Shown: positions 1 to 64,000 of the stretch, piece after piece
How the letters are laid out: every line of letters starts with the position of its first letter
Numbering within the stretch: position 1 is the first letter of the stretch
The notes under the pieces: generated by a model
What the model was told of the DNA's origin: nothing
Seen by the model: the letters and a program-made list of their open reading frames with translations, nothing else
Databases searched by the model: none
From: a virus
Lineage: Duplodnaviria > Heunggongvirae > Uroviricota > Caudoviricetes
Length of the DNA: 64,000 bases
Direction: 5' to 3' (one strand)
IMG/VR virus record: IMGVR_UViG_3300031993_000024
Location: 1-64,000 of that record
Made by a program: the position numbers and the translations under genes

Positions 1-258
1 ATTAACTTCATCAAGAAAATATTCGATATTATAGTCAGTAACCGGTTCGAATATATTCTCTATAAGGTATTTCACATTTTGGTTCTTGTGCGAATATTGG
101 ATATAAGGTATGTCCAAATACCGCCTGCCGTCCTCTTTATCTGTTATAACAAAAACATAAGTCCTTTCAGAATTGGCGTAATTACTCGGAAATTCAAACC
201 TGCCCTTAACATAGAACAAGCTTTCAAGAAATTCTTTAAATGTCAACAATGCCTTCAT
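1..258 (-). CDS. partial CDS running off the window start; N-terminus MKALLTFKEFLES... (CTS-like leader)
   Basis: Reverse complement of 256-258 is ATG, preceded by AAGGAG. My translation (MKALLTFKEFLESLFYVKGRFEFPSNYANSERTYVFVITDKEDGRRYLDIPYIQYSHKNQNVKYLIENIFEPVTDYNIEYFLDEVN) stays open to position 1. It is absent from the ORF track only because no stop lies inside the window. Confidence 0.45.
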   Translation of the reverse strand, partial: MKALLTFKEFLESLFYVKGRFEFPSNYANSERTYVFVITDKEDGRRYLDIPYIQYSHKNQNVKYLIENIFEPVTDYNIEYFLDEVN

Positions 259-299
259 CTCCTTATGTCATTACGTTATTATTTATGGTTATTGAAAAA

Positions 300-335
300 A
301 TATCCCGAAAACTAAGCAAGCCTTCGGGATATTTT
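300..335 (-). terminator. hairpin terminator downstream of the 360..1121 gene
   Basis: ATCCCGAA(n13)TTCGGGAT inverted repeat followed by a T-run on the minus strand, lying between the stop at 360 and the next minus-strand start at 258. Confidence 0.5.
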
Positions 336-359
336 TAGAACTATCTGATAATCAGTAAA

Positions 360-1121
360 TTATATACCTTTTAGGTCACCAGATTGCTTCATAGCAACTG
401 CCATATTGCCTTGCAGCAAGCCTATAAGGTTTATTTTTGAGAATGTACCGCTTACGAATGTCTTCATAATGTCATACATTTTATCTACTGTTTCCTTGTC
501 AGGATTTACCGTCAAGAAGATTGAATCTTCAGGGACAAGGCTTTCAAGTGCAGCTATATTGAAGCCTTCAAGCTCGGAAAGCAAAGACTTGAAGCAAGCG
601 ACATACAGCTCAGTAGGAACACCTGTCTTCCGGCTGCGTACTTTTATTTCAGCGATAAGCCAATCCATATTGTCAGCAGATATATTGTTTTCCCTTGCGA
701 AATCAAGTATCTCTGTCCTGAACTCACTTATATCCGGTACGATTGTTTTCCTGATTATAGAAGGAGTTTTTGGGTCGCTCAACTTGTTAAACAATGAATC
801 AAGGTTTTCATATACATTCTTATTGCCTATGGTCTTCGCAAATTCAAGTTCATCAATGCTGTTGCCTTCATCCAAAAACGGACTTTCCTTTACAATACGG
901 GAAAGCTTTACGACTCTGTTCTGTCCCTTAGAAAATGTACCGTTCCTTCCAAGAAGAATTGTTTCTGCCTCTTCTTCACTTGAAGCAATGCAGGTATCCT
1001 TAAAGTCGCTTATAATATCTCCCTTATTGTCATAAACAACAAAATGACCGGTATACGTTTCTTGCGAATCGAAGTCACTTGACTCTTTGATAAACTGCTT
1101 GTAAGTCTTTAACTTTTCCAT
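360..1121 (-). CDS. hypothetical protein with CTS-like N-terminal leader MEKLKTYKQFIKES
   Basis: 253-aa ORF. Its first 14 residues match the leaders of the 36263-44702 cluster; the body is unrelated to them. Confidence 0.75.
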   Translation of the reverse strand: MEKLKTYKQFIKESSDFDSQETYTGHFVVYDNKGDIISDFKDTCIASSEEEAETILLGRNGTFSKGQNRVVKLSRIVKESPFLDEGNSIDELEFAKTIGNKNVYENLDSLFNKLSDPKTPSIIRKTIVPDISEFRTEILDFARENNISADNMDWLIAEIKVRSRKTGVPTELYVACFKSLLSELEGFNIAALESLVPEDSIFLTVNPDKETVDKMYDIMKTFVSGTFSKINLIGLLQGNMAVAMKQSGDLKGI

Positions 1122-1125
1122 GATT

Positions 1126-3045
1126 TTATTTTATTAGGGTCAACATATTTTTATAACTTCTCTCATCGAAGAAAACTTCAAGGAAAGAATCAGATGTTTC
1201 AAGCCTTATGATTGCCGCAAAATCTTTGTTGTCAAACTGGACGTCTGCCTCAGGCGACAACTTGAAGAATTTGGTAGAGCCTGATTTATCGGTATATTGA
1301 AGCGTGGTGTTTCCACTGTCTTCGCCAAGCGTAACATCACCTTCGCTTGCCGAATTTTCCTTCCATTCAGACGAATAGTCTATGGCACCAATAATCTTGT
1401 AAATGCCGTTAGGGTCGTCAGCCTTGAACGCGTCTTTTATTTCAGAGAACTTGACTGTTGTACTTGGTTCGATGTCTGTCATCGCTTTCTCCAACACAAA
1501 ACCATATTTAGGGCTGCAGTCGAATGTCTCGAATCCGCCTGACGTCAATTCAGAACCTTCTACAAACATTCTGTATTCGTTGAATGTCATCAGATGTCCT
1601 TCTTCGACAATCTTGAACGGTTTCTCCTTGCCTATCGTCATTTCAATCTTTTTGTTCTTGAACTGTGTCCTAAGAGCTTCAAGAGCGTCATGAGCGACAA
1701 GCTTCGCTGCGTCGGAACCAAATCCGCGCAAGTCGTCATAATTGATATATACGAATTTACGCGGCCTGTTTTGGTTGTCGCCTGGAAGCGTGTAGTAGAA
1801 TCTCAGCATTATGATGTTGTCCATCGTGTAGTTCCTGAAATTCTGGTCGACTGACATCTGGAACAATGCCTTGTCAAGGTCGTTCGCCTTCTGTTTCGGA
1901 GTCTCTTCTTTCTTGAAGTAGCTCTTTATCTTCTTATACGTGTCATGGGTGATTTGCATATAGAAGTCGTCGTCTTCGATAAAGATGTAATACAAATCTT
2001 TGTCATAGTCGGACCAGATTATACGCTCTCCTTCTTTGTTATAGAATACAAGGCGAAGCATCTCGCTTGTCTTCGGCGTGTCGACGATGTCCTTGAATTC
2101 CTGCGGAGAAAGCTGCTCAGGGTCGCAAAGCCTTTCGACTGCCTCAGAAGATATGTCATTATATTTGCAGTAGTTCTTCGCTTTCTTAGCCCATTCATCT
2201 TTATCAAGGCTATCGAGATATACTCTGATTCTTGTAGGGTCTTGCGATATGTCGTCTATCTCCGATTTCGTCAGAGGTTTCTTTCTCGAGCCGTATTCCC
2301 TTGTAACGACATCGATAAAGACGTCGTCAGGCATGTTCTTAAGCAAGTCGTCAGCCTGTTGCTGCGTAAGCATTTTCTTACGGCAGTAGGCATTCCAGTT
2401 AGAATTCCAATCTGAATAAGGGTCCATCATATACTGGTTCTTCATTTCAGGATTCTTCAGGAAGTCCTGCACCGTCACACGTCCTTTGTCCTTAAGCTCG
2501 CGGTACCTCTTGTTGAAGTCACAGTGCTGGAACATGAAGTTCGTTATATGGACAAGCTTTATGCCGTTGCTCTTCGCCTTGTGCGTCATCACTCCTGTCT
2601 TTGTCACGGCGTTCACGCCTCTCTCTATGATTTTCCTCAATGCGGCATTGTCGCCCTCGTCGACAGCTTCAAGCTCTTCGACATCGAAACGCTCTATCTC
2701 TTTGCCGGTTTCAAGTTCATAGACAAGGAAATCTTTTCCGTCTTCTTTCTTTTCGGAATCAACTATGTCGAAGCCGACAACAGAATTGACGTTTATTCCC
2801 TTGTTCGTGCCTTCGCCTGACCCGTCAATGATTGCGTATGATATGTAACAGCCTTGTACGCCAAAACGAACTTTCACATTCGGATTCTTAAGCATCCTTA
2901 AAAGGTCGTTGACATTCTTTACCTCCTTTTTCTGCCCGTCGGCATCTATGTAATAAGGAGGATTTTCTGCCTGTTCTGTCTCCTGCACTTCGGCCTCGAT
3001 TTCCTCGACGCCTTCGCGGAGCATTCTAAAATTTCTTTTTCCCAT
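1126..3045 (-). CDS. hypothetical protein, 639 aa
   Basis: Long ORF tightly packed with its neighbours. No Walker A or other motif recognised. Sits next to the DnaA-domain gene and the putative origin region. Confidence 0.7.
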   Translation of the reverse strand: MGKRNFRMLREGVEEIEAEVQETEQAENPPYYIDADGQKKEVKNVNDLLRMLKNPNVKVRFGVQGCYISYAIIDGSGEGTNKGINVNSVVGFDIVDSEKKEDGKDFLVYELETGKEIERFDVEELEAVDEGDNAALRKIIERGVNAVTKTGVMTHKAKSNGIKLVHITNFMFQHCDFNKRYRELKDKGRVTVQDFLKNPEMKNQYMMDPYSDWNSNWNAYCRKKMLTQQQADDLLKNMPDDVFIDVVTREYGSRKKPLTKSEIDDISQDPTRIRVYLDSLDKDEWAKKAKNYCKYNDISSEAVERLCDPEQLSPQEFKDIVDTPKTSEMLRLVFYNKEGERIIWSDYDKDLYYIFIEDDDFYMQITHDTYKKIKSYFKKEETPKQKANDLDKALFQMSVDQNFRNYTMDNIIMLRFYYTLPGDNQNRPRKFVYINYDDLRGFGSDAAKLVAHDALEALRTQFKNKKIEMTIGKEKPFKIVEEGHLMTFNEYRMFVEGSELTSGGFETFDCSPKYGFVLEKAMTDIEPSTTVKFSEIKDAFKADDPNGIYKIIGAIDYSSEWKENSASEGDVTLGEDSGNTTLQYTDKSGSTKFFKLSPEADVQFDNKDFAAIIRLETSDSFLEVFFDERSYKNMLTLIK

Positions 3046-3047
3046 TT

Positions 3048-3557
3048 CTAAGATATTTTTATTCCTACCTTATTTATGGTTTCCGGATTTCCTCTGTCCT
3101 GAAGAATCTTCGCGACTTCCTTCTTCACCATCTCAATCTCATCGATGAGGGTGCGGCTGACCTTGTCCTTGTCGTACATGTCGTATGCCTGGCGTACTAC
3201 CCTTGAATAATAGCAGACACTTGAATGGTCTACCCTGAGGGCGTCGCTGCACTCGTACAGCGTCATACTCGAGGTTTCCCTGAGAATATATCCGGCAATG
3301 GTCTTGCAGCGGACGAACTGCGCCGACCTGAGGCCGCATAGAAATTTGTCCCTTGATATTCCGAGTATCCTTTCTGTCGCCGTGAAAACCACGTCGGCAT
3401 AATCCCCGCCGTACATCTGCCGCACTATCGTCTTCGCTGACTGCTCCTTCATAGAGCGCTTCATCCTTTTAATAAGAGTCTTTTTCTTTTCCAAGTTGCT
3501 CCTCAATGAAATCACTTCATCGATGAGCTCTTCTTTCGTCATCTTTTCTAACTTCAT
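3048..3557 (-). CDS. DnaA C-terminal (domain IV) helix-turn-helix-like DNA-binding protein
   Basis: CKTIAGYILRETSSMTLYECSDALRVDHSSVCYYSRVV aligns to the DnaA domain IV consensus (ARQIAMYLAREVT..SLPEIG..FGGRDHTTVMHA). Confidence 0.6.
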   Translation of the reverse strand: MKLEKMTKEELIDEVISLRSNLEKKKTLIKRMKRSMKEQSAKTIVRQMYGGDYADVVFTATERILGISRDKFLCGLRSAQFVRCKTIAGYILRETSSMTLYECSDALRVDHSSVCYYSRVVRQAYDMYDKDKVSRTLIDEIEMVKKEVAKILQDRGNPETINKVGIKIS

Positions 3558-3744
3558 CCCAACAAATTTTCTTTTTCTATTTATGTTTAACCCAACATAT
3601 AAAAAACAACGTTTCCAACAGAATTATTAACAACATCTGATGTTTACCTACTAAGGCTTTCGTAAGAAATTGAAATAAAAAGTGTTAAGCCTTCAGGCAA
3701 ACAGTCAGTCAGAAGACATCCTCCAATGACTAATTATTGAATTC

Positions 3745-3950
3745 GTATCCGTATATACATCACACGACGACACAGACGCGACCGTGGACGTACATCACCC
3801 ACGTATATGACGCACGTGCATATATGGCATACATGACGTACGTCACACGCAGGCACGGACGTTACACGGATATACGTGCATAAACACAGGCGAACGCACA
3901 ACGCACTTACGTGCATAATGCGTTCGGGCACGTCATACACGTGCCCAAGC
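3745..3950. promoter_or_regulatory. GC-rich block of ACGT-core palindromes and iterons in the strand-switch region; putative origin or regulatory region
   Basis: About 50% GC in a ~35% GC genome. Repeated (C)ACGTGCATA occurs three times. Palindromes include GACGTACGTC, GCACGTGC and CACGTG twice. There is also a perfect hairpin, GGGCACG-tcataca-CGTGCCC. The block lies between divergent gene blocks. Confidence 0.35.
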
Positions 3951-4158
3951 CAAAAAAAAATTAAGAATTCTTTAAGTATTTCTTAGTATTATTTCCTGGT
4001 ATATAATAGAGTTTCATTCGTGAAATCACTACGGTTTTCAGAATTGGGGAAAAGAACAAAAATAGATAAAAATCAGATATGAAAAAATAAAATTGGAAAA
4101 AATTTCAGAAAAATATAAAATTTTTTAGGAAAACGTGTACAACTTAAAAAAATAATAC

Positions 4159-4166
4159 TATATTTG
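4159..4166 (+). promoter_or_regulatory. TAtaTTTG -7 element (Bacteroidota sigma-A type) upstream of a putative small RNA
   Basis: TATATTTG matches the Bacteroides TAnnTTTG -7 consensus. Confidence 0.3.
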
Positions 4167-4171
4167 TAACT

Positions 4172-4248
4172 GTAATTTTCATTGGAACCCAAGCTCTTGG
4201 GTAACGAATTCTCTGGGTCCCTGTTGAAAAACAGGGATTTTTTTTTGA
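4172..4248 (+). ncRNA. candidate ~75-nt small RNA (two hairpins plus an intrinsic terminator)
   Basis: Non-coding stretch. It has hairpin CCCAAG-ctc-TTGGG, then hairpin CCCTGTT-gaaaa-AACAGGG followed by T9, and a TAnnTTTG motif just upstream. Confidence 0.3.
4219..4248 (+). terminator. rho-independent terminator
   Basis: CCCTGTTgaaaaAACAGGG followed by TTTTTTTTT. Confidence 0.6.
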
Positions 4249-4312
4249 TAGAAAGCATACAACTTAAATTTTTTTGGCTTTTATTTGCACTTAGAGAATT
4301 TAATTCTAACGA

Positions 4313-5170
4313 ATGAAAATTAGAAACAGCAATATTAACTTACTGAAAGACAGAACTGAGAGAATGTGCATAGCTCTCGTATCTATACTTGTCAAGAAAG
4401 GATATACATCGATACCATATACCTCGTACAAAGGAAAACAAGGAAAAAAGAATTCGAACAAATACAACGTCTCGGGAAGGAACTACAAGAAAATATCGAC
4501 AATCATTCAATCATCTTACAACGCCGCAAGGAAATGGACTGACAACTGCATAACGAAAGGATACATCGAAGACACAGGCGACAAACTATTGATACACAGC
4601 GTAAGCAGCAAACACGACGACAGATGCTTTAAGATTTGCGAAGACTTGAAAGACAATGAACTGACACTGACACTCGTAGAAAAGGAACTATCATATTTCA
4701 TCATCACGAATCCCATACGCAAGAAGCAACACATCAAAGACTTACTACAACAGCGAGAACAAGTAAAAGATATAAAGACCCTCAAAAAAATTGATTCAAG
4801 ACTGAAGGCATACGGTGTTGATAGCAAAGAATATAAGGATACTGGCATAACGCTTAACAAGCTCGCGTCGGAATCAGGCATGGCGAAAAGCACCGTAGTA
4901 AGGTACATTAAGTACGGCCAAAAAAAAAATCGGCTCGAAGTAAGACGAAACGTAATCAGCACATATACACAAGGAAATAAGGCAGCCGTCGAGAGTGACA
5001 AGATAGATTGTCAGTTACTCGGCGGCTATACTTTTGGATACGTTAACAAAGGCGTGACAGTACTTATCAGGATGTTTGCGAATACATATTGCATACCTCA
5101 CGCCGGAGACGACGCACCCAGCAGAAATCATTTGACGACAGCTTATAGAAACAGGATAGCATACTGCTAA
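4313..5170 (+). CDS. hypothetical protein with a possible HTH (ITLNKLASESGMAKSTVVRYIKYG)
   Basis: 285-aa ORF, the first plus-strand gene after the strand switch. Confidence 0.65.
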   Translation: MKIRNSNINLLKDRTERMCIALVSILVKKGYTSIPYTSYKGKQGKKNSNKYNVSGRNYKKISTIIQSSYNAARKWTDNCITKGYIEDTGDKLLIHSVSSKHDDRCFKICEDLKDNELTLTLVEKELSYFIITNPIRKKQHIKDLLQQREQVKDIKTLKKIDSRLKAYGVDSKEYKDTGITLNKLASESGMAKSTVVRYIKYGQKKNRLEVRRNVISTYTQGNKAAVESDKIDCQLLGGYTFGYVNKGVTVLIRMFANTYCIPHAGDDAPSRNHLTTAYRNRIAYC

Positions 5171-5192
5171 AATTGGAAGTATGTCGTAAATC

Positions 5193-5207
5193 GTTGTTTT
5201 TTATATA
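5193..5207 (+). promoter_or_regulatory. conserved GTTGTTTTTTATATA motif (copy 1 of 7)
   Basis: Exact match to the 15-nt core found before seven gene starts. Confidence 0.35.
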
Positions 5208-5265
5208 GAATTCTTTAGTTTGTAGGTAGTTCACAGAAATGACATAAATAAAAGAAACTGATATT

Positions 5266-5859
5266 ATGCAGACTCGACTTTTTATTTTAAGGGTAATGGT
5301 GGCCGCGCTTTTCGTGGCATTCGTAATAAGTTTTTTCGGATACTTTAATTATAGGAACGAATCCGAAAGGCTTGCAGTGAATATCAAGGGAATATTGTCG
5401 CAGTATGATTCGTTAAAGGACGAGACAATAGCCCTGAATTATACCATAAGCGAACTGAAGAACAGCGAGCAGTCATTGTATGACAGCATCAAGGCGATGG
5501 CGAAAAATAACGGCATAAAGATTAAGACAATAGAGAAAATAGTTTACAGGGATGCCGGTTTCGTCAAGCGAGACACCATATACATAAGCGGTTTGGAAAG
5601 CTGTGTCATAGATACGTGCATAGGCGACGAGTGGTATAAGCTCTGCATAAACGGAGACGCCGGATATTTTCAGACTGAGGTTTCTGCGAAAAGCGAACTG
5701 TATATAGTATGGTACGGCAAGAAGGAAACAATCTATCCAAAACGGATTTGGCCGTTATGCCTGTTCCAGAGAAAGCATACTGTCATACACGTGAATGCAG
5801 ATGAGAAGAATCCGTACATCAATACGAATAACATGAAGGTAATCGAACTCGAAAAATAA
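5266..5859 (+). CDS. hypothetical membrane-anchored protein (N-terminal transmembrane helix)
   Basis: 197-aa ORF with a hydrophobic N-terminus, LFILRVMVAALFVAFVISFFGYF. Confidence 0.65.
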   Translation: MQTRLFILRVMVAALFVAFVISFFGYFNYRNESERLAVNIKGILSQYDSLKDETIALNYTISELKNSEQSLYDSIKAMAKNNGIKIKTIEKIVYRDAGFVKRDTIYISGLESCVIDTCIGDEWYKLCINGDAGYFQTEVSAKSELYIVWYGKKETIYPKRIWPLCLFQRKHTVIHVNADEKNPYINTNNMKVIELEK

Positions 5860-5872
5860 AAACAGATAGAAA

Positions 5873-6370
5873 ATGGTTGAATCTATAAAGAAAGCGTTCA
5901 GGGTATATCGTACATATAATACTGTACGCAGAATTTGGAAACGCGCAGAAGGGAGCCTTGCAAAATATGGTTTCGAGATGCTTCCTGACGGAAGAATAAT
6001 GAGGGAGTGTACTGTGGCTATAAACATAGCGACTGCCAAAAACCGTGTTCCTTATATGAAGGAGGTAGTCACAAGGTCGTATGAGGAGAATATCAACACT
6101 CTCGCAGCCGTGCTGAAAGTCGTAAAGCTTGACGAGTATGTGGATGTTACTTATGACAACCTGTATTTTCTCATGCTCGACGAGAATGACAAGGATTATG
6201 ACGACAATACCATTATAGCAAGATATGATATGGTCTTCGTTCCTAATTCCGATTATGAACCTGACTGGGAATCATACCTGACTTACGCACTTATGAAGAG
6301 AATAATCAGATGCTCGATAGCAGGCGTAAGTATTTTGGCGGTAATTCTGCTGCTCATAAATATATTGTAA
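5873..6370 (+). CDS. hypothetical protein with a C-terminal transmembrane anchor
   Basis: 165-aa ORF ending IAGVSILAVILLLINIL. Confidence 0.6.
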   Translation: MVESIKKAFRVYRTYNTVRRIWKRAEGSLAKYGFEMLPDGRIMRECTVAINIATAKNRVPYMKEVVTRSYEENINTLAAVLKVVKLDEYVDVTYDNLYFLMLDENDKDYDDNTIIARYDMVFVPNSDYEPDWESYLTYALMKRIIRCSIAGVSILAVILLLINIL

Positions 6371-6387
6371 AAATATCATTTTAGAGA

Positions 6388-8085
6388 ATGGCAGGATTTA
6401 TTAACAGAGGTATAGGTACCGGAATGTACGGAGGCCAAGTGACATTGCGTAAGAAGCTCGCGAATGTCAGGTTTACCGGCAGGGCCTATTCGCCTGACAA
6501 TATGACATCGCTTTCGCAGGTAATATCTGTTCCGCAGAACAGCTGGCACCGCGCTGAAGGCATTGGAGGTTCGCAGCCTGCAAGTTATTCAGTACAGAGG
6601 GAGACTTGTAGGAAATACGCCGCAGAAGACGACATAGACAAAATACTTGATATTGTTTGTGACGAGAGTATTTGTTCGACAGAGCAAGACCGTGATTTCG
6701 CATATATAGAATCAACGGCTGACAAGATTTCTGAAAAAGTGAAGGAGAAACTGCCTGAATACTTTATGAAGTTCAGGTATCTCTACGGCCTTATGAATAC
6801 AGATGATGTCTGGAGGCTTTTCAGGAGATGGATTGTCGATGGCAAGCTTGCATACCGTATAATATATGACGAAAAACAGAAAAACATAATTGACTTTGTA
6901 GAGCTTGACCCAGCGAATGTCGAAAAGATATGTGACAAAGACGGCAAGATACTGTATAAGGTCAGCACTAATGACTTAACGACGGGGAATGTCATAAACC
7001 TTACGTTGACTGAGCAGGAGATTGTTATCATATCTTATTCAGATGAAGATAACGACCTCAGCTATGTTTCAAGGCTTATACGTTCATTCAATACATTGAG
7101 GATTATGGAATCGACGAGAATTATATTCTCTGTCGTCAACTCCTCTTTGAAAATGAATTATGTCGTACCTGTCGGAGCGGTGTCGCCACAAAAGGGAAAG
7201 CAACGACTCGCGCAAGTTGCAGCAGACCAGGCTGAGCAAGTTGACTTCAACTGGTCGACAGGCGAGATAAAGACCAACGGACATCCGATGTTGCCGTTCT
7301 ATAAGCAGATGTTCTTCGCCATGACTGAAGGCAGCAAGCCTGAAGTTTCGGTCTTGAGCAATAACGGTGGACCAGACTTGTCGAATATACAGCCGTTGAC
7401 GTATTTCGCCGATAAGTTCCACGATATAACGAAAGTACCTCTTGCAAGGTTTGACAGACAGGCTGGTGCCCAATATACGATGAACGTCGAAGGAATACAT
7501 AGGGAAGAAATCAGGTTCAGCAGGTTTATAGCAAGGCTTCGGAATATTTACCAGATGCTTTTTATCAAGCCTATCTATATTCAGATTTGTCTTGACAACG
7601 AAATAAAGGATGACATTTCTTTCCTTGCATCTTTGCACCTCGTATACCAGTCAGACTCAGTCTATCTTCAAATTAAGAAGCTTACAATCATACAGCAGAA
7701 TATCAATGCTATTTCAGGTATTCTTAATTCGATACAGGTAACTGACGAACAAGGAAACCAAACACCATATTTCGACCCTGACTTCTTAATGAAGAAATTC
7801 TCGTTGTTCACGCCTGCAGAGCTTGAAGAAAATGAGAGGATTAAGAAGGAGAAAGCTAAGAAACGTAAAGAAGAGGCAGAAAAGGCTGCTACTGAGCAAC
7901 AACCTTCTATGGGAGGTGATATGGGCGGTGGTGGAATGGATATGGGAGGTGGCGATATGGGAGGTGGCGATATGGGAGGCGGCATGGACATGGGCGGCGG
8001 AGGCGATATGGGAGGCAGCATGGACATGAGCGGCGGAGCTCCTGAAACCGGCGGCGCTCCAGAAGGCGGTGAACCTGCAGTTTAA
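6388..8085 (+). CDS. portal protein (T4 gp20-like) with a Gly/Asp/Met-repeat C-terminal tail
   Basis: FRRWIVDGKLAYRII matches T4 gp20 FRRWYVDSRIFFHKII. PLARFDRQAGAQYTMNVEGIHREEIRFSRFIARL matches gp20 [35 protein letters not shown]. Size and synteny with the protease and MCP genes also fit. Confidence 0.85.
   Translation: MAGFINRGIGTGMYGGQVTLRKKLANVRFTGRAYSPDNMTSLSQVISVPQNSWHRAEGIGGSQPASYSVQRETCRKYAAEDDIDKILDIVCDESICSTEQDRDFAYIESTADKISEKVKEKLPEYFMKFRYLYGLMNTDDVWRLFRRWIVDGKLAYRIIYDEKQKNIIDFVELDPANVEKICDKDGKILYKVSTNDLTTGNVINLTLTEQEIVIISYSDEDNDLSYVSRLIRSFNTLRIMESTRIIFSVVNSSLKMNYVVPVGAVSPQKGKQRLAQVAADQAEQVDFNWSTGEIKTNGHPMLPFYKQMFFAMTEGSKPEVSVLSNNGGPDLSNIQPLTYFADKFHDITKVPLARFDRQAGAQYTMNVEGIHREEIRFSRFIARLRNIYQMLFIKPIYIQICLDNEIKDDISFLASLHLVYQSDSVYLQIKKLTIIQQNINAISGILNSIQVTDEQGNQTPYFDPDFLMKKFSLFTPAELEENERIKKEKAKKRKEEAEKAATEQQPSMGGDMGGGGMDMGGGDMGGGDMGGGMDMGGGGDMGGSMDMSGGAPETGGAPEGGEPAV
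7909..8042 (+). repeat. in-frame (GGDMGGG/MDMGGG) low-complexity repeat encoding the portal C-terminal tail
   Basis: MGGDMGGGGMDMGGGDMGGGDMGGGMDMGGGGDMGGSMDMSGG; a locally GC-rich repeated ATGGGAGGTGGCGAT unit. Confidence 0.8.
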
Positions 8086-8104
8086 TGTTTAAAAAGATAA
8101 AGCG

Positions 8105-8530
8105 ATGGAAGATTTTATAAAGATAGAACCGAAAGACAGTCTGAAAGTATCACGTGAAAAAATTAACAGAAATTTCAAGATAGTCAAAGAAGGAGTCGGA
8201 GCATTAAATACGAAGAGCATTCAGAAAAAGTATTATAATGCAACTATCGGACTTGAAGTCGGTTATTATTATGATTTAGGCGAAATCAGTGATGAGTTTC
8301 CACGACTGCCGAATACTATGACATCCGACGGCGACAGCCTTAAAGTCATAGAAGGTGAATTCACGTCAGCCAGAAGTATTTCTATGCCTTCGTCAACGAC
8401 AGATGTGTCAAGCATACCTGACAGTTCTCAGATTTTCTGGGCTTACATAAACTGTACGTCTGTGGACTCAGGCAGATATTATTTCAGAGTTTTCAACAAT
8501 AAAGGCATTGTCGTAAAATTTAGTTCTTAA
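8105..8530 (+). CDS. hypothetical protein
   Basis: 141-aa ORF immediately after the portal gene. Confidence 0.6.
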   Translation: MEDFIKIEPKDSLKVSREKINRNFKIVKEGVGALNTKSIQKKYYNATIGLEVGYYYDLGEISDEFPRLPNTMTSDGDSLKVIEGEFTSARSISMPSSTTDVSSIPDSSQIFWAYINCTSVDSGRYYFRVFNNKGIVVKFSS

Positions 8531-8565
8531 GCAACTAAGAAGAATACCTGTAAATGATGACATAT

Positions 8566-8598
8566 CCAGCCGACAGAAATTTGCCGGCTGGTTTTTTT
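8566..8598 (+). terminator. rho-independent terminator
   Basis: CCAGCCG-acagaaatttg-CGGCTGG followed by TTTTTTT. Confidence 0.6.
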
Positions 8599-8605
8599 AT
8601 AAATA
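8598..8605 (+). promoter_or_regulatory. TATAAATA (T4 late-promoter-type -10)
   Basis: Exact TATAAATA 17 nt upstream of the 8622 ATG. Confidence 0.4.
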
Positions 8606-8621
8606 GAAAAAGACAGTTCAA

Positions 8622-10916
8622 ATGCAGATAGATAAGCTTTTATTTTTCGATAAAATCGGAAAGCCATATAATTTCAGGTATGATGAGAACGAAGGTATCT
8701 ATAAAGGTATTATCGTTTTCAAGAAGGTTTCTGTTGAGCTGTATGGTACTGAGACTATAAGGATTACTGAACTTATTGACGGAATACCCGTGTATCCGAT
8801 GTCGGAATCCGGGAATCAAGAATTCCTTGCGCTTTACTGGGACCCCGTGAATAAGTACGTCGACGAATTCGGCATACTTGAATATCCGAGGGATGAATTT
8901 ATAACAGAGACGTCTGCATTAAAATTTACGCCTCAAGACGGACCGGATGTCACCGATATTATAAGGTCGTCGAAAATAGAAAAGTATATAAAGCTTGCTG
9001 AGACATCTGAAGAGTCTGATGACGAACTGACGGATGCCGATATAAGGACTCTCGACATCGACATCTGCTTTTCAGCCGACGAAAGATATTTGTCCAAGAC
9101 TTTTATGAGAACCCTTTATATCGACATTATAGATATTAAGGGTAAGAGAAAACATCTTGCAGAAATAACGATGTATGCTGAGGCAGTCTATGAGGACGAA
9201 CGCCTTGCCGTGCTTTGTAAGAATTTCGGGTATGACGTAAAAACGTCTGATTCGCAGATATTCGCGGAATCAAACATACACGAACCGATTTATGATAGGA
9301 TTCTTATTAACCGTAAGCGAAAGGAAATGCTTCTTGAAGGTCCTGACATATACCGTAGAACTGGTTCGTATTCAAGCCTTATCAAAGCCATAAAATTCTA
9401 CGGCTACGATATGAGGATTTATGAGTATTGGTATGACTTGCATACCGGGAAGAAATTGCAAGTAAAATATCCAGGCTCGATACAACTGCCTTCTCTTGAT
9501 TACAAGAAATCAAGTTACATATCGCTTGCCTATGATATTACAAAGGCTCTTAACGACATAAGCCCTGACGGAAATCCTGAAATCAAGGAGGTGTTCAAAT
9601 ACTCCATAGAGGACGCTAATATAAAACTTGGCCTGCTTAAAGACAAGCTCAATAATAAGTTTATGCCGGTAAGCAGCAGGATTTATGACATAACTGGCGA
9701 GACAATTTATTTCACGACAGCGACTCTTAATAATGTTATACAGAAAAGCAGATTCGATGACATTCTTGCAGGCGACGGCTTCGCATATACAAATGTCCTG
9801 ACAAATGACGTGTTCATAACGTCCGACCTTATGTTTAACAAATACCTTGAATCATTATCTAAAGAGGAGCAGCCAATGACTCCTGCTGAAACGGTTGATG
9901 CGTTCATATCATTTGATAAAAACCACGACTATATAGATAACGAAAGCTTCGAAGATTCTGAAAGCTCAGAAGTTATTGAGATGTCAGGTAAGTGTATATG
10001 TGAATTCATACCGTCAGGCAGCATTGCGATAGGTGACAAGAATGTGCCAATATCAGCATATTCAGACGATTTGACGATAGGAGACCTTGATACCGGTGAA
10101 AAATATAGAAGGATAGTATGGAAGGCTGTTCATGAAGAGCAGGATGAAGAGATAACTATTGAAGGAACTTATGACGAAGTCTGTAAGGTATTGTTTAGGT
10201 TCAGGTATACAGGAAATTATACTGTCACCTGTTGCTATTATGACGCTTGCAATAATATGGGTATGACTAAGCCGGTCACCATATATGTACGGCCTCTGCA
10301 GATAGAGCTTAACGGATTCTATTACGACGCGAGAGAAAATCCTAACGCCGGAATGTATTCTGACGAGCAAAAGAAGACAGTCGTCGAATTTATCAGTAAG
10401 CTTAAAGAATATATTATGAGTCATGATGTCGAGGAATCAGATATGGACATGTATTACCCGTATTTCTATGACAATCTTGGTACGCTGTTGTTTTCGACCA
10501 CTGATAATATAAGTTATGACGTATCGACCCATTGCGAGGATTCTGAGTCATCTGAAACGGTATATGACATATTCGACAGGCTGAGGTATGTTTGGAACGG
10601 TGTTACCGTCAGGCCATATACGTGGATAGTGATGTCATGCAATATAACGAGGATAACAGGCATAAAGGATATAAAATGGTCTGTCACGAAAGACGGAGAA
10701 CTTGTTTATACGTCAGACAGAGATTATTTGTACTTCTTATATAAAGATGCTGGAAACTATACCGTGGGAATTACGATAACTGATAGGAACGACAACACTT
10801 ATAATAGTATCGAGTCTCTCATAAAAGTCAGGAATGACGAAGACCAGGAAACAGTGAAAAATAATTTAATGCTTAAAAAACTTGAAATTACCGGCAAAAT
10901 GTTGTTTATTATATAA
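8622..10916 (+). CDS. hypothetical large protein, probably structural
   Basis: 764-aa ORF preceded by TATAAATA. No motif recognised. Confidence 0.7.
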   Translation: MQIDKLLFFDKIGKPYNFRYDENEGIYKGIIVFKKVSVELYGTETIRITELIDGIPVYPMSESGNQEFLALYWDPVNKYVDEFGILEYPRDEFITETSALKFTPQDGPDVTDIIRSSKIEKYIKLAETSEESDDELTDADIRTLDIDICFSADERYLSKTFMRTLYIDIIDIKGKRKHLAEITMYAEAVYEDERLAVLCKNFGYDVKTSDSQIFAESNIHEPIYDRILINRKRKEMLLEGPDIYRRTGSYSSLIKAIKFYGYDMRIYEYWYDLHTGKKLQVKYPGSIQLPSLDYKKSSYISLAYDITKALNDISPDGNPEIKEVFKYSIEDANIKLGLLKDKLNNKFMPVSSRIYDITGETIYFTTATLNNVIQKSRFDDILAGDGFAYTNVLTNDVFITSDLMFNKYLESLSKEEQPMTPAETVDAFISFDKNHDYIDNESFEDSESSEVIEMSGKCICEFIPSGSIAIGDKNVPISAYSDDLTIGDLDTGEKYRRIVWKAVHEEQDEEITIEGTYDEVCKVLFRFRYTGNYTVTCCYYDACNNMGMTKPVTIYVRPLQIELNGFYYDARENPNAGMYSDEQKKTVVEFISKLKEYIMSHDVEESDMDMYYPYFYDNLGTLLFSTTDNISYDVSTHCEDSESSETVYDIFDRLRYVWNGVTVRPYTWIVMSCNITRITGIKDIKWSVTKDGELVYTSDRDYLYFLYKDAGNYTVGITITDRNDNTYNSIESLIKVRNDEDQETVKNNLMLKKLEITGKMLFII

Positions 10917-10940
10917 AAACAAAACGGTAAACAAAACAAG

Positions 10941-11573
10941 ATGAGAGCAAGTAAAAATCTGAGGCGTACTCTTTTTAAGAAATACTGGAAACAAATTGTC
11001 AAAGATTCTGACTTCCAATATGTGTCTTCTGTTGCTATATCTGGATATTTGATTTCTTTCAGTATCAAGATGAATGAAGACAGACAAACTTATGATTTCG
11101 TTAAGTGCGACGTCAGAAAGTTTATGAGTGACAACAGTACAAATAATGGGAAACGCCGTATTCAGAATGAGCCTGAATTGATTGATAGCTATCAATGTAA
11201 GAAAGGTTCTAAAGAGTTTGCTAAAATGAAAGCAAGTCTTTCAAAATTATACGGATTTCCCAAAGAAGATTTGAGCACTACTATAAATTCAAGTGTAAAA
11301 AATTTTATCGAAGCTATCGAGAAACAAGTAAGGCTTGAATTGTTTGAAATCGTATCTGCTAAGATAAAGGATTCTTTCAAGCAGGCTTTGCAGAAAGTTG
11401 TCGATGACTATGAGCTTAAAATCCTTATACAAAAGGACTGGATGGACGCTGATGAAGGTTCTCGAGAAATCAGAATTTTTGACAGGACAAATTTTATGGA
11501 CTTGGGAACGATGTATTCCGATGACTTATTTAAGAGTCTCGATTCAGGAATTAAAATTTCAGTTGATTTGTAA
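10941..11573 (+). CDS. hypothetical protein
   Basis: 210-aa ORF. Confidence 0.6.
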   Translation: MRASKNLRRTLFKKYWKQIVKDSDFQYVSSVAISGYLISFSIKMNEDRQTYDFVKCDVRKFMSDNSTNNGKRRIQNEPELIDSYQCKKGSKEFAKMKASLSKLYGFPKEDLSTTINSSVKNFIEAIEKQVRLELFEIVSAKIKDSFKQALQKVVDDYELKILIQKDWMDADEGSREIRIFDRTNFMDLGTMYSDDLFKSLDSGIKISVDL

Positions 11574-11605
11574 ACTATTAAAATAACAAATAAAACAGTT
11601 TTAAA

Positions 11606-12415
11606 ATGAAGAAAGTATTATTGCTTTTTGCAGTCGTTGCGACAATGTTCGCAAGCTGCGCCAGAGTGGATTCCTCAGAGGTTGGAATCAAGTTTAAAAA
11701 ATTCAGCCTTACCGAGCAAGGTGAGTTAAGTGCGACAACGTGTACAGGCTGGACGTGGTATAACCCGTTTACCACATCCGTGTATACTTATCCGGTTGTG
11801 GTACAACAAAAGGATTACGATTCGTTAAAAATTATGACAAAAGACGCTGCCATCTTTACGATGGACCCGTATCTGTCATATAAATTGAATCGAGCAAAGG
11901 CTATAGATGTATTCAAAACGTATCGTGCAAAATTGGGTGTTATTGAAGATGGCTATATCAAGACTTGCATTTATGATGCTTACAGAATATGTGCGAATAG
12001 ATACACGTCAGACGAACTTATGAGCAATCGAGCGACTTTTGAGAATGACGTCAGAATTATGCTTGATTCATCCCTTGCAAGTGAAGGATTTGATATAAAA
12101 GAGTTTACATCACAGATAATTCCGCCAAAAAGTTTGTCTGCAATGATTGATGCGAAGAATGCTGCTGTACAATCTGCACTTAAGGCAGAGAACCAAGTAA
12201 AAGAAGCAGAGGCTAATGCAAAGATTGCTGTCGCGAAAGCACGAGGATATGCGGATTCACTGAAGGCAATGGCTGATGGAGAAGCTTATTATAACCGTAC
12301 AGTAGCTAATTCCCTGACGCCTACTCTTGTACAGCAGTATGCCTTGGAAAAATGGGATGGAAAGCTTCCGGTTACGAATGCAGGCAATACTATCCCGTTC
12401 CTGAACATAAAATAA
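11606..12415 (+). CDS. SPFH/band-7 (prohibitin/HflC-like) lipoprotein
   Basis: Signal peptide plus lipobox (LLFAVVATMFASC). An Ala/Glu-rich helix (AKNAAVQSALKAENQVKEAEANAKIAVAKARGYADSLKAMADGEA) is followed by ALEKWDGKLP, typical of SPFH proteins. Confidence 0.55.
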   Translation: MKKVLLLFAVVATMFASCARVDSSEVGIKFKKFSLTEQGELSATTCTGWTWYNPFTTSVYTYPVVVQQKDYDSLKIMTKDAAIFTMDPYLSYKLNRAKAIDVFKTYRAKLGVIEDGYIKTCIYDAYRICANRYTSDELMSNRATFENDVRIMLDSSLASEGFDIKEFTSQIIPPKSLSAMIDAKNAAVQSALKAENQVKEAEANAKIAVAKARGYADSLKAMADGEAYYNRTVANSLTPTLVQQYALEKWDGKLPVTNAGNTIPFLNIK

Positions 12416-12436
12416 AAACTAATTACATTTTACCTT

Positions 12437-12475
12437 CAAAGCCTATGCAAGAACAGTGTAGGCTTTGAATTTTTG
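12437..12475 (+). terminator. rho-independent terminator
   Basis: CAAAGCCT-(15 nt)-AGGCTTTG followed by AATTTTTG. Confidence 0.6.
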
Positions 12476-12532
12476 TAACAGTGAATCTGTTAAATCAATT
12501 CGATTCAGAGTAGTTCTTAAAAATTTAAAAAG

Positions 12533-13138
12533 ATGGATAGAAAGGAAATAACGGAATATGAGGCAGGATGCCTCGTTAATAAATGGCAGATATTGTCAGA
12601 AGAATTCAAGCCTGAAGACAAAAGCAATATCATAGTCGCTGAAAGGAATGAAAAGAATCCGTACGTTAATTATTATACGTATGACGATGTCGACTGCGAT
12701 GAGCTTATGGAACAGTATAAAGGCGTGCCTGTTATGTGGGCATACCTGAAGCGTGAACTGAACAGACTCGACCCATTAGGCATAAAGAACGTGAATTTCA
12801 CGGTAGGAAAGCCTGATGACGAAAGGTGGAAGATGTGGGAAGAACAACGCCTTACAAGGGGATTTGACGACACCGAGCTTTGGAATCTTGATATGACTAT
12901 TCTCGAATTCATAAAGCCAAGGCTGAAGGCATTCAAGGAACAAACTGATTCCATGCCTGGAGGTTCCGAATTTAAGACTCTTGATGAATGGAGGGCTGAG
13001 ATAGATAAAATGATATATTGGATAGAAAACAAGACAAATGATGAAAGAGTCATTTATGAGAAAAGCCCAAAAAATAAAGAGAAATATGAAGAGGGAAAAC
13101 AAGCTTTTATAAAATATTTTAATTTTCTTTGGTGGTAA
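12533..13138 (+). CDS. hypothetical protein
   Basis: 201-aa ORF. Confidence 0.6.
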   Translation: MDRKEITEYEAGCLVNKWQILSEEFKPEDKSNIIVAERNEKNPYVNYYTYDDVDCDELMEQYKGVPVMWAYLKRELNRLDPLGIKNVNFTVGKPDDERWKMWEEQRLTRGFDDTELWNLDMTILEFIKPRLKAFKEQTDSMPGGSEFKTLDEWRAEIDKMIYWIENKTNDERVIYEKSPKNKEKYEEGKQAFIKYFNFLWW

Positions 13139-13156
13139 ATTTAAACATGATGTAAT

Positions 13157-13456
13157 ATGAATGAATTAGTTATTCTTATTCCGATGGTGCTGAATTTCAT
13201 TATTTGGTTTCTGCACTTAAACGCGACACATGCAATGTCTATAACAAAATTATTAGGGCTTATCCTGTGCTCGATAATCCCTATCGTGAATATCTTTACG
13301 ATAATCCTTTACATCATTTTCCAATCGATTGCGACAGCGACAAAGGAGAAGGACAGTAATTACGATGATTCAGGCATAGTTCTTGGTATATACAAAAACT
13401 TCGACCCTGAAACTATAAGTGGCAAAATTCTTATTTACTTAACCAAGAATAGATAG
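13157..13456 (+). CDS. small membrane protein (two predicted transmembrane helices)
   Basis: 99-aa ORF with two hydrophobic segments. Confidence 0.5.
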   Translation: MNELVILIPMVLNFIIWFLHLNATHAMSITKLLGLILCSIIPIVNIFTIILYIIFQSIATATKEKDSNYDDSGIVLGIYKNFDPETISGKILIYLTKNR

Positions 13457-13467
13457 AACTTAGAGTT

Positions 13468-14118
13468 ATGGACAGTAAGGAAATTTACGAGGTATTGCGC
13501 AGCTATTGCTCTGACAAGCGACCTCAGCTTTCAAGGTTTATAGTCATAGATGACACAGTTTATGTGTCTGACAGCTATTGTATGCTTGTAATGCCTGTCG
13601 AATACCTGAAATCAAAGGGATTTGACATTACGAAAGGGTTTGATACGAAACCAGATGACAGCACGCCTAAATTCAAAGCAGTTCCAAGTACGGCGGCAAA
13701 GGACACTGAGTATGTGACTGCGACAATAGAAGAGGTACACAATATCTCAAAGCAGTTTATTGAAGGTGAACACTCATGTCCGGAATGTGGTGGGGCAGGA
13801 ACCGTTACCTATTGGTACAAGGGCAAGCATAGTGACTGGTATGACGAGAAAGAGCTTGAATGTCCAGTATGCAAAGGTACAAGGGAGACATTCAGGAATT
13901 ATCTCTGTGAAATCTTTAAAGACATTCATGTCGATATGCAATGGTTCACGAGACTATACAACCTTATGAAGGTCTTCAGTAAGGATACTGTCAATATCTA
14001 CATGACATCTGATACGACTCTTAGATTCGATTTAGGCGAATTTTATATTATATGGGCGAAGAAAATTGTACTCGACCCAGACCCTGATATGAAAGAGTAT
14101 AAATTAAAACAAGAATAA
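13468..14118 (+). CDS. zinc-ribbon protein with two CxxCxGxG motifs
   Basis: CPECGGAG and CPVCKGTR resemble the DnaJ cysteine-rich-domain motif. Confidence 0.6.
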   Translation: MDSKEIYEVLRSYCSDKRPQLSRFIVIDDTVYVSDSYCMLVMPVEYLKSKGFDITKGFDTKPDDSTPKFKAVPSTAAKDTEYVTATIEEVHNISKQFIEGEHSCPECGGAGTVTYWYKGKHSDWYDEKELECPVCKGTRETFRNYLCEIFKDIHVDMQWFTRLYNLMKVFSKDTVNIYMTSDTTLRFDLGEFYIIWAKKIVLDPDPDMKEYKLKQE

Positions 14119-14136
14119 TTTTTAAGCAATATAATT

Positions 14137-14592
14137 ATGGAAGGAATATTTGAAGAAACAGTGAACAACTTGAAGATAGGAAATCTTCAGCAGATTAACG
14201 AAAGCTTGTTAAATTTGTCAGTAGACAATGCCCTAAAGCAGTATGTCTATTTCAAGAAAATGGAAAAGTATGCACAGGAGGCAATGCTCAGATTAAAAGA
14301 TGCAGCCATTAAAGAGGCTTCTGTAAATCTCAAAGGGAAGAAAGATTTTCCATATAATGATACAGTCGTGACTGTACGAAAGGCGGTCACAAAGTATAAA
14401 TATGACGTTTCAACCGAATGGCGTGAGGCGAAACATGTCTGTGAAGAGGCTGACCTCGCAAGAAAGGTGATTGAAGATAAGTTGAAGATTGCAACTGAAG
14501 AATTTCCGTATGTAAGCAAAATTACTGGAGAAATTATTTCGGAATGCCCTAAGGAGCCTTCAGAAGATACGATAGTCATAAAACTTTTGTAA
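14137..14592 (+). CDS. hypothetical protein
   Basis: 151-aa ORF. Its stop is adjacent to the next start. Confidence 0.6.
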   Translation: MEGIFEETVNNLKIGNLQQINESLLNLSVDNALKQYVYFKKMEKYAQEAMLRLKDAAIKEASVNLKGKKDFPYNDTVVTVRKAVTKYKYDVSTEWREAKHVCEEADLARKVIEDKLKIATEEFPYVSKITGEIISECPKEPSEDTIVIKLL

Positions 14593-14593
14593 G

Positions 14594-14950
14594 ATGGCAT
14601 ACATAGACAATAAAAAATATACTGAAGCTATCATAGAAAGCCAGAAAGCCGGCAAGGTTACCGATGAACTCGTAAAGTACTTTCAGATACATATCAAGCA
14701 TCTGAATATGAGAAACCGGAATAATAACCCAGAAGAGGCGAAGGACTATGAGCAATATGCTATGCTTGAACTTCTTAAGATGTACAAGAAGTTTGACGCA
14801 GAGAAAGGGAATGCTTTTTCATTCTTTACGAACCAGATTGTGTTTTCCCTTAATGCCGCTTATAACCAATACCATAAGAAAGGCGTTGAATTCATATCGA
14901 CATCTTATATAGATGAGGATGGTAATATCAAGGATAATTTCAGTATATAG
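14594..14950 (+). CDS. gp55-like late sigma factor (sigma-70 region-2-like only)
   Basis: KFDAEKGNAFSFFTNQIVFSLNAAYNQYHKK resembles sigma region 2 ([22 protein letters not shown]) and T4 gp55 [28 protein letters not shown]. Small size with no region 4, as in gp55. Confidence 0.5.
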   Translation: MAYIDNKKYTEAIIESQKAGKVTDELVKYFQIHIKHLNMRNRNNNPEEAKDYEQYAMLELLKMYKKFDAEKGNAFSFFTNQIVFSLNAAYNQYHKKGVEFISTSYIDEDGNIKDNFSI

Positions 14951-15087
14951 GCCTATGGGATGCAACTGTAGAAGAATAACGGATTTAGGTAAAAAGATAG
15001 GTAATATGGTTTTCCAAAAATGGAAAGAAGCCTGTCAAGAAACCAAGAAAAAGACAGAAGTCATAAATAGAAAAAGGATTATAGACG

Positions 15088-15375
15088 ATGGACACAAGAA
15101 AAGTTTATGACATGAGGGTATGGAATTACCGCGATTTCAAGTCTGTGATAGACAAGAGTCGTCAGACAGACTTGACGAAAAACCGTGGGTATGACGTATC
15201 TGGAAAGGGTATACTTAACAAATGTGTCAGCAAGTATCTGTACAGGGAGTCGAGATTCTCGATGTTTCTGATGTATGTCGATAAAATGATGGTGCATTTT
15301 ATTAACAGCATAAAAAGGATACAGTTCTATAATAACTTTTCAATGAAAGAAGATGATACATCTCTAAATATATGA
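15088..15375 (+). CDS. hypothetical protein
   Basis: 95-aa ORF; weak call. Confidence 0.35.
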   Translation: MDTRKVYDMRVWNYRDFKSVIDKSRQTDLTKNRGYDVSGKGILNKCVSKYLYRESRFSMFLMYVDKMMVHFINSIKRIQFYNNFSMKEDDTSLNI

Positions 15376-15380
15376 CTGTT

Positions 15381-15420
15381 TTTGTTTTTGTTTTGAGTTT
15401 TGTTTTGTTATTTTGTTTTG
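15381..15420. repeat. (TTTTG)n-like simple repeat
   Basis: TTTTTGTTTTTGTTTTGAGTTTTGTTTTGTTATTTTGTTTTGG. Confidence 0.7.
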
Positions 15421-15422
15421 GG

Positions 15423-15460
15423 ACAGCCGCGTGAGGATTCCGTGGCTGTTTTTATTTTTG
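15423..15460 (+). terminator. rho-independent terminator
   Basis: ACAGCCGCG-tgaggattc-CGTGGCTGT followed by TTTTTATTTTTG. Confidence 0.55.
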
Positions 15461-15501
15461 CCGTCGTCCATAAATATAATGAATAACAAAAATTTTCAAA
15501 G

Positions 15502-16923
15502 ATGTCAGATTTCTATAAGTTGACTGATTCGATACTCGTCGAATATGTAAAATATAATGAGGTGAAAGATGAGCCTCTCGCTGTTAAATACCCTGAAGTT
15601 TCTGGTAATTACTTGTCTTTAAGCGAAGGTGTCTGTGTCGTAAAGGACGGACGCTATTATAACAGGAGGTATATATTTTCTGATAATTTTCAGGATACGT
15701 TTAATGACATGATGACGAACGTGTCTATGTCTAATACCATTATGTCAACGAAGATTAACGGAGGTAAATTCATAGACCCTAATTTTAACGGAGAGCCTTG
15801 TTATCTTGATATTGACAACAAGTTTACGCCGACAGCTGACATGGTATATCATTCGAGCGAGAGGATGTACTATGATACAGTGACATTGTATTTTACAAGG
15901 AGCGGACTGAATCTCTCTGCATATAAAGGATATGTTCTTGAGATACGTAATGTAACTACGTCAGAAGAAAATGATGTCATACTCGCATCCATAAGACTTG
16001 ATGCAGACACGAGGTATATTTTGTGTCCGAAGCCTGAAGTCATTGACGGTAAATTATACGTTAAGAAGATAGTCTTACGAATACCAAGCGTTGCCTACAT
16101 AGCAGAGGACCCTGACATAGAGTCGTTCAGGAATGCCTGCACGGTAAATGACTTGAATAATTCTTATAATAAGATTTCACTTATAGGCATTACGAATAAG
16201 ATTGTTTCTGACGGAATATTTATGACCTATGACACTGAAGTCATAACTGCTGCAAATGTCGTAACAAAAACAATATCGGACATAGGGCTTGACGTAAAGC
16301 CTTCTGGCTTCGGTGAATATTTTGAGATAAACACACTCGTAAATGACGGCAGGTCTCAGTTAAGCGATTTGTTCAGAAGCAAATATGACAGTTTCGTTCT
16401 TGATTATGAGATAACTCTTAAAGAGCATTATATCGCTGAAAGGACATACGACGTCGATTCTTTGGAAACAAGCAGAGTAAATGTCATAAAGCATTTCGAC
16501 ATCGGGGACGTTAGTGACGAGACAGAGGAGTGTGATGAACAAATTACTTACAGACCGGTGCTGAAGACGCATAATACCGTAAGTTTTGACATAAACGTCG
16601 CCCTGAAGATTACGTCTGTTTCAGACGGCAGCATTTATACATACAATGCCTCTTGCTCATACGGTACAGGCGAAGGCGAAAACGTGTCGAATTACGGTAA
16701 GAGGATAAAGGCATATATAAGCAGCTCGGCAAACCTACTTTCAGTCAATGTCTATAATAAGCGTGATAAGTCAGATGAGATGAAGCCTGTTCTTCAAAAC
16801 AGTTCTGTCACGTCTATAAACAGGAAAGCGACTACTGTGGAAATAGCGTCTTTCATAGAAACTGCTGATATTCAAGTATCCGTTTCTGACGTGAATGTTT
16901 CTGACATAACTTTAAATGACTAA
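15502..16923 (+). CDS. hypothetical protein, probably structural
   Basis: 473-aa ORF within the structural block. Confidence 0.7.
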   Translation: MSDFYKLTDSILVEYVKYNEVKDEPLAVKYPEVSGNYLSLSEGVCVVKDGRYYNRRYIFSDNFQDTFNDMMTNVSMSNTIMSTKINGGKFIDPNFNGEPCYLDIDNKFTPTADMVYHSSERMYYDTVTLYFTRSGLNLSAYKGYVLEIRNVTTSEENDVILASIRLDADTRYILCPKPEVIDGKLYVKKIVLRIPSVAYIAEDPDIESFRNACTVNDLNNSYNKISLIGITNKIVSDGIFMTYDTEVITAANVVTKTISDIGLDVKPSGFGEYFEINTLVNDGRSQLSDLFRSKYDSFVLDYEITLKEHYIAERTYDVDSLETSRVNVIKHFDIGDVSDETEECDEQITYRPVLKTHNTVSFDINVALKITSVSDGSIYTYNASCSYGTGEGENVSNYGKRIKAYISSSANLLSVNVYNKRDKSDEMKPVLQNSSVTSINRKATTVEIASFIETADIQVSVSDVNVSDITLND

Positions 16924-16925
16924 TC

Positions 16926-18158
16926 ATGAAGATTCCTGACACCTTAAAGGATATGATATGTATGGGCAACCAATGCCTTATGATTATAGAAGCGTTGGAA
17001 AAGCAGCGCATAAAGATACCTGAGAATCCAGTCGTAATCGTAACGAAGCTGACAGATGAGATGACAGCTGAACTCGGTGCCATGAAAGAAGAACTCGCTG
17101 CGATAGCTGAACAACAGGCGAAACTTGCTGCTGAGAAGGCGGCAGCACAGACTTTGTCGGCGGCGAAGACTTTTTATACAAGTGTCCAAGAGGCGAAAAC
17201 CGTGGAAGAAAGAAAACAGCTTAGCGCGAAAGAAGCTTTGAAAGGTTCCCTTACACGTGAAAAGAACAGGATACAGAAGGAATTCAATGAGAGAAAAGAT
17301 GAATTCGAGGAACAGATTAACGACCTTAAAGAAAATTACAGGCTAAATCTTGAAAGCTTTGAGACATATATCAAAGAAGTAACAGTCGGATATTTGACAG
17401 AAGGCGGCTACGGCCATAAGTTCGTATATAAGAGGTGTGCTGAAATGGAAGACATCATGCAAGAGTATATGGAGCCTGCCCTTAATGACCTTGCGACTGA
17501 AATCGTGAACGGTATTACTGAGAGCGCCGCGCCTGCTGTGCTTGGTTCCGCCGTCGACAACGTCATTTATAAGATATGCCTTATTGTTGACCATATCATA
17601 AAAATAGCGAAATATATAAAAGAGATTTCTGGATATATCAAGTCTCTACGCGATATTATGGAGGAACTGAGAATTCCGGAATTCAGTACCATACCTGACA
17701 GGATAACTGCTTTGGATGCAAGCTCGATTATTTCTTTCGTGCCTGACAATTCGCTCGGTAATGCCGTAAGCAAATATGACGACCAACTGTCGCAGTCGAG
17801 GGATAAATTTGCGTCTGCACGGAAGTCGATAGCCGACAATATGCAGAAGAATTACAGCTGCATAGACGATAAGAGGAAAATGTATGCAAGGTACTATTAT
17901 AATATAGAAGAGGACGGAGCAAGCGTGTATGCTGCAGATATTTATAGGAAGACCGGCGAAGGCAACAGTGATAAGGATTATATTTTCCTATACCATATAG
18001 ACTATCCTGCTATGGATATGATGGAGATACTTGCCATGGGTGCTGACGAAACTGAGAAGATAAAGAAGGAGACTGAATCAGGTAAGCAGAAATCAACTAC
18101 GAAGACGAATTTGAAGGTGAAAGTGACGTCATCCGGTAAAGTTTATATTTCAGAGTAA
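16926..18158 (+). CDS. hypothetical protein with an Ala-rich coiled-coil N-terminal region
   Basis: 410-aa ORF. Confidence 0.65.
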   Translation: MKIPDTLKDMICMGNQCLMIIEALEKQRIKIPENPVVIVTKLTDEMTAELGAMKEELAAIAEQQAKLAAEKAAAQTLSAAKTFYTSVQEAKTVEERKQLSAKEALKGSLTREKNRIQKEFNERKDEFEEQINDLKENYRLNLESFETYIKEVTVGYLTEGGYGHKFVYKRCAEMEDIMQEYMEPALNDLATEIVNGITESAAPAVLGSAVDNVIYKICLIVDHIIKIAKYIKEISGYIKSLRDIMEELRIPEFSTIPDRITALDASSIISFVPDNSLGNAVSKYDDQLSQSRDKFASARKSIADNMQKNYSCIDDKRKMYARYYYNIEEDGASVYAADIYRKTGEGNSDKDYIFLYHIDYPAMDMMEILAMGADETEKIKKETESGKQKSTTKTNLKVKVTSSGKVYISE

Positions 18159-18201
18159 TTTTCAAAACAATAAATATATAAAACTTAAATTAGATAGGCA
18201 A

Positions 18202-19224
18202 ATGGGAAAAAAATTTTTTGAGGCCTATATGACGGCTAAAAAGTCAGGTTGCAATATGGAAGATTTTTCCAATGTCAACAATACTTTTTTCAAAGGCAAG
18301 ATTTCCTTTATGGAATATGCAAAGCTTATGAACAGAATTGAAAATAAGAAATTCTTTTACCTAAGTGAATGCGCGGCAGCCCTTGAAGAACATCCAATAG
18401 ATGAAATAACATTTGAAGTACCTCAGATGACTGTTGTTGACGGTGATGAGAATACAGCGACAAACCCTATGATTTCTGTTGTTAACGGGAGCAATGAGGA
18501 ATTCGCGACAATCAAGGTTACCGGCACAAGCATAGAGGTAAAGCTTAATTCGATACCTACGATGCAGGACCAACAGGAGATAGTAAGCGATATAGACGTA
18601 TGGCTACAGAACTATATCTATTCGCGCTATCCTGAAACTGTCATAGAAAGGGATACAGATATACATGGAAACTTTACGTACAGGATTAAGCAAGACGCCA
18701 TAGAAAACGCTGGACCTATTCAAATGCCTTCTGGCGGCGATAACGGATTTTCAGGCGTGCGTAATGGTTCCGGTGATGCAATAGTAGGACAGAAGAAACC
18801 TGTCGTACCTGAAGAAGAAAGTGAATCGAGCGAAACTGTTATTGTAACATTCGGTGAAAGCAACGAGCCTCTGCTTGCCACCAAGGAACAGTTCATGAAA
18901 TACAGGTTTGCTCAGAAAGACGGCAAATATAATATGCTTGACTATCCTAACGTAGTGAAGACATATTTCGGCGGTACGCCTATAACACAAGATGAGTATC
19001 TTGACATAATCAGCAGATATAACGACTACCTTGTGAAATATCAAGATGTAACAGAAGGCGTGCTCGGCGCGATAGCCGGCGGCGTGCTCGGTATAACTAT
19101 CGGTCCTTCAATAGGAAAGGCTGTTGCGAGCGCGTTCGGATGTACGAAAGGTCCTTTCTACGAATTCTTGACATCAAGGGCGTTTACAACAATTCTTGGA
19201 GCTTATATAGGTGGCAAGAAATAA
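18202..19224 (+). CDS. hypothetical protein; shares a 20-aa motif with the MCP and has a Gly-zipper hydrophobic C-terminus
   Basis: 340-aa ORF. PIQMPSGGDNGFSGVRNGSGDAI matches AIQFPNGGENGFSGVRNGSADAI in the gp23-like protein. C-terminus is GVLGAIAGGVLGITIGPSIGKAVASAFG. Confidence 0.65.
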   Translation: MGKKFFEAYMTAKKSGCNMEDFSNVNNTFFKGKISFMEYAKLMNRIENKKFFYLSECAAALEEHPIDEITFEVPQMTVVDGDENTATNPMISVVNGSNEEFATIKVTGTSIEVKLNSIPTMQDQQEIVSDIDVWLQNYIYSRYPETVIERDTDIHGNFTYRIKQDAIENAGPIQMPSGGDNGFSGVRNGSGDAIVGQKKPVVPEEESESSETVIVTFGESNEPLLATKEQFMKYRFAQKDGKYNMLDYPNVVKTYFGGTPITQDEYLDIISRYNDYLVKYQDVTEGVLGAIAGGVLGITIGPSIGKAVASAFGCTKGPFYEFLTSRAFTTILGAYIGGKK

Positions 19225-19227
19225 AAT

Positions 19228-19235
19228 TATAAATA
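19228..19235 (+). promoter_or_regulatory. TATAAATA late-type promoter
   Basis: Exact T4 late -10 consensus, 29 nt upstream of the tail tube ATG. Confidence 0.45.
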
Positions 19236-19263
19236 GAATAGTAATACTTAATAATATAAAGCT

Positions 19264-19830
19264 ATGGGATTACATCATTTTAGGAACAGCACAGCAGCTG
19301 TCAAAAAATACGAACCGGTTGTAACGTCGTATTCAGATATAAACTTGATTCTTCCGCCTGCATTGACGAAGAACGAGCTTTTTATAGAGCACGTTCAACA
19401 GATAGACGGTCTTGATAACTTGTATCCGACTATTCCGACGATTAACCAGCAATACTACCAATCGACGAGAACGTATGCAGGTATGCCTACAACGACAAAC
19501 GTAGACCTTACCGTTACGATGACTCAGAACTTGGACAATACTCACGTCAACTACATATATAATACGGTTATGGAATGGTACCGTCTTATCTATGATGAAA
19601 AAACAGCTCAAAAGAGTTTGAAGGTTGATTATTGCGGTAGTGGTCTTATCACTCAGTATGACCGTGATGATTCAATTTGGCGTGAATTGATATTGTCTAT
19701 GTGTTACGTTACCGGTCAGCCTACAGGTCTTGGCGGTATCAATACTGTTCCTGATAATAATGCCGCTACTCTTCAATTCCATTTGATGGTTGACGTTGCC
19801 GAAATACGTACGAGAGGTATCGATTTCTAA
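19264..19830 (+). CDS. tail tube protein (T4 gp19 family)
   Basis: NVDLTVTMTQNLDNTHVNYIYNTVMEW matches gp19 INVAGDRTFDDWTVTVMNDEAHDARQKFVDW. C-terminal ATLQFHLMVDVAE matches EIQTFEVTLALDYWE. Size (188 aa) fits. Confidence 0.7.
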   Translation: MGLHHFRNSTAAVKKYEPVVTSYSDINLILPPALTKNELFIEHVQQIDGLDNLYPTIPTINQQYYQSTRTYAGMPTTTNVDLTVTMTQNLDNTHVNYIYNTVMEWYRLIYDEKTAQKSLKVDYCGSGLITQYDRDDSIWRELILSMCYVTGQPTGLGGINTVPDNNAATLQFHLMVDVAEIRTRGIDF

Positions 19831-19841
19831 TATAATTAGGA

Positions 19842-20744
19842 ATGGAGCAAAAAAATAGGTTTTCACGGTCGGAAAGAGACAGCAAAGTTTTATGTAAAAA
19901 ACTTACTGGTTTCTGTGAAATTGATGGTATTGAATATGTTATGGTCTGTCTGCCATTGTCGCAGTCAGACCATTCTTCTTCGGACGCTGCTAAGAAAGGT
20001 AAAGAAGAAGGTGATATTATGTCATTTCTTATCAAACGTGAAGCTTTTGCTAATAGTAAAAACTTGACAAGAGACGAGCTGTTTTACAGGATAAACCGTC
20101 TTGCTGGCAGGTCCAAAGCCGGTGAAGCAATTACGCCTATTGAGATTATATCTGTTGACGATGTATTTCGTACGAATTATTCTGATATAGATATTATACA
20201 TCTTAGAACAGCTCCTGACTCTTTGCAGGCTAATATAGAAGTTAAAGAAACTTTTGATAATGGAGAAGCAGAATTTCCTTTAAGATATTCTACACAAAAT
20301 ACGGAAGAATCCGAAGATAGTCCTTTTGATTTAGTTGTACGTCATGCTATGAATAAAGGACAGTTTATTAAATGGAGATTTGTTATAGGTATCAGTGGAA
20401 ATAAAATAAGTGCATACTTTTGTAGTAGACATTTCTGGAATAAAGTTATAGAATTCTGGAATAACGGCTATAAACATGCTGACAAGTATAATAAGAATCA
20501 GTATTATAAAAGTTTTCATGTAGGAGAATCAGATTTAGAATCAATATCTAAATATGATAAATGTATTATAACAGATACGACTGAATATAAGAAAGACGGT
20601 CCTGGTATCGTAGATTATAATAATGACTCACTTCTTTCATTACGTGAATTCATAGCGAGAAAAATGCTTGACAATAAAGTTTTATTCAGCTGCTGCGAAG
20701 GATTATCATTAGGTTCTTTTAAGGACTTTTCTCTAAAATTATAA
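19842..20744 (+). CDS. hypothetical protein between the tube and sheath genes
   Basis: 300-aa ORF; very AT-rich codon usage. The true start may lie downstream. Confidence 0.5.
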   Translation: MEQKNRFSRSERDSKVLCKKLTGFCEIDGIEYVMVCLPLSQSDHSSSDAAKKGKEEGDIMSFLIKREAFANSKNLTRDELFYRINRLAGRSKAGEAITPIEIISVDDVFRTNYSDIDIIHLRTAPDSLQANIEVKETFDNGEAEFPLRYSTQNTEESEDSPFDLVVRHAMNKGQFIKWRFVIGISGNKISAYFCSRHFWNKVIEFWNNGYKHADKYNKNQYYKSFHVGESDLESISKYDKCIITDTTEYKKDGPGIVDYNNDSLLSLREFIARKMLDNKVLFSCCEGLSLGSFKDFSLKL

Positions 20745-20747
20745 ATA
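20740..20747 (+). promoter_or_regulatory. TATAAATA late-type promoter
   Basis: Exact TATAAATA 30 nt upstream of the sheath ATG. Confidence 0.45.
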
Positions 20748-20776
20748 GAATTAGAATAACATAAAATTTTAATAAC

Positions 20777-23341
20777 ATGGCAATAGATTCATCTTTAAAG
20801 CATAATTCTGCCGGAGTTTACACTCTTATTATAGATAAGAGCCAGCAGTCTAACGACATGCCAGTTAGTCCTACGAGACAAAGGTTGCTAATAGGCTTTT
20901 CTAAGCAAGGTCCTGTTAACAGGCCTGTACAAGTCAATAATTATACGGACTTCGTAAAGATGTTCGGTGACATTGACAGAAGTCTTGAGAAGTCAGGTAG
21001 CTATTTTCACAGAATGGCTAAAATGGCATTGAATACAAGTTCAATACTTGTTCTTAATCTTTTGAAGACAGAAGAAAGTAAAGACAGGGTTCCTAACGCA
21101 GGCATATCTGTTGCTTCTGATGTGGCAAACAATAATATAATGTCATTGCCATTATCTGGATGCTATGACACTTCAGTATTCTGGATTCCTGATGCTGAAA
21201 CTTATGGTTATACTGTATCTAAGTATTTCGACCCTCAAGAGGTAAAACCTCAGATATTGAACTTCGTAAATATCAATAAGAAACCTGTAAGTATACTTGT
21301 AAAGAGGTCTTCTGAATACAACCGTATGGGTTATAACATGACAGTTAAGGACTGGTATGGTGATGAAGAAATTCCTTCATACCTTAACCCAACTTCTATT
21401 GTATCTGATTACTTCGTAGATGTTTATATCGTTCAAGGTGATTTCGGCCCGAAATGCGAGATTAAGCCAGAACCTACAGGAACTCAGTTTGATGACGGAA
21501 CAGCATGCCAGACAGAAAAAAGCATTCCTGTGGAAAAAGATAAACAATATTACAGATTTACCTCAGACATCACATACCAAAACTATTTCGATGAAAATGG
21601 TTTCAAAGCTGACAAACTTCAAGATTTCTTGAAGATTCAGTCTGTAAAAGTTCTTGCCACTTATACTGGCTGTCTTATTCCTAATTTCGTGAATAAGCTT
21701 GGTATCAATGTCTGGATACAAAAACTTATCAATGACGATACGAACTATACAGGTGTTATCTGCTATGAAAATACTGAATTGGTAGAGAATGCTGAAACTA
21801 AGTCTGGATATGACAATCAAGATATTATTGATGAAAAGATAGACATTATCGGCCATAAACTTGTACAGAAGCTCCTTGACCCTGAATCTGAAATAGAAGA
21901 TTCTGAAGGAATAGAGGTCAGTATGTTGTCATACTCTGGTAAAGTATCTGCATACGGTGAAAGTAATGGCTTGTATAGGAAAGTAAAAGCATATACGAAT
22001 GAAAGCCTTAATCCTAATGAAATCTATGTTGATAAAGATGAAAACATTAAGGCAGGCGATTATTTTGTATCGGATGTTGCTGTCGGCAGGTTGACAAGAG
22101 TATATAATGTTGAAATGGTAGAGACTTCTGTTGAGGAAAGCTCAGAGGCTGTATTCAAAAAAGTCATTTGCTATGATTCATTGCCTTTCATTGATGATGA
22201 GAGCAACGTATGTGTAGCTAAACAAGTTGATGATGCTGTAAAGAGCTATCAATGGATATGCCTTAACGGATTCAAGCTTGAAGCTCGACACATGCCTGGT
22301 ATCGGTGAACAGCAAGAACCTTTTGCTGTTGAGAAACAACAAGAGAATATTCTTTCTATTCTTGAAGAAAACTATGACAGGGATGATGTTAACAAACCGG
22401 AATACAGTTTGTTCAAATCGCTTGTGGATAAACGCATCTTACAGTTCAGGTATCTTGTCGATACATTCGGTAACGGTATTAGTCCTGAATCTAAGAAAGT
22501 GTTTACAGAGATTTGTCAAAAGAGACTTTCTCTTGCGATTATAAACGGACCTTCTGTAAAAGAGTTTAAGTCTGCTGAAAAACCAGGACCTGTGTTCCGA
22601 GGCAAGAACGGAATCGTTTCTGCAGAATACATTTCTAAGGGAGGTAATCCTAACATCCCTTCTCAGTTCAAGTATTCTTTACCTAAAGAAGAGCAGGGTG
22701 CTTCATTCGGCGGTTACTTCTATCCTTATGTAAAGATACTCGATAACTCTATAGAAAAATTCGTTCCGCCTTCAGCAGCTGTTTCGAATCTTTTCTATAA
22801 GAAAGGTGATTTCCCTTGGTACTTGGTAGCAGGTACTGAACTTGGTGTTCTCGGTGACGGCGTTAAAGGTGTTGAGTCTACGATAACTGATGACAACCGC
22901 GATTGGCTTGAACCATTCGGATTCAACAGTATCGTGAAGATAGACAACTATGAGGCAGTTATTTACGGTAACGTTACTGCTAAACAGTCTCCAAAGTCTT
23001 CATTGAGTTCTTTGCACTGTACTGATACTTTGATATATATCGTTCTCAGTATAGAAAGCATTTTGCAGAAATACATATTCGGTGTATATCATAACGATGA
23101 CAATACCCGTCGCGAAATCAAGAGTATCGTCGATTCTTTCCTTGAAGACATAAAGAGAGCAGGTGGTATCTATGACTTCAGTACAGTAATGAACAAATCG
23201 AATAACACCAATGAAGTCATTGATGCAAACTCTGGCGTTATCGATGTCGGATTGGAACTTGCTAAAGGTCTTGAGAAAATTACTCAAAGAGCAACTATCT
23301 ACAAGACTGGTGTAATATCTACATTGTCATTTGGCGAATAA
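20777..23341 (+). CDS. tail sheath protein (T4 gp18-like)
   Basis: N-terminal SAGVYTLIIDKS...LLIGFSKQGPVNRPVQVNNYTDFVKMFGD follows the gp18 pattern SPGIELKET...GKFQWGPAFQIKQVTNEVDLVNTFGQ. 854 aa; synteny with the tube gene. Confidence 0.8.
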   Translation: MAIDSSLKHNSAGVYTLIIDKSQQSNDMPVSPTRQRLLIGFSKQGPVNRPVQVNNYTDFVKMFGDIDRSLEKSGSYFHRMAKMALNTSSILVLNLLKTEESKDRVPNAGISVASDVANNNIMSLPLSGCYDTSVFWIPDAETYGYTVSKYFDPQEVKPQILNFVNINKKPVSILVKRSSEYNRMGYNMTVKDWYGDEEIPSYLNPTSIVSDYFVDVYIVQGDFGPKCEIKPEPTGTQFDDGTACQTEKSIPVEKDKQYYRFTSDITYQNYFDENGFKADKLQDFLKIQSVKVLATYTGCLIPNFVNKLGINVWIQKLINDDTNYTGVICYENTELVENAETKSGYDNQDIIDEKIDIIGHKLVQKLLDPESEIEDSEGIEVSMLSYSGKVSAYGESNGLYRKVKAYTNESLNPNEIYVDKDENIKAGDYFVSDVAVGRLTRVYNVEMVETSVEESSEAVFKKVICYDSLPFIDDESNVCVAKQVDDAVKSYQWICLNGFKLEARHMPGIGEQQEPFAVEKQQENILSILEENYDRDDVNKPEYSLFKSLVDKRILQFRYLVDTFGNGISPESKKVFTEICQKRLSLAIINGPSVKEFKSAEKPGPVFRGKNGIVSAEYISKGGNPNIPSQFKYSLPKEEQGASFGGYFYPYVKILDNSIEKFVPPSAAVSNLFYKKGDFPWYLVAGTELGVLGDGVKGVESTITDDNRDWLEPFGFNSIVKIDNYEAVIYGNVTAKQSPKSSLSSLHCTDTLIYIVLSIESILQKYIFGVYHNDDNTRREIKSIVDSFLEDIKRAGGIYDFSTVMNKSNNTNEVIDANSGVIDVGLELAKGLEKITQRATIYKTGVISTLSFGE

Positions 23342-23721
23342 TGGGATTAAGGGATTTCAACATATTGCCTCCTAATTATTTGGTGACTGAAGATAATTCA
23401 GCTGTTGAGATTAACTCCGAAATCGCGGAGTTAATCCAACAGATGAATGTTCTGTTTTTTACAAATAGAGGTGAATTGCTGAATATGCCTGATTACGGAT
23501 GCAATCTGAGCGACTACCTGTTTAAGACAAATTATAATGAAGATATGGTCGAGGCTGACATCAACGACCAGATGAAACGTTTTGTAAATACGACTGAAAA
23601 TGTCACATACGAACTGTCGGTAAAATTTCTGACATGGGAAAAAGAAGTGTGTATGGAAGTGGATGTCGACATCAAAAACCTGAAAACTAATGAAGGTACG
23701 GTGATGAGGTATTACGCATAA
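23341..23721 (+). CDS. gp25-like baseplate wedge protein (GPW/gp25 family)
   Basis: EIAELIQQMNVLFFTNRGELLNMPDYGCNLSDYLFK aligns to T4 gp25 SIKNSLLGIITTRKGSRPFDPEFGCDLSDQLFE. Confidence 0.8.
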   Translation: MGLRDFNILPPNYLVTEDNSAVEINSEIAELIQQMNVLFFTNRGELLNMPDYGCNLSDYLFKTNYNEDMVEADINDQMKRFVNTTENVTYELSVKFLTWEKEVCMEVDVDIKNLKTNEGTVMRYYA

Positions 23722-23774
23722 TTTTTTAGGAATTTTCAAAAAAAATAAATATATAAGAAAAACTTATAATAACA

Positions 23775-25730
23775 ATGGAAAATAAGAAATATATCGTTGA
23801 GAGTTTAAGTGACGGTGTCTGCTCAAGTTCTGCGGACGGCGGCGATATTGTTCTTGAAGGATGCTTCACGACATTTAACGTGAAGAATCGTAACAACAGG
23901 ATATATGACTCTAAGAATTTCCTTGAGAAGCTTGATGCTCTTACGGAAAAGATTAAGAATCATGACCTTCTCGGTGAGCTTGAACATCCCGCTAATATGA
24001 GGTATGTGTCTTATCAGAACGTTTCTCACATAGTTGAAAGTCTAAGCTATGACCAAAAGACAGATTCTATAAAGGGTCGTATCAAATTATTAAATACTCC
24101 TTCAGGAAGAATCGCGAAGACTCTTATAGAAAATAAAGTGCCTCTTCATATATCTTCAAGGGCTATCGGTACTTTGACACCTGACAATCATGTCGTTGTC
24201 GAAGAACTTATAACTTATGACCTTGTTGCTGAACCAGGTTTTGAGAATGCAGTTCTCCATGCAGTTAACGAAAGCAAGGGCGCGGGTTCTGACGCTCTTA
24301 TAAATGCCGTTAATGCTTTGAGTTCACAGAAGAATGCCAAAATGAAGAGCCGTGTAATACTCGAGTCTTTCGATGGCGCCGATTTGTACGAATTGCAGGA
24401 TGAAGGTCAGAAAGAACCTGAAAGCGGAAATGAAAAACCGAAAATAGACGGCAAGTCTATTATAGGTGAATTCCGTAAGGCGCTCGGTATGAATCCTGGC
24501 AAAATGGACATAACAGTCGACAGCGATATGGGTATCTGTTCTGTTGAATCAAATTCTGATACAGCAATAGTTAATTTCGTAAACGACCATGTTGAGGTTG
24601 AATTCGGAAAGAATGTAACAGGTGAATTCACAGGCATAATCAATAACGCTGTTGAACAATGTCTGAACAATATTGGTGCGAACATTACTGACGGTCCAAC
24701 CGTACAAGACGGAAAGACATATTTCTTTGTAAGTGGAATCAACTTTAATAATTATTATATGGAACAGAAGTTAGGCAACCCTCAAGATGTCGTAACAAGA
24801 CGCGACATGGATAAATACACTAAGTATTTGTCTGAATACTTGAATAAATTGAAAAAAGGTGTCGTTACAAGCGAAGACGTAGAAAAGTATACTGCATATC
24901 TTTCTGAACATCTTGCAGCTATGAATAAAAACGTAGTTACAAGTGATGCTATGGAAAAATATACAGGCTATCTGTCAGAACATCTTAAAAAGATGAATAA
25001 AGACGTTGTCACATCAAAGGATATGGAACGTTATACAGCATATTTGTCTGAACATCTTGAAAAGAACACGGTAACGGCTGAAATGCTTGAAGGATATACA
25101 AAATATCTTTCTGAAAGTTTCGATAAGGTTCTTCAGAAGAACAAGCAGCTTAATGAAAAAATTGAGATGCTTCAGAAGTATACAGAATATATCTCTGAGT
25201 CTCAGACTAAAATCAACAAAAAGCTTAGCGGTAAAATGCAGAGCATAGTTGAAGCTGCTGACAAATCTATAGAAGACATCAAGATGATGGTTGAAGGTAA
25301 ACAGCGCAGTACTGAAGACACTCAACTTCAAAACCTTGTGGAATCTGTAAATTCTATTGCTTCGTCTATTAAGGATACAAACAACAAGATGGAACAACAG
25401 AGTCAAGCCATAAATGAACAGAAATCTGTTACAGAGGCAGAAAAACTTATTCAATTTATGCCTGACTACTTGAAAGAATCTTGGAGCGCTCTTTCTGACA
25501 ACCGTAAGAAAGAAATCCTTAACGAAAGCAAATTGTATATTATCGGCAGTGTAGACGCAGCTGTTCGTTTCTGGAAGACAAGGAATCTTACGGAAAGCGT
25601 AAGCAGTCAAGATACGAAAAAATATCTTTCGGAATCTTTGAGGAATCAGAACAGGAACGTCCGTAATGAAGGAAAAGTACAGGCTTCTGTCGCTGAAGAG
25701 ATAAAAAGACGTTTGAAATACGGATTCTAA
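23775..25730 (+). CDS. prohead core protease (T4 gp21 family) fused to a coiled-coil scaffold-like C-terminal half
   Basis: N-terminal region (EGCFTTFNVKNRNNRIYD...GELEHP...HISSRAIG) fits the gp21/U9 serine protease His and Ser motifs. The C-terminal ~400 aa is helical and repetitive. 651 aa. Confidence 0.7.
   Translation: MENKKYIVESLSDGVCSSSADGGDIVLEGCFTTFNVKNRNNRIYDSKNFLEKLDALTEKIKNHDLLGELEHPANMRYVSYQNVSHIVESLSYDQKTDSIKGRIKLLNTPSGRIAKTLIENKVPLHISSRAIGTLTPDNHVVVEELITYDLVAEPGFENAVLHAVNESKGAGSDALINAVNALSSQKNAKMKSRVILESFDGADLYELQDEGQKEPESGNEKPKIDGKSIIGEFRKALGMNPGKMDITVDSDMGICSVESNSDTAIVNFVNDHVEVEFGKNVTGEFTGIINNAVEQCLNNIGANITDGPTVQDGKTYFFVSGINFNNYYMEQKLGNPQDVVTRRDMDKYTKYLSEYLNKLKKGVVTSEDVEKYTAYLSEHLAAMNKNVVTSDAMEKYTGYLSEHLKKMNKDVVTSKDMERYTAYLSEHLEKNTVTAEMLEGYTKYLSESFDKVLQKNKQLNEKIEMLQKYTEYISESQTKINKKLSGKMQSIVEAADKSIEDIKMMVEGKQRSTEDTQLQNLVESVNSIASSIKDTNNKMEQQSQAINEQKSVTEAEKLIQFMPDYLKESWSALSDNRKKEILNESKLYIIGSVDAAVRFWKTRNLTESVSSQDTKKYLSESLRNQNRNVRNEGKVQASVAEEIKRRLKYGF
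24804..25125 (+). repeat. about 4.5 in-frame tandem repeats (~72 nt, 24 aa: KYTxYLSEHLxxMNKxVVTSxDME) inside the scaffold region
   Basis: KYTKYLSEYLNKLKKGVVTSEDVE, then KYTAYLSEHLAAMNKNVVTSDAME, KYTGYLSEHLKKMNKDVVTSKDME, RYTAYLSEHLEKNTVTAEMLEG, YTKYLSESF. Confidence 0.8.
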
Positions 25731-25750
25731 AATGAGGAAATTTAGAAAAA

Positions 25751-25758
25751 TATAAATA
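25751..25758 (+). promoter_or_regulatory. TATAAATA late-type promoter upstream of the MCP gene
   Basis: Exact TATAAATA, about 80 nt before the ATG. Confidence 0.35.
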
Positions 25759-25838
25759 TAAAAGCTAACGCTTCGGAGCAAGAAAGAAAGGAACTTATTC
25801 CGGTGTTGTGAATTGTTTCAAAAGTGTAACTTAAAAAT

Positions 25839-27536
25839 TTGATAGAAATGGAAATCAATAGTGTAAAAGCCCTTCAGGATTGGGGCAAGGTGATTGAAGA
25901 ATCAACCGGAATAAAAGACCCTGTAAAAGTTGCTTGGATGTCTAAAGTTTGCGCTATCCAAGATAACGACGATAAAATGAAACCAATTTTGGAATCTGCT
26001 TTCTGGGGACCAACATTGAATCCGTCAATGACTATGCAAGGCGCTGGCGCAATTCAATTCCCTAATGGTGGTGAAAATGGTTTCTCTGGTGTACGTAACG
26101 GTTCAGCAGATGCAATCGCTTCAAGTGTAGCTATCGCAATGCAAGCAGCTGCTCAAACAATCGCTCTTGACTTGTTGGCAGTTGTACCGGTATCAGCTCC
26201 TCAAGGTCAATATCGTTTCTACGATACTGTTTACGAAGGTGGCCGTATCAATGGTGACTTGCGTACTTACGACAAAGATGGTAATGTAAGCTACAAATTT
26301 ACAAATGCAGTTGCTGACCCATTGCTTGTTGAAGTTGTTGAAGCTTCTGAAGAAGGTGCAGAATTATTGAAGAAAGTTATCGAAGCTGAAGGTTCTGAAG
26401 CTCCTGTTATTGAACAAGGTGATTTCAAATTGACATTCGTTGAACTTGGCTTCATCTCTGGTAAACCAATCTTCTTAGTTGAAAGAAAAGACGCTAAACC
26501 GGGTGAATTCAATGCACGTCGTTTCAATGGCGCTCAAACTCTTGCAGAAGCATTCGAAGGTATCTTCGTATTCGGTCAAGTAAATACGAAAGAAAATCAC
26601 ATCACTGCATTCACAGGTCGTGACTTCTATGAAAACTCAGTAGAAAAAACTGGTTCAAAGAATCCTTACGACAACAATTTCGGTGTAGAACCATTCGAAC
26701 GTGAAGAAGGAGAAGCTACTACAGTTAACTTCTTGGGTGCTAAACGTACTTCTTTCGATTACAAAGTAAGAACTTACCAAGTTGGTTTCTCAGCTACTTG
26801 GGAACAAATCGAAGATGCACAGGCTGACGGTCAAGACATCATCGCTCAAATCGAAGGTGATGCTCTTAACGAATTGTCTCAATCTACTAACAAGTACATC
26901 TTAACTAAGATGTGGGAATTGGCTGGCAAACATGCTGACCGTCTTGAAGACAGAGGCGAAGTATTGAACACTTACTTCAAATCAGTTGCAGATGCTGACG
27001 AAGACATTCCTGCTGCTTACAAAGATTACAAACAAGTAGTTGTTGACAACGGTGGTGAAACTTCGTTGACACTTCAAGCACGTGTAATGCGTAAATTGTT
27101 GTATGCTGCTAACATCATCTCTCACGATTCTCGTTTGTCAGGTGGTAAATTCTTCGCTATCGGTTCTACTCAGTTCGTAACTGCAGTACAATCTGTAGCA
27201 GGTCTTACTCAAATCACTTTGCCTAACAACGTTCAATCTGTAGCTGATGCTCCTAATCCAATTGGACAGGTAAGCAACATTACATTGTACCAAGACCCGA
27301 ACCTTCCTGTAAACTATACAGGCGTTTTGGTTGGTCGTATCACTAAACCTAATGACCCAGGTTTGATTTTCTTACCATACATTATGGCTAAGAAAGTAAC
27401 TACGACAGCAACTGCGACATTCGCATACGCTGGTGCAATGAAATCTCGTTTCGCACTTCTTGCTGCTGGTCACTATCCAGATTTGCAATACTTGCGTTTC
27501 GATATGGCATTTAGCCCATCAATCGAACTTGTGTAA
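25839..27536 (+). CDS. major capsid protein (T4 gp23-like)
   Basis: AAQTIALDLLAVVPVSAPQGQYRFYDTVYEG aligns to gp23 AIPNLIAFDICGVQPMNSPTGQVFALRAVYG. GGENGFSGVRNGSADAI matches gp23* N-terminal GGDHGYNATNIAAGQTSGA. An I-L-E|S site at residue 52 is consistent with propeptide removal. Confidence 0.9.
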   Translation: MIEMEINSVKALQDWGKVIEESTGIKDPVKVAWMSKVCAIQDNDDKMKPILESAFWGPTLNPSMTMQGAGAIQFPNGGENGFSGVRNGSADAIASSVAIAMQAAAQTIALDLLAVVPVSAPQGQYRFYDTVYEGGRINGDLRTYDKDGNVSYKFTNAVADPLLVEVVEASEEGAELLKKVIEAEGSEAPVIEQGDFKLTFVELGFISGKPIFLVERKDAKPGEFNARRFNGAQTLAEAFEGIFVFGQVNTKENHITAFTGRDFYENSVEKTGSKNPYDNNFGVEPFEREEGEATTVNFLGAKRTSFDYKVRTYQVGFSATWEQIEDAQADGQDIIAQIEGDALNELSQSTNKYILTKMWELAGKHADRLEDRGEVLNTYFKSVADADEDIPAAYKDYKQVVVDNGGETSLTLQARVMRKLLYAANIISHDSRLSGGKFFAIGSTQFVTAVQSVAGLTQITLPNNVQSVADAPNPIGQVSNITLYQDPNLPVNYTGVLVGRITKPNDPGLIFLPYIMAKKVTTTATATFAYAGAMKSRFALLAAGHYPDLQYLRFDMAFSPSIELV

Positions 27537-27560
27537 TCTAACACAGTTAGAAACAACCAA

Positions 27561-27595
27561 GAAGGTCTTCCGTAAAAAGAAGACCTTCTTTTTTA
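27561..27595 (+). terminator. strong rho-independent terminator after the MCP gene
   Basis: GAAGGTCTTC-cgtaaaaa-GAAGACCTTC followed by TTTTTT. Confidence 0.75.
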
Positions 27596-27614
27596 TTGTG
27601 GTTTCTTGTAAAAT

Positions 27615-27629
27615 GTTGTTTTTTATATA
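27615..27629 (+). promoter_or_regulatory. GTTGTTTTTTATATA motif (copy 2)
   Basis: Exact 15-nt motif; the ATG at 27664 lies 35 nt downstream. Confidence 0.35.
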
Positions 27630-27663
27630 CAAACAAGTACAAACAACTAAAAACAAAACAAAA

Positions 27664-28149
27664 ATGGAAACAAGTATTTTTAAGACAGGCAGAACATTTG
27701 AGTATTCAATTGTTGAATTGAATGGAAATCCAAAGGAAATAGAAAACGTATTGGGTATACGTATTGGTGAGACTGGTTCCCTTCCTTTAATAGAGGCATT
27801 ATTGGAAGGACCTATTTATGCTATTCTGCAGACAGAAAAATGGGTGAATGTCTTCGGTAAGGAACAACAGAAAAAGACAATATTCGGAATAGATGTCTGG
27901 GATGCTTTAAAATGTCCACCATTTATAAGATGGGATATATGTAACCATCCTGTTATAGAAGGCTGTTGCGATACGATTGCATACGGACATTCAGGCGATG
28001 ACTTTGGATATGGAGGATTTATGAATGTTGTCGCATATACCAAAAAAGAAGGTGCTGAGAAAATGCTTCAATGGATAAAGCAAGTTGATGAAAGACAAGA
28101 GAAGCTTACAAATTTATATAATACTGGAATGACTATCAATGCAATATAG
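27664..28149 (+). CDS. hypothetical protein (N-terminus METSIFKTGRTFEY)
   Basis: The track ORF 27460..28149 overlaps the MCP gene 3' end. The ATG at 27664 follows the terminator and promoter motif and is the likely true start. Confidence 0.6.
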   Translation: METSIFKTGRTFEYSIVELNGNPKEIENVLGIRIGETGSLPLIEALLEGPIYAILQTEKWVNVFGKEQQKKTIFGIDVWDALKCPPFIRWDICNHPVIEGCCDTIAYGHSGDDFGYGGFMNVVAYTKKEGAEKMLQWIKQVDERQEKLTNLYNTGMTINAI

Positions 28150-28199
28150 AATGTTGCTTTTATTACAAACAAGTACAAACAAATAAAAACAAAACAAAA

Positions 28200-28418
28200 A
28201 TGGTAACAAGAATTTTTAAGACGGATAGAGCATGTATTTCTAAGTCTAACAAAAAAAGTATTTTTGTGGGTGGAGTTGGATTTATAATCTGTGTATTAAG
28301 TATTTTTATTACATTTGCAGTTATAGCTTTTATAACTATTGGAAATGCGCAAAATTGTAGTAATCAATGTAAGAATATACAATGCAAGCATGCTGAGATG
28401 GTAAACTGTAATCAATAG
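28200..28418 (+). CDS. small membrane protein (N-terminus MVTRIFKTDR, paralogous to the 27664 N-terminus)
   Basis: 72-aa ORF. Its upstream 60 nt duplicate those at 27607-27665. A transmembrane segment FIICVLSIFITFAVIAFITI is present. Confidence 0.45.
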   Translation: MVTRIFKTDRACISKSNKKSIFVGGVGFIICVLSIFITFAVIAFITIGNAQNCSNQCKNIQCKHAEMVNCNQ

Positions 28419-28445
28419 AGTCTACACAGTTAGAAATAACCAAAG

Positions 28446-28476
28446 AAGGTCTTCCGTAAAAAGAAGACCTTTTATG
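28446..28476 (+). terminator. second copy of the GAAGGTCTTC hairpin terminator
   Basis: AGAAGGTCTTCcgtaaaaaGAAGACCTTTTA; a near-duplicate of the 27537-27600 module. Confidence 0.5.
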
Positions 28477-28491
28477 GATTTCTGGTAAAAC

Positions 28492-28506
28492 GTTGTTTTT
28501 TATATA
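28492..28506 (+). promoter_or_regulatory. GTTGTTTTTTATATA motif (copy 3)
   Basis: Exact motif 18 nt upstream of the ATG at 28524. Confidence 0.35.
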
Positions 28507-28523
28507 AAAACAAAATTGCAGTT

Positions 28524-28826
28524 ATGGCAGCAGCATTAACATTTGCTATCATTTTAGTCACAATCGTACTTTTGCTGACTGACAGAGTCTTTAAAAGAAA
28601 TGTGGCTATCAATTTATCAATTGAAACCGCTAAATCAGTAACTACTGAAGATGACATCAAAGCTCTCGAAGCTACATTTTCAGACTTGAAGAGGTATGCT
28701 TATAGCGATGAAGAGTATGACACTGCGGTCAAAATGCTCTATGATGTCGCAAACAAAAGCATAAAGAGAGCAGAACTTCAGAAACTGAAAGACATTTATT
28801 TTTCCAATTTGATGAGAAAATACTAA
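28524..28826 (+). CDS. small membrane protein
   Basis: 100-aa ORF with an N-terminal transmembrane helix, AAALTFAIILVTIVLLL. Confidence 0.5.
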   Translation: MAAALTFAIILVTIVLLLTDRVFKRNVAINLSIETAKSVTTEDDIKALEATFSDLKRYAYSDEEYDTAVKMLYDVANKSIKRAELQKLKDIYFSNLMRKY

Positions 28827-28843
28827 AATACTATCAATACAAT

Positions 28844-29038
28844 ATGGGATTTTTTGATTTATTCAGGAGAAAGAAAAAATTTGACTTGCGCAAAGCCTGT
28901 GTGGAGGTTTACGGTGATGAATTCGGACAAATATATGACAAGCTCAGTAGCGGCGAGCCAGTCGCTGGATTTATAGAAACATGCGCAATAATCGATATGA
29001 TAGAGAAAGTACGCAGCCAACATGAAGACGAAAAATAA
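28844..29038 (+). CDS. hypothetical small protein
   Basis: 64-aa ORF. Confidence 0.4.
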   Translation: MGFFDLFRRKKKFDLRKACVEVYGDEFGQIYDKLSSGEPVAGFIETCAIIDMIEKVRSQHEDEK

Positions 29039-29049
29039 ATTTTATAATT

Positions 29050-29262
29050 ATGGATAACGAAGAAATCAAGCAATTCATAGTGAAAAATGTAAAATACGAA
29101 GAGCATTTATCCGATATTGTCTGTCAGATTAAGGATGAAGACTTTCAAGCGAAAATTCAAAATGTTTTGAAATATCTTGATTGCGACGCGTATAATGAGA
29201 GCGCTCGTGAGGGATTCAGGATATTCGCAAGGCATCTTCTTGAAGTAATTAAAAAGAAATGA
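29050..29262 (+). CDS. hypothetical small protein
   Basis: 70-aa ORF. Confidence 0.4.
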   Translation: MDNEEIKQFIVKNVKYEEHLSDIVCQIKDEDFQAKIQNVLKYLDCDAYNESAREGFRIFARHLLEVIKKK

Positions 29263-29337
29263 CGCGATTTCGTTAAATCTGGGACATTTTTACTCAATAG
29301 CAAGTAATTTAATTACATTTGTTAAAATAATCAAATA

Positions 29338-29568
29338 ATGGCGAGAAAATTAGTATTGTACAAGGGTGACGACAAACACCCTGAAAACGTGAAGAGCTGG
29401 CTCTCAAGATACGGAGCCGAAGATGTCGACAAGTATGAGTATAAACCGGATACTTATTACTTCGTTCAAAACAGGAAAGTCAGATATATCCCGGAATACA
29501 TGCTTAATATGCTGAAGGAGTATATCGACTATACTGTGATGCGTCCGAGGAAAGCAATTTTTTCTTAA
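29338..29568 (+). CDS. hypothetical small protein
   Basis: 76-aa ORF. Confidence 0.45.
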   Translation: MARKLVLYKGDDKHPENVKSWLSRYGAEDVDKYEYKPDTYYFVQNRKVRYIPEYMLNMLKEYIDYTVMRPRKAIFS

Positions 29569-29632
29569 GTCCTTACTATGAATGGTTTTCAGGAATTCCA
29601 TAAATATAAAGGTAATTTAAAACTTTATAAAG

Positions 29633-31135
29633 ATGGAAAATAATTCTGGAAAACAAACGCAGGTAAAAGAGCAAGGCAACATAGTCGATTTGGCTATGCA
29701 GATGTTCGCAGGCGGCATTGAAAAGAATGTAGCGGAAATCGCTTTGAAAAACATGCAGTATGACAAGGCAGTCATCAATGATGTCCTTGAAAAAGTATGG
29801 GGCAAGAGCGACCATTTTCGCAAGTATTACAACCAAAGGATTCAGCAGTTCGGAAGCTTTAACGAGAAACTGAGAGACACGTTGCAAAAGGATTCCAATC
29901 TATTTGCTGCGAAAGCTCTTGAAACATTAGGCTTCTTGGAAGGTTTGTATCCGATGTCAAAAATCGAGAACAACAGTCTCTTACTTTACGAAGCTGCTCC
30001 ACAATTCGCAGCGAAGCTTATGGAGTACAGTCAGTCTGTTGAGGTCGTTAACGACTATATTCAGGAGGTACGTAAGCTGATAACTTCCGACATTTATGCC
30101 GTTGAAGCTATGAGGGTTATGGCAGGTTGCCGTAAATACGCAAACAGTCCTCTTTATTCCGAATTTGTTGAACGACTTTGCTCTGAGATAGAAGACAATA
30201 TCGGACGTAATGACGATGAAAGGAAACCTCTTGACAAGATTCTTGAAGGGTACGGACAGTTGCCGATAGTAAAGAAATATCTTGAAAAAATCAATCCGGC
30301 GCCTGTTGAATGTAACAGGAAACCAATGGACAGATATGTTCTCCCTGTTATGGTGAAGGAAAACGGGGATATTCTTTTTGGTATCAAGGATAAGTTGTAT
30401 GTACTCGAGAAAGCGAACGAATTCATACACGAGACACAGTTGAAATACCACGAGCCATCAAGCAACAGAACGATAAGGTTCGGTACCGTGCTTGAAGGCA
30501 TAGGCATGTTTAAGAATGAAGGTACAAAGCTTTCATATTATAACAATGTCATAACAGTCGGTGTCAACGGCATGTTTTCAATCAATGAGGCTGAATATTC
30601 AGATTTGTCCGGATATGTTCTTTCAGAGGCTGTAAGGCGTGCATCCCTTCTTTCTGATGTCAAGTTTGACGTAAGGCGTATGTCTGAGTTCATAGAAAAC
30701 AGGATGTTCATAAAAGACATATCTGACGTATGCAAGACTGAGATGTTCGCAAACGACGTCAATTCGAATGTAGCTATATTCCTTGAAGGCAAATACAACA
30801 GGAACAAGTATTGCGTGTTCTATGTCAGTGAGGGCAAGTCGATGTTGAAAGACTACAAAGACCTCAACGAGGCGGTAAGCGATATGTCTAAATGGACGTC
30901 GCTTGACGTGAAGACTATGATGCGTGAAAGACTTATAGACTACAACAGCAAGTCTGTAACGAACGAAATGAAGAAAATGATTTATGACCATGACCTTGAA
31001 ATACTTGAAAACCTTATGAATGTTACAGACGGTCTCAATCCTAAGGATAAAGGTCAGAAGCAGAAGCTTGACGAAGTTCGTGCATTGATTGCAGACTATA
31101 CAAATAAAATTCGTGAAAAGAAAGAAAATATCTAA
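29633..31135 (+). CDS. hypothetical protein (500 aa), probably structural
   Basis: Long ORF preceded by CATAAATATA; no motif recognised. Confidence 0.7.
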   Translation: MENNSGKQTQVKEQGNIVDLAMQMFAGGIEKNVAEIALKNMQYDKAVINDVLEKVWGKSDHFRKYYNQRIQQFGSFNEKLRDTLQKDSNLFAAKALETLGFLEGLYPMSKIENNSLLLYEAAPQFAAKLMEYSQSVEVVNDYIQEVRKLITSDIYAVEAMRVMAGCRKYANSPLYSEFVERLCSEIEDNIGRNDDERKPLDKILEGYGQLPIVKKYLEKINPAPVECNRKPMDRYVLPVMVKENGDILFGIKDKLYVLEKANEFIHETQLKYHEPSSNRTIRFGTVLEGIGMFKNEGTKLSYYNNVITVGVNGMFSINEAEYSDLSGYVLSEAVRRASLLSDVKFDVRRMSEFIENRMFIKDISDVCKTEMFANDVNSNVAIFLEGKYNRNKYCVFYVSEGKSMLKDYKDLNEAVSDMSKWTSLDVKTMMRERLIDYNSKSVTNEMKKMIYDHDLEILENLMNVTDGLNPKDKGQKQKLDEVRALIADYTNKIREKKENI

Positions 31136-31137
31136 TT

Positions 31138-31743
31138 ATGCCATTCTTAACAGGTTCAAATAACAGGTTCAAATTTTTGTTCCCAGCGTCGTTTGTGCCG
31201 GAAAGTATAGCTAAGAGATATGCTCCACTGATTAAGAGACTCCCTGACTATCCCGTAGATAATGTCAGGGATTTTCTTAATCTGGCAATTCAAGGCGTGC
31301 AGATTCCGCTCGGCATACAGCAGACACCGGTAACGCAGGGAGACCAAGGCTCGAGGGTACAAAGGCAATACAGAGGCAATGTAAGTATCCACGGACTTTC
31401 CGAAGGAACGATGACAGTATCTATGAAACTTGATGAAGGATACCTCGTATTTTTCATAATGGCTGACATCTGTTACTATTACTATTCACATTTCGGCGAG
31501 AAATATCTGCCTGAGGCTTTTTATCTTACGTTCCTTGATAACAGGAACCTTGAATTGTACAGGCTGAAATTTTCTGAAGTTCTGTTTACACAGGTAGGCC
31601 AGCCGCCGCAGCTTGACTATTCAAGTAAAGCAATAGATATGCAGAAAATAGACTGCACATTTGCAGTAAAGAAAATAAAATTCGTTCTTGAGAACGAAGA
31701 ATATGAAATACCTTCGGAATACGAAAAAGATTACGTTTTCTAA
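31138..31743 (+). CDS. tail-tube-family paralog (gp19/gp48/gp54-like)
   Basis: NRFKFLFP...AIQGVQIPLGIQQTPV...QRQYRGNVSIHGLSEGTMTVSMKLDEGYLVFFIMAD parallels gp19 RPNLFQVEI...FQCKATALPAGIVEKIPV...NRKINVAGDRTFDDWTVTVMNDEAHDARQKFVDWQ. Confidence 0.55.
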   Translation: MPFLTGSNNRFKFLFPASFVPESIAKRYAPLIKRLPDYPVDNVRDFLNLAIQGVQIPLGIQQTPVTQGDQGSRVQRQYRGNVSIHGLSEGTMTVSMKLDEGYLVFFIMADICYYYYSHFGEKYLPEAFYLTFLDNRNLELYRLKFSEVLFTQVGQPPQLDYSSKAIDMQKIDCTFAVKKIKFVLENEEYEIPSEYEKDYVF

Positions 31744-31757
31744 ATTGATTAGATAAA

Positions 31758-32726
31758 ATGAAATACAGGTCAAAGATTCTCATTAAGGATAAACAGAGGA
31801 AACAGGTAATACCAGCAAACAATAAGTTTGCAGTTGTGGCACGGAAAGGTAATACTGACAAGACAATGCCTATTAGGAAGTCAGCATTGCCGACAAACAT
31901 AGTTGACCCTAAACCTGAAGCAGTTCCTGTACTTGATGAAAGACAGGAATTTATCCAATGGTGTAAAGGCAAATATGACCTAAAGAATCCCAAGACGATA
32001 CAAGATAAGCTACAATGGCTTAAGCTTAACGATTTGTCGGAACTGAAAACGAGATGTGCCGATAAGATTCTTTTGCACGAATACTGTAAAGAAAAATTGG
32101 GAAAGGATATATGTATACCGATTCTGAAGGTATTTGACGGTAAGAACATTGATTTAGAAGGCCTTCCGAAGAGCTTCGTTCTGAAATGCAACCATGGCAG
32201 CGGAATGAACATTATAGTAAAGGATGAATCCAAACTTGACTATACAGAAGCCGTAAATAAATTATCGTCATGGCTTGATTCAGATTTTGCAGTCAAGAAC
32301 CATTATGAATGGCATTATCACGATATAGTCAGGAAAGCTTACGCCGAAAAGTATATGTTTGACTCGAAGCAGAAGGAATCGTTATATGATTACAAATTTT
32401 GGTGCTTTAACGGCGAGCCTAAACTGTACACGATAAATGCGGGACACGGGCATGGAGACATATTGTATTTCGATATGGATGACAACGTATGTAATTTTTA
32501 CGGGATACAGTATGACTTGAAGGATTTTGCAAAGCCGAAAAGTTTCGAGAAGATGAAAGAGATAGCAAAGATTCTTTCAAGTGACTTCAAATTTGTACGT
32601 GTCGACCTTTATGAGATTAAGGGTAAAATTTATTTAGGCGAGCTTACTTTCGCTCCAGGTTCTGGAATGTTTAGATATAAGAATAAGGAAGACGAAATAA
32701 TGGTAGGAGATATGTTGAAACTTTAA
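31758..32726 (+). CDS. ATP-grasp amidoligase-like protein (TupA-like ATP-grasp) with a shared 45-aa N-terminal module
   Basis: FVLKCNHGSGMNIIVKD...KFWCFNGEPKLYT...RVDLYEIKGKIYLGELTFAPGSG fits the TupA-like ATP-grasp family. Its N-terminus MKYRSKILIK...NNKFAVVARKGNTDKTMPIRKSALPTNI is paralogous to that of 33435. Confidence 0.6.
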   Translation: MKYRSKILIKDKQRKQVIPANNKFAVVARKGNTDKTMPIRKSALPTNIVDPKPEAVPVLDERQEFIQWCKGKYDLKNPKTIQDKLQWLKLNDLSELKTRCADKILLHEYCKEKLGKDICIPILKVFDGKNIDLEGLPKSFVLKCNHGSGMNIIVKDESKLDYTEAVNKLSSWLDSDFAVKNHYEWHYHDIVRKAYAEKYMFDSKQKESLYDYKFWCFNGEPKLYTINAGHGHGDILYFDMDDNVCNFYGIQYDLKDFAKPKSFEKMKEIAKILSSDFKFVRVDLYEIKGKIYLGELTFAPGSGMFRYKNKEDEIMVGDMLKL

Positions 32727-32741
32727 TAAGTCATATAAGCT

Positions 32742-33383
32742 ATGATTATAGTATCATTTACATCTTGGAAAGACAGAATAGAAAATGTACCAGCTGTCTG
32801 CAATTCGATTTTGAATCAATCATTAAAAGCTGACAGTGTAGAATTGAACTTATCAACGGATGAGTTTCCAAATAAAGAAAATGAATTACCAGGTGATGTG
32901 ATAAAATTAGTATCTGACGGACTACTTAAAATAAACTGGGTGAAGGAAAACACGAAATCTTTCAAAAAGTTTATACCTGTTCTTAAAAAATATTATGGGC
33001 AAGAATACCTTTTGCTTACAATAGACGATGATTTGCTATACGGCAGCGACTATATAAAAATGATGGTCTCTGAAGTTAAAGGTTGTGATGTATTTTGTCC
33101 CAATTCAGGCTTGGTAGGCAATAGAGCGATTTATAGGTCAAGTATATTTGATTCTTCATTTTGGGAAAAATTGCCAAATGATATAATTGCTACTGGCGTA
33201 GATGACACCTATATAAGGTTTTATCTCAATTATAAAAAAGCAAAACTTAAATTTAAGTTTAATCAAAGTATAAGAGACCAGATAAAAATATATAATTCTG
33301 TAAATCCTTTATGTAATTTTTATAGGAAAGATAATAGGGTTGATATTGCTGTAAATCTTTCAAGGAGACTTTGGCAAATATAA
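32742..33383 (+). CDS. putative glycosyltransferase-like protein
   Basis: MIIVSFTSWKDRIENV...LLLTIDDDLLY fits a GT-A-like N-terminus with a DxD motif. Sits in the sugar-enzyme neighbourhood. Confidence 0.4.
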   Translation: MIIVSFTSWKDRIENVPAVCNSILNQSLKADSVELNLSTDEFPNKENELPGDVIKLVSDGLLKINWVKENTKSFKKFIPVLKKYYGQEYLLLTIDDDLLYGSDYIKMMVSEVKGCDVFCPNSGLVGNRAIYRSSIFDSSFWEKLPNDIIATGVDDTYIRFYLNYKKAKLKFKFNQSIRDQIKIYNSVNPLCNFYRKDNRVDIAVNLSRRLWQI

Positions 33384-33434
33384 ATATAAAGATATACACA
33401 ATAATTGTTAATTCATTAAATACCAAGATTTTAA

Positions 33435-35183
33435 ATGAAATACAGGGCAAAGATACTTATTAAGAAAAGTCCGCAGAAACCGGTGATGCCAGTAAATAAA
33501 AAGTTTGCTGTTGTATCACAAAAAGGTAATTCTGGTAAGGCGATGCCTATCAGAAAATCATTACTGCCGATAAACATACGTAATCCAAAACTTGATTGGA
33601 ATAATGATGAGATTACACCAAAAATTATAGAGGCTTTTGAAAATCTTGAAATCTGGAAATATAAAAAGCCTAAGAAGAAATATCCTTACGCCAAGAAGAA
33701 AATCCATCTCATTCATTGGTGGTTTAAAGACAGGTCAAACCTTGTATTAAGCGATTTAGAGAAATTTCATTTTTCAATGTTGTGGCTTGCGGACTTCGAT
33801 AATAAGTTTGACGAGATACATTTCAATGTCGCGCTTGATAACGATACCAAGGAGGCAAGAGACTTTATAACAAAATCAATCAAAGAGCTTACCAAGAACG
33901 GGAAAGCCGATGTTAAAATAGAATTCAGAAAGAATAGCAAGAATACAGGTGAATTTGAAACCTGGGTAAAAATGCTGGACTTCGTTAGCAAGGCTGACAG
34001 CATAATTTTCTATTCTCATTTCAAAGGAGCTAAGTATAATGACGCCTCTAAGATACTCGACATAAAATACTGGTGTTACTTGATGTACCAAGGCTGTCTG
34101 ATGGACGGATGGGATTCTGCTCTTAAGACCCTTGAAGATAATTATTCCTATGGAGCGATAAGTTCATGCGCAAAGAGCGGACCGTTTAAGAAAGATGTCG
34201 ATATGATAAGGAACAGCTTGGAGGCTGACGGCATCAAAAATGACGGAATACATTATACAGGCACGTTCTATTTTTGGAATGGTGAGATGTGCAAGAAATA
34301 TTTTGCAAAGAATAATATCAAGCTGACTAAAAATAAATTGCTTGGTATAAAAGGAATAAGAATGAATTTCTTAAGCGAGACACTTTCTTCTAATTTGACG
34401 GGGAATGCGAGGACTTACTTCGGTGACAGGTCTGACGCCGGTATTACCAATATGTATAAAATGTATACCTACAACAAGTACGGCAAATACATAGAAAAGT
34501 TCAGGAATCTTTATAAGGATAATAACAGGAGCAAAAATATCTGTTACACCGTCATAATAAACGGGTATGACGACCTGAAGAATCCGCAGGTTATTTCACC
34601 GGCATGCAGGTATATCTGTTTTTCTGATGACAATCTGAAAAGCTATGTCTGGGAAATACATAAAATACCTGACGAGCTTAAGACGGTTGATGCTAAGAAA
34701 CAGTCAAGGATAATAAAGGTAATGCCTCAGAAGTATTTGCCTGAACACGAGTGGTCTATGTATATCGACGGCAACATAACCATCAATACCGACCCAGTCA
34801 AGTTCATATCGGATGTGTGTGATAACAACATATTCAGTATACCGCTTCATTTCAAGAGGACTTGTCTATATGATGAAGGCGATGTTGTAACAAGTTTCAG
34901 TATTGATAGTAAAGACGTCGTAAGCGCTCAAATGAAGAGATACCGCGATGAAGGATTTCCTCAAAATTACGGCTTGAATGAGAATAATCTTTTAGTTCGT
35001 AAGAATGACAAAGCTGTCAATAAAGTAAATGAAATGTGGGCGAACGAGATTCTTAAAGGTTCTTACAGGGACCAGCTGTCGCTGAGATATTGCTTATGGA
35101 AGCTTGATTTCGAGATAAACAACCTTCCAGCGACGATAGTCCGACAATCGAAGTATTTTACGTATAACCAGCATAAGAAATAA
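33435..35183 (+). CDS. multidomain protein: shared N-terminal module plus a putative glycosyltransferase-like C-terminal domain
   Basis: N-terminus MKYRAKILIK...NKKFAVVSQKGNSGKAMPIRKSLLPINI is paralogous to 31758. C-terminal ICYTVIINGYDDLKNP...ICFSDDNLK resembles GT-A (DUF616-type) proteins. Confidence 0.65.
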   Translation: MKYRAKILIKKSPQKPVMPVNKKFAVVSQKGNSGKAMPIRKSLLPINIRNPKLDWNNDEITPKIIEAFENLEIWKYKKPKKKYPYAKKKIHLIHWWFKDRSNLVLSDLEKFHFSMLWLADFDNKFDEIHFNVALDNDTKEARDFITKSIKELTKNGKADVKIEFRKNSKNTGEFETWVKMLDFVSKADSIIFYSHFKGAKYNDASKILDIKYWCYLMYQGCLMDGWDSALKTLEDNYSYGAISSCAKSGPFKKDVDMIRNSLEADGIKNDGIHYTGTFYFWNGEMCKKYFAKNNIKLTKNKLLGIKGIRMNFLSETLSSNLTGNARTYFGDRSDAGITNMYKMYTYNKYGKYIEKFRNLYKDNNRSKNICYTVIINGYDDLKNPQVISPACRYICFSDDNLKSYVWEIHKIPDELKTVDAKKQSRIIKVMPQKYLPEHEWSMYIDGNITINTDPVKFISDVCDNNIFSIPLHFKRTCLYDEGDVVTSFSIDSKDVVSAQMKRYRDEGFPQNYGLNENNLLVRKNDKAVNKVNEMWANEILKGSYRDQLSLRYCLWKLDFEINNLPATIVRQSKYFTYNQHKK

Positions 35184-36208
35184 TGGACGTTGTATTTGTA
35201 ACAGGCGCTGCCGGATTTATAGGCTCTAATGTTGTCAAAAGACTGCTTGACATAGGAAATGTCTATGTTATCGGTATAGACAACATGAATGATTATTATG
35301 ACGTAAGCCTTAAAGAATACAGGTTGGACCAGATAAAATCATTACATAGCGAAAACTTTCGGTTTATAAAGTCTGATATATCTAACAGGGATTATGTCTT
35401 TTCACTATTCGAGGAATACAAGCCGGACATCGTAATCAATCTTGCCGCTCAAGCTGGGGTAAGGTACAGTATAACGAATCCAGACGCCTATATGAACAGC
35501 AATGTCATCGGATTCTATAACATACTCGAAGCCTGTCGTAAATATCCTGTAACGCATCTGATATATGCTTCTTCAAGTTCGGTTTACGGCGGAAATACAA
35601 AGACTCCGTTTTCTGAGTCTGACAAGGTTGACGGACCTGTCAGCCTATATGCTGCTACCAAAAAGAGTAACGAGTTGTTCGCTCATACATACAGCAAGCT
35701 ATACGGAATACCTACGACAGGGTTAAGGTTCTTTACCGTCTACGGACCTGCAGGCAGGCCTGATATGGCTTACTTCAGTTTTACCGACAATCTTCTCAAA
35801 GGCAAGAGCATAAAAGTGTTTAATAACGGAAACTGTGTGAGGGATTTCACCTATATCGATGACATAACGGACGGCATTATGAGTATTGTCTATCGCGGAC
35901 ATATATCTGCCGATAAATCGAATGGAATACCTTACAACATATATAATATTGGAAGAGGACGTCCGGAAAACCTTATTGATTTCATATCAATATTATATCA
36001 GGAGCTTAGGGATTTCGGAATGCTGCCAGAAAACTACAAGCTGGATGAACATCTTGAATTTGTAGAGATGCAGCCTGGCGACGTGCCTGTCACGTATTCT
36101 GATACCTCAAAGCTTGGCCATGACTATCAATATTTCCCTAAAACTGATTTACGGGAAGGCCTGCATAAATTTGTTGAATGGTACAAGGAATATTATAAAC
36201 AGGCGTAA
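35183..36208 (+). CDS. NAD-dependent sugar-nucleotide epimerase (UDP-glucuronate 4-epimerase-like short-chain dehydrogenase/reductase)
   Basis: VTGAAGFIGSNV Rossmann motif, then YAATKKSNE, the YxxxK of short-chain dehydrogenases. FTVYGPAGRPDMAYFSF matches the UDP-GlcA 4-epimerase signature FTVYGPWGRPDMA. Confidence 0.85.
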   Translation: MDVVFVTGAAGFIGSNVVKRLLDIGNVYVIGIDNMNDYYDVSLKEYRLDQIKSLHSENFRFIKSDISNRDYVFSLFEEYKPDIVINLAAQAGVRYSITNPDAYMNSNVIGFYNILEACRKYPVTHLIYASSSSVYGGNTKTPFSESDKVDGPVSLYAATKKSNELFAHTYSKLYGIPTTGLRFFTVYGPAGRPDMAYFSFTDNLLKGKSIKVFNNGNCVRDFTYIDDITDGIMSIVYRGHISADKSNGIPYNIYNIGRGRPENLIDFISILYQELRDFGMLPENYKLDEHLEFVEMQPGDVPVTYSDTSKLGHDYQYFPKTDLREGLHKFVEWYKEYYKQA

Positions 36209-36235
36209 ACTGATAAAACTATAAATTGTAGATAT

Positions 36236-36249
36236 TGTTTTTTATATAA
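36236..36249 (+). promoter_or_regulatory. TTGTTTTTTATATA motif (copy 4), part of a 50-bp cassette shared with 37225-37274
   Basis: GTAGATATTGTTTTTTATATAAAAGCTTAAAAGATATGGAAAAATTAAAG; near-identical at 37225. Confidence 0.4.
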
Positions 36250-36262
36250 AAGCTTAAAAGAT

Positions 36263-37111
36263 ATGGAAAAATTAAAGACATTCAAAAGCTTCATCAAAGA
36301 AAGTATTGATTTGAATGCTTTCAGAAAAAATAATGGAAAGTACTATCCTGAAGATAGAGATGAATTGAAATTGCTTATGGAAGCTCTTATAGAGGAGAGA
36401 GGTTTTGAAGGTGACTTTAATGATATTGACACATCAAGGATTACTGATATGAGCCATTTATTTGCATTTGCCAGAAGTTTTAATGGTGATATATCACAAT
36501 GGGATACAAGTAATGTGACGAACATGCGAAGAATGTTCAGTAGTGCAGAAAAGTTCAATCAATCTATTGAAAACTGGGAGGTTTCAAATGTAAAAGATAT
36601 GGGAATGATGTTTATGTCTGCAAAAAGTTTCAATCAACCTATTGGAAACTGGAATGTATCAAATGTAGAGGATATGGGAAGTATGTTTAGTGCTGCAGAA
36701 AAGTTCAACCAATCTATTGAAAACTGGGATGTCTCAAATGTCAAAATTATGAGAAGTATGTTTAGTGCTGCAAAAAGCTTCAATCAGCCAATTGGAAACT
36801 GGAATATTTCAAATGCCTATTATATGCCTTTTATGTTCCATAGAGCAGAGAAGTTCAATCAACCAATTGAAAACTGGGATGTCTCAAATGTAAAAAATAT
36901 GAGAAGCATGTTTAGTTTTGCAAAATGTTTTAATCAGCCAATTGGAAACTGGGATGTTTCAAATGTAGAAGATATGGAAGCTATGTTTCATTATACTGAA
37001 TCTTTCAACCAAGATATTTCAAATTGGAATGTTTCGAAAGAAGTAATATGCAGGGATATGTTCGTTAATTGTCCAATCAAGCAGGAATATAAACCTGATA
37101 TAAAACAATAA
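36263..37111 (+). CDS. CTS-like leader (MEKLKTFKSFIKES) plus DUF285/BspA-like repeat protein
   Basis: Leader, then ~9 repeats of FNQxIxNWxVSNVxxMxxMF, matching the DUF285 mycoplasma-type repeat. Confidence 0.8.
   Translation: MEKLKTFKSFIKESIDLNAFRKNNGKYYPEDRDELKLLMEALIEERGFEGDFNDIDTSRITDMSHLFAFARSFNGDISQWDTSNVTNMRRMFSSAEKFNQSIENWEVSNVKDMGMMFMSAKSFNQPIGNWNVSNVEDMGSMFSAAEKFNQSIENWDVSNVKIMRSMFSAAKSFNQPIGNWNISNAYYMPFMFHRAEKFNQPIENWDVSNVKNMRSMFSFAKCFNQPIGNWDVSNVEDMEAMFHYTESFNQDISNWNVSKEVICRDMFVNCPIKQEYKPDIKQ
36470..37060 (+). repeat. in-frame ~75-78-nt tandem repeats encoding DUF285-type repeats
   Basis: FNQSIENWEVSNVKDMGMMFMSAKS, then FNQPIGNWNVSNVEDMGSMFSAAEK, and so on. Confidence 0.75.
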
Positions 37112-37232
37112 AGTAAGACAATATGAAAAGAGAACGTCAGAGTGAAATTCTTTGACACTTTCTTTTTATCGAGTAGCTTCGCATAGAATCTGAATATAAA
37201 TAACCGGGAAAACCATAAATAGATTGTGGATA

Positions 37233-37245
37233 TTGTTTTTATATA
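37233..37245 (+). promoter_or_regulatory. TTGTTTTTATATA motif (copy 5; T5 variant)
   Basis: Part of the duplicated 50-bp cassette. Confidence 0.4.
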
Positions 37246-37259
37246 AAAGCTTAAAAGAT

Positions 37260-37802
37260 ATGGAAAAATTAAAGTCTTATAAACAGTTAATTGCAGAATC
37301 AGATGATGCCGGAAGATTCTTGAAAGCTGATACAAGTGTAATAAGCGATTCCATTTATGAGTCTTTCTTTGAAAAGCCATTTCAAGGGGAAGAAAGAACG
37401 CTTGAAGATTTGTATGCTGTATCTAAGACATCCGACAAGTATAAAGGTCTTAGATTAAAAGAAATATCCAAGATTGAAACTGATATACAAATAATTCAGG
37501 CTATAGATAAATGGGTTGAGAAGAAAAACGTTCGTGATTATACTTTCCTGAAGAGAATTGGGCAAGGTTCGATGATAAACACGAAACTATATTCATCTAA
37601 AAATACGCATTGGGGCGGCATGGCGACAGTCGACCTTATGAATGGTATCGCGAAACATGTCATTTACGATTACTCCGAGACCATAGAAGGAGAAGCAATC
37701 GAAGGCTTCATGAAGATAGAGTATAATGATGATATGCTTGCGATATACCAGCAGTATGACAACCATACTGTAGGCAAGTATCATATCTATGTAAAACTGT
37801 AG
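37260..37802 (+). CDS. hypothetical protein with CTS-like leader MEKLKSYKQLIAES
   Basis: The track ORF 37224 starts at a non-ATG codon. The ATG at 37260 sits inside the conserved cassette. Confidence 0.7.
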   Translation: MEKLKSYKQLIAESDDAGRFLKADTSVISDSIYESFFEKPFQGEERTLEDLYAVSKTSDKYKGLRLKEISKIETDIQIIQAIDKWVEKKNVRDYTFLKRIGQGSMINTKLYSSKNTHWGGMATVDLMNGIAKHVIYDYSETIEGEAIEGFMKIEYNDDMLAIYQQYDNHTVGKYHIYVKL

Positions 37803-37807
37803 GCGAC

Positions 37808-38278
37808 ATGAGTAAGGGATTGCTGACATATAGCAAGTTCTTAAAAGAGTCCGTAAGTCTTGACGACTTGACGAACCTCATCATTGAATGGGAACCTAAA
37901 TGGAAGGTATCTGTTGAGGAATATGATGAGAAGATGCGTAAGCTGAATAATACTGAATACTTGTTTGACCTTTCAAAATATACAGTAGACACAGATAAGG
38001 CTCGTTTAATTATTTGGATAGGTTCAAGAAAATCTGATGGCGTTATAGTCATAGACGCAAGGGCAAGGCTTAAAGATGAAAGCTTTTATAGTTCTGAACT
38101 GCCTGGTTCGAGGACGAATGCCGAAAGAGAGGTCATGAAAAAAATGATGAATGACAATACCTTACTTACAGCGATAACCGAATTTATTAACAAAAAGTAT
38201 CATACGAGGATTGCTGCTCTTGCCGTTAAGAACCGTATAACGATGTCAAACTGGCTTGGTGCCGAAACTGAAATATAA
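37808..38278 (+). CDS. hypothetical protein with a degenerate CTS-like leader MSKGLLTYSKFLKES
   Basis: 156-aa ORF. Confidence 0.65.
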   Translation: MSKGLLTYSKFLKESVSLDDLTNLIIEWEPKWKVSVEEYDEKMRKLNNTEYLFDLSKYTVDTDKARLIIWIGSRKSDGVIVIDARARLKDESFYSSELPGSRTNAEREVMKKMMNDNTLLTAITEFINKKYHTRIAALAVKNRITMSNWLGAETEI

Positions 38279-38279
38279 T

Positions 38280-38753
38280 ATGGAAAAATTAAAGACTTTC
38301 AAAAGTTTTATCAATGAAGCTATTTCTGGCTGGGATAACGAAATCAATGATTATGTTGTCAAAAAAGATAGTAGAAAACGCGAACGAGGATATATATTCG
38401 TACCGAATGGTGAAGAATTATACAAGCGCGAATTTAGAGCACCTCAAATAGCTTGGGGTTTCGAAGACTACCACGTATCTTCTTGGGATAAAGTCAGACT
38501 GAGAAAAGAAGGTTACAGCGACGAACAGATTGAGCTTATAGATAAATATCTCGGTCTATGGACTTCATATCGAAGCACTTATGCTGTCGTAAGTAAGACA
38601 TCGTTAAGACAATCTGAGAAACTGACAGGAATCGCTACTCCAGACAAAGATGTCTATGTAACATACGAGGTAGGTGCTGTCGGAATATATCAGAAACGTT
38701 ACTATGACTTAGAAAAATTTGCGACCTTTGTAAAGAATCATTGTAAAAAATAA
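38280..38753 (+). CDS. hypothetical protein with CTS-like leader MEKLKTFKSFINEA
   Basis: The track ORF starts at TTG 38256, overlapping the previous gene. The ATG at 38280 begins the conserved leader. Confidence 0.65.
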   Translation: MEKLKTFKSFINEAISGWDNEINDYVVKKDSRKRERGYIFVPNGEELYKREFRAPQIAWGFEDYHVSSWDKVRLRKEGYSDEQIELIDKYLGLWTSYRSTYAVVSKTSLRQSEKLTGIATPDKDVYVTYEVGAVGIYQKRYYDLEKFATFVKNHCKK

Positions 38754-38798
38754 AAGAACAGAATTAAAACATTTTTATCTAAAAACTTGAGAAAGATT

Positions 38799-40706
38799 AT
38801 GGAACACTTAAAGACATTCAAACAATTTTATGAATCAAGGGAAGAGGACCTTGAACTGTACAATAAGGCGAAAGACGCATACTATAATGGCAACCCCATT
38901 ATGGGCGACGCTGAATTTGATGAACTCGAAAGAAAGCTTGGTCTTGAAAATCAGGGCTATATAGGTACACATCATTCTGATAATTATACCGTAAAACATC
39001 CGATAAAAATGGGAAGCCTTTCGAAAATACAGATAAAAGAAGGTTCAGACGGTCAAACCCATTTTGACTCATATATCGATACCCTTAACAAGTATTTCCA
39101 AAATGTTCCGGACGATGGAATCATTGAGGTAACTCCAAAATTCGATGGATGTTCTTTTGAGGTTGTGTTCGATGACGAAGGAAATGTTGAAGGAATATCG
39201 ACAAGAGGCGATGGTGAATACGGTACGGATGTAAGCCACTGGCTGAGTCCTTATGTAGACGAAATACCTTACAAGGAATTCCTGCAGAAAGGCAAGAAGC
39301 TCGTGGTAAGGGGAGAAGCTCTTATAAGCTTTAATGACTTTAACGCAGGCTATCAGGATAAATTCGCGAATACAAGGGCGTTTGTTGCTGGCATGTTCGG
39401 TCAGAAATGGGACGGAAAACAGGAACAGCTTGATATAAGGAAAGATTTGTCAATAGTTGTGTATGACTTCAGGCTTGTATCTCCGTCAGGCTCATATCAA
39501 TGGGTTGACTATAATACGGTTCCTGGCTATGACGTATGCGCATACAATGTGCTTACCTTTAAGAAATCAGAACTCAGTCCTATGGAATTCGCGAGGATTT
39601 ACGAAGAAATGGAGAAAGTTCGTAAGGATTACAAATTCCCTCTTGACGGTTTCGTGTTGAAACCAGAAGTGAAATACCGCAAGACGGAAGATGTTCAGCG
39701 TCCGAGCGACTGCGTCGCAATCAAATACAAACCAAGTATCCTCGAGACAGAAATCACGGAGATAGAATGGAATGTTGGAAAGACAGGAGAACTTTTCCCG
39801 AAGGCTGTGTTCAAGACAATAAAGATGGACGGAAAGAACATCAACAAGGCGTCATTGCATAACTACGGATATGTTAAGGACAATAACGTCGGAGTTGGTT
39901 CCATCATTAAGATTTCGCTTGCCGGCGATATAATTCCTTTCGTGTATGAAATCGTAAGAGACGGAGGCGACAATATGGCTCCTACCGAGAATGTGACCGT
40001 TAAAGGACCTCATCTTATGATTGACTTGTCTGCTGAAGAAAAAGTTGTCATAAAGGTAATAGCAGGCGCTGAGGCGATAAACATCAGAAATTTCAAAGAG
40101 GCGACGATACGTAAGATTATGCCTGAGTTCTTTACAAGCGAGGATGTAAAAATCGAGAATGTCCTTGACTTTATGAAAGATGAATCAATCGCTTTTATGA
40201 AGGAACGTTTCGGAACAGGGACATCGATAATGAATATCGTAAACGCTCTTACTGAAAGACGTAAGACTTTGACGCTTAATGAAATCATACTTGCCCTGCA
40301 GTTCCGTCTGTGCGGTAAGGTCGCTGCCGATGTCTGTGCCAAGTTTATCAAGGGCGACAAGTCAAATCATCTCATAGGCGTGCCTGGTGAAGTCAAGAGA
40401 TGGCTTCTTGATGAGAATTCTCAGGAATACCAGACTATTATGGGGTATGCGAATTTGTTCAAAGTTAATATGGCTCCGGAAGCGGCCGCTGCGTCGACGG
40501 CGATACCTGTGATTATGACAGGAAGTCCGAAAGAATTCGGATATGTTACCAAGGCAGCTTTCCTTGCCGCACATCCTGAATATATAGAGACATCTGACTG
40601 GAAGCAATGTAAAATCCTGTTTACGGACGATATGTCTTCGACATCCGGAAAAATGAAGAAAGCTGCCGCTCTTGGAGTTGAGGTGAAAACATACGGGGAA
40701 GCATAA
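38799..40706 (+). CDS. ligA: NAD-dependent DNA ligase (LigA-like domains Ia, NTase, OB, HhH, BRCT) preceded by CTS-like leader MEHLKTFKQFYES
   Basis: YYNGNPIMGDAEFDEL fits domain Ia. KMGSLSKI fits LigA PMLSLDNAF. TPKFDGCSF is the KxDG motif; STRGDGEYGTDVS fits ATRGDGTTGEDIT; FANTRAFVAGMFGQ fits motif IV NPRNAAAGSLRQ. LAGDIIPFVYEIV marks the OB end. HhH-like and BRCT-like regions (AIPVIMTGS...LGVEV) are present. Confidence 0.85.
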   Translation: MEHLKTFKQFYESREEDLELYNKAKDAYYNGNPIMGDAEFDELERKLGLENQGYIGTHHSDNYTVKHPIKMGSLSKIQIKEGSDGQTHFDSYIDTLNKYFQNVPDDGIIEVTPKFDGCSFEVVFDDEGNVEGISTRGDGEYGTDVSHWLSPYVDEIPYKEFLQKGKKLVVRGEALISFNDFNAGYQDKFANTRAFVAGMFGQKWDGKQEQLDIRKDLSIVVYDFRLVSPSGSYQWVDYNTVPGYDVCAYNVLTFKKSELSPMEFARIYEEMEKVRKDYKFPLDGFVLKPEVKYRKTEDVQRPSDCVAIKYKPSILETEITEIEWNVGKTGELFPKAVFKTIKMDGKNINKASLHNYGYVKDNNVGVGSIIKISLAGDIIPFVYEIVRDGGDNMAPTENVTVKGPHLMIDLSAEEKVVIKVIAGAEAINIRNFKEATIRKIMPEFFTSEDVKIENVLDFMKDESIAFMKERFGTGTSIMNIVNALTERRKTLTLNEIILALQFRLCGKVAADVCAKFIKGDKSNHLIGVPGEVKRWLLDENSQEYQTIMGYANLFKVNMAPEAAAASTAIPVIMTGSPKEFGYVTKAAFLAAHPEYIETSDWKQCKILFTDDMSSTSGKMKKAAALGVEVKTYGEA

Positions 40707-40724
40707 CATAAAATTTATAAGGAC

Positions 40725-41420
40725 ATGAAAAAATTAAAGACATATAATCAGTTCCTTAAAGAAGGAAAAGGCATACGTAAAGAATATGACAGCAGCCTTG
40801 AAAATATGATGGATGAATACGGAAGTGATTCCTATGGTTCTGTCATAACAAAAGAGGTCGAGGAACTGCAGACAATGCTGAAGGACAAAAATCTTTTGGA
40901 GCCTGTCGATAAAGTTGTGTCTGTAATGTTATACCCTGAACAAGATTGGCATCCGATATATGCGATGATACGTCTTGAAAACGGCTTGCAGTACGTAACG
41001 ACAATTATAAATGTAGCCGATAAAAGCAAACTAAGACTGATGTCTGACGAGATGTATAAGATATTGCTTGAATGGCTTCAGAATGTCATAGATGAAGACA
41101 AGAAGAAAAAATCAAGTATGAAGTCAATGCCTGAAATCAAGGATTTGCTGCCTGAATATCTGAATATCGTCAGTAGATTTGTTGAAATGTTTAATATAGG
41201 CAGAGCCAAGTATGAAGCTAAGATATATAAGACAGACTCGATTCTTATTACATATAACGGAAGATATAATGGGGTTCTCATATTCTCCAAAACTGAGTAT
41301 GCCTATAATATCGAAGTACATGCTGTTACTGGCGGATTTTATGATACTGATTATTTGTATGATGAATCCAGCAAAGTTATTAAAGATGCCGTTAATTACA
41401 TTTTAAAACAACAACTATGA
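40725..41420 (+). CDS. hypothetical protein with CTS-like leader MKKLKTYNQFLKEG
   Basis: 231-aa ORF. Confidence 0.7.
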   Translation: MKKLKTYNQFLKEGKGIRKEYDSSLENMMDEYGSDSYGSVITKEVEELQTMLKDKNLLEPVDKVVSVMLYPEQDWHPIYAMIRLENGLQYVTTIINVADKSKLRLMSDEMYKILLEWLQNVIDEDKKKKSSMKSMPEIKDLLPEYLNIVSRFVEMFNIGRAKYEAKIYKTDSILITYNGRYNGVLIFSKTEYAYNIEVHAVTGGFYDTDYLYDESSKVIKDAVNYILKQQL

Positions 41421-42136
41421 TTATGAAAATAAATGACAGAAATATGAAAGATATTCTCGGCGAGCTTAGTAAGGTCGTATCTGATGCGATAGGTCTTGAG
41501 AATATCGTTGGTTACTATACGAAGAAAACATACAGCTTCAAGTCAGATGTCCTGACGATTACTTTGTCTTATCACGAAGACCCTCAACGGGAATATTATG
41601 ATTTGAAGCAAATCAAGTCTGACGCGTATAATGCCGCTCAGAGTATATTTGGAGTATTTGCTCTGCAAGATTATAAAGAGCAAGCTGATGTTACGAAAGA
41701 TGAGATGTACGTCAATATCATCTTCAAGTTTACTGTCGACGAACTTGAAAAGGTGAAAGTCGTATATGACAGGCTTTTTACCGAGGGTAGCTCAAAGCTA
41801 CTTACTTACAGCCAGTTTATCAATGAGAGTTCTAAGAATGGTGTAGAGCTTGGTAACTATGAATTCGCGTATAGATGCGATGAAGAGGAGAATGCCGACG
41901 AGCTTATGGAAATAACTCATTATGACGAATTTGCGAATAATGACTACAGCATACAGGATGATTATTTCGGTTCTACAGTTAAAATCGTCAATACCGATGA
42001 GATGCTTCCACATTTATTCGGCAACAAGCCTGAAGAGTCAGAGATAGAATACTGTGCTTTGAATACCGTTTTGAACATAGCATTCATACTTGATAAATCT
42101 GGCTATCATTGGATTTATGAACTACTCACAAACTAA
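41417..42136 (+). CDS. hypothetical protein (no leader); its 3' end overlaps the tnpB stop by 15 nt
   Basis: 239-aa ORF; the last codons may be IS-derived. Confidence 0.55.
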   Translation: MIMKINDRNMKDILGELSKVVSDAIGLENIVGYYTKKTYSFKSDVLTITLSYHEDPQREYYDLKQIKSDAYNAAQSIFGVFALQDYKEQADVTKDEMYVNIIFKFTVDELEKVKVVYDRLFTEGSSKLLTYSQFINESSKNGVELGNYEFAYRCDEEENADELMEITHYDEFANNDYSIQDDYFGSTVKIVNTDEMLPHLFGNKPEESEIEYCALNTVLNIAFILDKSGYHWIYELLTN

Positions 42137-43318
42137 AGATTTGTGGGCTTCAGGCTTCGCAGACAATTGCTTGCAAGCAAGTCTTACATCGTCTCCACCT
42201 GTGTAATCGACAGTCCCTGCCGATAGAGTTGTTAATCCTTCTCTAAGGATATTGATAGCAGCATTTAAGTCCCTATTGTGGTGTTTACCACATTTAGGAC
42301 AAGTCCATTCTCGTACACACAAGTCTTTGATAGATTGATTGATATATCCACAGTCACTACAAGTCTGTGAGCTTGGAAAATATCTGTTAATCTTCACTAA
42401 AGTCTTGTCTTCCCTTTCACACTTGTATTCAAGATAGTTTACGAATGTTCCCCAACTGACATCAGCAATATGCTTTGCAAGTTTATGGTTCTTAATCATT
42501 CCTTTTACGTTAAGGTTCTCACAACAGATTATGTCATAGTTTCTGACAAGTTCTGTTGATACCTTGTGTAATACATCATTTCTTGAATTTGAAATTTTCT
42601 TATGAATCTTGACAACTTTTCTTCTTTGGTTTTCAAAAGAACGGCTGTCTTTTTGCTTACGAGAAAGATGCCTCTGTGCTTTACTTAATTTTCTTTCATA
42701 TTTCTTTGTATATCTATGATTTTTGTAAACTTTTCCATCTGACGTAATAACAAAGTCTTTTAATCCTAAATCAATTCCGACAGATTTATTAGATTTTTGT
42801 ATTGGTTCATATAACTGTTCTGTAAGAATAGCAACATAATATTTTCCATCGCAATCTTTAGATACTGTCATAGAACGTACATTCCCTGATATTTCTTGAT
42901 GTTTCTTTATTTTTATATTAGACTTGAATTTTGGTAATGATATAGAATTGCCAACAACAGAACAAAATTGTGGCACTACAAAAGAGTTTCTGTCTTTCCT
43001 TGATTTGAATCTTGGAAACTTCGCATTTCCTCTAAAGAAGTTAAGATATGCAGATTCAAGATGTCTCAAACTATGTTGTAAGGTTTGACTGTTAATCTCA
43101 TTTAACCAGACAAATTCTTCATGCTTCTTTAATAGAGTTAGTTTCTTAGCTTGGTCATAGTAATTATCAGACTTTTGTGTAGCTTTATATTGCTCCATAC
43201 GTTCGTTGAGAAAATAATTATAGACGAAGCGAGTGCATCCAAAATACTTACCTAACAACTCTACTTGTTCCGTATTTGGATACATTCTAAACTTATATGT
43301 CTTATAAATCGTTTTCAC
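42122..43318 (-). CDS. tnpB: TnpB (IS605 OrfB-family RNA-guided nuclease)
   Basis: HTH-like N-terminus, RuvC-I SVGIDLGLKDFV, zinc finger CSDCG...CPKCG, and RuvC-III NRDLNAAINIL. 398 aa. Confidence 0.95.
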   Translation of the reverse strand: MKTIYKTYKFRMYPNTEQVELLGKYFGCTRFVYNYFLNERMEQYKATQKSDNYYDQAKKLTLLKKHEEFVWLNEINSQTLQHSLRHLESAYLNFFRGNAKFPRFKSRKDRNSFVVPQFCSVVGNSISLPKFKSNIKIKKHQEISGNVRSMTVSKDCDGKYYVAILTEQLYEPIQKSNKSVGIDLGLKDFVITSDGKVYKNHRYTKKYERKLSKAQRHLSRKQKDSRSFENQRRKVVKIHKKISNSRNDVLHKVSTELVRNYDIICCENLNVKGMIKNHKLAKHIADVSWGTFVNYLEYKCEREDKTLVKINRYFPSSQTCSDCGYINQSIKDLCVREWTCPKCGKHHNRDLNAAINILREGLTTLSAGTVDYTGGDDVRLACKQLSAKPEAHKSLVCE

Positions 43319-43469
43319 AGTAACTATAACTTTCTATATTTATAAATTTACAAAAAACTTTTATTTTTGTAAAATTATTCTAAATAATTATACTTCAAAA
43401 AACAGGCACAAATATTACTTGAGATGTCATTTAATATTTGTTTGTAAATACAGAAAACAATTATTACAA

Positions 43470-43726
43470 TACAGACCGGATATAGTCGTAAAACAATTGT
43501 TTCAAAAATTTTACAAACTTCTGATTTCGATATTGATGTTATGGAGATAGACAAAGGCAATATACATCTTCTTATATCATATCCACCAAATATTTCAGTC
43601 ACTTCGATTGTAAGAAAACTCAAACAAGATAGTGTCCATTATCTGTGTTTGAATTATTACAACTTTCTTAAAAAAGAATTTTGGAAAGAACATACATTTT
43701 GGAGTGATGGATACTTTGTTCTATAG
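43470..43726 (+). pseudogene. tnpA: TnpA (IS200 Y1 transposase) remnant lacking its N-terminal ~60 aa
   Basis: FDIDVMEIDKGNIHLLISYPPNISVTSIVRKLKQDSVHYL...FWSDGYFV matches the TnpA C-terminal half. The HUH motif is degenerate (NIH); the catalytic Tyr is present. The frame opens only at 43448. Confidence 0.7.
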
Positions 43727-43768
43727 GTAAAGCAAATCAAGATACTATTAGAAAATATATAAAGAATC

Positions 43769-43911
43769 TGGGAAAAAGAAGTGTGTATGGAAGTAGATGT
43801 CGACATAAAAAATCTGAAAACTAATGAAGGTACGGTAATGAGGTATTACGCATAATTTTTTTAGGAATTTTCAAAAAAAATAAATATATAAGAAAAACTT
43901 ATAATAACAAA
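43769..43911 (+). repeat. 142-bp direct repeat of 23634-23775 (gp25-like 3' end plus downstream promoter region), ~96% identical
   Basis: Within the 84-nt coding part there are 4 differences, all synonymous third positions. In the non-coding part there is a single 1-nt indel. The copy's reading frame is closed 3 codons upstream. Confidence 0.85.
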
Positions 43912-43985
43912 GGTTAGTACGATTCATTCCAAAGGCTAAAGACCTTAGGATTTTCTTGCTAAAAATTATATAAAACTGATTACTT

Positions 43986-44702
43986 ATGGGAAAGTTAATG
44001 ACATATAAGCAGTTCATGGAGAATAAAACCATGAAACAAGTTAACGAAGGAGCAGGTGCAGGATATACCATAGAAGGCATTATACGAAATATCAATCTTG
44101 GAGAAAATGCGAAATTCAAGAAAGTAAATGATGATACTTTCATTATAAATGGTGACATCACCTGCAATGTCGAAGTCACTAAGGCTGCATCTTACGAATA
44201 TGGCGGAGATGATAAGATATTTAACGAATATAATGCTGCCGCCAAAATTTCGAATCTGGAAATCCAGGTATATGATATGGACAAGGGCAGTAAAGAAGAG
44301 ATAAAAGAAGACCTTAAACAGGCTGAGTTCAAATTCAAATGCCTTTACGGTGCAGGTTGGGTACATAGCAAGTTTGGAGGCGACTTAAAACTTAGCGATG
44401 TCGATACTAACGACTGGTCTAATTCGCAAATCATAAACGGCGAACTGCAGATAGAAGATGAGAAGCTTTGTAATTTTGTCGATAGAGTGGTACGTGGTGA
44501 TAATACATACACCGCATATACGATAAGATGTAACGGAGACCTTATTGAACAGGAATTCAAGACTGAGAAAGAAGCAATCGAATATGCTAAGAAGAACCTT
44601 GAACCTGGAGAGAATATCTGTAAGATACTTATGGATACCGATTATGAGGACATAGAAGGTGAAATAATCAGCAGAGATTCTAATATAGTGTACGAATTCT
44701 AA
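43986..44702 (+). CDS. hypothetical protein with CTS-like leader MGKLMTYKQFMENK
   Basis: 238-aa ORF preceded by ATTATATAAAA. Confidence 0.7.
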   Translation: MGKLMTYKQFMENKTMKQVNEGAGAGYTIEGIIRNINLGENAKFKKVNDDTFIINGDITCNVEVTKAASYEYGGDDKIFNEYNAAAKISNLEIQVYDMDKGSKEEIKEDLKQAEFKFKCLYGAGWVHSKFGGDLKLSDVDTNDWSNSQIINGELQIEDEKLCNFVDRVVRGDNTYTAYTIRCNGDLIEQEFKTEKEAIEYAKKNLEPGENICKILMDTDYEDIEGEIISRDSNIVYEF

Positions 44703-44727
44703 ATTCCATACTGTATATGAACGGAAG

Positions 44728-44760
44728 GCGTCAGGATTAAATTCTTGACGCTTTCTTTTT
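44728..44760 (+). terminator. rho-independent terminator
   Basis: GGCGTCAGG-attaaatt-CTTGACGC followed by TTTCTTTTT. Confidence 0.55.
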
Positions 44761-44765
44761 CTAAC

Positions 44766-44780
44766 GTTGTTTTTTATATA
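44766..44780 (+). promoter_or_regulatory. GTTGTTTTTTATATA motif (copy 6)
   Basis: Exact motif 21 nt upstream of the ATG at 44801. Confidence 0.4.
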
Positions 44781-44800
44781 AAACTAAAATAGAATATTTA

Positions 44801-45862
44801 ATGAGTAAAGTTTGGATACTTGGAGACACTCATCTTGGATACAAGAATGATGATGAAAGGCATTTACAGAAAATGACGGAATATCTTGAAGCCGTCATAG
44901 ACAAGATTAACAATGAATCTTCTGAAGGAGACATATTTGTCCAGCTTGGCGATTTGCTTGACAGGAGAATGAACGTCGGTACAATCGTGTTGGAAACCGT
45001 CATCAGGCTTTTTAAGAAACTAAAAGTTGACACATATATCATTGTCGGGAATCATGACACCAGGAAAAATGACGAGCACGACATCATATCTACGTCTTTT
45101 CTTGAATACGTCTCACCTAAGATACATATTATAAGAGACATTACGGAAATGAGCATTAGCGGCAAAAAGGCCTTATTCGTGCCGTATTATACTCCAGATG
45201 TCGCGAAAGAGAAACTGCAGAGCTATGAAGGTTCATTCGATTATATGTTTTCACATCTTGATTTCTGCGGTCTGAAAATGAACAAGTATTCAGTATCTGA
45301 CACAAAGCTTATGAAAGAGGATGCGAAAGCTGGTATCATATTCAACGGACATATACACCTTTTCCAAAAGAAAGACAATATAATAAATGTCGGCTCCGCA
45401 TACGAGCTTACCGCTGCGGATGAAGGGAATTCGAAAAACCTTTTGATGCTTGACACTTCGACAAACAAAGTGGCTGCATTCAAAAATAATATGTCGCCGA
45501 GGTTTATAACTGTTCCTTACAACGACATCCAGAACATAAGCAAGTCTGTCCTTGCGAATAACAACATTATTCTTGAGGTCAAATGTTCGGAGATGACTAA
45601 GACCGACCCGCGCCTGATAGCGGAAGTAAACAAAGAAGCTTACAGTATGAGAACTGTCATTACAGGTGGAAAGGTCGTACTCGACAGCGAAAGCGGGAAT
45701 ACAGATACAGATTCCGAAACCATGACCATAGGAAACCAGAATTTTGATGACAAGGTAGACGCTTATATGGCAAACCTTATTGAACAAGACCTGTATTCAA
45801 AACAGGATGTTGAGGTTATAGGCAAGATATTTAAGAAAGTCTATAGCAATGTCGCACATTAG
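44801..45862 (+). CDS. SbcD/Mre11-family recombination nuclease subunit (T4 gp47-like calcineurin-type phosphoesterase)
   Basis: KVWILGDTHLGYK matches gp47 KILNLGDWHLGVK. VQLGDLLDRR...YIIVGNHD matches IQYGDIFDVR...HTIVGNHD. An acidic Ser/Asp-rich region near the C-terminus also matches gp47. Confidence 0.7.
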   Translation: MSKVWILGDTHLGYKNDDERHLQKMTEYLEAVIDKINNESSEGDIFVQLGDLLDRRMNVGTIVLETVIRLFKKLKVDTYIIVGNHDTRKNDEHDIISTSFLEYVSPKIHIIRDITEMSISGKKALFVPYYTPDVAKEKLQSYEGSFDYMFSHLDFCGLKMNKYSVSDTKLMKEDAKAGIIFNGHIHLFQKKDNIINVGSAYELTAADEGNSKNLLMLDTSTNKVAAFKNNMSPRFITVPYNDIQNISKSVLANNNIILEVKCSEMTKTDPRLIAEVNKEAYSMRTVITGGKVVLDSESGNTDTDSETMTIGNQNFDDKVDAYMANLIEQDLYSKQDVEVIGKIFKKVYSNVAH

Positions 45863-46533
45863 ACCTTTATTTTTTTCTTCATGGAATTTGGACCGATAGG
45901 CATGAAAGGTACGCCTGTTGGTCCTTGAGTCGTACCATGGGTATGCTTATTGAAAATATCCATCACTTCATTCGCGGTTATAAGCCTTTCACTTCCGCCG
46001 TTTATGACAACGTTATCCGAATTGATGAGGAGCTTCTTTGAATTTATCTCAATACTGCTTTTATCCATTTTTATGAATGACTTCCCTATTTCTATGGAAA
46101 GGTCTCCATCATTGGACAACACTATCCTTTTGCCGTCCTTACAGGAAGATTCTATAACAAGTCCGGTTTCGTCCGTGTAATAGATTCCAACTGTTGTTCC
46201 TGATTTCAGTTTACGGTACAGTAGCACGTTCGCATCGAGGTAATTCTTATTCTCAAGAAGGTCGGTCTTGACATCTTTATCGACTTTAAGCATACTCTCA
46301 TAGAGATACGTATATTCATTCACTTTATATAATATAACGACATCTCCGACATCAGGAATCGAGAAAGACGACTTATCATTACCTATGAGCCTGACGCACC
46401 ATGGCAGACTGTCGTCATTTATAATATAATCGCCAGATTTATCCTTTTCTTCTTGCTTTGAAAAGATACGACATTTTATTTTTCCTTCATATTCTGGGTC
46501 GAAATTATCGACAACTTTACCTAAAAGTCTCAT
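45859..46533 (-). CDS. possible baseplate spike/hub OB-fold protein (gpV/gp5-like)
   Basis: C-terminal ...VINGGSERLITANEVMDIFNKHTHGTTQGPTGVPFMPIG is reminiscent of spike proteins. It is the only minus-strand gene in the region and overlaps the gp47-like stop by 4 nt. Confidence 0.4.
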   Translation of the reverse strand: MRLLGKVVDNFDPEYEGKIKCRIFSKQEEKDKSGDYIINDDSLPWCVRLIGNDKSSFSIPDVGDVVILYKVNEYTYLYESMLKVDKDVKTDLLENKNYLDANVLLYRKLKSGTTVGIYYTDETGLVIESSCKDGKRIVLSNDGDLSIEIGKSFIKMDKSSIEINSKKLLINSDNVVINGGSERLITANEVMDIFNKHTHGTTQGPTGVPFMPIGPNSMKKKIKV

Positions 46534-46621
46534 TTCTCTACTATTTTTATATATTTATAAATGATTGAAAATCAGGGCTTGAGAAAAAAATTTTCAAAAA
46601 AATTGAAAATTTTTAACAGTT

Positions 46622-46655
46622 TTTGTTAAAAATTAAAAATAATGTGTTATATTTG
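46622..46655 (+). promoter_or_regulatory. Bacteroidota sigma-A-type promoter (TTTG-N22-TATATTTG) embedded in the inverted repeat TTTTTAACA/TGTTAAAAA
   Basis: TTTG at 46622-46625 and TATATTTG at 46648-46655. The same architecture recurs at 57594-57627. Confidence 0.45.
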
Positions 46656-46818
46656 TCAAAACAAATTTAATTAAAACTCTTAAAAAATTATCGTTATGGC
46701 AAAGAAAAACAGAAAACCAGAAACATTCGGATGTCCGAAAGAATTTGAAGGCTATCAAAGATTACTTAACGCCTTATTCAAGTAAACCCAAAGTACAACA
46801 ATTCTAAATCTTACTACT

Positions 46819-47400
46819 ATGTTACCTACTTATCAATTACAGCAACTTATCAAGAAAGCGACTGAAAACAGAGAAAATTACGCAGTAAACGACCCTACTC
46901 GTTATATGGAGCTTGTCTCACAATGTGCGTTCCGTTATGCCAACAAGTATCCAAGAATTCCATTTGAAGATATTTTCGGATATGGCATGATAGGACTTAC
47001 TAATGCCTGCAAGCGTTTTGATGGAGACGAATTCGCTCGTCTTGCTTATTACAAGACATACATTGAAGGAGAAATTCGTCACGGTATCACAACTGAGCTG
47101 AACTATGTTCACCAGGCTGTAAACAATATGCAGAAAGAAGAAACGACGATTATCTCTATGACCAGCGGCGGAATTGATAAGGAATACGAACGTGATGACA
47201 GAATGATTACGGTCGAGAGATACTTGTCAGGCAACAACAGCCTGAAAATCGAGGAAATCGCGATTCTTAAACGCGAGCTCAAGTTTACTGATACCCTGAA
47301 AAGTGACATCTGCCGTGAATTCAGGCTTGACAGCAAAGGTTATCAAGTATGCCTTGACAATGCAATCAAAACTATGCGCAAGGAACTTGTTTACGCCTGA
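46819..47400 (+). CDS. sigma-70-family (ECF-sized) sigma factor
   Basis: Region 2: GYGMIGLTNACKRFD...ARLAYYKTYIEGEIRHGI. Region 4 HTH: IAILKRELKFTDTLKSDICREFRLDSKGYQVCLDNAIKTMRKEL. 193 aa. Confidence 0.7.
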   Translation: MLPTYQLQQLIKKATENRENYAVNDPTRYMELVSQCAFRYANKYPRIPFEDIFGYGMIGLTNACKRFDGDEFARLAYYKTYIEGEIRHGITTELNYVHQAVNNMQKEETTIISMTSGGIDKEYERDDRMITVERYLSGNNSLKIEEIAILKRELKFTDTLKSDICREFRLDSKGYQVCLDNAIKTMRKELVYA

Positions 47401-47440
47401 TAATTATAGATAAGACAATAACAGAACAAAACTTACAGCT

Positions 47441-48064
47441 ATGGAAATCCTTGTTAAGAAGCACTTGTTTCATACCCAACTTATATTTGGGGAATACAAT
47501 AAGAGTGAAAACACTGTCAGTGCCAAGTATGTTACGGAGAGAGCATTCGACACGTATCATTTAGTAAAGTCGTCAAGCGTTTACTATGTTGAGGACAAAG
47601 ACATCTTGCGGGAATTCAATGTTCCTGGTCTGTTCGAACAGTTTGAAGACATGCTCGATACCATCAATAAGGCGAAGAAGTTCCTGGAAAGTCTCGATTA
47701 TAAAGGCAGGCTTGATGACGACCAACGTAAGATTGATTACTTCATCTCTTACAGTGAAAACAATTATACGTCGAATACGAAAAAGTATTATATGGTTGTC
47801 GATAATGTACATCGTACCTGTTCATGCTTTGACATGGACGTGTTTGGATTCAAGCTGTATAATATGAAGCATACCTTCAATGTAAAGGGTTCTTATGCCG
47901 AAATATCTATGGATGATTTTCAGAAAGTTTTCGGGACGGATTACAAAAGATTCTGGAAGACAATTGAAAAGTATAATGAGGCTGTTACATTCCTTTTGGA
48001 ATTCGTAAGGGTTTCATTAAATCTTGGAATATGGTACAGCTTACCTAAAAACTTATCATTATGA
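47441..48064 (+). CDS. hypothetical protein
   Basis: 207-aa ORF. Confidence 0.6.
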   Translation: MEILVKKHLFHTQLIFGEYNKSENTVSAKYVTERAFDTYHLVKSSSVYYVEDKDILREFNVPGLFEQFEDMLDTINKAKKFLESLDYKGRLDDDQRKIDYFISYSENNYTSNTKKYYMVVDNVHRTCSCFDMDVFGFKLYNMKHTFNVKGSYAEISMDDFQKVFGTDYKRFWKTIEKYNEAVTFLLEFVRVSLNLGIWYSLPKNLSL

Positions 48065-48324
48065 AAACGATTATGACAGTCATAGTACCTCATTCTTGTT
48101 TCTATGGCAAGCATGCGCATACAAAGGGAAATAGGTCTGCGGAACAGGTATCTGTAAAATGCGACTCTTGCAAGTGTACATTTTATGCTGAAGTGAAAAA
48201 GGGAGAACCAATGCCTACTGTGTGCGAATGGTGCCAGAAATCAAGTCTGGAACAGGGATTGACAATGTTCTTTATTATGTTGCCAATATTGATTATAGTT
48301 TATGTCGCTATTAAAGTAAGATAG
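48061..48324 (+). CDS. small zinc-ribbon protein with a C-terminal transmembrane helix
   Basis: CDSCKCTF...CEWCQK plus MFFIMLPILIIVYVAI. It has the same architecture as 49292. Confidence 0.5.
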   Translation: MKTIMTVIVPHSCFYGKHAHTKGNRSAEQVSVKCDSCKCTFYAEVKKGEPMPTVCEWCQKSSLEQGLTMFFIMLPILIIVYVAIKVR

Positions 48325-48479
48325 TTATGGAAAAGATTTTATTATTATGCGAAGCTTTCGAATGGCTAAACAAACATCTGCCTTATAAAGGCGGATATAC
48401 GAATTATATGAACGAATTAAAGATGAGAGGATTCGCATTGGATGCTCCTTCAAGTATTAACAAATAAAAAATAAAAGCT

Positions 48480-48728
48480 ATGAAAACTACAGAGAAAGCA
48501 GTTATCCTCGGCGGATTCAAACAATTCAATCCAAGCATTGAACCTGAAGGAAAGTTGTTCGCCTATATATCAGATGACAGCAAATTGTGCATAGGGAAAC
48601 TTATGAAGGATGAACAAACATGGTGGCTTGAAGATATGTTAACCGGCAAGAAAAGATTCCCATATACGTCACAAGTTCTTCTTCTTGAAGATTTGACGAT
48701 AAGGGATGTGACTATAAAGATAGAATAA
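48480..48728 (+). CDS. hypothetical small protein
   Basis: 82-aa ORF. Confidence 0.45.
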   Translation: MKTTEKAVILGGFKQFNPSIEPEGKLFAYISDDSKLCIGKLMKDEQTWWLEDMLTGKKRFPYTSQVLLLEDLTIRDVTIKIE

Positions 48729-48776
48729 AATCAGATGGTTATAGGAAAACATAATGTCAAATAAAAAATAAGAATT

Positions 48777-49001
48777 ATGGCACCAGAAGAAAAACAGCTT
48801 TTATTTAAGGACCTCGTAATCAGGGTATCAGGCACAATGGCAGGCAACATAAATGGGATGGGCGAATATGATAGAAAACCTATTTCCAATCACTTCGACT
48901 GCCGTAGTTTGATTCCAGTTGAGTCTGTTATTAGAGGCAGTGAGGAAAAAGAACAGCTAATTAAAGACCTCTGCGCGAGGTTACCGTATAGATTAAGTTA
49001 A
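48777..49001 (+). CDS. hypothetical small protein
   Basis: 74-aa ORF. Its upstream 45 nt are duplicated before 49049. Confidence 0.45.
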   Translation: MAPEEKQLLFKDLVIRVSGTMAGNINGMGEYDRKPISNHFDCRSLIPVESVIRGSEEKEQLIKDLCARLPYRLS

Positions 49002-49048
49002 ATTCAGACGGTTATAGAAAACATAATGTCAAATAAAAAATAAGAATT

Positions 49049-49273
49049 ATGGAACAGAGAATTAAAGAGCTTAATAAAGAAATCAGAAATCTCAAGCATG
49101 CAAGAAGTGCTTTGAAAATTATAAAGTATGGTACTTGGGGCGGACAGCCTCGTTCTGCTAAAAATGAAAAAACTATTATGAACGACATAGAAAGCCTCGA
49201 CCGAAAATATGTGAATGAAATCAATGAGCATCAGCATGAAATTGAGGAAATCAAAAATAAAATGAATCATTAA
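49049..49273 (+). CDS. hypothetical small coiled-coil protein
   Basis: 74-aa ORF with the same duplicated upstream element. Confidence 0.45.
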   Translation: MEQRIKELNKEIRNLKHARSALKIIKYGTWGGQPRSAKNEKTIMNDIESLDRKYVNEINEHQHEIEEIKNKMNH

Positions 49274-49291
49274 ACCTTAATTATTAGAGCT

Positions 49292-49558
49292 ATGTATCCA
49301 GCAATTTATTCATCGTCAATGACGGGAGCAAGAACAAGTGTAGCCAATCATCACAGCCTTCCATGCAAAACGAAGGAATGTACATTTGTATGTGATTCTT
49401 GTCATCGAGAATTCCACAAGGAAATCTCTATCGAAAAAGATTGTCCTACTGTTTGTACAACTTGTAGCGGAGAAGATACAATTATAGTAATAGCTTTTAT
49501 AATTGGCCTGTTATGTTGCGTAGCTGCTATAATTATTAACCGAAAAAAAATTAAATAA
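49292..49558 (+). CDS. small Cys-rich zinc-ribbon protein with a C-terminal transmembrane helix
   Basis: CKTKECTFVCDSCH...CPTVCTTCSG plus IIVIAFIIGLLCCVAAIII. Confidence 0.5.
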   Translation: MYPAIYSSSMTGARTSVANHHSLPCKTKECTFVCDSCHREFHKEISIEKDCPTVCTTCSGEDTIIVIAFIIGLLCCVAAIIINRKKIK

Positions 49559-49719
49559 TAAGACTATGACACAAGAGGAAAAATGGATATTATAACCTAC
49601 AACCAGCCTATTCTTGACGACTGGAAAATCGAACATCATTTTGATTTCAGAGGACTTATAGAAAAGGGACTCGCTCTTGAAGCTCCTGATGGAATGTACG
49701 ATATTAAAAAATAGTAGCT

Positions 49720-50412
49720 ATGAAAAAGAATAAATTGACACAAATAAAAAACAAATCTATTAAGTCGTTTGTAGACATGGTATGTGACACAGAGCATATT
49801 GATAAGGCAGTTACTGAACTTAACAACATGCTCGCTTCAGGATGCGATAAGTCTGAAATCGTTACGAAGATGAAGGACCTTAATGACTCTGGAAAGAAAA
49901 GCATAGACTTCTATTTCGACAGAGACCTTTTCATTGCCGGCGTAGAAACTTTTGACGACGTCTTTAAGGTATTCGAACCGTGTGAACTCGTATTTGAAAA
50001 GAATGAAGACATAGTCGAGCACATGGGCATAGTCATAAGACTTTCTGATAAAGGAAAGTATAATCTGGAACTTGCCGAATTTTGCCGTGAGCTCCATCTT
50101 AAGGATATTGGAGACCTTTCCGATGGCTATCACACATTCAATGAGCTCTATGAGCAAAGACGTATTCTGTTCCAGACAATAGTAAAAGTTTATAAGGACA
50201 GAGCATGGAAGTCCAAGAGGCATGAAGACGGCAAGCAATGTTTTGACGGCAATTGGTTCATAGTCGGAATAGATACGCCTGAAGGCTCTTATACGTATCA
50301 TTATGAGATGAAGTATTTCGACGACTTCGACTGCGAGGAGCTTGAAAACGGCAAACATTGGGACGGTCATACTGACAAAGATGTCACGAGATTGCTGAGT
50401 CTTGTAAAATAG
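49720..50412 (+). CDS. hypothetical protein
   Basis: 230-aa ORF. Confidence 0.6.
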   Translation: MKKNKLTQIKNKSIKSFVDMVCDTEHIDKAVTELNNMLASGCDKSEIVTKMKDLNDSGKKSIDFYFDRDLFIAGVETFDDVFKVFEPCELVFEKNEDIVEHMGIVIRLSDKGKYNLELAEFCRELHLKDIGDLSDGYHTFNELYEQRRILFQTIVKVYKDRAWKSKRHEDGKQCFDGNWFIVGIDTPEGSYTYHYEMKYFDDFDCEELENGKHWDGHTDKDVTRLLSLVK

Positions 50413-50439
50413 GTTGTTTATTATATTAAAAAACAGAAA

Positions 50440-51579
50440 ATGGAAACAATATCAGGAAGCTTTGAAGAAAAGAAAGAGTTATGCGATTCAATAACTCTGA
50501 ACGATGTCATCGAATACCTTGAAGGCACTATTTGCGAAGTGCATATTATGACGGTAAACGATGATAAAAAGACATTGTCAGGAGTGTTCAGTCGTCCTAA
50601 GCTCGTCATATTTAATAAAGAAGACTACGATTACGCTCGTACATGTCATAATACATATATCGAGCCCAGCAACAACTACCTTAATGAAATCACTGAAGGC
50701 AGCCAAATATTGAAAGACGTCTATCAATTAAGCAATAATCAGATTCGTAAAAGCCGGAATAAAAAGAAGGCAGTCAAAATGTTGTTTAATTTGACGCATA
50801 ATCATTTGTTTTTCCACATGTATGATAACAAGTACATTCATATAGAAAAAGTCTTTAAACGAGATAAAAACGCGTTTAAACACGATTTATTAGGCAAGCT
50901 TACTGAAACTTCTGAAAAAATAGAGAGACTTAAAAAATATATCAAGGCATTGGAGTATAAGAAGTATAGACTTACGAATTATGTCAGCAGCCATGACAAA
51001 ATTTATGGGTCTGATTCTATAACTGTCATATATGCGAATGCGGATGACACCGACACCGAACTGCTTAAAGGAATCTGGAAGGATTTGAAGAATGTCAACG
51101 TTATAGAAATTACGAAGAATTCCGAAAATTACGAAAGTATCGTCGATAAAGCGATTATGGAAGAGAAGGGAACCCTAATCTTCGCCGGGCATGGAACGCC
51201 ATACGGGTTGCTGCACCCTAACTTTGCAAGTAACCAGTATCTCCTGCACGAAAATAACAAATACCTTATCAAAGCAAGCAAGGTTATTTGCATCTGGTGC
51301 TATGCCTCTGAATTTGTAAAGAATTACAACATATTTAACAGCTTCAGTACATCTATGTACATATCGAATATAGATGAAGCTTACGACTACAATATGTACA
51401 ATGAATCAAGTCGGGCCATACAGAAGATAACTGAAGATTTCTGCGCTGACGTCAATAATCTGCTTAAGAACAAGGTCGACCTTAAAGAATGGCATGACAT
51501 CATAGTTCAAAAAACAGACACTAACAGCCAGATTGATACTTTTAACAGAACAAATACATTCATAAACATAAGAAATTAA
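50440..51579 (+). CDS. hypothetical protein; possible caspase/CHAT-like His-Cys dyad
   Basis: SITVIYANAD ... LIFAGHGTPYG ... KVICIWCYASE resembles the strand/His/Cys arrangement of caspase-fold proteases. Weak. Confidence 0.6.
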   Translation: METISGSFEEKKELCDSITLNDVIEYLEGTICEVHIMTVNDDKKTLSGVFSRPKLVIFNKEDYDYARTCHNTYIEPSNNYLNEITEGSQILKDVYQLSNNQIRKSRNKKKAVKMLFNLTHNHLFFHMYDNKYIHIEKVFKRDKNAFKHDLLGKLTETSEKIERLKKYIKALEYKKYRLTNYVSSHDKIYGSDSITVIYANADDTDTELLKGIWKDLKNVNVIEITKNSENYESIVDKAIMEEKGTLIFAGHGTPYGLLHPNFASNQYLLHENNKYLIKASKVICIWCYASEFVKNYNIFNSFSTSMYISNIDEAYDYNMYNESSRAIQKITEDFCADVNNLLKNKVDLKEWHDIIVQKTDTNSQIDTFNRTNTFINIRN

Positions 51580-51665
51580 CGTCTGTAACTTATTGATTAT
51601 CAATATCAACTGAAAATAATTTGAAAATTTTTAACAAAAAATGTTAAAAATGAAAAATATCAGCT

Positions 51666-51673
51666 TATATTTG
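51666..51673 (+). promoter_or_regulatory. TATATTTG -7 element within a TTTTTAACA/TGTTAAAAA inverted-repeat promoter region
   Basis: This is the third copy of the conserved early-promoter architecture. Confidence 0.35.
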
Positions 51674-51707
51674 TCAAAACAAAATTGATAAACAAAACTT
51701 AAGCATT

Positions 51708-52577
51708 ATGGAAACAATAGGATTCGGAGGTACATATTACACGTTATGGTATGTATACAAAAAAGACGGGTATGTTCATTACGACTATGTTAAAAACATA
51801 TCGACTGACGAAGAGAAGGCTAAAAGACTTTATCCTAAAGCAGACATCGATATGAGTCTTAAAGGCAGCCACAGCTTTACAAGAAAAATAGAAGACCCCC
51901 TTGAGAATGACTGCTTCGAAGGAGGTATGTATAAAGGTACGAAATTTGAAGATTGTCACGATGACAGCTATATGTTGTGGTGGTATAACAATGGAGGTAG
52001 TTGCGATTGTCTTAGACAGGTTTTGGAAAGCCGTGGATATAAGTTTTATGATGGTAGAATGATGACTGAAGAAGAATATACAAAGTTTGCTCAGCGTGAC
52101 AAAACCCGTGAAGATGAAGCTTTTAATATCAACAAGGCGCTTGAAAAATCTTTACCGTTCACTTGCTCGTCATCAGACCGAGTAAGATACAATAATGACG
52201 GCTATCCGTTATCTGACAGCTGCAAACTTGTCCTTGATAGGATAAATGATATTAACATTGAGTATACGAATGTTACACTTGTGTTTGAGGAGTATAAGGA
52301 AACACTTTACAGCATTCTGCCATGCCGTAACGGAAAGGGCGTTGTTGTAAGGAATAAGAATATCGAAGTGACGGATTATATTGTTATGACACGAACATTT
52401 CTTAACAGCGTTTCTTATTTTATAATAGTAAATGATTTTAGGATTATTAAGGATAAAGTGACAAAAAGCGAATCAGAAGATGAGATGCTTACATCAGAGG
52501 ACTTAAAGGAGTCTGCTATGAAATGTGCTGAAGCTGAAAGATGTTTCGGAATCTTGAAGGAGGTACTGTCACTTTGA
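51708..52577 (+). CDS. hypothetical protein
   Basis: 289-aa ORF. Confidence 0.65.
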   Translation: METIGFGGTYYTLWYVYKKDGYVHYDYVKNISTDEEKAKRLYPKADIDMSLKGSHSFTRKIEDPLENDCFEGGMYKGTKFEDCHDDSYMLWWYNNGGSCDCLRQVLESRGYKFYDGRMMTEEEYTKFAQRDKTREDEAFNINKALEKSLPFTCSSSDRVRYNNDGYPLSDSCKLVLDRINDINIEYTNVTLVFEEYKETLYSILPCRNGKGVVVRNKNIEVTDYIVMTRTFLNSVSYFIIVNDFRIIKDKVTKSESEDEMLTSEDLKESAMKCAEAERCFGILKEVLSL

Positions 52578-52679
52578 AAGACAATGTCTATACAGTAGTT
52601 GATGAAAGAAGTCACGGCCCTTGGTTTGGACAAGGTCCTGGGACAAGGAACAGAACGACTAAATATTTAAAAACTTGGT
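52541..52679 (+). CDS. small overlapping ORF encoding a conserved C-terminal module (MFRNLEGGTVTLKDNVYTVVDERSHGPWFGQGPGTRNRTTKYLKTW)
   Basis: Not in the track (46 aa). It is frame +2 relative to the end of 51708. The same module ends ORF 53555..53944 and occurs again at 52960-53073. Confidence 0.3.
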
Positions 52680-52685
52680 AAAATT

Positions 52686-52880
52686 ATGAAGGCAAAAGAA
52701 CTTGCAGAAGAATTATTAAAACACCCTGATTTTGATGTTGAATTTATAGCATGGGAAAATATTACAAACGGAGAAAGTGAAGGTGGATTCTATCCTTACT
52801 TATCTCGATTTGATAATATTGAATTGGGTGACATAGGACATTCAGATAAAGTAATTGTTCTTACTGGGAAAGAATGTTAA
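52686..52880 (+). CDS. hypothetical small protein
   Basis: 64-aa ORF. Confidence 0.45.
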   Translation: MKAKELAEELLKHPDFDVEFIAWENITNGESEGGFYPYLSRFDNIELGDIGHSDKVIVLTGKEC

Positions 52881-52906
52881 AAACAAATAAAACTATAAAA
52901 TTATGA

Positions 52907-53073
52907 TAACAGAAGATTATGTTTCTTACAAAGTAGCAAGATTGCTACAAGAAAGGGGGTTTGATTGGAAATATCTATACTGTTGTTGATGTAAGGTCAC
53001 ACGGAAACGATATGTTGTGGAAATGCGGTCCTGGAACAAGGAACAGAACGACTAAATATCTGAAAGTATGGTA
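52907..53073 (+). pseudogene. frameshifted chimeric remnant: paralog-family-A N-terminus fused out of frame to the ...YTVVDxRSHG...RNRTTKYLKVW C-terminal module
   Basis: MITEDYVSYKVARLLQERGFDWKYLYCC then a stop. In the +1 frame the sequence continues GNIYTVVDVRSHGNDMLWKCGPGTRNRTTKYLKVW and then a stop. Confidence 0.4.
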
Positions 53074-53108
53074 ATTATAACAAAACAATACAAATATTAA
53101 GTAGAGCC

Positions 53109-53558
53109 ATGGAGAATTTGATTAGAAAAGAGCTTATCGACGATATGTTTGAAACTTACGAGGATTTCGGCATTACAAAAGAAATTGCCGCCTCTGTAAT
53201 AGATAAAACATTATCCGATGACGATTACAAAGCCAAAAGCATAAAGAAAGAAGCAGATATTTCTCGAGACATGTTGTTTGGAAAATCCGTTGCTGATACC
53301 TGTACTTACTTAAAATCGCTTGAGGCGAAATATGGCAAAGGCACGGTTGAAGAAAAATGGAGCGGTTATGAAGATAATTATTTTGTCTATGAATACGATT
53401 CCATTGAAGATAAAGACGACATATATTTAAGATTGCGCAAGGTCGTGAAAGGAGCTGTCGTAAGAAAAAAAGAAATAATGAAAGATGAGAAGGATAGATT
53501 AGATAAGATAGCGAGACTTGAAAGCGAGTTAGCAATTTTAAAGAAGAAAAAATTATGA
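53109..53558 (+). CDS. hypothetical protein
   Basis: 149-aa ORF. Confidence 0.6.
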   Translation: MENLIRKELIDDMFETYEDFGITKEIAASVIDKTLSDDDYKAKSIKKEADISRDMLFGKSVADTCTYLKSLEAKYGKGTVEEKWSGYEDNYFVYEYDSIEDKDDIYLRLRKVVKGAVVRKKEIMKDEKDRLDKIARLESELAILKKKKL

Positions 53559-53944
53559 GAGGTATAGAATATCATCGAATGCCAAGAATTGTCCATAGGG
53601 ACAACAAGCACTATGTCAACCAAGGACATAAGTGGAATGACACCATTGGCATAACAGTAAGGGTCCCGTCATTGAAGAGAAACAAAAAGGTGTGGAACAA
53701 TTTCTATAACCTGTTTCCATACATAAATGACTTTCTTATGTCGAACGGCAGCCGTGGGTTTCTGTTCGGGCAGAAGGTGATAAGTGTCACATTGAAAGAC
53801 AATGTATATACGGTTGTAGACGAGAGAATCCATGGGAAGCCTAACAAAAGTTTTTTGGCCTGGTACTGGAGTGACTGGACTCCTTTTTATGACTATATTA
53901 CTGAACCAAGAAGACGTACTACGAAATTTTTGAAGGTGTGGTAA
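53555..53944 (+). CDS. hypothetical protein ending in the conserved VTLKDNVYTVVDER...RRRTTKFLKVW module
   Basis: 129-aa ORF. Confidence 0.6.
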   Translation: MRGIEYHRMPRIVHRDNKHYVNQGHKWNDTIGITVRVPSLKRNKKVWNNFYNLFPYINDFLMSNGSRGFLFGQKVISVTLKDNVYTVVDERIHGKPNKSFLAWYWSDWTPFYDYITEPRRRTTKFLKVW

Positions 53945-53978
53945 CTAAATTGAATTATAAGACAAATAGAATATAATT

Positions 53979-54452
53979 ATGGTAGAAGGATTTTCAAAAG
54001 AAAGACACATAGCTTCTATAGAAGAAGCTAAGACAGTCAAAAAGCTTATTATTGAAAGAGGGAAAGAGATAGTGTCAAAAGTCCCAGAAGGTATTGACAT
54101 CGGAGTTAAGAAATGTGACCAAGTCTATGCCGACGACTATTATGTTTCTTTCGAAGATATGTTTGAATATTCTAAAGAGGATTCTAAAGAAGATAGGGAG
54201 AAGTATTGCAAATTCTACATCAGTGAGCGCATCCCTTGTCGTTATGCAGACGACAGGAAAGTCAGTATCAAGTTTCCTATTGACACATTGTATTCCGATA
54301 CGGCTCTTGAAAAGTTCTTCAAAAAGCTCGTAGAAGAGAAAGAAGCAGCTGTTGCAGAGGAGAAAAAAGCAAAAGAAGCAGCTGAAGCCGCAAAAGAAGC
54401 AAAAGAAAGAGAAGAGTACGAAAGACTAAAGACAAAATTTGAAGGAAAATAG
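53979..54452 (+). CDS. hypothetical protein, member of a 3-copy domain family (..EGIDI.VK...FPID.LYSD.ALE..)
   Basis: It shares a domain with the C-terminal half of 55448 and with 56201. Confidence 0.6.
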   Translation: MVEGFSKERHIASIEEAKTVKKLIIERGKEIVSKVPEGIDIGVKKCDQVYADDYYVSFEDMFEYSKEDSKEDREKYCKFYISERIPCRYADDRKVSIKFPIDTLYSDTALEKFFKKLVEEKEAAVAEEKKAKEAAEAAKEAKEREEYERLKTKFEGK

Positions 54453-54656
54453 TTATGGCAAAGGATGAATGCGTAATATTATTGGAAAAGTTTATTGAGG
54501 AAATAAAGGCAATGGATACCGACAAGGAGGTATTTATAGCTATTGAAGATAGCATTGGTGATATTAGTTGCTATCCCAATTGATAAGTTCATGGTCATGG
54601 AGGGTAGGGTCGGTATTTATATAACAAATTGGCGTGAGAATTAAGGATGAATAGTT

Positions 54657-55160
54657 ATGAGTACAAGAAATTACTTTTACAACATTCTGAAACAGGAATG
54701 GGAGAAATGTCTTGAAACAAGTTATTCCAAGATACAGGAGGAGTATGAGTATGTTGGAGATTTTATAGAAAAGAATCTTCATTTGACGAAGCTTAATTCA
54801 GAAGTTGCAATAGGAGCAGTGTTTGAAGCAGACAAAAAGGGATATGCAAAGAAATTGTTCTTAGACATACCGCCAGCAGAACGTACAGATACGTCATACT
54901 ATGTCTTTGACAAAGAAAACTTTGAAAAAGTTATAGAATGTCACAAGGAGCTCATCAAAGAGGTGTTTGAGTCTGACTACCTGCTTGACAAGGACCGTAG
55001 AGAATATATGAAGACAATGCTTCTTGCATCTTCACCATCTGACAATCCTAACCCGCTATTGAGTTGTTCTTGGACTTCCATAGAAGACTTGTTTGAGCTG
55101 TACTATATGTACAAGATAACGAACTGGGAAAAGGAGATGATATTGGTTAGTGTATCATAA
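54657..55160 (+). CDS. hypothetical protein
   Basis: 167-aa ORF. Confidence 0.55.
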   Translation: MSTRNYFYNILKQEWEKCLETSYSKIQEEYEYVGDFIEKNLHLTKLNSEVAIGAVFEADKKGYAKKLFLDIPPAERTDTSYYVFDKENFEKVIECHKELIKEVFESDYLLDKDRREYMKTMLLASSPSDNPNPLLSCSWTSIEDLFELYYMYKITNWEKEMILVSVS

Positions 55161-55235
55161 AAATAATAAACCATAATAAAAAGAAGATAATCATGACAAA
55201 AGGAGAGATGTTACAGCAATATGTAAAAAATAATT

Positions 55236-55427
55236 ATGATGTTATTCAAAAATCGTATAAAGGAAGCAATGCAAAAAGGAGCACATAGAATTTATGTCGG
55301 CAAGGAGTCTTTTGCCACAGATTTCAAGCCAGATTGGGTATGCCTTGATGAAACGAAGGATAGACTTGAAGAGGATGGTTTTGAATTTCATGCTTCATCA
55401 TACGATGAATGGGAAATTACCTGGTAA
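55236..55427 (+). CDS. hypothetical small protein
   Basis: 63-aa ORF. Confidence 0.4.
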   Translation: MMLFKNRIKEAMQKGAHRIYVGKESFATDFKPDWVCLDETKDRLEEDGFEFHASSYDEWEITW

Positions 55428-55447
55428 AATTTTAATATAATACTGAT

Positions 55448-56197
55448 ATGAAAACTTATACAAAACAAGACATAATCAATGCAATGAAGAAATTGCATCC
55501 ATGCCCTTTCTGCGGTACTGTTCCGAAAATCATCATAACTGACGACGAAGGTAATCCGAGAAATACCGACTATCTTAATGATACGTGGTCTGGCATAGCA
55601 TTCGGTATAAGGCATGATGTCGTAAAAGAGTGTCCGATTTCATTTGACAGCGAGGACGACGCAGATTGCATACCTATGGGAAACCGTCTCTACGACACGC
55701 CTGACGTGCTTGTGGAAACATGGAATTCTGCAATTCAGAATACAAAAGAACGAACTTCTGAAGGAAAGCTGACGAAGGAAAGACATCTTGCTCTCATAAA
55801 GGAGAAAGACCGTGTTGAAGAGCTTATTATTAAAAGATGTAAAGAGATTATCAGAAAGGCACCTGAAGGAATCGATGTCAAAGTAAAGCCGAACGGCATT
55901 ATTTGTGTTGAATTCATTGATGAGGCTTCCATAAACGGGAACCGTACATTCCACATAGAAGAAGAGACTACTTTCCGAGGAGAAAGCGAAACGAGATACA
56001 GTATCCCCTTTCCGATAGATGCACTATATTCTGATGAAGCACTTGACGAATACTATAGCAGGCTTGTAAAAGAAAAAGAAGAGGAGGAATGCCGCAAGAA
56101 AGCTATAGAAGAGAAGCGTAAGGCTACACAGGAGAAAAGGGAAAGAGCTCAGTACGAACGGCTAAAGGCAAAATATGGTAAAAGTGAAAATAAGTAA
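55448..56197 (+). CDS. Lar-like zinc-ribbon (restriction alleviation family) N-terminal domain fused to a family domain shared with 53979 and 56201
   Basis: LHPCPFCGTVPKI...VKECP resembles the Lar family LKPCPFCGG motif. The C-terminal half parallels 53979 (KERH..EGIDV.VK...FPIDALYSDEALD). Confidence 0.55.
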   Translation: MKTYTKQDIINAMKKLHPCPFCGTVPKIIITDDEGNPRNTDYLNDTWSGIAFGIRHDVVKECPISFDSEDDADCIPMGNRLYDTPDVLVETWNSAIQNTKERTSEGKLTKERHLALIKEKDRVEELIIKRCKEIIRKAPEGIDVKVKPNGIICVEFIDEASINGNRTFHIEEETTFRGESETRYSIPFPIDALYSDEALDEYYSRLVKEKEEEECRKKAIEEKRKATQEKRERAQYERLKAKYGKSENK

Positions 56198-56200
56198 GTT

Positions 56201-56560
56201 ATGGATGTAAAAGGATTGACAAAGGAACGTGTCGAGGCATTCCTGGAAGAAAGGAGTAAGCTGAATGCGAAATTTTGCACCAGAGGCCTCGAAATAATTA
56301 AGAAAACAAAATCTGCAGGAATTGATATAAGAGTCTCCAGTTGTGACGAAATCAAGCTCTATGAGCATATATTCTCGATAATTTCTGGAAGAATAGAAAG
56401 TATTGGTTTTCCGATTGGTGCCTTATATTCCGATGAGATACTCGATAAGTTCATAGAATTTATGAAAGAAAAGAAACAACACTCAGAAAGGATTCAGCAG
56501 CTGAAAGGATTTCTGAAAGAAGTTAAGAAAGGTAAAACAGATAAAAAAGATAGACAATGA
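56201..56560 (+). CDS. hypothetical protein, third member of the EGIDI/FPIxALYSDE family
   Basis: 119-aa ORF with GIDIRVSS...FPIGALYSDEILD. Confidence 0.55.
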   Translation: MDVKGLTKERVEAFLEERSKLNAKFCTRGLEIIKKTKSAGIDIRVSSCDEIKLYEHIFSIISGRIESIGFPIGALYSDEILDKFIEFMKEKKQHSERIQQLKGFLKEVKKGKTDKKDRQ

Positions 56561-56739
56561 AAACAGGATTATTGATTATGGTATTAGGACTTGCATTATT
56601 TTTAGGAGGGATGCTTGTAAAGTTTGTAGCTCCGGTGTCGCTATTGCTTTATATGGCAGGACTTATAGCAAGCGGCTGGCTTATTGCGAAATTATATGGT
56701 AAGCTTGTAGACATTATTGACAAAGATTCGAATAATTAG
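56557..56739 (+). CDS. small membrane protein with two transmembrane helices (holin-like topology)
   Basis: 60-aa ORF with two hydrophobic helices and a charged C-terminus. Confidence 0.45.
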   Translation: MKTGLLIMVLGLALFLGGMLVKFVAPVSLLLYMAGLIASGWLIAKLYGKLVDIIDKDSNN

Positions 56740-57187
56740 AAAATTTAAGGACATGAAGAATTTACTACAGAATTTACAGCCGAATGATTATGTAAGCAGC
56801 GGCAAGAGCTGCGGAAACATACCTATACAGGTGAAGGGTGTAAGCGATGACAAAATAGAGTTCAGACACAGTGTAGCCTATAACCGCGATGAAAAGAAAT
56901 GGGAAAGAGTGAAGAGGGATTCCGCGGTGCACCTCAATGATTCAGATGATGATGACATCGAGTACTTTCCTATAACGGAAAAGTTCGTAAGAGACAACTG
57001 TCAGATAGACAGGTTTATGCTTTTCTGCGACGTGATAGTTAACGGGAAGGTACTTGGAACCTTGTCTGACGGCAAGCTGACGACATCGATAGGCTGCGCC
57101 GACATTACAATAAATTATGTTCACGAATTCCAGCATATTCTTCGAGACGTTGGATTTATCCAAGAAGCTGACAATATAAAAATATAA
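56717..57187 (+). CDS. hypothetical protein
   Basis: 156-aa ORF. Confidence 0.55.
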   Translation: MTKIRIIRKFKDMKNLLQNLQPNDYVSSGKSCGNIPIQVKGVSDDKIEFRHSVAYNRDEKKWERVKRDSAVHLNDSDDDDIEYFPITEKFVRDNCQIDRFMLFCDVIVNGKVLGTLSDGKLTTSIGCADITINYVHEFQHILRDVGFIQEADNIKI

Positions 57188-57190
57188 GTT

Positions 57191-57550
57191 ATGAGCCCGA
57201 AATTATTGATGATAGGAGACTGGGTTCAGATGAAAAACTCTGGACGACCTCATCAGATTACGATGTATCAAGAACTTGATGGAGTTCTGACAATGGATTT
57301 TTTATTTTTGCCGCTGACTGGAAACATTCTTGAAATTAACGGATTCCAGAATATGGGCAGATACTTACTATTGCCTACGGAACATTTCGTATTGCAATGG
57401 TCGCCGTATAGCCATTATCTTGAAGTAAGCATTATTGGGGACACACTCAAAACCAAGTACGCGTGGTTCAAATGCGAATATGTCCACGAGCTTCAACATC
57501 TTTTGAAATTGTTTAAAGTTGAATTGATTATTAAAATTTTAAATAGCTGA
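57191..57550 (+). CDS. hypothetical protein
   Basis: 119-aa ORF. Confidence 0.55.
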   Translation: MSPKLLMIGDWVQMKNSGRPHQITMYQELDGVLTMDFLFLPLTGNILEINGFQNMGRYLLLPTEHFVLQWSPYSHYLEVSIIGDTLKTKYAWFKCEYVHELQHLLKLFKVELIIKILNS

Positions 57551-57593
57551 TAATCAATACAATTCAAAAAATAATCAAAAATATTTAACATTT

Positions 57594-57627
57594 TTTGTTA
57601 AAAATGTAAATTCCTGTATTATATTTG
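57594..57627 (+). promoter_or_regulatory. Bacteroidota sigma-A-type promoter (TTTG-N22-TATATTTG) with the TTTAACA/TGTTAAAAA inverted repeat
   Basis: TTTG at 57594-57597 and TATATTTG at 57620-57627. Confidence 0.45.
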
Positions 57628-57667
57628 TTGAGTCAAAACAATTCAAAACTTAAACTTAAGTAAAATT

Positions 57668-57895
57668 ATGGGAACATCGAAACTTGTGACACTGAATAAA
57701 ATTCTTACAAAGGAACAACAAGAAACAGTGATGCTTTTTATTGAAGATAAAGCATGGAAAAGAAGACACTTCGAAAGTGAAGACTTGCTTGAATATATTT
57801 ATAAAACAGGCTTAAACCTTGACAGAGCTTATTATCTAATAGGAGCTTGTCTCGGTTTTGAATACATTGAAAGTCTTCTAAATACAGGAAAATAA
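57668..57895 (+). CDS. hypothetical small protein
   Basis: 75-aa ORF downstream of a host-type promoter. Confidence 0.5.
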   Translation: MGTSKLVTLNKILTKEQQETVMLFIEDKAWKRRHFESEDLLEYIYKTGLNLDRAYYLIGACLGFEYIESLLNTGK

Positions 57896-57919
57896 TTACT
57901 TATTATCTTAAATTTATTA

Positions 57920-59230
57920 GTGATGATAGAACTTAAAGGAAAATATGCTACTGCGAAAATCTTCGCTGAAACCGTAGAAGAAGGAGTATACCAGCAGGTT
58001 TATGATATTATCAACTGTAGAGCGTTTGCTGGGCAGAAAGTTGCCTGTATGCCTGACGTACATGTCGGCGCATCTGGTCCTTGTGGGCTTGTGGCGACTA
58101 TCGGAGACTATGTATGCCCAGAACATATAGGCGTCGACATAGGTTGCAGCATTTCTATGCTTGTGCTTGACAAGTGTCTGCCTGATGACAAGTATGCTGA
58201 TTTCGAACATAAGGTTAAGACCCAGATACCGTTCGGTATGAATATCCACAACAAGACAATCTTCGATGAGAAAGATTTCTACAAATATCTTACAAAGGCT
58301 TTTTGCGTTTATAAGAACCGCTGGCCTGAAATGCTTTCTGGATTACCTGAGGTCGTCAGCGAGAAATGGGTTATCGAACAACTTAAACGCCTTAATATGG
58401 ACCCAGCTGTTTTCTATCATTCGATAGGGACTGTCGGAGGTGGAAACCACTTTATCGAATATGGCGAGACGGAGGATAAGAAACATTCCGGGGTGACGCT
58501 TCATTTCGGTTCAAGGAATTTCGGCGTAAAGGTATGCAAATACTGGATGTCGAAAACGATTACGCCGTATCCTAAGCAGAAAATGAAGGAGCTTGTGAAT
58601 AAATTCAAAGATGAATACAAGTCAAGCCATAAAGATATGTCTGAATTTAAGAACGTCCTTTCGGAATATCAGGAATCCATTATGAAGAATCACATAACAG
58701 GATACCTTACTGGAGAGAATCTTAAAGGCTATCTTATGGATATGTGTTTCGCACAGATGTACGCTGCATACAACCATAAGATTACGGGAGACATAATTGC
58801 CGGCATATTGAACAAATATGGAATCAAGGTGACTGAAGTTGTCAAGACAACCCATAATTATATAGACCTTAATGACCATGTCCTCAGGAAGTCTGCAATA
58901 TCTGCTTATAAAGGCATAAAGATTCTTGTACCCTTTAATATGAGGGACGGTGTTGCGGTATGTGTCGGAAAGGAAAACGGCGAATGGCTGAATTCCTGCT
59001 CGCACGGAGCAGGACGTAGGATGTCGAGGTCGCAAGCGAAAAGAGAGGTTTCTATGTCTGATTTCAAGGAATCTATGAAGGGAGTCTATTCGACGACAGT
59101 ATGCGAAGGAACTCTTGACGAGTCGCCTCAGGCTTATAAGGATACTCAGGAGATAAAGGACCTCATCACTGAAACATGTGACATCTTATATGTCGTGAAA
59201 TCAAAGATAAACATAAAGGCTGTGGAATAA
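57920..59230 (+). CDS. rtcB: RtcB-family RNA ligase
   Basis: ACMPDVHVGASGPCG...VGVDIGCS matches RtcB VMPDVHLGKGS...GVDIGCG. GGGNHFIE and NSCSHGAGRRMSR match CSCSHGAGRVMSR. 436 aa. Confidence 0.95.
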   Translation: MMIELKGKYATAKIFAETVEEGVYQQVYDIINCRAFAGQKVACMPDVHVGASGPCGLVATIGDYVCPEHIGVDIGCSISMLVLDKCLPDDKYADFEHKVKTQIPFGMNIHNKTIFDEKDFYKYLTKAFCVYKNRWPEMLSGLPEVVSEKWVIEQLKRLNMDPAVFYHSIGTVGGGNHFIEYGETEDKKHSGVTLHFGSRNFGVKVCKYWMSKTITPYPKQKMKELVNKFKDEYKSSHKDMSEFKNVLSEYQESIMKNHITGYLTGENLKGYLMDMCFAQMYAAYNHKITGDIIAGILNKYGIKVTEVVKTTHNYIDLNDHVLRKSAISAYKGIKILVPFNMRDGVAVCVGKENGEWLNSCSHGAGRRMSRSQAKREVSMSDFKESMKGVYSTTVCEGTLDESPQAYKDTQEIKDLITETCDILYVVKSKINIKAVE

Positions 59231-59232
59231 AC

Positions 59233-59247
59233 GTTGTTTTTTATATA
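59233..59247 (+). promoter_or_regulatory. GTTGTTTTTTATATA motif (copy 7)
   Basis: Exact motif. It is followed by the AAAATGGAAACAAGT start module, also seen at 27661. Confidence 0.35.
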
Positions 59248-59287
59248 AAAATAAGATTGTGTTAAACTATTAAAATAAAATGTTAAA

Positions 59288-59554
59288 ATGGAAACAAGTC
59301 ATAATTGGTACATCTGAGGCAAGAAGAAATGCGGAGAGTTAATTAAAGAAGAACTCGTAAAAAGAGGTGCAGATATTGTTCCTTCAAAATATAACTACGA
59401 AAATCCGCATAATATATTTTACGTTGTTTGCGGTGTCGTTCACCAAACTTTTCATCTTGACCTTATGGGTTATCGTATCGCACTACATTGGGAAGAAGTT
59501 AAAATTGAAGATACGAATATAAAAGCTCATGTTCAAGAAGAGAAAGAACATTGA
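59288..59554 (+). pseudogene. ORF interrupted by one in-frame TGA after codon 9 (METSHNWYI*GKKKCGELIKEELVKRGADIV...EKEH)
   Basis: Single frame 59288-59554. It carries the conserved promoter/start module but an internal TGA at 59315-59317. Confidence 0.35.
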
Positions 59555-59601
59555 TTAAAGATAGTTGTATCGTAATAAGTAATTCAGAAAAACATAAGAC
59601 T

Positions 59602-60204
59602 ATGTTAGGAACATTAACAACAAGCGAGGAGCTTATGAAGAGCCTCCTTGATACGGAAGAAAAAATCAGGAAAGATTCCGGTTTCCCAGATTATGATGTG
59701 AGGAAACTCGATATGCCTTGGGTGTTGGAGCAGAGCGAATTCAACGAGTTCCATCCATGTGAAGGCGTGTACATTGGATATGACGGGAATTTTCCAAGTT
59801 ATGCGTTTGACCAGACAAGGGACCTTGAACAAGGTTTCTGGTGGAGCTTTAAAGAAATGGAATATTTCGAAAGGCCTACGAAAGACAATCCTCATGCCGG
59901 CATGAAAAAGAATGAGGAATACCTTGGTACAGCTTACGGCCTTTGTGACAACGTCGAGCAGGCGAAGAAATACCTGAAGAAATTTATTAACCACAAGTCC
60001 AAGGTATTCGTCATCTGGATGTATCCGATTTTCCATCATCCGGAGAATGCTGGACAGTGGGGAGGATTCAGGCCTCATAAGAATGGCGAGTATATCGGTA
60101 AGTATAAGAAAATCATAGAAGGCTGTGAATACTTCGACGACTGTGTGTTTCCTAAAGACTTTCAAGGGTATATCTTCGGATTCCACGCTGTAAGGATACA
60201 ATAA
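59602..60204 (+). CDS. hypothetical protein
   Basis: The track ORF begins at TTG 59551. The first ATG is 59602 (MLGTLTTSEEL...); the start is uncertain. Confidence 0.5.
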   Translation: MLGTLTTSEELMKSLLDTEEKIRKDSGFPDYDVRKLDMPWVLEQSEFNEFHPCEGVYIGYDGNFPSYAFDQTRDLEQGFWWSFKEMEYFERPTKDNPHAGMKKNEEYLGTAYGLCDNVEQAKKYLKKFINHKSKVFVIWMYPIFHHPENAGQWGGFRPHKNGEYIGKYKKIIEGCEYFDDCVFPKDFQGYIFGFHAVRIQ

Positions 60205-60220
60205 CTAAAATAATAAGCTT

Positions 60221-60454
60221 ATGGAAAAGAAATTTGAAGAAATGACGGTGGAAGAACGCCGTAAAGTCTATGACGAGACTCTTGAAGATATTTACGGATG
60301 CTGTGACCCTTGGAAAGATTCTTTCGGAGAAATGGACGGAATTTGTCCGGAATGCGGCCGTGCAACATCTGGTGGCAGCTGCGTCTGCGGATGTAACTAT
60401 TCACCTGTTGCATGTGATGAGTGCGGTGCAAGACCTTGTGACCTAAGTTGTTAA
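60221..60454 (+). CDS. small Cys-rich (12 Cys in 77 aa) protein, locally GC-rich
   Basis: CCDPW...CPECGRATSGGSCVCGCNYSPVACDECGARPCDLSC. Confidence 0.5.
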   Translation: MEKKFEEMTVEERRKVYDETLEDIYGCCDPWKDSFGEMDGICPECGRATSGGSCVCGCNYSPVACDECGARPCDLSC

Positions 60455-60471
60455 CATAAATTACAAAAGAT

Positions 60472-60822
60472 ATGTTCTGTGAAGATGACGAACTTATGAA
60501 TCTGAAAGATGAAATTCTGTTGACACTTTCAAGAAATGGCAAGCTTCCGACTGACATTGCCTATGCGGAGATATGGGAGACATATACTTCTGATGAAGAC
60601 GAAGAACGCTATATTTCCCTTATACCGAATTATAGCTATGCAGAATATGAGGAGTTCTTAAAAAACGTCAATTTCGAGTATGATAACGATTACGGGAAGC
60701 AATATGTACAAGGTTATATCGTTATGAATGACGGTACATGGTTTGAAAGAGATGACTATGACGGAAGAGAATGGTGGAAGTTCAAGAAGAAACCGGAATT
60801 CAAAGCAGGAAATAAAAGATAA
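60472..60822 (+). CDS. hypothetical protein
   Basis: 116-aa ORF. Confidence 0.5.
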   Translation: MFCEDDELMNLKDEILLTLSRNGKLPTDIAYAEIWETYTSDEDEERYISLIPNYSYAEYEEFLKNVNFEYDNDYGKQYVQGYIVMNDGTWFERDDYDGREWWKFKKKPEFKAGNKR

Positions 60823-60827
60823 GAATT

Positions 60828-61010
60828 ATGAAAAGAGATTTTGTTTTTGTAGTGTTAGTGACAACTTTCGGCAAATATCAACGGACATATTTCCCGGAAG
60901 TCCATGTAGAGGCGGCATTCATGTCAGAGATAGATGCTGTCAGATTTTGTGATGACTGGAATATTCATAATGAGTCAGAGGCGACATATCAAAGAGTAGA
61001 ACTTAACTGA
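60828..61010 (+). CDS. hypothetical small protein
   Basis: 60-aa ORF with an N-terminal hydrophobic segment. Confidence 0.35.
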   Translation: MKRDFVFVVLVTTFGKYQRTYFPEVHVEAAFMSEIDAVRFCDDWNIHNESEATYQRVELN

Positions 61011-61043
61011 TATTATGGCTTAATTCATAAAAATAATTTAGGC

Positions 61044-61736
61044 ATGAAAACAAAGAAGACAGAGAAAACGTTTAAGAAGCTTGTCAAGAATGACATCCTA
61101 TACCATTGGGTATTCGAAAGAGATACTTACGGATGGCAAATAAAGAAAAAGAGAGCAGTCATTATTGATAAAATTGATGCTGTAAGAGAAAAATACAATA
61201 TATGGTTACGTATTCAGGATACAGAAGGTTCTTGCTATCGTGTTGACAAAAAAGACATGAATGAGAGCTTTTGTGCTTGGACATCGATAAATGAATGCCT
61301 CTGTGCCTTTTCGACATATAATATCAAAGGTAGTGATGTTTTCCAAAAGGCACTGACAATTGTAACGACGTATAATAAAAGGGTTGAGGTCGACTACGGC
61401 ATACAAGATATAGAGTCAAGACTTGACGAAATAGACAGAGAAGCTGCTGACGCAAAATTAGAAGGATATGATGATTCCGAAGATTTAGAGGACATAAGTT
61501 CTGATGAAGTTTCTGGAAAACTGATACATCAACTTTCTGATTCACTACAGTGCGACAAGCAGCCTAATTCGACATCTCTGCTTATAAAGAAGGTTAAGGA
61601 AATTACGTCGTTGGCAAATCTTGATATTCCTGATGACTGCATAGGCGGTACGCCTGACGCAAGCAGGAATCTTAAGAAATATACTGAGATAAGAATCGCT
61701 CTTAATGATTTGATGGAAAAAATTGATGAGATATGA
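61044..61736 (+). CDS. hypothetical protein
   Basis: 230-aa ORF. Confidence 0.6.
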   Translation: MKTKKTEKTFKKLVKNDILYHWVFERDTYGWQIKKKRAVIIDKIDAVREKYNIWLRIQDTEGSCYRVDKKDMNESFCAWTSINECLCAFSTYNIKGSDVFQKALTIVTTYNKRVEVDYGIQDIESRLDEIDREAADAKLEGYDDSEDLEDISSDEVSGKLIHQLSDSLQCDKQPNSTSLLIKKVKEITSLANLDIPDDCIGGTPDASRNLKKYTEIRIALNDLMEKIDEI

Positions 61737-62287
61737 CAATGTCTATTAGAACAGCTGAAGAAAAGAACATCAAAAATACAGACAAAAATAAAATGTCTGA
61801 AATTTTTGAAAAAGATTATGTCGAGAATCAAGTTCTTGAAAGGTCGTTATTGCCTATGATGAACGAAAAGACATTGCAGGCGATATTAAGAGCGAATGCA
61901 GGTGAAGATAACACAAAGAGAGTCAGCTTCGAGCTTGCTCGCCTTCTGAAAATAAAGTTTTTCCACGAAAAAGAAAACGCTTATTACATACATTGGAACA
62001 ACAACTATAATGAATTAAAGGCAGAAGACATCGAATTATGCGACTGGAACGGCAATAATGAAAACTTTTATTCCGCACCCACTTATCTTGAAGTAGGTAT
62101 CTGGTTGTTTATAAAGCATAAAATCTTTGTTTTTATGAACACTGTCCATGAGAAGATGCGTGATGTCAACGCCTACCAACCGAATATTATAGTGAAAAGC
62201 GGAAAGCCATATAGCTTCGAATTCTATGAGGATAAATGTGATGCCTATGAGGTCGCTTTCAAGTATTGTTTAACTAAACTTTTATGA
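61733..62287 (+). CDS. hypothetical protein; C-terminus ...SAPTYLEVGIWL...AFKYCLTKLL is related to the 62904/63628 family
   Basis: 184-aa ORF with the same CLTKLL-stop ending as 62904. Confidence 0.55.
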   Translation: MTMSIRTAEEKNIKNTDKNKMSEIFEKDYVENQVLERSLLPMMNEKTLQAILRANAGEDNTKRVSFELARLLKIKFFHEKENAYYIHWNNNYNELKAEDIELCDWNGNNENFYSAPTYLEVGIWLFIKHKIFVFMNTVHEKMRDVNAYQPNIIVKSGKPYSFEFYEDKCDAYEVAFKYCLTKLL

Positions 62288-62790
62288 TTATGGAAAACAC
62301 AAAGAATTTACAAGAAACTATCGAGTTGAAAACCGATATTCCTGAAGGATACGAAATAGATAGAGAGAATAGCACGTTTGAATGTATTAAGCTCAAACGG
62401 ATTAGAAACAGGTGGAGAGATACCGTAAGTAAGTTAAATGGATTCACCATATGCGGCTTCGGAGGAATAGAGGCTACTGGCGCTGTCAGCACGAAGGGAT
62501 GTGGTGGACATGGTATATTCGCTACGGAGAAGATAGCAAAGTCAGCACTTGCAATGGCTCAAATCAGTCAGATAATGGCAAATGACAATAGGTTTGGAGG
62601 TGTTATTACTGATAAGGAGTGGGAAGACGATGATGTTGATAAATACGTGATTGTACGCTCAAATAATAAAATAGAAGTGTTTAAGTATTGGACTCGCTAT
62701 TATTTCCTTGCATTTCGTACGCTTGAACAATGTAATTTGTTCCTCGAAGAAAACGAAGATTTGGTTAAAGATTACTTTATGATTGATTAG
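62284..62790 (+). CDS. hypothetical protein
   Basis: 168-aa ORF. Confidence 0.55.
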   Translation: MIMENTKNLQETIELKTDIPEGYEIDRENSTFECIKLKRIRNRWRDTVSKLNGFTICGFGGIEATGAVSTKGCGGHGIFATEKIAKSALAMAQISQIMANDNRFGGVITDKEWEDDDVDKYVIVRSNNKIEVFKYWTRYYFLAFRTLEQCNLFLEENEDLVKDYFMID

Positions 62791-62903
62791 TTATTATGTG
62801 TTTAATAATATTGTTAATCGGATTTTTAGTCGGAGCGGCATACGACATATATTCCGACTGGGACGATGATAGAGGTGATTTATAACAAATAAAGATTGTA
62901 GTT

Positions 62904-63311
62904 ATGGTTGAAGAAGATTATGTATCATTTAAGGTCGCTAACCTGCTTAAAGAAAAAGGATTTGACGGAACTTGCTATGCTTGCTACGAATATTTCGAGT
63001 CAGGTGTGACTTTGTATCGAGGATGGCCTTTTGAATATAAAGGCACACCCGTCAAGAATTCGCAAGACAGAATAAAATGCCCGACGCTTCAAATGGCAAT
63101 GAAGTGGTTGAGGGAAGAAAAGCATATCTACATACAGATAATGCTTGATTCTTTTGCTTGTGGAGGACATTCAGGGTATTATGTCGTCTTACAAAAAACA
63201 GATTCTGACTATGAGAGCATGCTCTCTGATTTCGTAGAAGCTGTCTTTTATGAAACTTATAAGGAGGCTGCTATGGAAGCCATCAAAATTTGCTTAACCA
63301 AACTTTTATAA
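62904..63311 (+). CDS. paralog-family-A protein (N-terminus MVEEDYVSFKVANLLKEKGFD; ...CPTLQMAMKWL...ICLTKLL)
   Basis: 135-aa ORF. Confidence 0.6.
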   Translation: MVEEDYVSFKVANLLKEKGFDGTCYACYEYFESGVTLYRGWPFEYKGTPVKNSQDRIKCPTLQMAMKWLREEKHIYIQIMLDSFACGGHSGYYVVLQKTDSDYESMLSDFVEAVFYETYKEAAMEAIKICLTKLL

Positions 63312-63313
63312 TT

Positions 63314-63631
63314 ATGGGAGACGACAGAAAATATGTTGGATACGAGACGGCCGTGTGGCTGAAGGCGAATGGGTTCTGCGAGCCCGTGTCCGCATTATGG
63401 ATAGGTGACGCGGAAAGCCACTACCTCAACTGCGAGGAAATCAAGACGGACGACTACAACGGAGGCGGAACGGAGCTGTTCTCAGCGCCTGAGATTCAAG
63501 TTGCAATGAAGTGGTGCTTAGACAAGTTCGGAGAGTTCTATCATGTGCCGAAGGAGTTCATCGACTACTTCTGGGAAGAACATTATAAAGTGAATGCAAT
63601 TGAGAATAAAAAAATGAGGAATAAGATATGA
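63314..63631 (+). CDS. GC-rich paralog of family A (MGDDRKYVGYETAVWLKANGF...SAPEIQVAMKWC)
   Basis: ATG at 63314 just after the previous stop. About 55% GC locally, against ~35% in the sister copies. Confidence 0.5.
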   Translation: MGDDRKYVGYETAVWLKANGFCEPVSALWIGDAESHYLNCEEIKTDDYNGGGTELFSAPEIQVAMKWCLDKFGEFYHVPKEFIDYFWEEHYKVNAIENKKMRNKI

Positions 63632-64000
63632 AAGAAGATTACGTAAGCTTCGAAATTGCGAAGCTGCTAAAAGAAAATGGATTTGATTGGAAATGCTTAG
63701 ATTGGTATTCGACGAAAGGGAATTTATATTACTATGCTGATTCTTTTGAAAAAGACCTTGACGGTATAGATGAATTATGCTCAGCACCAACACTTCAAGT
63801 GTCAATGAAGTGGCTGAGAGAAGTTAAAAACATCATTATTACAATGGACTATGACGAGTATGAGTTATCGAATAATAAAAAAGCAGCTGGATATTCTTAT
63901 GCTATTCAAAAACAAAGTAATCCATCAGAATTTTTTAAAATCGGTCATGCTGTTTATGATACCTATGAAGCAGCTTGTGAAGCAGCAATTAAAGATTGTG
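63628..64000 (+). CDS. paralog-family-A protein, 3'-partial at the window end (MKEDYVSFEIAKLLKENGFD...SAPTLQVSMKWL...)
   Basis: Open to the end of the window. Its start overlaps the previous stop (ATGA). Confidence 0.6.
   Translation, partial: MKEDYVSFEIAKLLKENGFDWKCLDWYSTKGNLYYYADSFEKDLDGIDELCSAPTLQVSMKWLREVKNIIITMDYDEYELSNNKKAAGYSYAIQKQSNPSEFFKIGHAVYDTYEAACEAAIKDC

Follow-up and report, generated by a model that had tools for sequence, protein, structure and literature searches.

Two neighbouring genes of a T4-like phage begin with almost the same 50 bp, and the question raised by this locus is whether the repeat is a residue of gene duplication or a module that carries regulatory and coding signals to different genes. 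The window (the whole stretch of DNA analysed, 64,000 nucleotides) is a segment of a 238.6-kb phage genome (ENA ERZ27257203, contig k141_1795869), whose host probably belongs to the Bacteroidota. DNA of this phage is present in ERZ27257203, ERZ27256849, SRR8543131, SRR9008933 and SRR11060108. Its portal protein is about 30-37% identical to the nearest database relatives, placing the phage as a distant relative of T4, and a near-identity DNA search of GenBank phages with 30-45 kb gave zero matches. On balance, we favour reading the locus as one similar to the internal protein loci of T4, assembled from promoter cassettes like the PeSLs of T4-type phages and equipped with a head-targeting leader; that is, as a new but distantly related case of a design already known from T4, and not as a new type of element. 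This reading builds on the anatomy and statistics of the sequences, their conservation in relatives, a leader that agrees with that of T4 at the level of residues, and an encoded protease of the appropriate kind.

Both copies of the repeat lie on the plus strand. Copy 1 (36228-36277, GTAGATATTGTTTTTTATATAAAAGCTTAAAAGATATGGAAAAATTAAAG) consists of GTAGAT, a recurring motif (36234-36251), an 11-nt 5′ leader and the MEKLK codons (ATG GAA AAA TTA AAG) of a DUF285 gene (36263-37111), and is preceded by TATAAATT at 36220-36227. Copy 2 (37226-37274) precedes gene 37260-37802, and two ATAAATA elements of the T4 late type are found just upstream of it (37196-37221). A preliminary description of this DNA had reported near-identity from the motif through the first five codons. 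The extent is correct, and the copies differ by one A/G mismatch (G in copy 2) and by a run of T5 in copy 2 instead of T6; because of the absent T, copy 2 is 49 nt long and starts at 37226, not at 37225 as had been given. The DUF285 gene lies between the two copies, which form a direct repeat. Past codon 5, the two coding sequences diverge at many synonymous and non-synonymous positions.

The motif itself has a full length of 22 nt, AAAY-GTTGTTTTTTATATAAAA, and occurs in 11 copies in the window and two on its flanks, the latter being further exact copies on the source contig at window-equivalent positions 64737 and 72065. It had been described as a recurring motif of 15-18 nt before seven genes; it does recur, but it is longer and precedes at least ten genes. 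The 15-mer GTTGTTTTTTATATA is found exactly at 5193, 27615, 28492, 44766 and 59233, as had been claimed. With up to two mismatches it has nine matches, compared with 0.67 ± 0.83 in shuffled sequences, none of which reached nine. A 22-column weight matrix, applied to both strands, gave nine ungapped sites of at least 24.6 bits, with all remaining sites below 12 bits and 0.7 in shuffles. The sites are not scattered at random through genes: gene bodies are free of them, and coding overlap is restricted to 10901, where the motif runs over the final five codons of the preceding gene and its stop. Every site is co-oriented with the next gene, and the distance from the start of the motif to the ATG is 25-73 nt. 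The motif has variant forms, GTTGTTTTTTATATAAAA and GTTGTTTTTTAATTAAAA.

Four sites had been overlooked in the preliminary description: a minus-strand site at 3610, those at 10901 and 50413, and a decayed one at 28153. The first of these (3593-3610, minus strand) precedes the minus-strand gene 3048-3557, with a late-type ATAAATA between the motif and the ATG. All other sites in the window are on the plus strand. The exact copy at 5193-5210 precedes gene 5266-5859, again with a late-type ATAAATA in between (5244), and a copy with one mismatch at 10901-10918 overlaps the stop of 8622-10916 and precedes 10941-11573. The copy at 27615-27632 lies 24 nt downstream of the terminator of the major capsid gene and precedes gene 27664-28149. 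Its surroundings (27612-27697), comprising the candidate promoter, 5′ leader and first 11 codons, are duplicated over 84-86 nt at 28150-28233 (repeat family D16), where the decayed motif GTTGCTTTTATTACAAAC (28153-28168) precedes gene 28200-28418. Perfect copies are present at 28492-28509, downstream of a terminator and before gene 28524-28826; at 44766-44783, 9 nt after a terminator and before an SbcD/gp47-like gene (44801-45862); and at 59233-59250, directly after the RtcB stop codon. This last copy is followed by a 9-codon ORF, METSHNWYI-stop, which has a start like that of gene 27664 and is probably a remnant. A copy with two mismatches (50413-50430) precedes gene 50440-51579. The related sequence ATTATATAAAA noted earlier before gene 43986 exists, but has only the 3′ half of the motif. 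Pairs of cassettes are conserved over 50-100 nt (repeat families D3, D8, D10 and D16).

The existence of the motif is not restricted to this phage. Scans with the capsid protein in IMG/VR and JGI metagenomes recovered a single relative lineage, with 78% identity, in which variants of the motif are present and the genes downstream of the capsid gene differ from those in the window. The exact 18-mer again stands before genes in relative L013/L017, whose DUF285 protein is only 50% identical. Scanning IMG/VR for the exact 18-mer gave 23 loci, three of which, on one contig, come from a relative; the others were dismissed as single chance matches, some of them in giant-virus bins. Among 185,579 species genomes, the same scan found only single matches, in AT-rich genomes, and no host or multi-copy genome. 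The motif is absent from the 41 kb examined in each of two more distant T4-like phages of Bacteroidota, LR756500 and Chryseobacterium phage MA9V-1, and a literature search with its sequence returned no relevant report.

The position of the motif points to a promoter, as had been proposed: it lies between genes, has the orientation of the gene that follows and often comes right behind a terminator. Terminator-like hairpins on the plus strand lie upstream of the copies at 27615 (27559-27590, -20.7 kcal/mol) and 28492 (28446-28471, -22.9 kcal/mol), these two being homologous, and directly upstream of the copy at 44766 (44723-44756, -22.3 kcal/mol). A weaker one (37136-37156, plus strand) stands between the DUF285 gene and cassette copy 2 and is similar to the hairpin at 44723 and to one in L013, where the same order of hairpin and motif recurs. 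A clear hairpin is thus found at only four of about 11 sites, the other six or seven having no convincing one. Since the motif directly follows terminator hairpins at these four copies, it is most likely itself a promoter; at 27615, 28492 and 44766, the hairpins end 9-24 nt upstream of it, so there is no space for another. We infer from sequence that it most likely serves a phage-specific, non-late class of transcription. Its reader may be the host's core RNA polymerase, retargeted by a putative phage specificity factor; where a hairpin precedes the motif, the two would form a self-contained terminator-promoter cassette. The search for such factors covered 83 kb of the 238.6 kb, and no candidate was found in these 83 kb. 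The motif sites show no sigma-70 -35/-10 match, with TTG and TATA only 5-7 nt apart, and no TGCTT box. A sigma-54 reading (GG...TTGC) was rejected, as the GG is not conserved, the spacing is variable and the -12 element would be GTTGT, and so was an ECF-type reading with GAAAC as -35, which would leave too short a spacer before the TATA part. An observation that counts against a promoter is the minimum distance of 25 nt from the start of the motif to the ATG, which, with the TATA part acting as a -10-like element, would leave room for only a very short 5′ leader.

Other explanations of the motif have therefore to be weighed against the phage-specific promoter. It might be a binding site of a regulator or an element acting at the RNA level, such as a translational operator or a nuclease site. 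It is near start codons, some sites form a weak palindrome (for example GTTGTTTTT...AAAAACAA at 28492), and the motif precedes a gene for a helix-turn-helix protein similar to DnaA domain IV, a match below the curated threshold. However, conservation does not extend to the right arm of the palindrome, and since the distance to the ATG varies over 25-73 nt, the motif cannot consistently overlap the ribosome-binding region. Furthermore, a strong terminator lies 9-24 nt upstream at three sites, so that the motif would be left untranscribed unless it is itself a promoter, and the downstream genes would otherwise be promoterless. We regard a non-promoter element as very unlikely. An internal AAAAC/GTTTT hairpin was also considered and discarded, being too weak and likewise having a non-conserved right arm. 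Transcription by a phage-encoded RNA polymerase, and not by a redirected host enzyme, would agree with a motif of 22 nt that is nearly invariant and either near-perfect or absent, like the promoters of single-subunit phage polymerases, and with an inspected portion of 83 out of 238.6 kb. Against this, the window proteins tested and the pre-computed Pfam hits for genes on the flanks include no RNA polymerase domain, a sigma-like protein and T4-type late promoters are present in the window, and T4-like phages depend on the host core RNA polymerase; we consider this origin highly improbable.

The preliminary description had linked the core of the motif to the late -10 of T4 and to a gp55-like gene. 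In this explanation, which we judge distinctly unlikely, the sigma-like product of ORF 14594-14950 would recognise TATATAAAA as the late -10. In its favour, the core is rich in TATA, a small protein with sigma-70 region 2 is encoded within the structural module, and several of the genes behind the motif lie in the structural region, two of them encoding putative head-targeted proteins, which would have to be made late. The link finds no support, in our view, because a separate, canonical element serves the late structural genes. ATAAATA is the most enriched 7-mer upstream of genes (16 of 82 genes, 11-fold), takes the form (C/T/A)ATAAATA, stands 15-30 nt upstream of the ATG of portal, sheath, tail tube, protease and baseplate genes, and ranks first among upstream motifs in the closest relative too; it is therefore a far better gp55-type late promoter than the 22-nt motif. 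At four genes the two occur as distinct elements, in either order. The window thus has both an element matching the T4 late promoter (TATAAATA, read by gp55) and a gene for a small sigma region-2 protein. The motif reads TATATAAA, which differs at two positions and has only AT-richness in common with the T4 late promoter; its 22 conserved nt contrast with 8 bp in T4, and the genes behind it are mixed, including the SbcD/gp47-like and small accessory genes in a region of early type. ORF 14594-14950 (118 aa) has a sigma-70 region-2 hit as its only domain hit (Sigma70_r2, 5.3e-06, above the Pfam threshold), and it has no significant match to T4 gp55 by BLASTP (E = 0.078) and no informative match among solved structures. 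The motif is probably not a gp55-type late promoter. A third class in the window is formed by host-type promoters with TAnnTTTG (4159, 29314, 46648, 51666 and 57620); the primary sigma form in Bacteroidota is TTTG at -33 and, about 19-22 nt downstream of it, TAnnTTTG at -7, and no TAnnTTTG is found at or after the motif sites in the window. These host-type early promoters have a 96-nt cassette family of their own (46596, 51614 and 57568), arguably a closer analogue of PeSL than the cassettes with the 22-nt motif.

The cassette had also been said to carry a 5′ coding leader, and it does so; what had been overlooked is that the five codons open a leader of 12-14 residues, M-E-K-L-K-T-[FY]-K-x-F-[IL]-x-E, similar to the capsid-targeting sequence of T4 and found at the start of eight unrelated genes. 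The pattern has eight matches in the window where 0.87 would be expected by chance, and six of these are at the N-terminus of an ORF; the remaining two are a chance match containing a stop and an internal copy at 41801. On the plus strand, the leader heads the DUF285 protein (MEKLKTFKSFIKE, 36263-36301) and the products of genes 37260-37802 (MEKLKSYKQLIAE, 37260-37298), 37808-38278 (MSKGLLTYSKFLKE, 37808-37849), 38280-38753 (MEKLKTFKSFINE, 38280-38318) and 40725-41420 (MKKLKTYNQFLKE, 40725-40763). On the minus strand, it heads gene 360-1121 (MEKLKTYKQFIKE, 1083-1121), the last in the operon that begins at 3610. Eight genes are reached when two looser versions on the plus strand (38799 and 43986) are included: an N-terminal extension (MEHLKTFKQFYE, 38799-38834) of an NAD-dependent DNA ligase (38799-40706), which lacks the I/L-x-E spacing and to which LigA models align only from residue 19-22, and MGKLMTYKQFME (43986-44021) of gene 43986-44702. 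The cargo proteins are mutually unrelated (DUF285, NAD-dependent ligase and ORFans without family matches), 156-635 aa long and mostly acidic (pI 4.4-5.6). Their array at 36.2-42.1 kb has a counterpart with other cargo in L013, DUF285 alone being common to both. A degenerate DNA scan of IMG/VR for MEKLKT[FY]K gave eight chance matches, none with the full leader.

In T4, ipII and ipIII start with MKTYQEFIAE, and the leader pattern retrieves both from T4 DNA. In T4-type internal proteins, the N-terminal propeptide is 10-19 residues long. According to PMC9026906, residues 4 and 7 target the protein to the head and residues 8 and 10 direct its processing. All four mapped residues match with the same spacing when K-T-[YF]-K-x-F-[IL]-x-E of the window is set against K-T-Y-Q-E-F-I-A-E of T4. 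A presumed protease for cutting after (I/L)-x-E is encoded at 23775-25730 on the plus strand, a gp21-type prohead protease (Peptidase_S77, 3.8e-12; PHROG head maturation protease, 1e-39) with a scaffold-like C-terminal half made of repeats that each contain YLSE. Its N-terminus has IVE at residue 9, where T4 gp21 has LIE. By analogy, the leader would correspond to the capsid-targeting sequence of T4. Cargo proteins with nothing else in common would use it to attach to the prohead core and, once the gp21-type protease had cut it off after Glu, would stay in the head and be injected together with the DNA. The T4 ip loci with this sequence are known from Repoila et al., 1994 (as cited in PMC4122927 and PMC12373910) and Mullaney and Black, 1996 (as reviewed in PMC9026906). 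As in these loci, the window leaders have an aromatic residue, Phe, Ile/Leu and Glu at equal spacing, end in an (I/L)-x-E site of gp21 type and head unrelated proteins clustered in a variable locus. Joint duplication of promoter and leader is also common to both, since T4 ipII and ipIII have near-identical promoter, RBS and leader. In contrast to T4, the window leader has three additional N-terminal residues (MEKL-), and the cargo is larger and mostly acidic instead of small and basic, and includes a leucine-rich-repeat-type DUF285 protein and an NAD-dependent DNA ligase.

The likeness to mobile regulatory cassettes of T4-type phages proposed in the preliminary description is a good fit. These cassettes, PeSL and PmSL, are known from T4-type coliphages and vibriophages (Arbiol et al., 2010, PMC2839356; Comeau et al., 2014, PMC4122927). 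Both kinds are multi-copy, conserved and intergenic, and link a promoter, here a putative one, to the opening of the gene behind it, with a stem-loop terminator in front at some of the copies in the window; both lie among small variable genes, often as direct repeats around single genes, with decayed copies or stumps nearby, and are proposed substrates of homologous recombination. There are also differences. PeSL has a sigma-70-like early promoter (-35/N17/-10) and PmSL a Mot box with a -10 (PMC2839356, PMC4122927), whereas the promoter part here is a lineage-specific motif of 22 nt, there is no Shine-Dalgarno element and the hairpin is found at some copies only. In the PeSL/PmSL systems, copies coincide with insertions, deletions or replacements between close relatives, and recombination between flanking cassettes yields mini-circles. 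Recombination or gene conversion between copies may keep them alike within a genome, and could delete, insert or N-terminally re-tag genes of the variable array.

Alternatively, the 50-bp repeat could be the residue of ordinary tandem gene duplication, kept alike by selection and with no role in shuffling, which we hold to be unlikely. Duplication alone could account for the repeat: a distance of 1 kb separates its copies, which stand at the start of neighbouring genes from a single leader family; neighbouring genes with similar N-termini likewise follow the second pair (27612-27697 and 28150-28233); and the divergence past codon 5 is both synonymous and non-synonymous. Yet the identity includes the unconstrained 11-nt 5′ leader and stops abruptly inside the leader coding region, and the downstream proteins are unrelated, DUF285 and NAD-dependent ligase being distinct folds behind the same leader. 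The cassettes of one genome are more alike than each is to its counterpart in the relative; in L013, the two cassettes have a common 5′ leader sequence distinct from that of the window, and one is followed by a truncated ORF, MEKLMS-stop, a 6-codon stump. A strain in ERZ27256849 that is 99.4% identical has cassette 2 converted towards cassette 1 (T6 and A), with a 33-nt insertion directly 3′ of ATGGAAAAA, at the 3′ edge of the cassette. The change is local, the divergence having no sharp boundary and no clear recombination boundary, and no clean case of a gene-level swap bounded by two cassettes was seen among the relatives compared.

If the favoured reading is correct, the idea of cassette-driven gene shuffling extends to this group of phages, for which we know of no previously described promoters. 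The three candidate classes, host-type, 22-nt motif and T4-late-type, could be used for annotating related phages of the gut and rumen, and the motif offers a defined bait for its putative recognition factor. If the leader works as in T4, a head-targeting tag and its protease site would have been kept across a very wide evolutionary gap, from coliphage T4 to a phage of a probable Bacteroidota host, and genes bearing it could be read from sequence as candidates for injected proteins. Injected internal proteins of T4 disarm host restriction systems. A bolder proposal, which we regard as unlikely, is that the motif belongs to an undescribed specificity system (sigma-like, activator or polymerase) of T4-like jumbo phages infecting Bacteroidota, and that motif and leader together act as an integron-style site of gene capture and expression. 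In that case, a recombined-in gene would gain promoter and head-targeting tag together, and the phage could inject, beyond small anti-restriction proteins, enzymes and binding proteins of considerable size whose repertoire changes over time, DNA ligase and leucine-rich-repeat proteins being examples. Finally, phage MA9V-1 has a small ORF starting with MKTFTCFINE, located between its portal and protease genes.

The two copies of the 50-bp repeat, cassette 1 (36228-36277) and cassette 2 (37226-37274), are near-identical, as the preliminary description had reported, and differ by one A/G change and one T fewer in a T-run. Both contain GTRGAT, the promoter-like motif 1, an 11-nt 5' leader (GCTTAAAAGAT) and the codons ATG GAA AAA TTA AAG. 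The 15-mer core of motif 1 recurs exactly at the five positions originally listed (5193, 27615, 28492, 44766 and 59233), and nine matches are found with up to two mismatches, against 0.67 expected. Alignment of the sites defines an informative stretch of 22 nt, AAAY-GTTGTTTTTTATATAAAA. Under a weight matrix built on the nine ungapped sites, these reach 24.6-33.5 bits, and no other stretch of the two strands (128 kb in all) attains 12 bits; motif-1 sites are therefore either near-perfect or absent. Random placement, including inside genes, had been named as a refutation; no site lies in a gene body, and every site is co-oriented with the following gene, including the sole minus-strand site (3610), ahead of a minus-strand operon. 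The original observation holds and extends further than first stated; immediately beyond the right edge of the window, the contig carries two more exact copies.

Motif 1 probably acts as a promoter. At 27615, 28492 and 44766 it follows the end of a strong terminator-like hairpin (-20 to -23 kcal/mol) by 9-24 nt, which leaves no space for another promoter, so that the genes behind it would not be transcribed unless motif 1 itself initiates transcription; a weaker hairpin of this type lies upstream of cassette 2. An exact copy of the 18-mer, flanked by the same AAAY, precedes genes in IMG/VR contig 3300031993_000041, again downstream of a homologous hairpin, and the DUF285 protein there is only 50% identical. 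In the closest relative (78% identity in the major capsid protein), the variants GTTGTTTTTTAATTAAAA and GTTGTTTATTATAATAAA stand directly before start codons. Motif 1 is absent from the more distant Bacteroidota T4-like phages LR756500 and MA9V-1 (41 kb each), a literature search on it found nothing, and no candidate recognition factor was found in the 83 kb examined. The best interpretation is that motif 1 is a non-late, lineage-specific promoter that comes packaged with a terminator as one cassette.

The suggestion that motif 1 is a late -10 element linked to gp55 was the weakest part of the preliminary description, because a separate element, ATAAATA, serves the structural genes, motif 1 differs from it and co-occurs with it, and the genes downstream of motif 1 are mixed. 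When 7-mers were counted in the 80 nt preceding each of 82 genes, ATAAATA ranked first among well-represented words (16 genes, 11-fold enriched). Its end lies 15-30 nt from the downstream ATG at the portal, tail tube, sheath, protease and one baseplate gene, and at genes 8622, 15088, 15502, 18202 and 29633; at the capsid gene it lies farther upstream. About 17 sites of the form (C/T/A)ATAAATA occur in the window, for example at 6356, 8599, 15063, 15470, 18170, 19229, 20741, 23745 and 29600, and at 46558 and 3584 on the minus strand. This is the pattern of T4 late promoters. ATAAATA also leads the upstream words of the closest relative, and this putative T4-type late promoter is conserved in both this distant T4 relative and that phage. 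The motif-1 TATATAAA differs from TATAAATA at two positions, and motif 1 and the late-type element stand together, in varying order, at four genes (3557(-), 5266, 36263 and 37260). Genes after motif 1 encode an SbcD/gp47-like nuclease subunit, membrane proteins, ORFans, leader-bearing proteins and, in one case, a protein with a sub-threshold DnaA-domain-IV-like helix-turn-helix.

Motif-1 sites also have no -35/-10 geometry and no TAnnTTTG, which is the -7 element in primary-sigma promoters of Bacteroidota. Some intergenic regions of the window do have perfect TAnnTTTG elements, which makes a Bacteroidota host probable, though not proven. Beside ATAAATA and motif 1, these host-type elements form another of three promoter-like classes in the window; theirs includes three conserved 96-nt cassettes among small genes (46596-46691, 51614-51709 and 57568-57663; 71-75% identity to the reference copy). 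Each places a perfect host-type TATATTTG element, ahead of small genes, after the inverted repeat TTTTTAACA-N5-TGTTAAAAA, which is exact in two copies and has a single mismatch in the third. They resemble early promoters under operator control and are arguably the nearest counterpart of classic PeSLs, the mobile terminator-promoter cassettes of T4-type phages. The window, part of a 238,631-bp metagenomic contig (ENA ERZ27257203 k141_1795869, from exact-protein look-ups), encodes a T4-type portal (Portal_T4, 8.7e-61), a tail sheath, a Gp23-family major capsid protein, a gp21-type prohead protease (Peptidase_S77) and a 118-aa protein with sigma-70 region 2. By portal protein, the nearest deposited phages are uncultured huge phages, Prevotella Lak phages and Chryseobacterium phages (29-37% identity).

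The cassette does carry a coding leader, as first described, but one longer than the five shared codons with which it begins. Eight genes (360-1121(-), 36263, 37260, 37808, 38280, 38799, 40725 and 43986) begin M-E-K-L-K-T-[FY]-K-x-F-[IL]-x-E or a close variant. In six-frame translation of the window the strict core has eight matches (0.87 expected), six of them ORF N-termini; the others are a stop-containing chance match at 33302 and one internal to 41417-42136, and the looser leaders at 38799 and 43986 complete the eight genes. The internal core (41801-41827, SSKL-LTYSQFINE-SS, near residue 129 of a 239-aa ORF) suggests that an upstream ORF was fused in frame to what had been a leader-bearing gene. 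In the T4 genome record, ipII and ipIII begin MKTYQEFIAE and ipI begins MKTFKEF; the first ten residues of IPIII suffice for head targeting, with residues 4 and 7 important for targeting and 8 and 10 for processing (PMC9026906). The window leaders match this spacing exactly, with an aromatic residue, Phe, Ile/Leu and Glu in turn, and the pattern derived from them, run on T4 DNA, finds ipII, ipIII and one internal chance match in gp20. The leader most plausibly represents a T4-type capsid-targeting sequence.

The mature parts of these proteins are unrelated to each other: one is a DUF285 repeat protein (1.5e-97), another an NAD-dependent DNA ligase, and the remainder have no family matches. Family models align to the ligase only from residue 19-22, and its leader is therefore an add-on. 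This extension (MEHLKTFKQFYES; gene 38799-40706) is leader-like with altered Glu spacing, which would fit packaging of the ligase or a remnant left by recombination inside the leader. The DUF285 gene contains at least eight 75-nt (25-residue) tandem repeats (36458-37038; 67-81% identity). In the Chryseobacterium phage MA9V-1, an 82-residue ORF between the portal and prohead-protease genes (21537-21785), annotated only as hypothetical, begins MKTFTCFINE, a predicted T4-like capsid-targeting leader in another Bacteroidota phage.

The cassette repeat could reflect selection alone or a recent patch of exchange or duplication. The latter is pointed to because the identity block stops abruptly inside the leader, both genes encode the leader past codon 5 with different codons, and the unconstrained 5' leader is identical. 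Cassettes 1 and 2 flank the DUF285 gene as direct repeats, a geometry that matches the PeSL excision model (PMC2839356). In L013, the relative with the exact 18-mer, both cassettes have a common 5' leader, TTTTTAGTT, unlike that of the window, and one precedes a six-codon stump, MEKLMS*. Whether cassettes mark recombination junctions had been posed as a check: a strain with 99.4% identity carries in cassette 2 the T6 and A of cassette 1, consistent with conversion, and a 33-nt in-frame insertion directly after ATGGAAAAA, but divergence is not sharply bounded there, and no clean gene swap bounded by two cassettes was found among the relatives compared. Other duplications comprise a terminator with motif 1 (~27537-27640 and 28419-28515), motif 1 with 5' leader and 11 codons (27612-27697 and 28150-28233; a decayed motif 1 lies at 28153), and a gene end with late promoter (23633-23790 and 43769-43922; ~155-165 nt, ~93% identity). 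The last takes in the final ~90 nt of a gp25-like gene, together with the late promoter and 5' leader that belong to the protease gene; its second copy, with ATG changed to AAG, lies upstream of leader-bearing 43986, beside an IS605-type element. The case for cassette-driven gene shuffling is circumstantial.

T4 internal-protein loci hold a variable set of unrelated injected proteins with only the N-terminal packaging leader in common, as summarised in PMC12373910 and PMC4122927 (citing Repoila et al. 1994), an anatomy that the leader array of the window shares. The window leaders differ in having three extra N-terminal residues, and their cargo is larger and mostly acidic. Between T4 ipII and ipIII the promoter, ribosome-binding region and leader are near-identical, and this common block is therefore a direct precedent for the window design. 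Taken together, the motif-1 cassette and leader are best read as a further, evolutionarily distant case of the design known from T4 internal proteins and PeSLs. What they would do in the infected cell, from promoter activity and its timing through packaging and cleavage to recombination, is inferred.

The protease (23775-25730) begins MENKKYIVE-S, compared with MNEPQLLIE-T in T4 gp21, whose LIE-9 site fits the gp21 cleavage logo (PMC9026906). Its residues ~340-650 form a long C-terminal extension of ~24-residue repeats (..VVTSxDxEKYTxYLSEHL..), each carrying YLSE, with Leu-Ser-Glu as its terminal site; the protein resembles a fusion of protease and scaffold that bears many of its own cleavage sites.

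An IS200/IS605-family TnpB (42122-43285(-); OrfB_IS605, Cas12f-like TNB domain) is inserted at the end of the leader-gene array, beside a short ORF (~43541-43726(+)) with a weak Y1 transposase match. Two adjacent sugar-modification-type genes (ATPgrasp_TupA and TOD1_MUCI70 matches), followed by an epimerase gene, have 163-nt 5' ends that are 76% identical (31756-31918 and 33433-33595; MKYRSKILIK.. and MKYRAKILIK..). Small paralogous families in the early-type region (52901-52964, 62902-62965 and 63623-63686; 52567-52617, 52954-53004 and 53785-53835) have common starts, such as M-x-EEDYVSFKVA-LLKEKGF, and some copies are apparently truncated or out of frame. Finally, 1.5 kb of the tail sheath gene (21000-22500) is a local variation hotspot, with 69 of the 177 differences between two 99.4%-identical strains.

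Follow-up and report, generated by a model that had tools for sequence, protein, structure and literature searches.

A LigA-type DNA ligase with a putative capsid-targeting propeptide in an uncultured T4-like phage

A 64-kb window of DNA from a large T4-like gut phage (the whole stretch that was analyzed, 64,000 nucleotides) encodes a NAD-dependent DNA ligase that begins with a 12-residue leader, and this leader recurs on other proteins of the same phage and resembles the capsid-targeting sequence (CTS) of phage T4. The explanation that we favor, with somewhat better than even confidence, is that a catalytically intact NAD-dependent ligase acquired the capsid-targeting propeptide of its phage lineage. 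The close resemblance of its tag to the T4 head-loading signal makes it probable, and well supported by analogy, that virus particles contain the ligase; for virion presence, injection, and a role against host nickases we rely purely on inference. The ligase gene has the following organization:

38799..40706, plus strand: LigA-type NAD-dependent DNA ligase ORF (635 aa, 71.7 kDa, pI 5.3)
38799..38834, plus strand: 12-codon leader MEHLKTFKQFYE, a CTS-like propeptide with a 1-residue deletion relative to the paralogous leaders
38835..38987, plus strand: domain Ia (NMN-binding), with Y28, Y29, D37, and D41 invariant in the family and Phe at query position 40
38988..39662, plus strand: nucleotidyltransferase (adenylation) domain, with K114-x-D-G, R136, E173, R193, D283-G284, and K288
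39744..39962, plus strand: OB-fold domain (Pfam)
39963..40031, plus strand: cysteine-free beta-hairpin linker at the position of the LigA Cys4 zinc finger (model and alignment)
40032..40457, plus strand: helical HhH-like domain (profile alignment to E. coli LigA and fold; no Pfam match)
40497..40703, plus strand: BRCT-like C-terminal domain (fold level only)

The ORF starts at the ATG at 38799 and stops at the TAA at 40704-40706. An in-frame TTG is located four codons 5' of this ATG, and the equivalent ATG is used by all five paralogous leaders. A downstream start at the next methionine (M35) was rejected because it would remove the invariant residues Y28 and Y29 of domain Ia. All of the peptides that the original prediction had quoted from the protein (YYNGNPIMGDAEFDEL, TPKFDGCSF, STRGDGEYG, and FANTRAFVAG) were found in the translation, and an alignment of 46 sequences that includes the query shows no variation at K114, D116, G117, R136, E173, R193, D283, G284, and K288. 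Two domains are identified by Pfam, DNA_ligase_aden (PF01653, aa 64-288, E = 1.1e-17) and DNA_ligase_OB (PF03120, aa 316-388, E = 1.9e-18). Foldseek aligned the AF2 model of the ligase (pLDDT 87.5) with LigA structures along their full length, across 620-706 columns, and the ligase family profile aligns with residues 72-535 of E. coli LigA and with residues 23-531 of 1v9p, domain Ia included. A scan for KxDG revealed no evident second ligase in the 64-kb window, which is part of a 238,631-bp contig.

The original prediction also assigned every LigA domain to the protein, which is overstated because the zinc finger is absent: the catalytic motifs and the Ia, nucleotidyltransferase, and OB domains are there, but the Cys4 zinc finger is missing and the HhH and BRCT domains are recognized at the profile or fold level only. 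There is no Cys within aa 385-432 of the query and there are 0-2 Cys in all 46 aligned homologues; the position of the zinc finger is a beta-hairpin in the AF2 model. Both HhH and BRCT were undetected by Pfam even at E <= 10 and in a PDB sequence-profile search with the C-terminal region of the ligase, and the BRCT assignment comes from fold comparison only. When the C-terminal 76 aa were modelled alone (pLDDT 85.8), BRCT domains were the top matches with weak E-values (0.03-0.3); the matches include the BRCT of RFC1, the C-terminus of E. coli LigA (prob 0.99), subunit B of the PR1 ligase (TM 0.65), and the BRCTs of MCPH1, TOPBP1, and PARP4. Judged by its motifs, the ligase is a complete LigA apart from the zinc finger and is apparently active.

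Compared with bacterial LigA (E. coli LigA, PDB 2OWO), the order of Ia, nucleotidyltransferase, OB, helical HhH region, and BRCT is the same, and the catalytic motifs are all retained, as are the NMN-binding residues of Ia (Y22, H23, D32, Y35, and D36 in E. coli LigA); within the query family the catalytic residues are invariant and those of Ia almost invariant, whereas the Cys4 zinc finger is missing throughout the phage clade of the query. The first HhH hairpin of the query is degenerate relative to bacterial and phage LigAs alike, with RNF where GIG is expected. Domain order and catalytic motifs are shared with other phage LigAs (Lak megaphages, 41% identity; the T5-like split ligase PR1, PDB 9HU3), but the 12-aa leader is an extra part of the query that the Lak, PAU, pT24, and T5-like enzymes lack. 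The alignment with T5-like LigA subunit A extends to query residue 1, but the N-terminus of that subunit proved on inspection to be an ordinary Ia helix (MQHVKEFIKLCQDAYYKG) and not a leader. More than 100 homologues (~43% identity) have no leader and begin directly at domain Ia (MDKRELYDQAKEAYYNG). The six closest orthologues (54-76% identity), found in six related phages, all carry a leader that ends in [ILV]-x-E↓[S/A/D], where the arrow marks the end of the leader (FINE↓S, KVNE↓S, FIKE↓A, FISE↓D, FLAE↓S, and YLNE↓S).

The CTS-like leader that the original prediction noted on the ligase is a separable 12-aa addition, and other proteins of the same phage carry it as well. Five ORFs of the window besides the ligase start with a sequence like MEKLKTFKSFIKE↓S. 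The leader and leader-like sequences and the promoter associated with them are located as follows:

360..1121, minus strand: distant leader-bearing ORF, MEKLKTYKQFIKE↓S
36263..37111, plus strand: DUF285 repeat protein, leader MEKLKTFKSFIKE↓S
37214..37223, plus strand: T4-late-promoter-like CATAAATAGA, heading the tandem array from 37260 to 42136, ligase included
37260..37802, plus strand: leader-bearing ORF, MEKLKSYKQLIAE↓S, no family match
37808..38278, plus strand: ORF with variant leader MSKGLLTYSKFLKE↓S
38280..38753, plus strand: leader-bearing ORF, MEKLKTFKSFINE↓A
40725..41420, plus strand: leader-bearing ORF, MKKLKTYNQFLKE↓G
41417..42136, plus strand: ORF with internal leader-like motif SSKLLTYSQFINE↓SS at approximately aa 125-139

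The pattern M-x(0-3)-[LIVM]-K-[ST]-[FYW]-x2-[FYLIVM] has 6 matches in the six-frame translation, and every match coincides with the start codon (ATG) of a long ORF; shuffled sequence has 0.56 matches on average and at most 3. The leader is therefore not a product of chance. The neighbouring leaders end in IKE↓S, IAE↓S, INE↓A, and LKE↓G. The leaders of the window differ from one another by 37 synonymous codon changes, a TCA/AGT serine switch among them, which shows that selection acts on the leader peptide. The leader-bearing proteins are mostly acidic (pI 4.4-5.6). The late-type motif YATAAATAKA occurs 14 times (1.6 expected) and precedes a number of genes (those for portal, sheath, and capsid included) as well as the ligase array (at 37214); the ligase has no such motif of its own directly at the gene. 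No convincing terminator was found between the genes of the array; scans with sigma-70 and terminator consensus sequences gave the same result as shuffled sequence and are uninformative for this phage.

The same window encodes a full T4-type head module:

6388..8085, plus strand: T4 gp20-like portal protein
23775..25730, plus strand: gp21-family (Peptidase_S77) prohead protease with a scaffold-like tail of ~450 aa, one 651-aa protein
25848..27536, plus strand: gp23-like major capsid protein with the N-terminal candidate cleavage sites KVIEE↓S and PILE↓S

The protease, whose domain spans roughly aa 1-210, matches PF03420 (Peptidase_S77) and phrog_207, and a tblastn search matched 1567 phage records, T4-like coliphages included. 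The protease-scaffold protein begins with MENKKYIVE↓S and contains 21 sites of [ILVFMY]xE followed by S/A/G/H/Y/D. Its tail is rich in [ILV]xE↓S sites and contains six ~24-aa repeats (..EKYTxYLSEHL..) that resemble the leaders (MEKYTGYLSEHL), and this C-terminal repeat tail presumably acts as the scaffold.

The CTS of T4 is MKTYQEFIAE (PMC8442874), and in the CTS of IPIII targeting requires positions 4 and 7 and processing requires positions 8 and 10 (PMC9026906). The window leaders keep F/Y, F/L, I/L, and E at T4 CTS positions 4, 7, 8, and 10, with F-Y-E in the ligase as the exception. KTFKQF of the ligase aligns with KTYQEF of T4, which places F and F at positions 4 and 7, and the CTS likeness seen in the original prediction is thus upheld at functionally mapped positions. 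In this phage and in T4 (IPI, IPII, IPIII, and Alt), otherwise unrelated proteins have in common an N-terminal propeptide of 10-20 aa with aromatics at CTS positions 4 and 7 and an I/L-x-E end, a gp21-family protease is found together with gp23/gp20 head genes, and the cargo genes are variable and clustered. Alt is an ADP-ribosyltransferase that T4 packages and cleaves at ITE-6 (PMC5694885), and a tagged ADP-ribosyltransferase is also present in relatives of the window phage. The two systems differ in that the candidate cargo here is a 72-kDa NAD-dependent DNA ligase, in that the leader-bearing proteins are mostly acidic whereas the T4 internal proteins are basic, and in that protease and scaffold-like domain are fused here.

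A further difference from T4 concerns the site of the ligase itself, and cleavage after FYE is the weakest step of the original prediction. The ligase leader ends in F-Y-E↓S, compared with F-I-x-E in the paralogous leaders; it has lost one residue, which puts Phe at P3, so that the (I/L)-x-E of T4 positions 8 and 10 is not found. Every other leader has Ile, Leu, or Val at P3, as do the candidate sites of the scaffold-like tail and the capsid protein, and Phe at P3 occurs in the ligase leader alone among the window leaders and in 1 of the 21 loose-motif sites of the protease-scaffold protein. Cleavage of the leader is therefore uncertain. In T4, loss of processing (E10D) does not stop packaging (PMC9026906). 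The leader region has a pLDDT <50 in the AF2 model and is predicted to be disordered or helical.

According to the favored explanation, the ligase would be transcribed from a late-type promoter together with the other leader-bearing genes of its tandem array. The leader aromatics (T4 CTS positions 4 and 7) would bind a scaffold core built from the C-terminal repeat tails of the protease-scaffold protein, and the proposed consequence of core binding is that the ligase would be enclosed during assembly of the gp23-like shell. The gp21-family protease would then degrade the scaffold and trim the propeptides after [ILV]-x-E. The leader of the ligase could be either retained or removed because its own site is F-Y-E, and with leader on or off the ligase would be kept in the head and either exit with the DNA at infection or act during packaging. 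We infer core binding, packaging, cleavage, ejection, and biological purpose.

No cultured relative of the phage was found in the searches, and megablast of 20 kb around the ligase against the phage collection returned no near relative. A scan of IMG/VR with a degenerate DNA pattern for MEKLK[TS][FY]K returned 35 loci, nearly all of which are internal or chance matches, and none shows a recognizable leader system. In the relative L045, a PF03496 ADP-ribosyltransferase starting with MKHILSHDDYINE↓A adjoins the ligase starting with MKHILSRVDFIKE↓A, and the two proteins (the former Alt-like) both carry MKHILS..D[FY]I.E↓A. The L045 ADP-ribosyltransferase had no tblastn match among phage genomes, and its identity comes from Pfam and PHROG. 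Another relative, L005, encodes an ADP-ribosyltransferase starting with MIKTFAEYIAE↓R. Leaders with wholly different sequences between phages still end in aromatic-x2-[FL][IL]xE↓[SA]. On the basis of sequence, the leader is a genome-specific and not a ligase-specific module.

The relatives also bear on an alternative that we consider unlikely, in which the leader is the passenger of a mobile promoter/5'UTR/start-codon cassette without a targeting role and the ligase is an ordinary cytoplasmic enzyme of replication and repair. Recombination of such a cassette would put genes under a given (late) promoter, with the first 12-18 codons carried along. In the relative L004, the ligase and the next gene have in common a ~105-nt block (1 difference) that contains the leader and the TATAAATA promoter, located immediately 5' of the ligase; the block spans approximately -50 to +55 and similarity stops abruptly past codon 18. 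The ADP-ribosyltransferase and ligase genes of L045 share 23 nt 5' of the ATG besides the leader, and genes 36263 and 37260 of the window have 38 nt in common upstream. Promoter-plus-leader blocks are near-identical in DNA in two relatives, so that cassette recombination could have given rise to some leaders recently as a by-product, and a normal replication role of the ligase could still apply because it adjoins gp32 and NrdD, typical replication neighbours, in L005 and L045. However, a passenger leader fits poorly with the T4 CTS-like ending that the unlike leaders of different phages still share, and with a peptide that the window leaders maintain through many synonymous changes and that is kept in the ligase here despite a diverged upstream region. 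Furthermore, one of the proteins with the same tag is an Alt-like ADP-ribosyltransferase, and Alt is the classic example of an enzyme that T4 packages (PMC5694885).

It is also conceivable, but rather improbable, that the leader targets the ligase to the prohead so that it seals nicks at the head, or within it, while DNA is being packaged, and not as an injected first-responder. All of the targeting evidence for the favored explanation applies equally here, and encapsidation in T4 requires DNA ligase, with nicked substrates impairing packaging (PMC10893049, citing Zachary and Black 1981). On the other hand, the supply of NAD+ in the prohead is doubtful, which leaves only the pre-adenylated enzyme and one reaction, and the T4 CTS cargo (internal proteins and Alt) consists of ejected proteins (PMC5694885). 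Least of all do we expect the leader to be some other signal, such as one for timed degradation or for assembly into a non-capsid phage complex, with a convergent likeness to the T4 CTS. Another signal would suit the short length of the leader, its predicted disorder or helicity at low model confidence, and the acidity of the cargo proteins compared with the T4 internal proteins. This explanation is opposed by the presence of the complete head module, by the recurrence of [ILV]xE↓S in the scaffold-like tail, the capsid protein, and the N-terminus of the protease, and by the match of the leaders to the T4 CTS at 4 of 4 mapped positions (PMC9026906), the ligase having its own F-Y-E.

If the ligase is head cargo, as the favored explanation holds, this would be the first phage known to bring a DNA-joining enzyme into the cell, and the idea of injected first-responders would be widened from inhibitors and modifiers (T4 IPI and Alt) to genome repair. 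The T4 capsid-targeting system would then be conserved far beyond coliphages, extending to relatives of the Lak phages among uncultured, Bacteroidota-associated jumbo phages, and would appear to be a recombining promoter-plus-leader cassette able to recruit new cargo. The idea is testable in T4 itself because the leader nearly equals the T4 CTS, and the leaders enlarge the set of tags for protein loading into phage heads. More tentatively, a clade of ~240-kb T4-like gut phages may load an enzyme kit into the capsid by means of a portable promoter-plus-leader cassette, with the injected ligase sealing nicks or breaks before phage gene expression. This kit would include the NAD-dependent ligase, possibly in pre-adenylated form, together with an Alt-like ADP-ribosyltransferase and several uncharacterized proteins. 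It could correspond in phages to the repair enzymes that African swine fever virus (ASFV) packages, and could counter nicking or NAD-depleting host defences.

The ligase of ASFV is ATP-dependent. This enzyme (NP419L) is packaged in the virion core together with base-excision-repair enzymes, and the late-expressed ligase in the particle has been proposed to repair the genome ahead of replication (PMC12172490). Both cases concern a viral DNA ligase with carriage in the particle, which for the phage is predicted only; ASFV differs as a eukaryotic virus with an unrelated packaging route that involves no propeptide or scaffold mechanism. Within the literature searched, no CTS-tagged or virion-packaged phage DNA ligase was found reported, and a ligase is not among the reported cargo of SPN3US and phiKZ. 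In these phages, diverged paralogues (gp53/gp54 of SPN3US and the inner-body proteins of phiKZ) keep identical N-terminal propeptides in which protease motifs occur, and a gp21 homologue processes many of the ejection proteins (PMC5694885). Unlike the leaders described here, these propeptides have A/S/G-x-E as the cleavage motif, and most of them are far longer.

The original prediction, a full-length LigA carrying a capsid-targeting-like leader, concerned a 635-aa ORF, and all peptide strings that it quoted were found in the translation:

38799-40706 (+): NAD-dependent DNA ligase, ATG at 38799 to TAA at 40704-40706 (sequence translation)

Two ligase domains were identified by Pfam, the adenylation domain of NAD-dependent ligases at aa 64-288 (E 1.1e-17) and the OB domain at aa 316-388 (E 1.9e-18); neither HhH nor BRCT was detected. 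In a 46-sequence family alignment the adenylation lysine K114, D116, G117, R136, E173, R193, D283, G284, and K288 are invariant, as are the Ia residues Y28, Y29, D37, and D41. The AlphaFold model (mean pLDDT 87.5) aligns with full-length LigA structures across 620-706 columns, and the family profile covers E. coli LigA residues 72-535 and 1v9p from residue 23. Modeled separately (pLDDT 85.8), the C-terminal 76 residues gave BRCT domains as top matches with E-values of only 0.03-0.3 (fold matches: RFC1, E. coli LigA C-terminus, PR1 phage ligase subunit B, MCPH1, TOPBP1, and PARP4). The protein, like its whole phage clade, lacks the LigA Cys4 zinc finger (no Cys within aa 385-432). The claim that every LigA domain is present thus stands for the adenylation, Ia, and OB domains, stands at the fold level for BRCT, and fails for the zinc finger. 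Based on these matches and the missing finger, the protein is apparently a complete and active LigA without a zinc finger. LigA is common in phages (1127 records) and the ligase is therefore not novel by itself.

Sequence comparison indicates that the leader (residues 1-12, pLDDT <50 in the model) is an add-on to the ligase. More than 100 homologs (~43% identity) start right at the Ia helix (MDKRELYDQAKEAYYNG), as do the leaderless ligases of phages PAU and pT24. N-terminal extensions are restricted to the six closest orthologs (54-76% identity), and all six finish with hydrophobic-x-Glu directly ahead of the conserved Ia helix (FINE/S, KVNE/S, FIKE/A, FISE/D, FLAE/S, and YLNE/S; slashes mark the presumed cleavage point). 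Lak-type megaphage ligases (Lak-B6, contig L001; homologs P0014-P0047 and P0091-P0118) carry unrelated N-terminal extensions of ~50-100 aa (e.g., MTNYTTLKNELYAVKQYELKG... and MNNSSEIKLLIDNITELMNS...).

Five more ORFs in the window open with a near-identical peptide (MEKLKTFKSFIKE/S, MEKLKSYKQLIAE/S, MEKLKTFKSFINE/A, MKKLKTYNQFLKE/G, and MEKLKTYKQFIKE/S) and a sixth (37808) carries the variant MSKGLLTYSKFLKE/S, the leader-bearing proteins being otherwise unrelated. The strict leader pattern occurs six times, each at an ORF start, compared with 0.56 in shuffles. Among the window leaders there are 37 synonymous codon differences, one of them a serine switch between TCA and AGT, and conservation is therefore at the peptide level. 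The same holds for related contigs, where the ligase leader matches that of another gene in the genome. In L004, a ~105-nt block (about -50 to codon 18, including TATAAATA) is common to the ligase and the following gene, with a difference at one position. In L045, a PF03496 Alt-like ADP-ribosyltransferase (MKHILSHDDYINE/A) and the adjoining ligase (MKHILSRVDFIKE/A) also have the upstream 23 nt in common. The L005 ADP-ribosyltransferase begins with MIKTFAEYIAE/R, and in L047, a 255-kb relative, a small ORF amid head and tail genes starts with MKNKFLTFKEYIVE/A. The leader is thus a property of the genome and not of the ligase. ORF 41417-42136 (+) contains a leader-like motif in mid-protein (SSKLLTYSQFINE/SS, ~aa 125-139) very like the ORF 37808 N-terminus, possibly reflecting a two-gene fusion or an internal processing site.

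A protein identical to the ligase was found on a 238,631-bp metagenomic contig. The window encodes a T4 gp20-like portal, a tail sheath, a prohead protease of the gp21 family (Peptidase_S77), and a gp23-like major capsid protein. Among deposited phages, uncultured huge phages and Prevotella Lak megaphages come closest (29-41% protein identity), and neither a DNA-level nor a cultured relative was found.

In T4, short propeptides bring both the internal proteins and Alt, an ADP-ribosyltransferase, into the gp22 core; gp21 trims these proteins (at ITE-6 in Alt), and they are ejected along with the DNA (PMC5694885). Capsid targeting in T4 uses the sequence MKTYQEFIAE (PMC8442874); in IPIII, targeting depends on positions 4 and 7 and cleavage on positions 8 and 10, and E10D blocks cleavage while packaging still occurs (PMC9026906). 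The window leaders retain all four mapped positions (KT[FY]K.F I.E aligned to KTYQEFIAE). The gp21 homolog (23775-25730, +; N-terminus MENKKYIVE/S) consists of an S77 domain (~aa 1-210) fused to a ~450-aa scaffold-like tail with six ~24-aa repeats (..MEKYTGYLSEHL..; VVTSxDMEKYTxYLSEHL) whose core is like the leader peptides, and contains 21 sites of [ILVFMY]xE followed by S/A/G/H/Y/D. The capsid protein carries KVIEE/S and PILE/S close to its N-terminus, both kept in relatives. Because of the protease-tail fusion, the capsid protein sites, and the leaders, the full T4-type logic appears to be present: a scaffold core, a Glu-specific protease, and short propeptides with I/L-x-E ends. The fused architecture recurs in the L046 and L047 relatives of the protease, where the repeat sequences differ. 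Upstream of the head genes, the small ORFs 14594-14950 (+) and 14137-14592 (+) start with MAYIDNKKYTEAIIE/S and MEGIFEETVNNLKIGNLQQINE/S, respectively, and are possible core proteins; a close L046 relative of the former has no Glu-Ser site. Large RimK/ATP-grasp proteins recur in L004 (5003-6436, -), L005 (6649-8118, +), L046 (15630-17969, -), and L047 (15981-18299, -), close to head genes in the latter two and with N-terminal I/L-x-E/S in the former two (ELITE/S and IVTE/S); these could be additional processed or packaged proteins.

The T4-late-promoter-like motif YATAAATAKA occurs 14 times (1.6 expected) and precedes, at a distance of 20-100 nt, the genes for the portal, sheath, and capsid as well as several more. 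The ligase lacks its own copy in the window and has one in L004. A copy at 37214 precedes ORF 37260 and an array (37260, 37808, 38280, ligase, 40725, and 41417) whose genes lie -4 to 45 nt apart and have no convincing terminator between them.

The observation behind the original prediction was confirmed, and its interpretation is supported in part. The leader is probably a capsid-targeting propeptide and the ligase a head cargo: the enzyme would join the head via the leader and then probably leave with the DNA. A virion-packaged ligase is known from African swine fever virus (PMC12172490); a literature search found no phage precedent. Several observations count against the cargo reading: leader-bearing cargo proteins are mostly acidic, and in L005 and L045 the ligase adjoins gp32 and NrdD. 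The window ligase leader is also one residue shorter than those of its paralogs and the 76% ortholog (FKQF-YE/S vs. FKEFINE/S), which places Phe, not Ile/Leu/Val, at P3; extrapolating from the T4 data, F-Y-E should bear on cleavage more than on targeting.

The near-identical promoter-leader blocks of L004 and L045 indicate that leaders spread by recombination, and some leader fusions could therefore be neutral. It is unlikely that the leader only travels with a promoter cassette and plays no part in targeting. Since T4 encapsidation requires ligase (PMC10893049), the enzyme might instead be targeted to the prohead and act there during packaging, which is less probable again, and there is only a slight chance that the leader is an unrelated signal. 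The case would extend T4-type capsid targeting to a new class of cargo in jumbo phages of an uncultured lineage, and the capsid-cargo idea is open to direct test, in T4 itself included.

Another conserved upstream motif occurs eight times (0.01 expected) and perhaps represents a further class of promoter; at gene 36263 it is accompanied by a near-match to the late-type motif:

5194, 10902, 27616, 28493, 36235, 44767, 50414, 59234 (+): TTGTTTWTTATATWRAA, upstream of gene starts or in inter-ORF gaps

A TnpB/IS605 OrfB-type gene (42122-43318, -) directly follows the leader-gene array, with YATAAATAKA just upstream (43335-43344, -); in L005, a TnpB gene (12581-13837) lies two genes from the ligase. 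Two window enzymes have a 52-aa N-terminal module (MKYR[SA]KILIK...MPIRKS.LP.NI) distinct from the leader, with 65% identity between them (E 8e-18):

31758-32726 (+): TupA-like ATP-grasp protein
33435-35183 (+): TOD1/MUCI70 glycosyltransferase-like protein

Follow-up and report, generated by a model that had tools for sequence, protein, structure and literature searches.

An IS605-type insertion in a large myovirus genome retains an intact TnpB/omega-RNA module beside a decayed tnpA

An IS605-type insertion occupies positions 42117..43969 of the window (the whole 64-kb stretch of DNA that we analysed, part of the 238-kb genome of a tailed phage, a large myovirus), with the top strand of the element on the minus strand of the window. 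A preliminary description of this DNA had placed an IS200/IS605-family element at 42100..43768; its family assignment stands, its extent does not, and both the left-end hairpin (43928..43950) and the adjoining TTTAT motif fall outside the earlier end coordinate. The element, its parts and its immediate neighbours are arranged in this way:

41417..42136, plus strand: phage ORF beside the element; the right-end boundary falls within it, so that its final 20 nt (42117..42136) belong to the IS
42097..42116, minus strand: predicted guide segment AAATCCAATGATAGCCAGAT, assigned from its position directly 3' of the right end
42117..43969, minus strand: whole IS605-type element, 1853 bp, left end at the high coordinates and right end at the low coordinates
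42117..42227, minus strand: 3' part of the omega-RNA scaffold, its 5' end possibly further upstream (covariance model, covariation, dS)
42122..43318, minus strand: tnpB, 398 aa, GTG start, intact (three Pfam domains, structural homologues, catalytic residues)
42125..42147, minus strand: sub-terminal hairpin of the right end, CCCACAAA-TCTTTAG-TTTGTGAG; a conserved tail, TAGTTCAT, leads from it to 42117 (alignments)
42169..42178, minus strand: helix 4 of the omega-RNA, a short internal hairpin formed by the GCTTGCAAGC palindrome (covariation in relatives)
42206..42224, minus strand: helix 1 of the omega-RNA, AUCGGCAG-GGA-CUGUCGAU (8 pairs, 7 of them compensatory, 95% of cells paired)
43319..43379, no strand assigned: intergenic region between the divergent tnpA and tnpB, the likely location of the tnpB promoter (conserved in the copies L001, L022, L085 and L086)
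43380..43768, plus strand: pseudogene of the Y1/HUH transposase gene tnpA, its coding sequence scattered over three frames (Pfam, three-frame translation, alignment to L022)
43769..43910, plus strand: 142-bp insert within the IS that duplicates window 23635..23776 in direct orientation (142 nt aligned, 96.5% identical)
43911..43969, minus strand: left end with the sub-terminal hairpin TCCTAAGG-TCTTTAG-CCTTTGGA at 43928..43950 (homologous to the left ends of L022, L024, L014 and others)
43970..43974, minus strand: target and putative transposon-adjacent motif (TAM) TTTAT, ATAAA on the plus strand (13 left-end flanks compared)

The ends of the element are those of the IS605 group, with sub-terminal hairpins on both sides that share the same TCTTTAG loop and without terminal inverted repeats. 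Only two TCTTTAG-loop hairpins with a stem of at least 6 bp were found when the 64-kb window was scanned, one per element end and both on the minus strand. Alignments with copies in unrelated flanks begin at 42117/42118 and, in the case of L022, extend to 43964. The right end is sharp: similarity drops directly past GTAGTTCA+1 in a nine-sequence alignment and also among 25 distinct sequences (24 distinct flanks readable), the hairpin stem covaries extensively among relatives, and the final base is lineage-specific over differing flanks, so that this base belongs to the IS. The left end, whose stems also covary in relatives, is set at a conserved TTTAT found, in 11 of the 13 flanks compared (ATTAT in one, one locus ambiguous), on the 5' side of the left-end hairpin at a distance of 16-20 nt; the sequence upstream of the motif is unrelated from one flank to another, the contexts being distinct. 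Read from the window, the insertion is flanked by TTTAT on one side and AAATCC on the other, with no target-site duplication. We consider TTTAT the probable TAM of the element; the same pentanucleotide was shown by experiment to be the TAM of ISGst2 TnpB2, an enzyme whose cleavage is affected by mutations in the TAM (PMC10055086). The sub-terminal hairpins and adjoining target motif that the preliminary description had proposed to look for are therefore present, and its alternative, a pair of ordinary conserved phage genes lacking IS ends, is ruled out by the defined ends, the different flanks of the copies and the omega-RNA-like structure described below. The identity of the element is not new: elements of this kind are common and have been described before, and both IS200/IS605 elements and solo tnpB genes are widespread in phages. 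A remark that IS elements are unusual in lytic T4-like phages did not survive, as TnpB homologues occur in 616 phage records and T4-like phages of Campylobacter carry them (PMC2853527).

The TnpB protein matches the Pfam families HTH_OrfB_IS605, OrfB_IS605 and Cas12f1-like_TNB, and its residues 6-396 align over the full length with ISDra2 TnpB (PDB 8H1J/8BF8; E 1.5e-88). As had been noted from the sequence, the RuvC and zinc-finger motifs are complete, with a triad of D183, E267 and D350 and four cysteines (C320, C323, C340 and C343) in the pattern CxxC..CxxC. Identity to other phage TnpBs is only ~44%, the exception being 61% with that of Parabacteroides phage PF672P2. Upstream of tnpB, the intergenic region holds TAAATTTA, in place of which the four closest relatives have TAAATTTG; we take this to be the likely tnpB promoter, and it resembles the Bacteroidota -7 box TAnnTTTG. 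Measured against L001 and L022, the dN/dS of tnpB is 0.055-0.065, and purifying selection between copies may partly date from other genomes in which TnpA was supplied in trans.

Approximately 110 nt from the 3' part of tnpB to the right end adopt a seven-helix RNA fold, and this scaffold overlaps the last 35 codons of tnpB and terminates at the right end. Our purpose-built covariance model, R1, gives one strong match in the window (110.5 bits), its only other match being at chance level (11.6 bits, E 0.75), and it matches the 3' end of tnpB at more than 50 other loci. Within an alignment fitted to R1 itself, which is also the source of the pair counts, 92.5% of cells are paired compared to 64% in shuffles and 33-47% in slid controls, and 29 of 33 pairs show compensatory changes among 55 distinct sequences, far more than in both controls. 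Synonymous divergence is reduced here as well: dS of tnpB against L001 and L022 falls from 1.7-1.9 to 0.17-0.29 over codons 332-397, a ~6- to 10-fold drop exactly where RNA and ORF overlap. An omega-RNA at the 3' end of tnpB and the right end had been anticipated, together with the GCTTGCAAGC palindrome inside it, and both are found; the span proposed for the RNA, 42050-42250, gives way to ~42117..42227 or further 5', since the right end lies at 42117. The palindrome corresponds to helix 4, whose stem covaries in relatives (CCAAC/GUUGG, CUUCU/AGAAG, CUUUG/CAAAG) and often closes GNRA-type loops. No Rfam family matched 41000..45000 at E<=1, and the two TnpB-RNA models of Rfam cover only a small subset of such RNAs (PMC10055086); R1 covers a class of omega-RNA undetected by Rfam. 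No further right ends or omega-RNAs were found in the window with the covariance model and the hairpin scan. By analogy with ISDra2 and ISGst2 (PMC13565253, PMC10055086), the guide is predicted to be the flank at 42097..42116, which is antisense to the 3' end of ORF 41417 and unique in the window even when three mismatches are allowed.

The divergent tnpA has fared differently. Two fragments match Pfam Y1_Tnp (E 1.7e-12 and 0.005), and the remnants are colinear with the intact 139-aa TnpA of L014, L017, L024 and L026; the preliminary description had recognised divergent remnants with the catalytic Tyr region and taken them for a C-terminal half only, whereas they form a full-length pseudogene over three frames. 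Alignment to L022 places the Tyr codon at 43756-58 and indicates loss of the start codon (ATG to CTA at 43380-82) as well as two frameshifting deletions, one of 1 nt near 43507 and the other of 4 nt near 43713; in addition, the HUH motif reads N-I-H at 43559-67 and the 3' end is disrupted by the 142-bp insertion after 43768. With tnpA inactivated in these ways, the element is a non-autonomous derivative and not an autonomous IS. The ~390 nt of tnpA thus carry five lesions, compared to none in the 1197 nt of tnpB in the same element.

The source of the 142-bp insertion, 23635..23776, lies directly upstream of the prohead protease gene, and the alignment stops at the A of the protease ATG. The copy, which is missing from L022 in the alignment, faces the next gene (43986) and contains AAATAAATATATAAG, a motif found repeatedly in front of structural genes. 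The copy most likely supplies a promoter for gene 43986, and as such it would offset the polar effect of the insertion. At the other boundary, tnpB overlaps ORF 41417..42136 by 15 nt, as had been reported, because the original 3' end of the ORF was replaced by the insertion; the predicted empty site joins ...CATTGGATTT directly to ATAAAACTG..., and the ORF would then end in HWIYKTDYLWES and a stop codon instead of HWIYELLTN and a stop codon. Searches with the neighbouring ORFs returned little: tblastn of ORF 41417 found no relatives in phages, scans of IMG/VR for related loci with ORFs 41417 and 43986 found none, and at the protein level the matches of ORF 41417 were limited to the same phage from other samples and to P0002, a 964-bp contig that we discounted as chimeric.

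A search for the same IS elsewhere, as had been suggested, recovered close copies in different flanks. The four closest (L001, L022, L085 and L086) are 81-88% identical to the element at the nucleotide level, share no sequence with the window outside it and lie in phage-like contexts that are unrelated; tnpB is intact in all four, and tnpA is dead or missing. Decay of tnpA occurred independently in L022, where the lesions differ from those of the window in kind and place, and the gene is missing from L001, L085 and L086, the latter two having kept tnpB after losing the left end entirely. No copy with an intact tnpA was found above 65% nucleotide identity. L085 and L086, the two closest matches in bacterial collections, are contigs of MAGs labelled "Paludibacteraceae" from rumen-type samples, a label that weakly hints at a Bacteroidales host; their flanks are phage-like (GroEL, helicase and exonuclease in L085; head morphogenesis, scaffold and ParB in L086). 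Close copies in at least five different flanks show that the lineage is mobile. At the site itself, tnpB is present in 3/3 other assemblies of the phage (~99.7% identical), so that four of four are occupied; the source datasets of the four are ERZ27257203, SRR8543131, SRR11060108 and JGI 3300037512. In a megablast search, no cultured phage record matched 40000..46000. Exact-pattern scans for the predicted empty site in metagenome and viral collections found none, nor did an exact-pattern scan for the bare flank in the metagenome collection; the flank pattern also missed a near-identical JGI contig (L083), so that these scans are of limited sensitivity.

Taken together, these observations indicate that the TnpB/omega-RNA module is under selection, and its most likely function is RNA-guided cleavage of the empty site, serving homing or retention. 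The insertion took place 3' of TTTAT at the end of ORF 41417, after which tnpA decayed beyond use and the left-end hairpin weakened. Transcription of tnpB along the minus strand would yield an RNA whose 3' part, together with ~16-20 nt of flank (AAATCCAATGATAGCC...), would be bound by TnpB as guide RNA, and the complex would cut DNA in which TTTAT is followed by the matching flank. Such a combination would occur only at an unoccupied copy of the locus, for example in a co-infecting relative without the insertion; protection of the occupied locus would come from its right end, which puts TTCAT, not TTTAT, beside the protospacer. Recombinational repair from the occupied genome would then copy the element, and probably neighbouring markers as well, amounting to homing that is independent of TnpA. 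Published work on TnpB points the same way: TnpB cuts empty sites that carry the TAM and a guide match (PMC10055086), the spread of IS605 in a plasmid population was TnpB-dependent and TnpA-independent, and "non-restorative homing" into co-infecting phages has been proposed (PMC13565253). We assign a probability of roughly 55% to the whole explanation, namely a non-autonomous IS605-type insertion with decayed tnpA and preserved TnpB/omega-RNA, homing into empty sites and a promoter copy. A bolder version, which we put forward only tentatively, is that the phage TnpB acts as an RNA-guided homing endonuclease (a gene drive) that, in mixed infections, cuts relatives without the insertion at TTTAT-AAATCCAATG... 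and, spreading itself, co-converts the adjacent leader-bearing, putatively capsid-targeted genes, the phage having adapted by copying a late promoter into the left end.

Four other accounts of the locus deserve consideration. The insertion may be a neutral relic, a dead passenger whose TnpB and RNA are idle in the phage, selection between copies having acted earlier and in other genomes. Decay of tnpA and of the left-end hairpin would be expected of such a relic, and fixation of the IS in all four assemblies, with no empty site found for TnpB to act on, also fits this account. Set against this are the contrast between the five disabling lesions of tnpA and the intact state of tnpB and the RNA within one element, the recurrence of the same asymmetry in four other lineages in independent contexts, and the specific constraint on synonymous sites over the RNA; we regard a relic as unlikely. 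Alternatively, the element might still move, its ends being mobilised in trans by a related TnpA from the host or from co-resident phages, with TnpB "restorative" after excision. Both ends and the TTTAT target are recognisable, more distant relatives have intact TnpA genes, and the variety of flanks occupied by close copies shows that the lineage has moved. However, the window left-end hairpin is weakened by a T.T mismatch (-5.1 kcal/mol, z -0.8, compared to -11.1 kcal/mol, z -2.9, in L022) and is parted from the remaining element by the 142-bp insert, L085 and L086 keep tnpB despite complete loss of the left end, and no copy with an intact tnpA was found above the 65% identity mentioned; trans-mobilisation accordingly seems to us quite unlikely.

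Domestication of TnpB, either as a nuclease-dead, TldR-like RNA-guided repressor or as a weapon retargeted to host or competitor DNA, would be compatible with the strong purifying selection on tnpB and its persistence in several phage genomes in the absence of tnpA, and with a guide antisense to the 3' end of ORF 41417. A TldR-like dead nuclease is excluded by the intact D-E-D triad and full C-terminus (the zinc finger is intact too), and the guide is nothing more than the sequence flanking the insertion, which holds for every IS605 element, with no second match in the window, while the right-end architecture is the same as in transposon copies; these points make domestication improbable. Finally, an autonomous, active IS605 that produces TnpA by programmed frameshifting is very hard to credit: remnants do span the whole length of TnpA, but two shifts (-1 and -4 nt) would be needed, the start codon is absent, HUH has Asn in place of its first His, the insertion has supplanted the C-terminus, and the lesions of L022 are different and elsewhere, as random decay predicts.

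Should homing by the TnpB/omega-RNA module be borne out, it would be the first natural case of TnpA-independent, RNA-guided homing and marker exclusion between phages. Repeated independent decay of tnpA, set beside a constrained tnpB and RNA inside phage genomes, provides a clean natural example; the empty-site target (TTTAT plus guide) can be defined exactly, so that TnpA-independent homing between co-infecting phages, as proposed in the literature, is open to a direct test; and the phage genome appears to have mended the polar effect of the insertion by duplicating its own promoter into the IS end.

The proposed behaviour invites comparison with the free-standing homing endonucleases Seg and Mob of T4-like phages, in which a nuclease gene is likewise embedded between phage genes. 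As with Seg, Mob and "transposon non-restorative homing" (PMC13565253), the window TnpB would cut the allele that lacks the nuclease gene, and repair would copy the gene with flanking markers; unlike Seg and Mob, it would recognise its target through an RNA guide and TAM rather than through protein, and would discriminate by the presence or absence of the insert. We found no demonstration of homing by any phage-borne TnpB in the literature searched. The 142-bp copy, in turn, recalls the mobile promoter cassettes (PeSL) of T4-type phages reportedly described by Arbiol et al. in 2010, in which a short stretch of regulatory DNA that precedes one phage gene is said to be duplicated in front of another in a plastic region; the window differs in having only two copies and in that its copy takes in 29 codons of the ORF upstream and is located within one end of an IS.

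As a transposon, the element resembles the IS605 group (IS605 of H. pylori, ISDra2, and ISGst2 of G. stearothermophilus) in its divergent tnpA (Y1/HUH) and tnpB, its sub-terminal hairpins at both ends with no terminal inverted repeats, its insertion 3' of a pentanucleotide, here identical to the ISGst2 TAM (PMC10055086), a TnpB alignable with that of ISDra2 over its full length, and a guide RNA encoded by the 3' end of tnpB and the right end. It departs from that group in that tnpA is a pseudogene, the left end has degenerated and is split by an insert, the tnpB ORF extends across the entire scaffold and stops 4 nt short of the right end, and the element resides in a large, virulent-type myovirus genome and not in a bacterial chromosome. 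Also comparable are TnpB-only elements of the IS1341 type, such as ISCaje1-3 of the Campylobacter T4-like phages CP220 and CPt10, which are also borne by myoviruses, carry TnpB without a working TnpA and have related copies at different positions in related phages (PMC2853527). Unlike in such TnpB-only elements, a tnpA remnant is still visible in the window, so that the transition from a two-gene to a TnpB-only element has been caught part-way.

The right end of the element was mapped by BLAST comparison with 80 IMG/VR loci coding for TnpB relatives, and on the tnpB 3′ side similarity to these loci always stops at 42117/42118. Conservation in a nine-sequence alignment drops sharply after ...TCTTTAG-N7-8-GTAGTTCA plus one base, and the sequence beyond is unrelated in each of 25 distinct sequences. 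That final base (T, C or A) is uniform within sub-lineages occupying different flanks and is therefore part of the element, which sets the right end at 42117. At the other end, similarity to L022 (the closest tnpA-bearing copy) runs to 43768 and resumes at 43910..43964, so the window carries ~142 extra bases and the true left end lies past the limits of 42100–43768 in the preliminary description. A hairpin scan of the whole window found exactly two hairpins with a TCTTTAG loop, and TTTAT occurs 16–20 nt before the left-end hairpin in most of 13 relatives' left-end flanks, all distinct contexts (ATTAT replaces it in one, and the reading is ambiguous in L039 and L053); further upstream of TTTAT the relatives are unrelated. 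On these grounds we set the left boundary at 43969, with the target motif at 43970..43974, giving an element of 1853 bp with no target duplication and the sub-terminal hairpins expected of IS ends. TTTAT is the experimentally determined transposon-adjacent motif (TAM) of TnpB2 from ISGst2 (PMC10055086).

End hairpins, and tnpA lesions relative to L022
42125..42147, minus strand, right-end hairpin, TCTTTAG loop
43928..43950, minus strand, left-end hairpin, TCTTTAG loop
43380-82, tnpA start codon lost, CTA against ATG in L022
near 43507, tnpA frameshift, 1-nt deletion
43559-67, tnpA HUH motif, reads N-I-H
near 43713, tnpA frameshift, 4-nt deletion
after 43768, tnpA 3′ end, final codons replaced by insertion

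The nuclease gene is intact, as first described. ORF 42122..43318 (minus strand) encodes a 398-aa protein with all three Pfam TnpB domains; residues 6–396 align with solved ISDra2 TnpB structures (8H1J, 8BF8/8EXA; E about 1e-88), and the RuvC residues D183, E267 and D350 and the zinc-finger cysteines C320, C323, C340 and C343 are all kept. Its dN/dS is 0.055–0.065 in all three pairwise comparisons. Two short ORFs upstream of and divergent from tnpB match the IS200 transposase family Y1_Tnp (Pfam). TnpA had been described as truncated to its C-terminal half; that it has lost its function stands, but three-frame translation and nucleotide alignment with L022 show that the full length is present yet ruined. 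The catalytic Tyr codon is kept (43756-58), but in a third frame.

The RNA component had been predicted from the tnpB 3′ end. Rfam returned no match for it, yet compensatory changes are evident among relatives at the tnpB 3′ end, RNAalifold predicting 19 pairs from 23 sequences (12 compensatory) and 27 from 14 sequences (18 compensatory). The covariance model that we built (111 positions, 33 pairs) has one strong match in the window, at 42117..42227 (minus strand; 110.5 bits). Its only other match there, at 43488..43615, scores 11.6 bits (E 0.75) and was treated as chance; outside the window, over 50 further loci are matched at the tnpB 3′ end. In an alignment of 55 distinct sequences, itself fitted to the covariance model, 92.5% of cells are paired, against 64% in column shuffles and 33–47% with structures slid by 1–3 columns, and 29 of the 33 pairs change on both sides, with a covariation score of 0.61 versus 0.16. 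Of the seven helices, five precede the terminal hairpin, and these five therefore cannot be explained by a need of TnpA for a right-end DNA hairpin. The GCTTGCAAGC palindrome (42169..42178), rightly assigned to this region beforehand, forms the small internal hairpin of helix 4. Compared with L001 or L022, the window tnpB has a dS of 1.7–1.9 over codons 2–331 but of only 0.17–0.29 over codons 332–397, which supports the omega-RNA independently. At sites other than the 3′ end of the recruiting tnpB, the model also matches L010 8385..8486 (+), L053 5208..5342 (−), L069 4952..5092 (−) and L019 3310..3376 (−); these could represent additional copies of the IS or isolated right-end/omega-RNA remnants.

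The four closest TnpB copies lie in neighbourhoods that look like phage DNA, and mutual comparison of these loci and the window found nothing in common outside the element.

Closest TnpB copies (amino-acid identity) and their neighbourhoods
L086, 90%, head morphogenesis, scaffold and ParB genes
L001, 88%, very large structural-type proteins
L022, 87%, DnaK-like protein and amidase
L085, 86%, GroEL, helicase and exonuclease genes

Chaperone genes stand beside tnpB in two phage-like contigs (GroEL-like, L085 4398..5993; DnaK/Hsp70-like, L022 2256..4154). All four copies keep an intact 398-aa tnpB. L022 tnpA has two frameshifts, at positions that differ from those of the window; L001 keeps the left-end hairpin without tnpA, and L085 and L086 have neither. 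A 139-aa TnpA is still intact in the more distant L014, L017, L024 and L026. A T.T mismatch has arisen in the window left-end hairpin, which folds no better than shuffled sequence (−5.1 kcal/mol, z −0.8), whereas that of L022 folds at −11.1 kcal/mol (z −2.9). Across these copies the transposition module has been lost repeatedly and independently, and the nuclease/RNA module kept.

TnpB with a right-end-derived RNA cuts TAM-flanked empty sites, thereby promoting transposon retention (PMC10055086). IS605 spread in a plasmid population can be TnpB-dependent and TnpA-independent, and co-infecting phages are explicitly named as possible targets of 'non-restorative homing' (both reviewed in PMC13565253). 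The anatomy here fits such a role: a dead tnpA, a constrained intact tnpB and RNA, a defined TAM and a predicted guide at 42097..42116, which is unique in the window. The occupied site has TTCAT, not TTTAT, beside the protospacer and would be protected. We give a probability of roughly 0.5–0.6 to the reading that TnpB and its omega-RNA serve to cut empty sites, for retention or TnpA-independent homing. Its main weakness is that the available data contain no empty allele; each of the three further assemblies of this phage (~99.7% identity) carries the element. Pattern scans for an empty junction or flank gave no match, a weak negative because the flank scan missed a contig known to exist.

The window is part of a 238,631-bp metagenomic contig (ENA ERZ27257203) encoding portal, tail sheath, head-maturation protease, major head protein, baseplate protein, SbcD-like nuclease, NAD-ligase and RtcB, and therefore a large myovirus; megablast of 40000..46000 found zero matches among deposited phages. 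Four genes of the window begin with a common N-terminal leader, (ME/K)KLKTY(K/N)QF(I/L/M)(K/E), similar to T4 capsid-targeting sequences; an NAD-dependent DNA ligase is among the four.

Genes with the common leader
360..1121, minus strand
38787..40706, plus strand
40725..41420, plus strand
43986..44702, plus strand

The interrupted gene, ORF 41417..42136, lacks this leader. The IS right end lies inside it and supplies its last 20 nt, including the 15-nt overlap with tnpB noted earlier, so that it now ends ...HWIYELLTN; joining 42116 to 43970 predicts an original end ...HWIYKTDYLWES and a 13-nt overlap with the start of gene 43986. A 964-bp ENA contig (P0002) encodes a 193-aa protein that shares 93% identity with ORF 41417 over its first ~85 residues and from there on is ribosomal-protein-L5-like (PF00673), most likely the product of a chimeric assembly. 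Upstream of tnpB, 43319..43379 is conserved in the window and the four closest copies, with an inverted repeat TTTACAAA...TTTGTAAA and a TAAATTTG box similar to the Bacteroidota −7 promoter element. This box, the GTG start without a Shine-Dalgarno sequence in all five tnpB copies and the 'Paludibacteraceae' MAG label of L085 and L086 hint at a Bacteroidales host.

The extra bases inside the IS left end, 43769..43910, are a direct 142-bp copy (96.5% identical) of 23635..23776, which comprises the final 29 codons of a short ORF and the intergenic stretch after it, as far as the first base (A) of the head-maturation protease start codon, ATG. Read in the frame of the source ORF, the four substitutions in the copy are all at third codon positions. 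The insert points toward gene 43986 and includes AAATAAATATATAAG, close variants of which precede ORF 18202 and the gene for the major head protein. The motif (A/C)(A/T)ATAAA(T/A)ATA(T/A)AA(G/A) has five matches in the window against 1.05 expected, and may be the late promoter of the phage.

Motif matches
18168..18182
23743..23757
25750..25764
43878..43892
57174..57188

Several matches lie ~20–90 nt upstream of structural-gene starts. We infer that the insert is a promoter, probably of the late type, duplicated to restore expression downstream of the IS.

The locus is a well-delimited setting in which RNA-guided homing from phage to phage could be examined; it also shows an inferred promoter duplication inside an IS end and represents an omega-RNA class outside Rfam coverage. 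Every sequence-level feature of the IS200/IS605 family that could be tested is found in the element, which is of an already known kind. Such elements had been called unusual in lytic phages, a view that does not hold: 616 deposited phage records contain a TnpB homologue, and IS200/IS605 elements, most of them TnpB-only, have been described in T4-like Campylobacter phages (PMC2853527).
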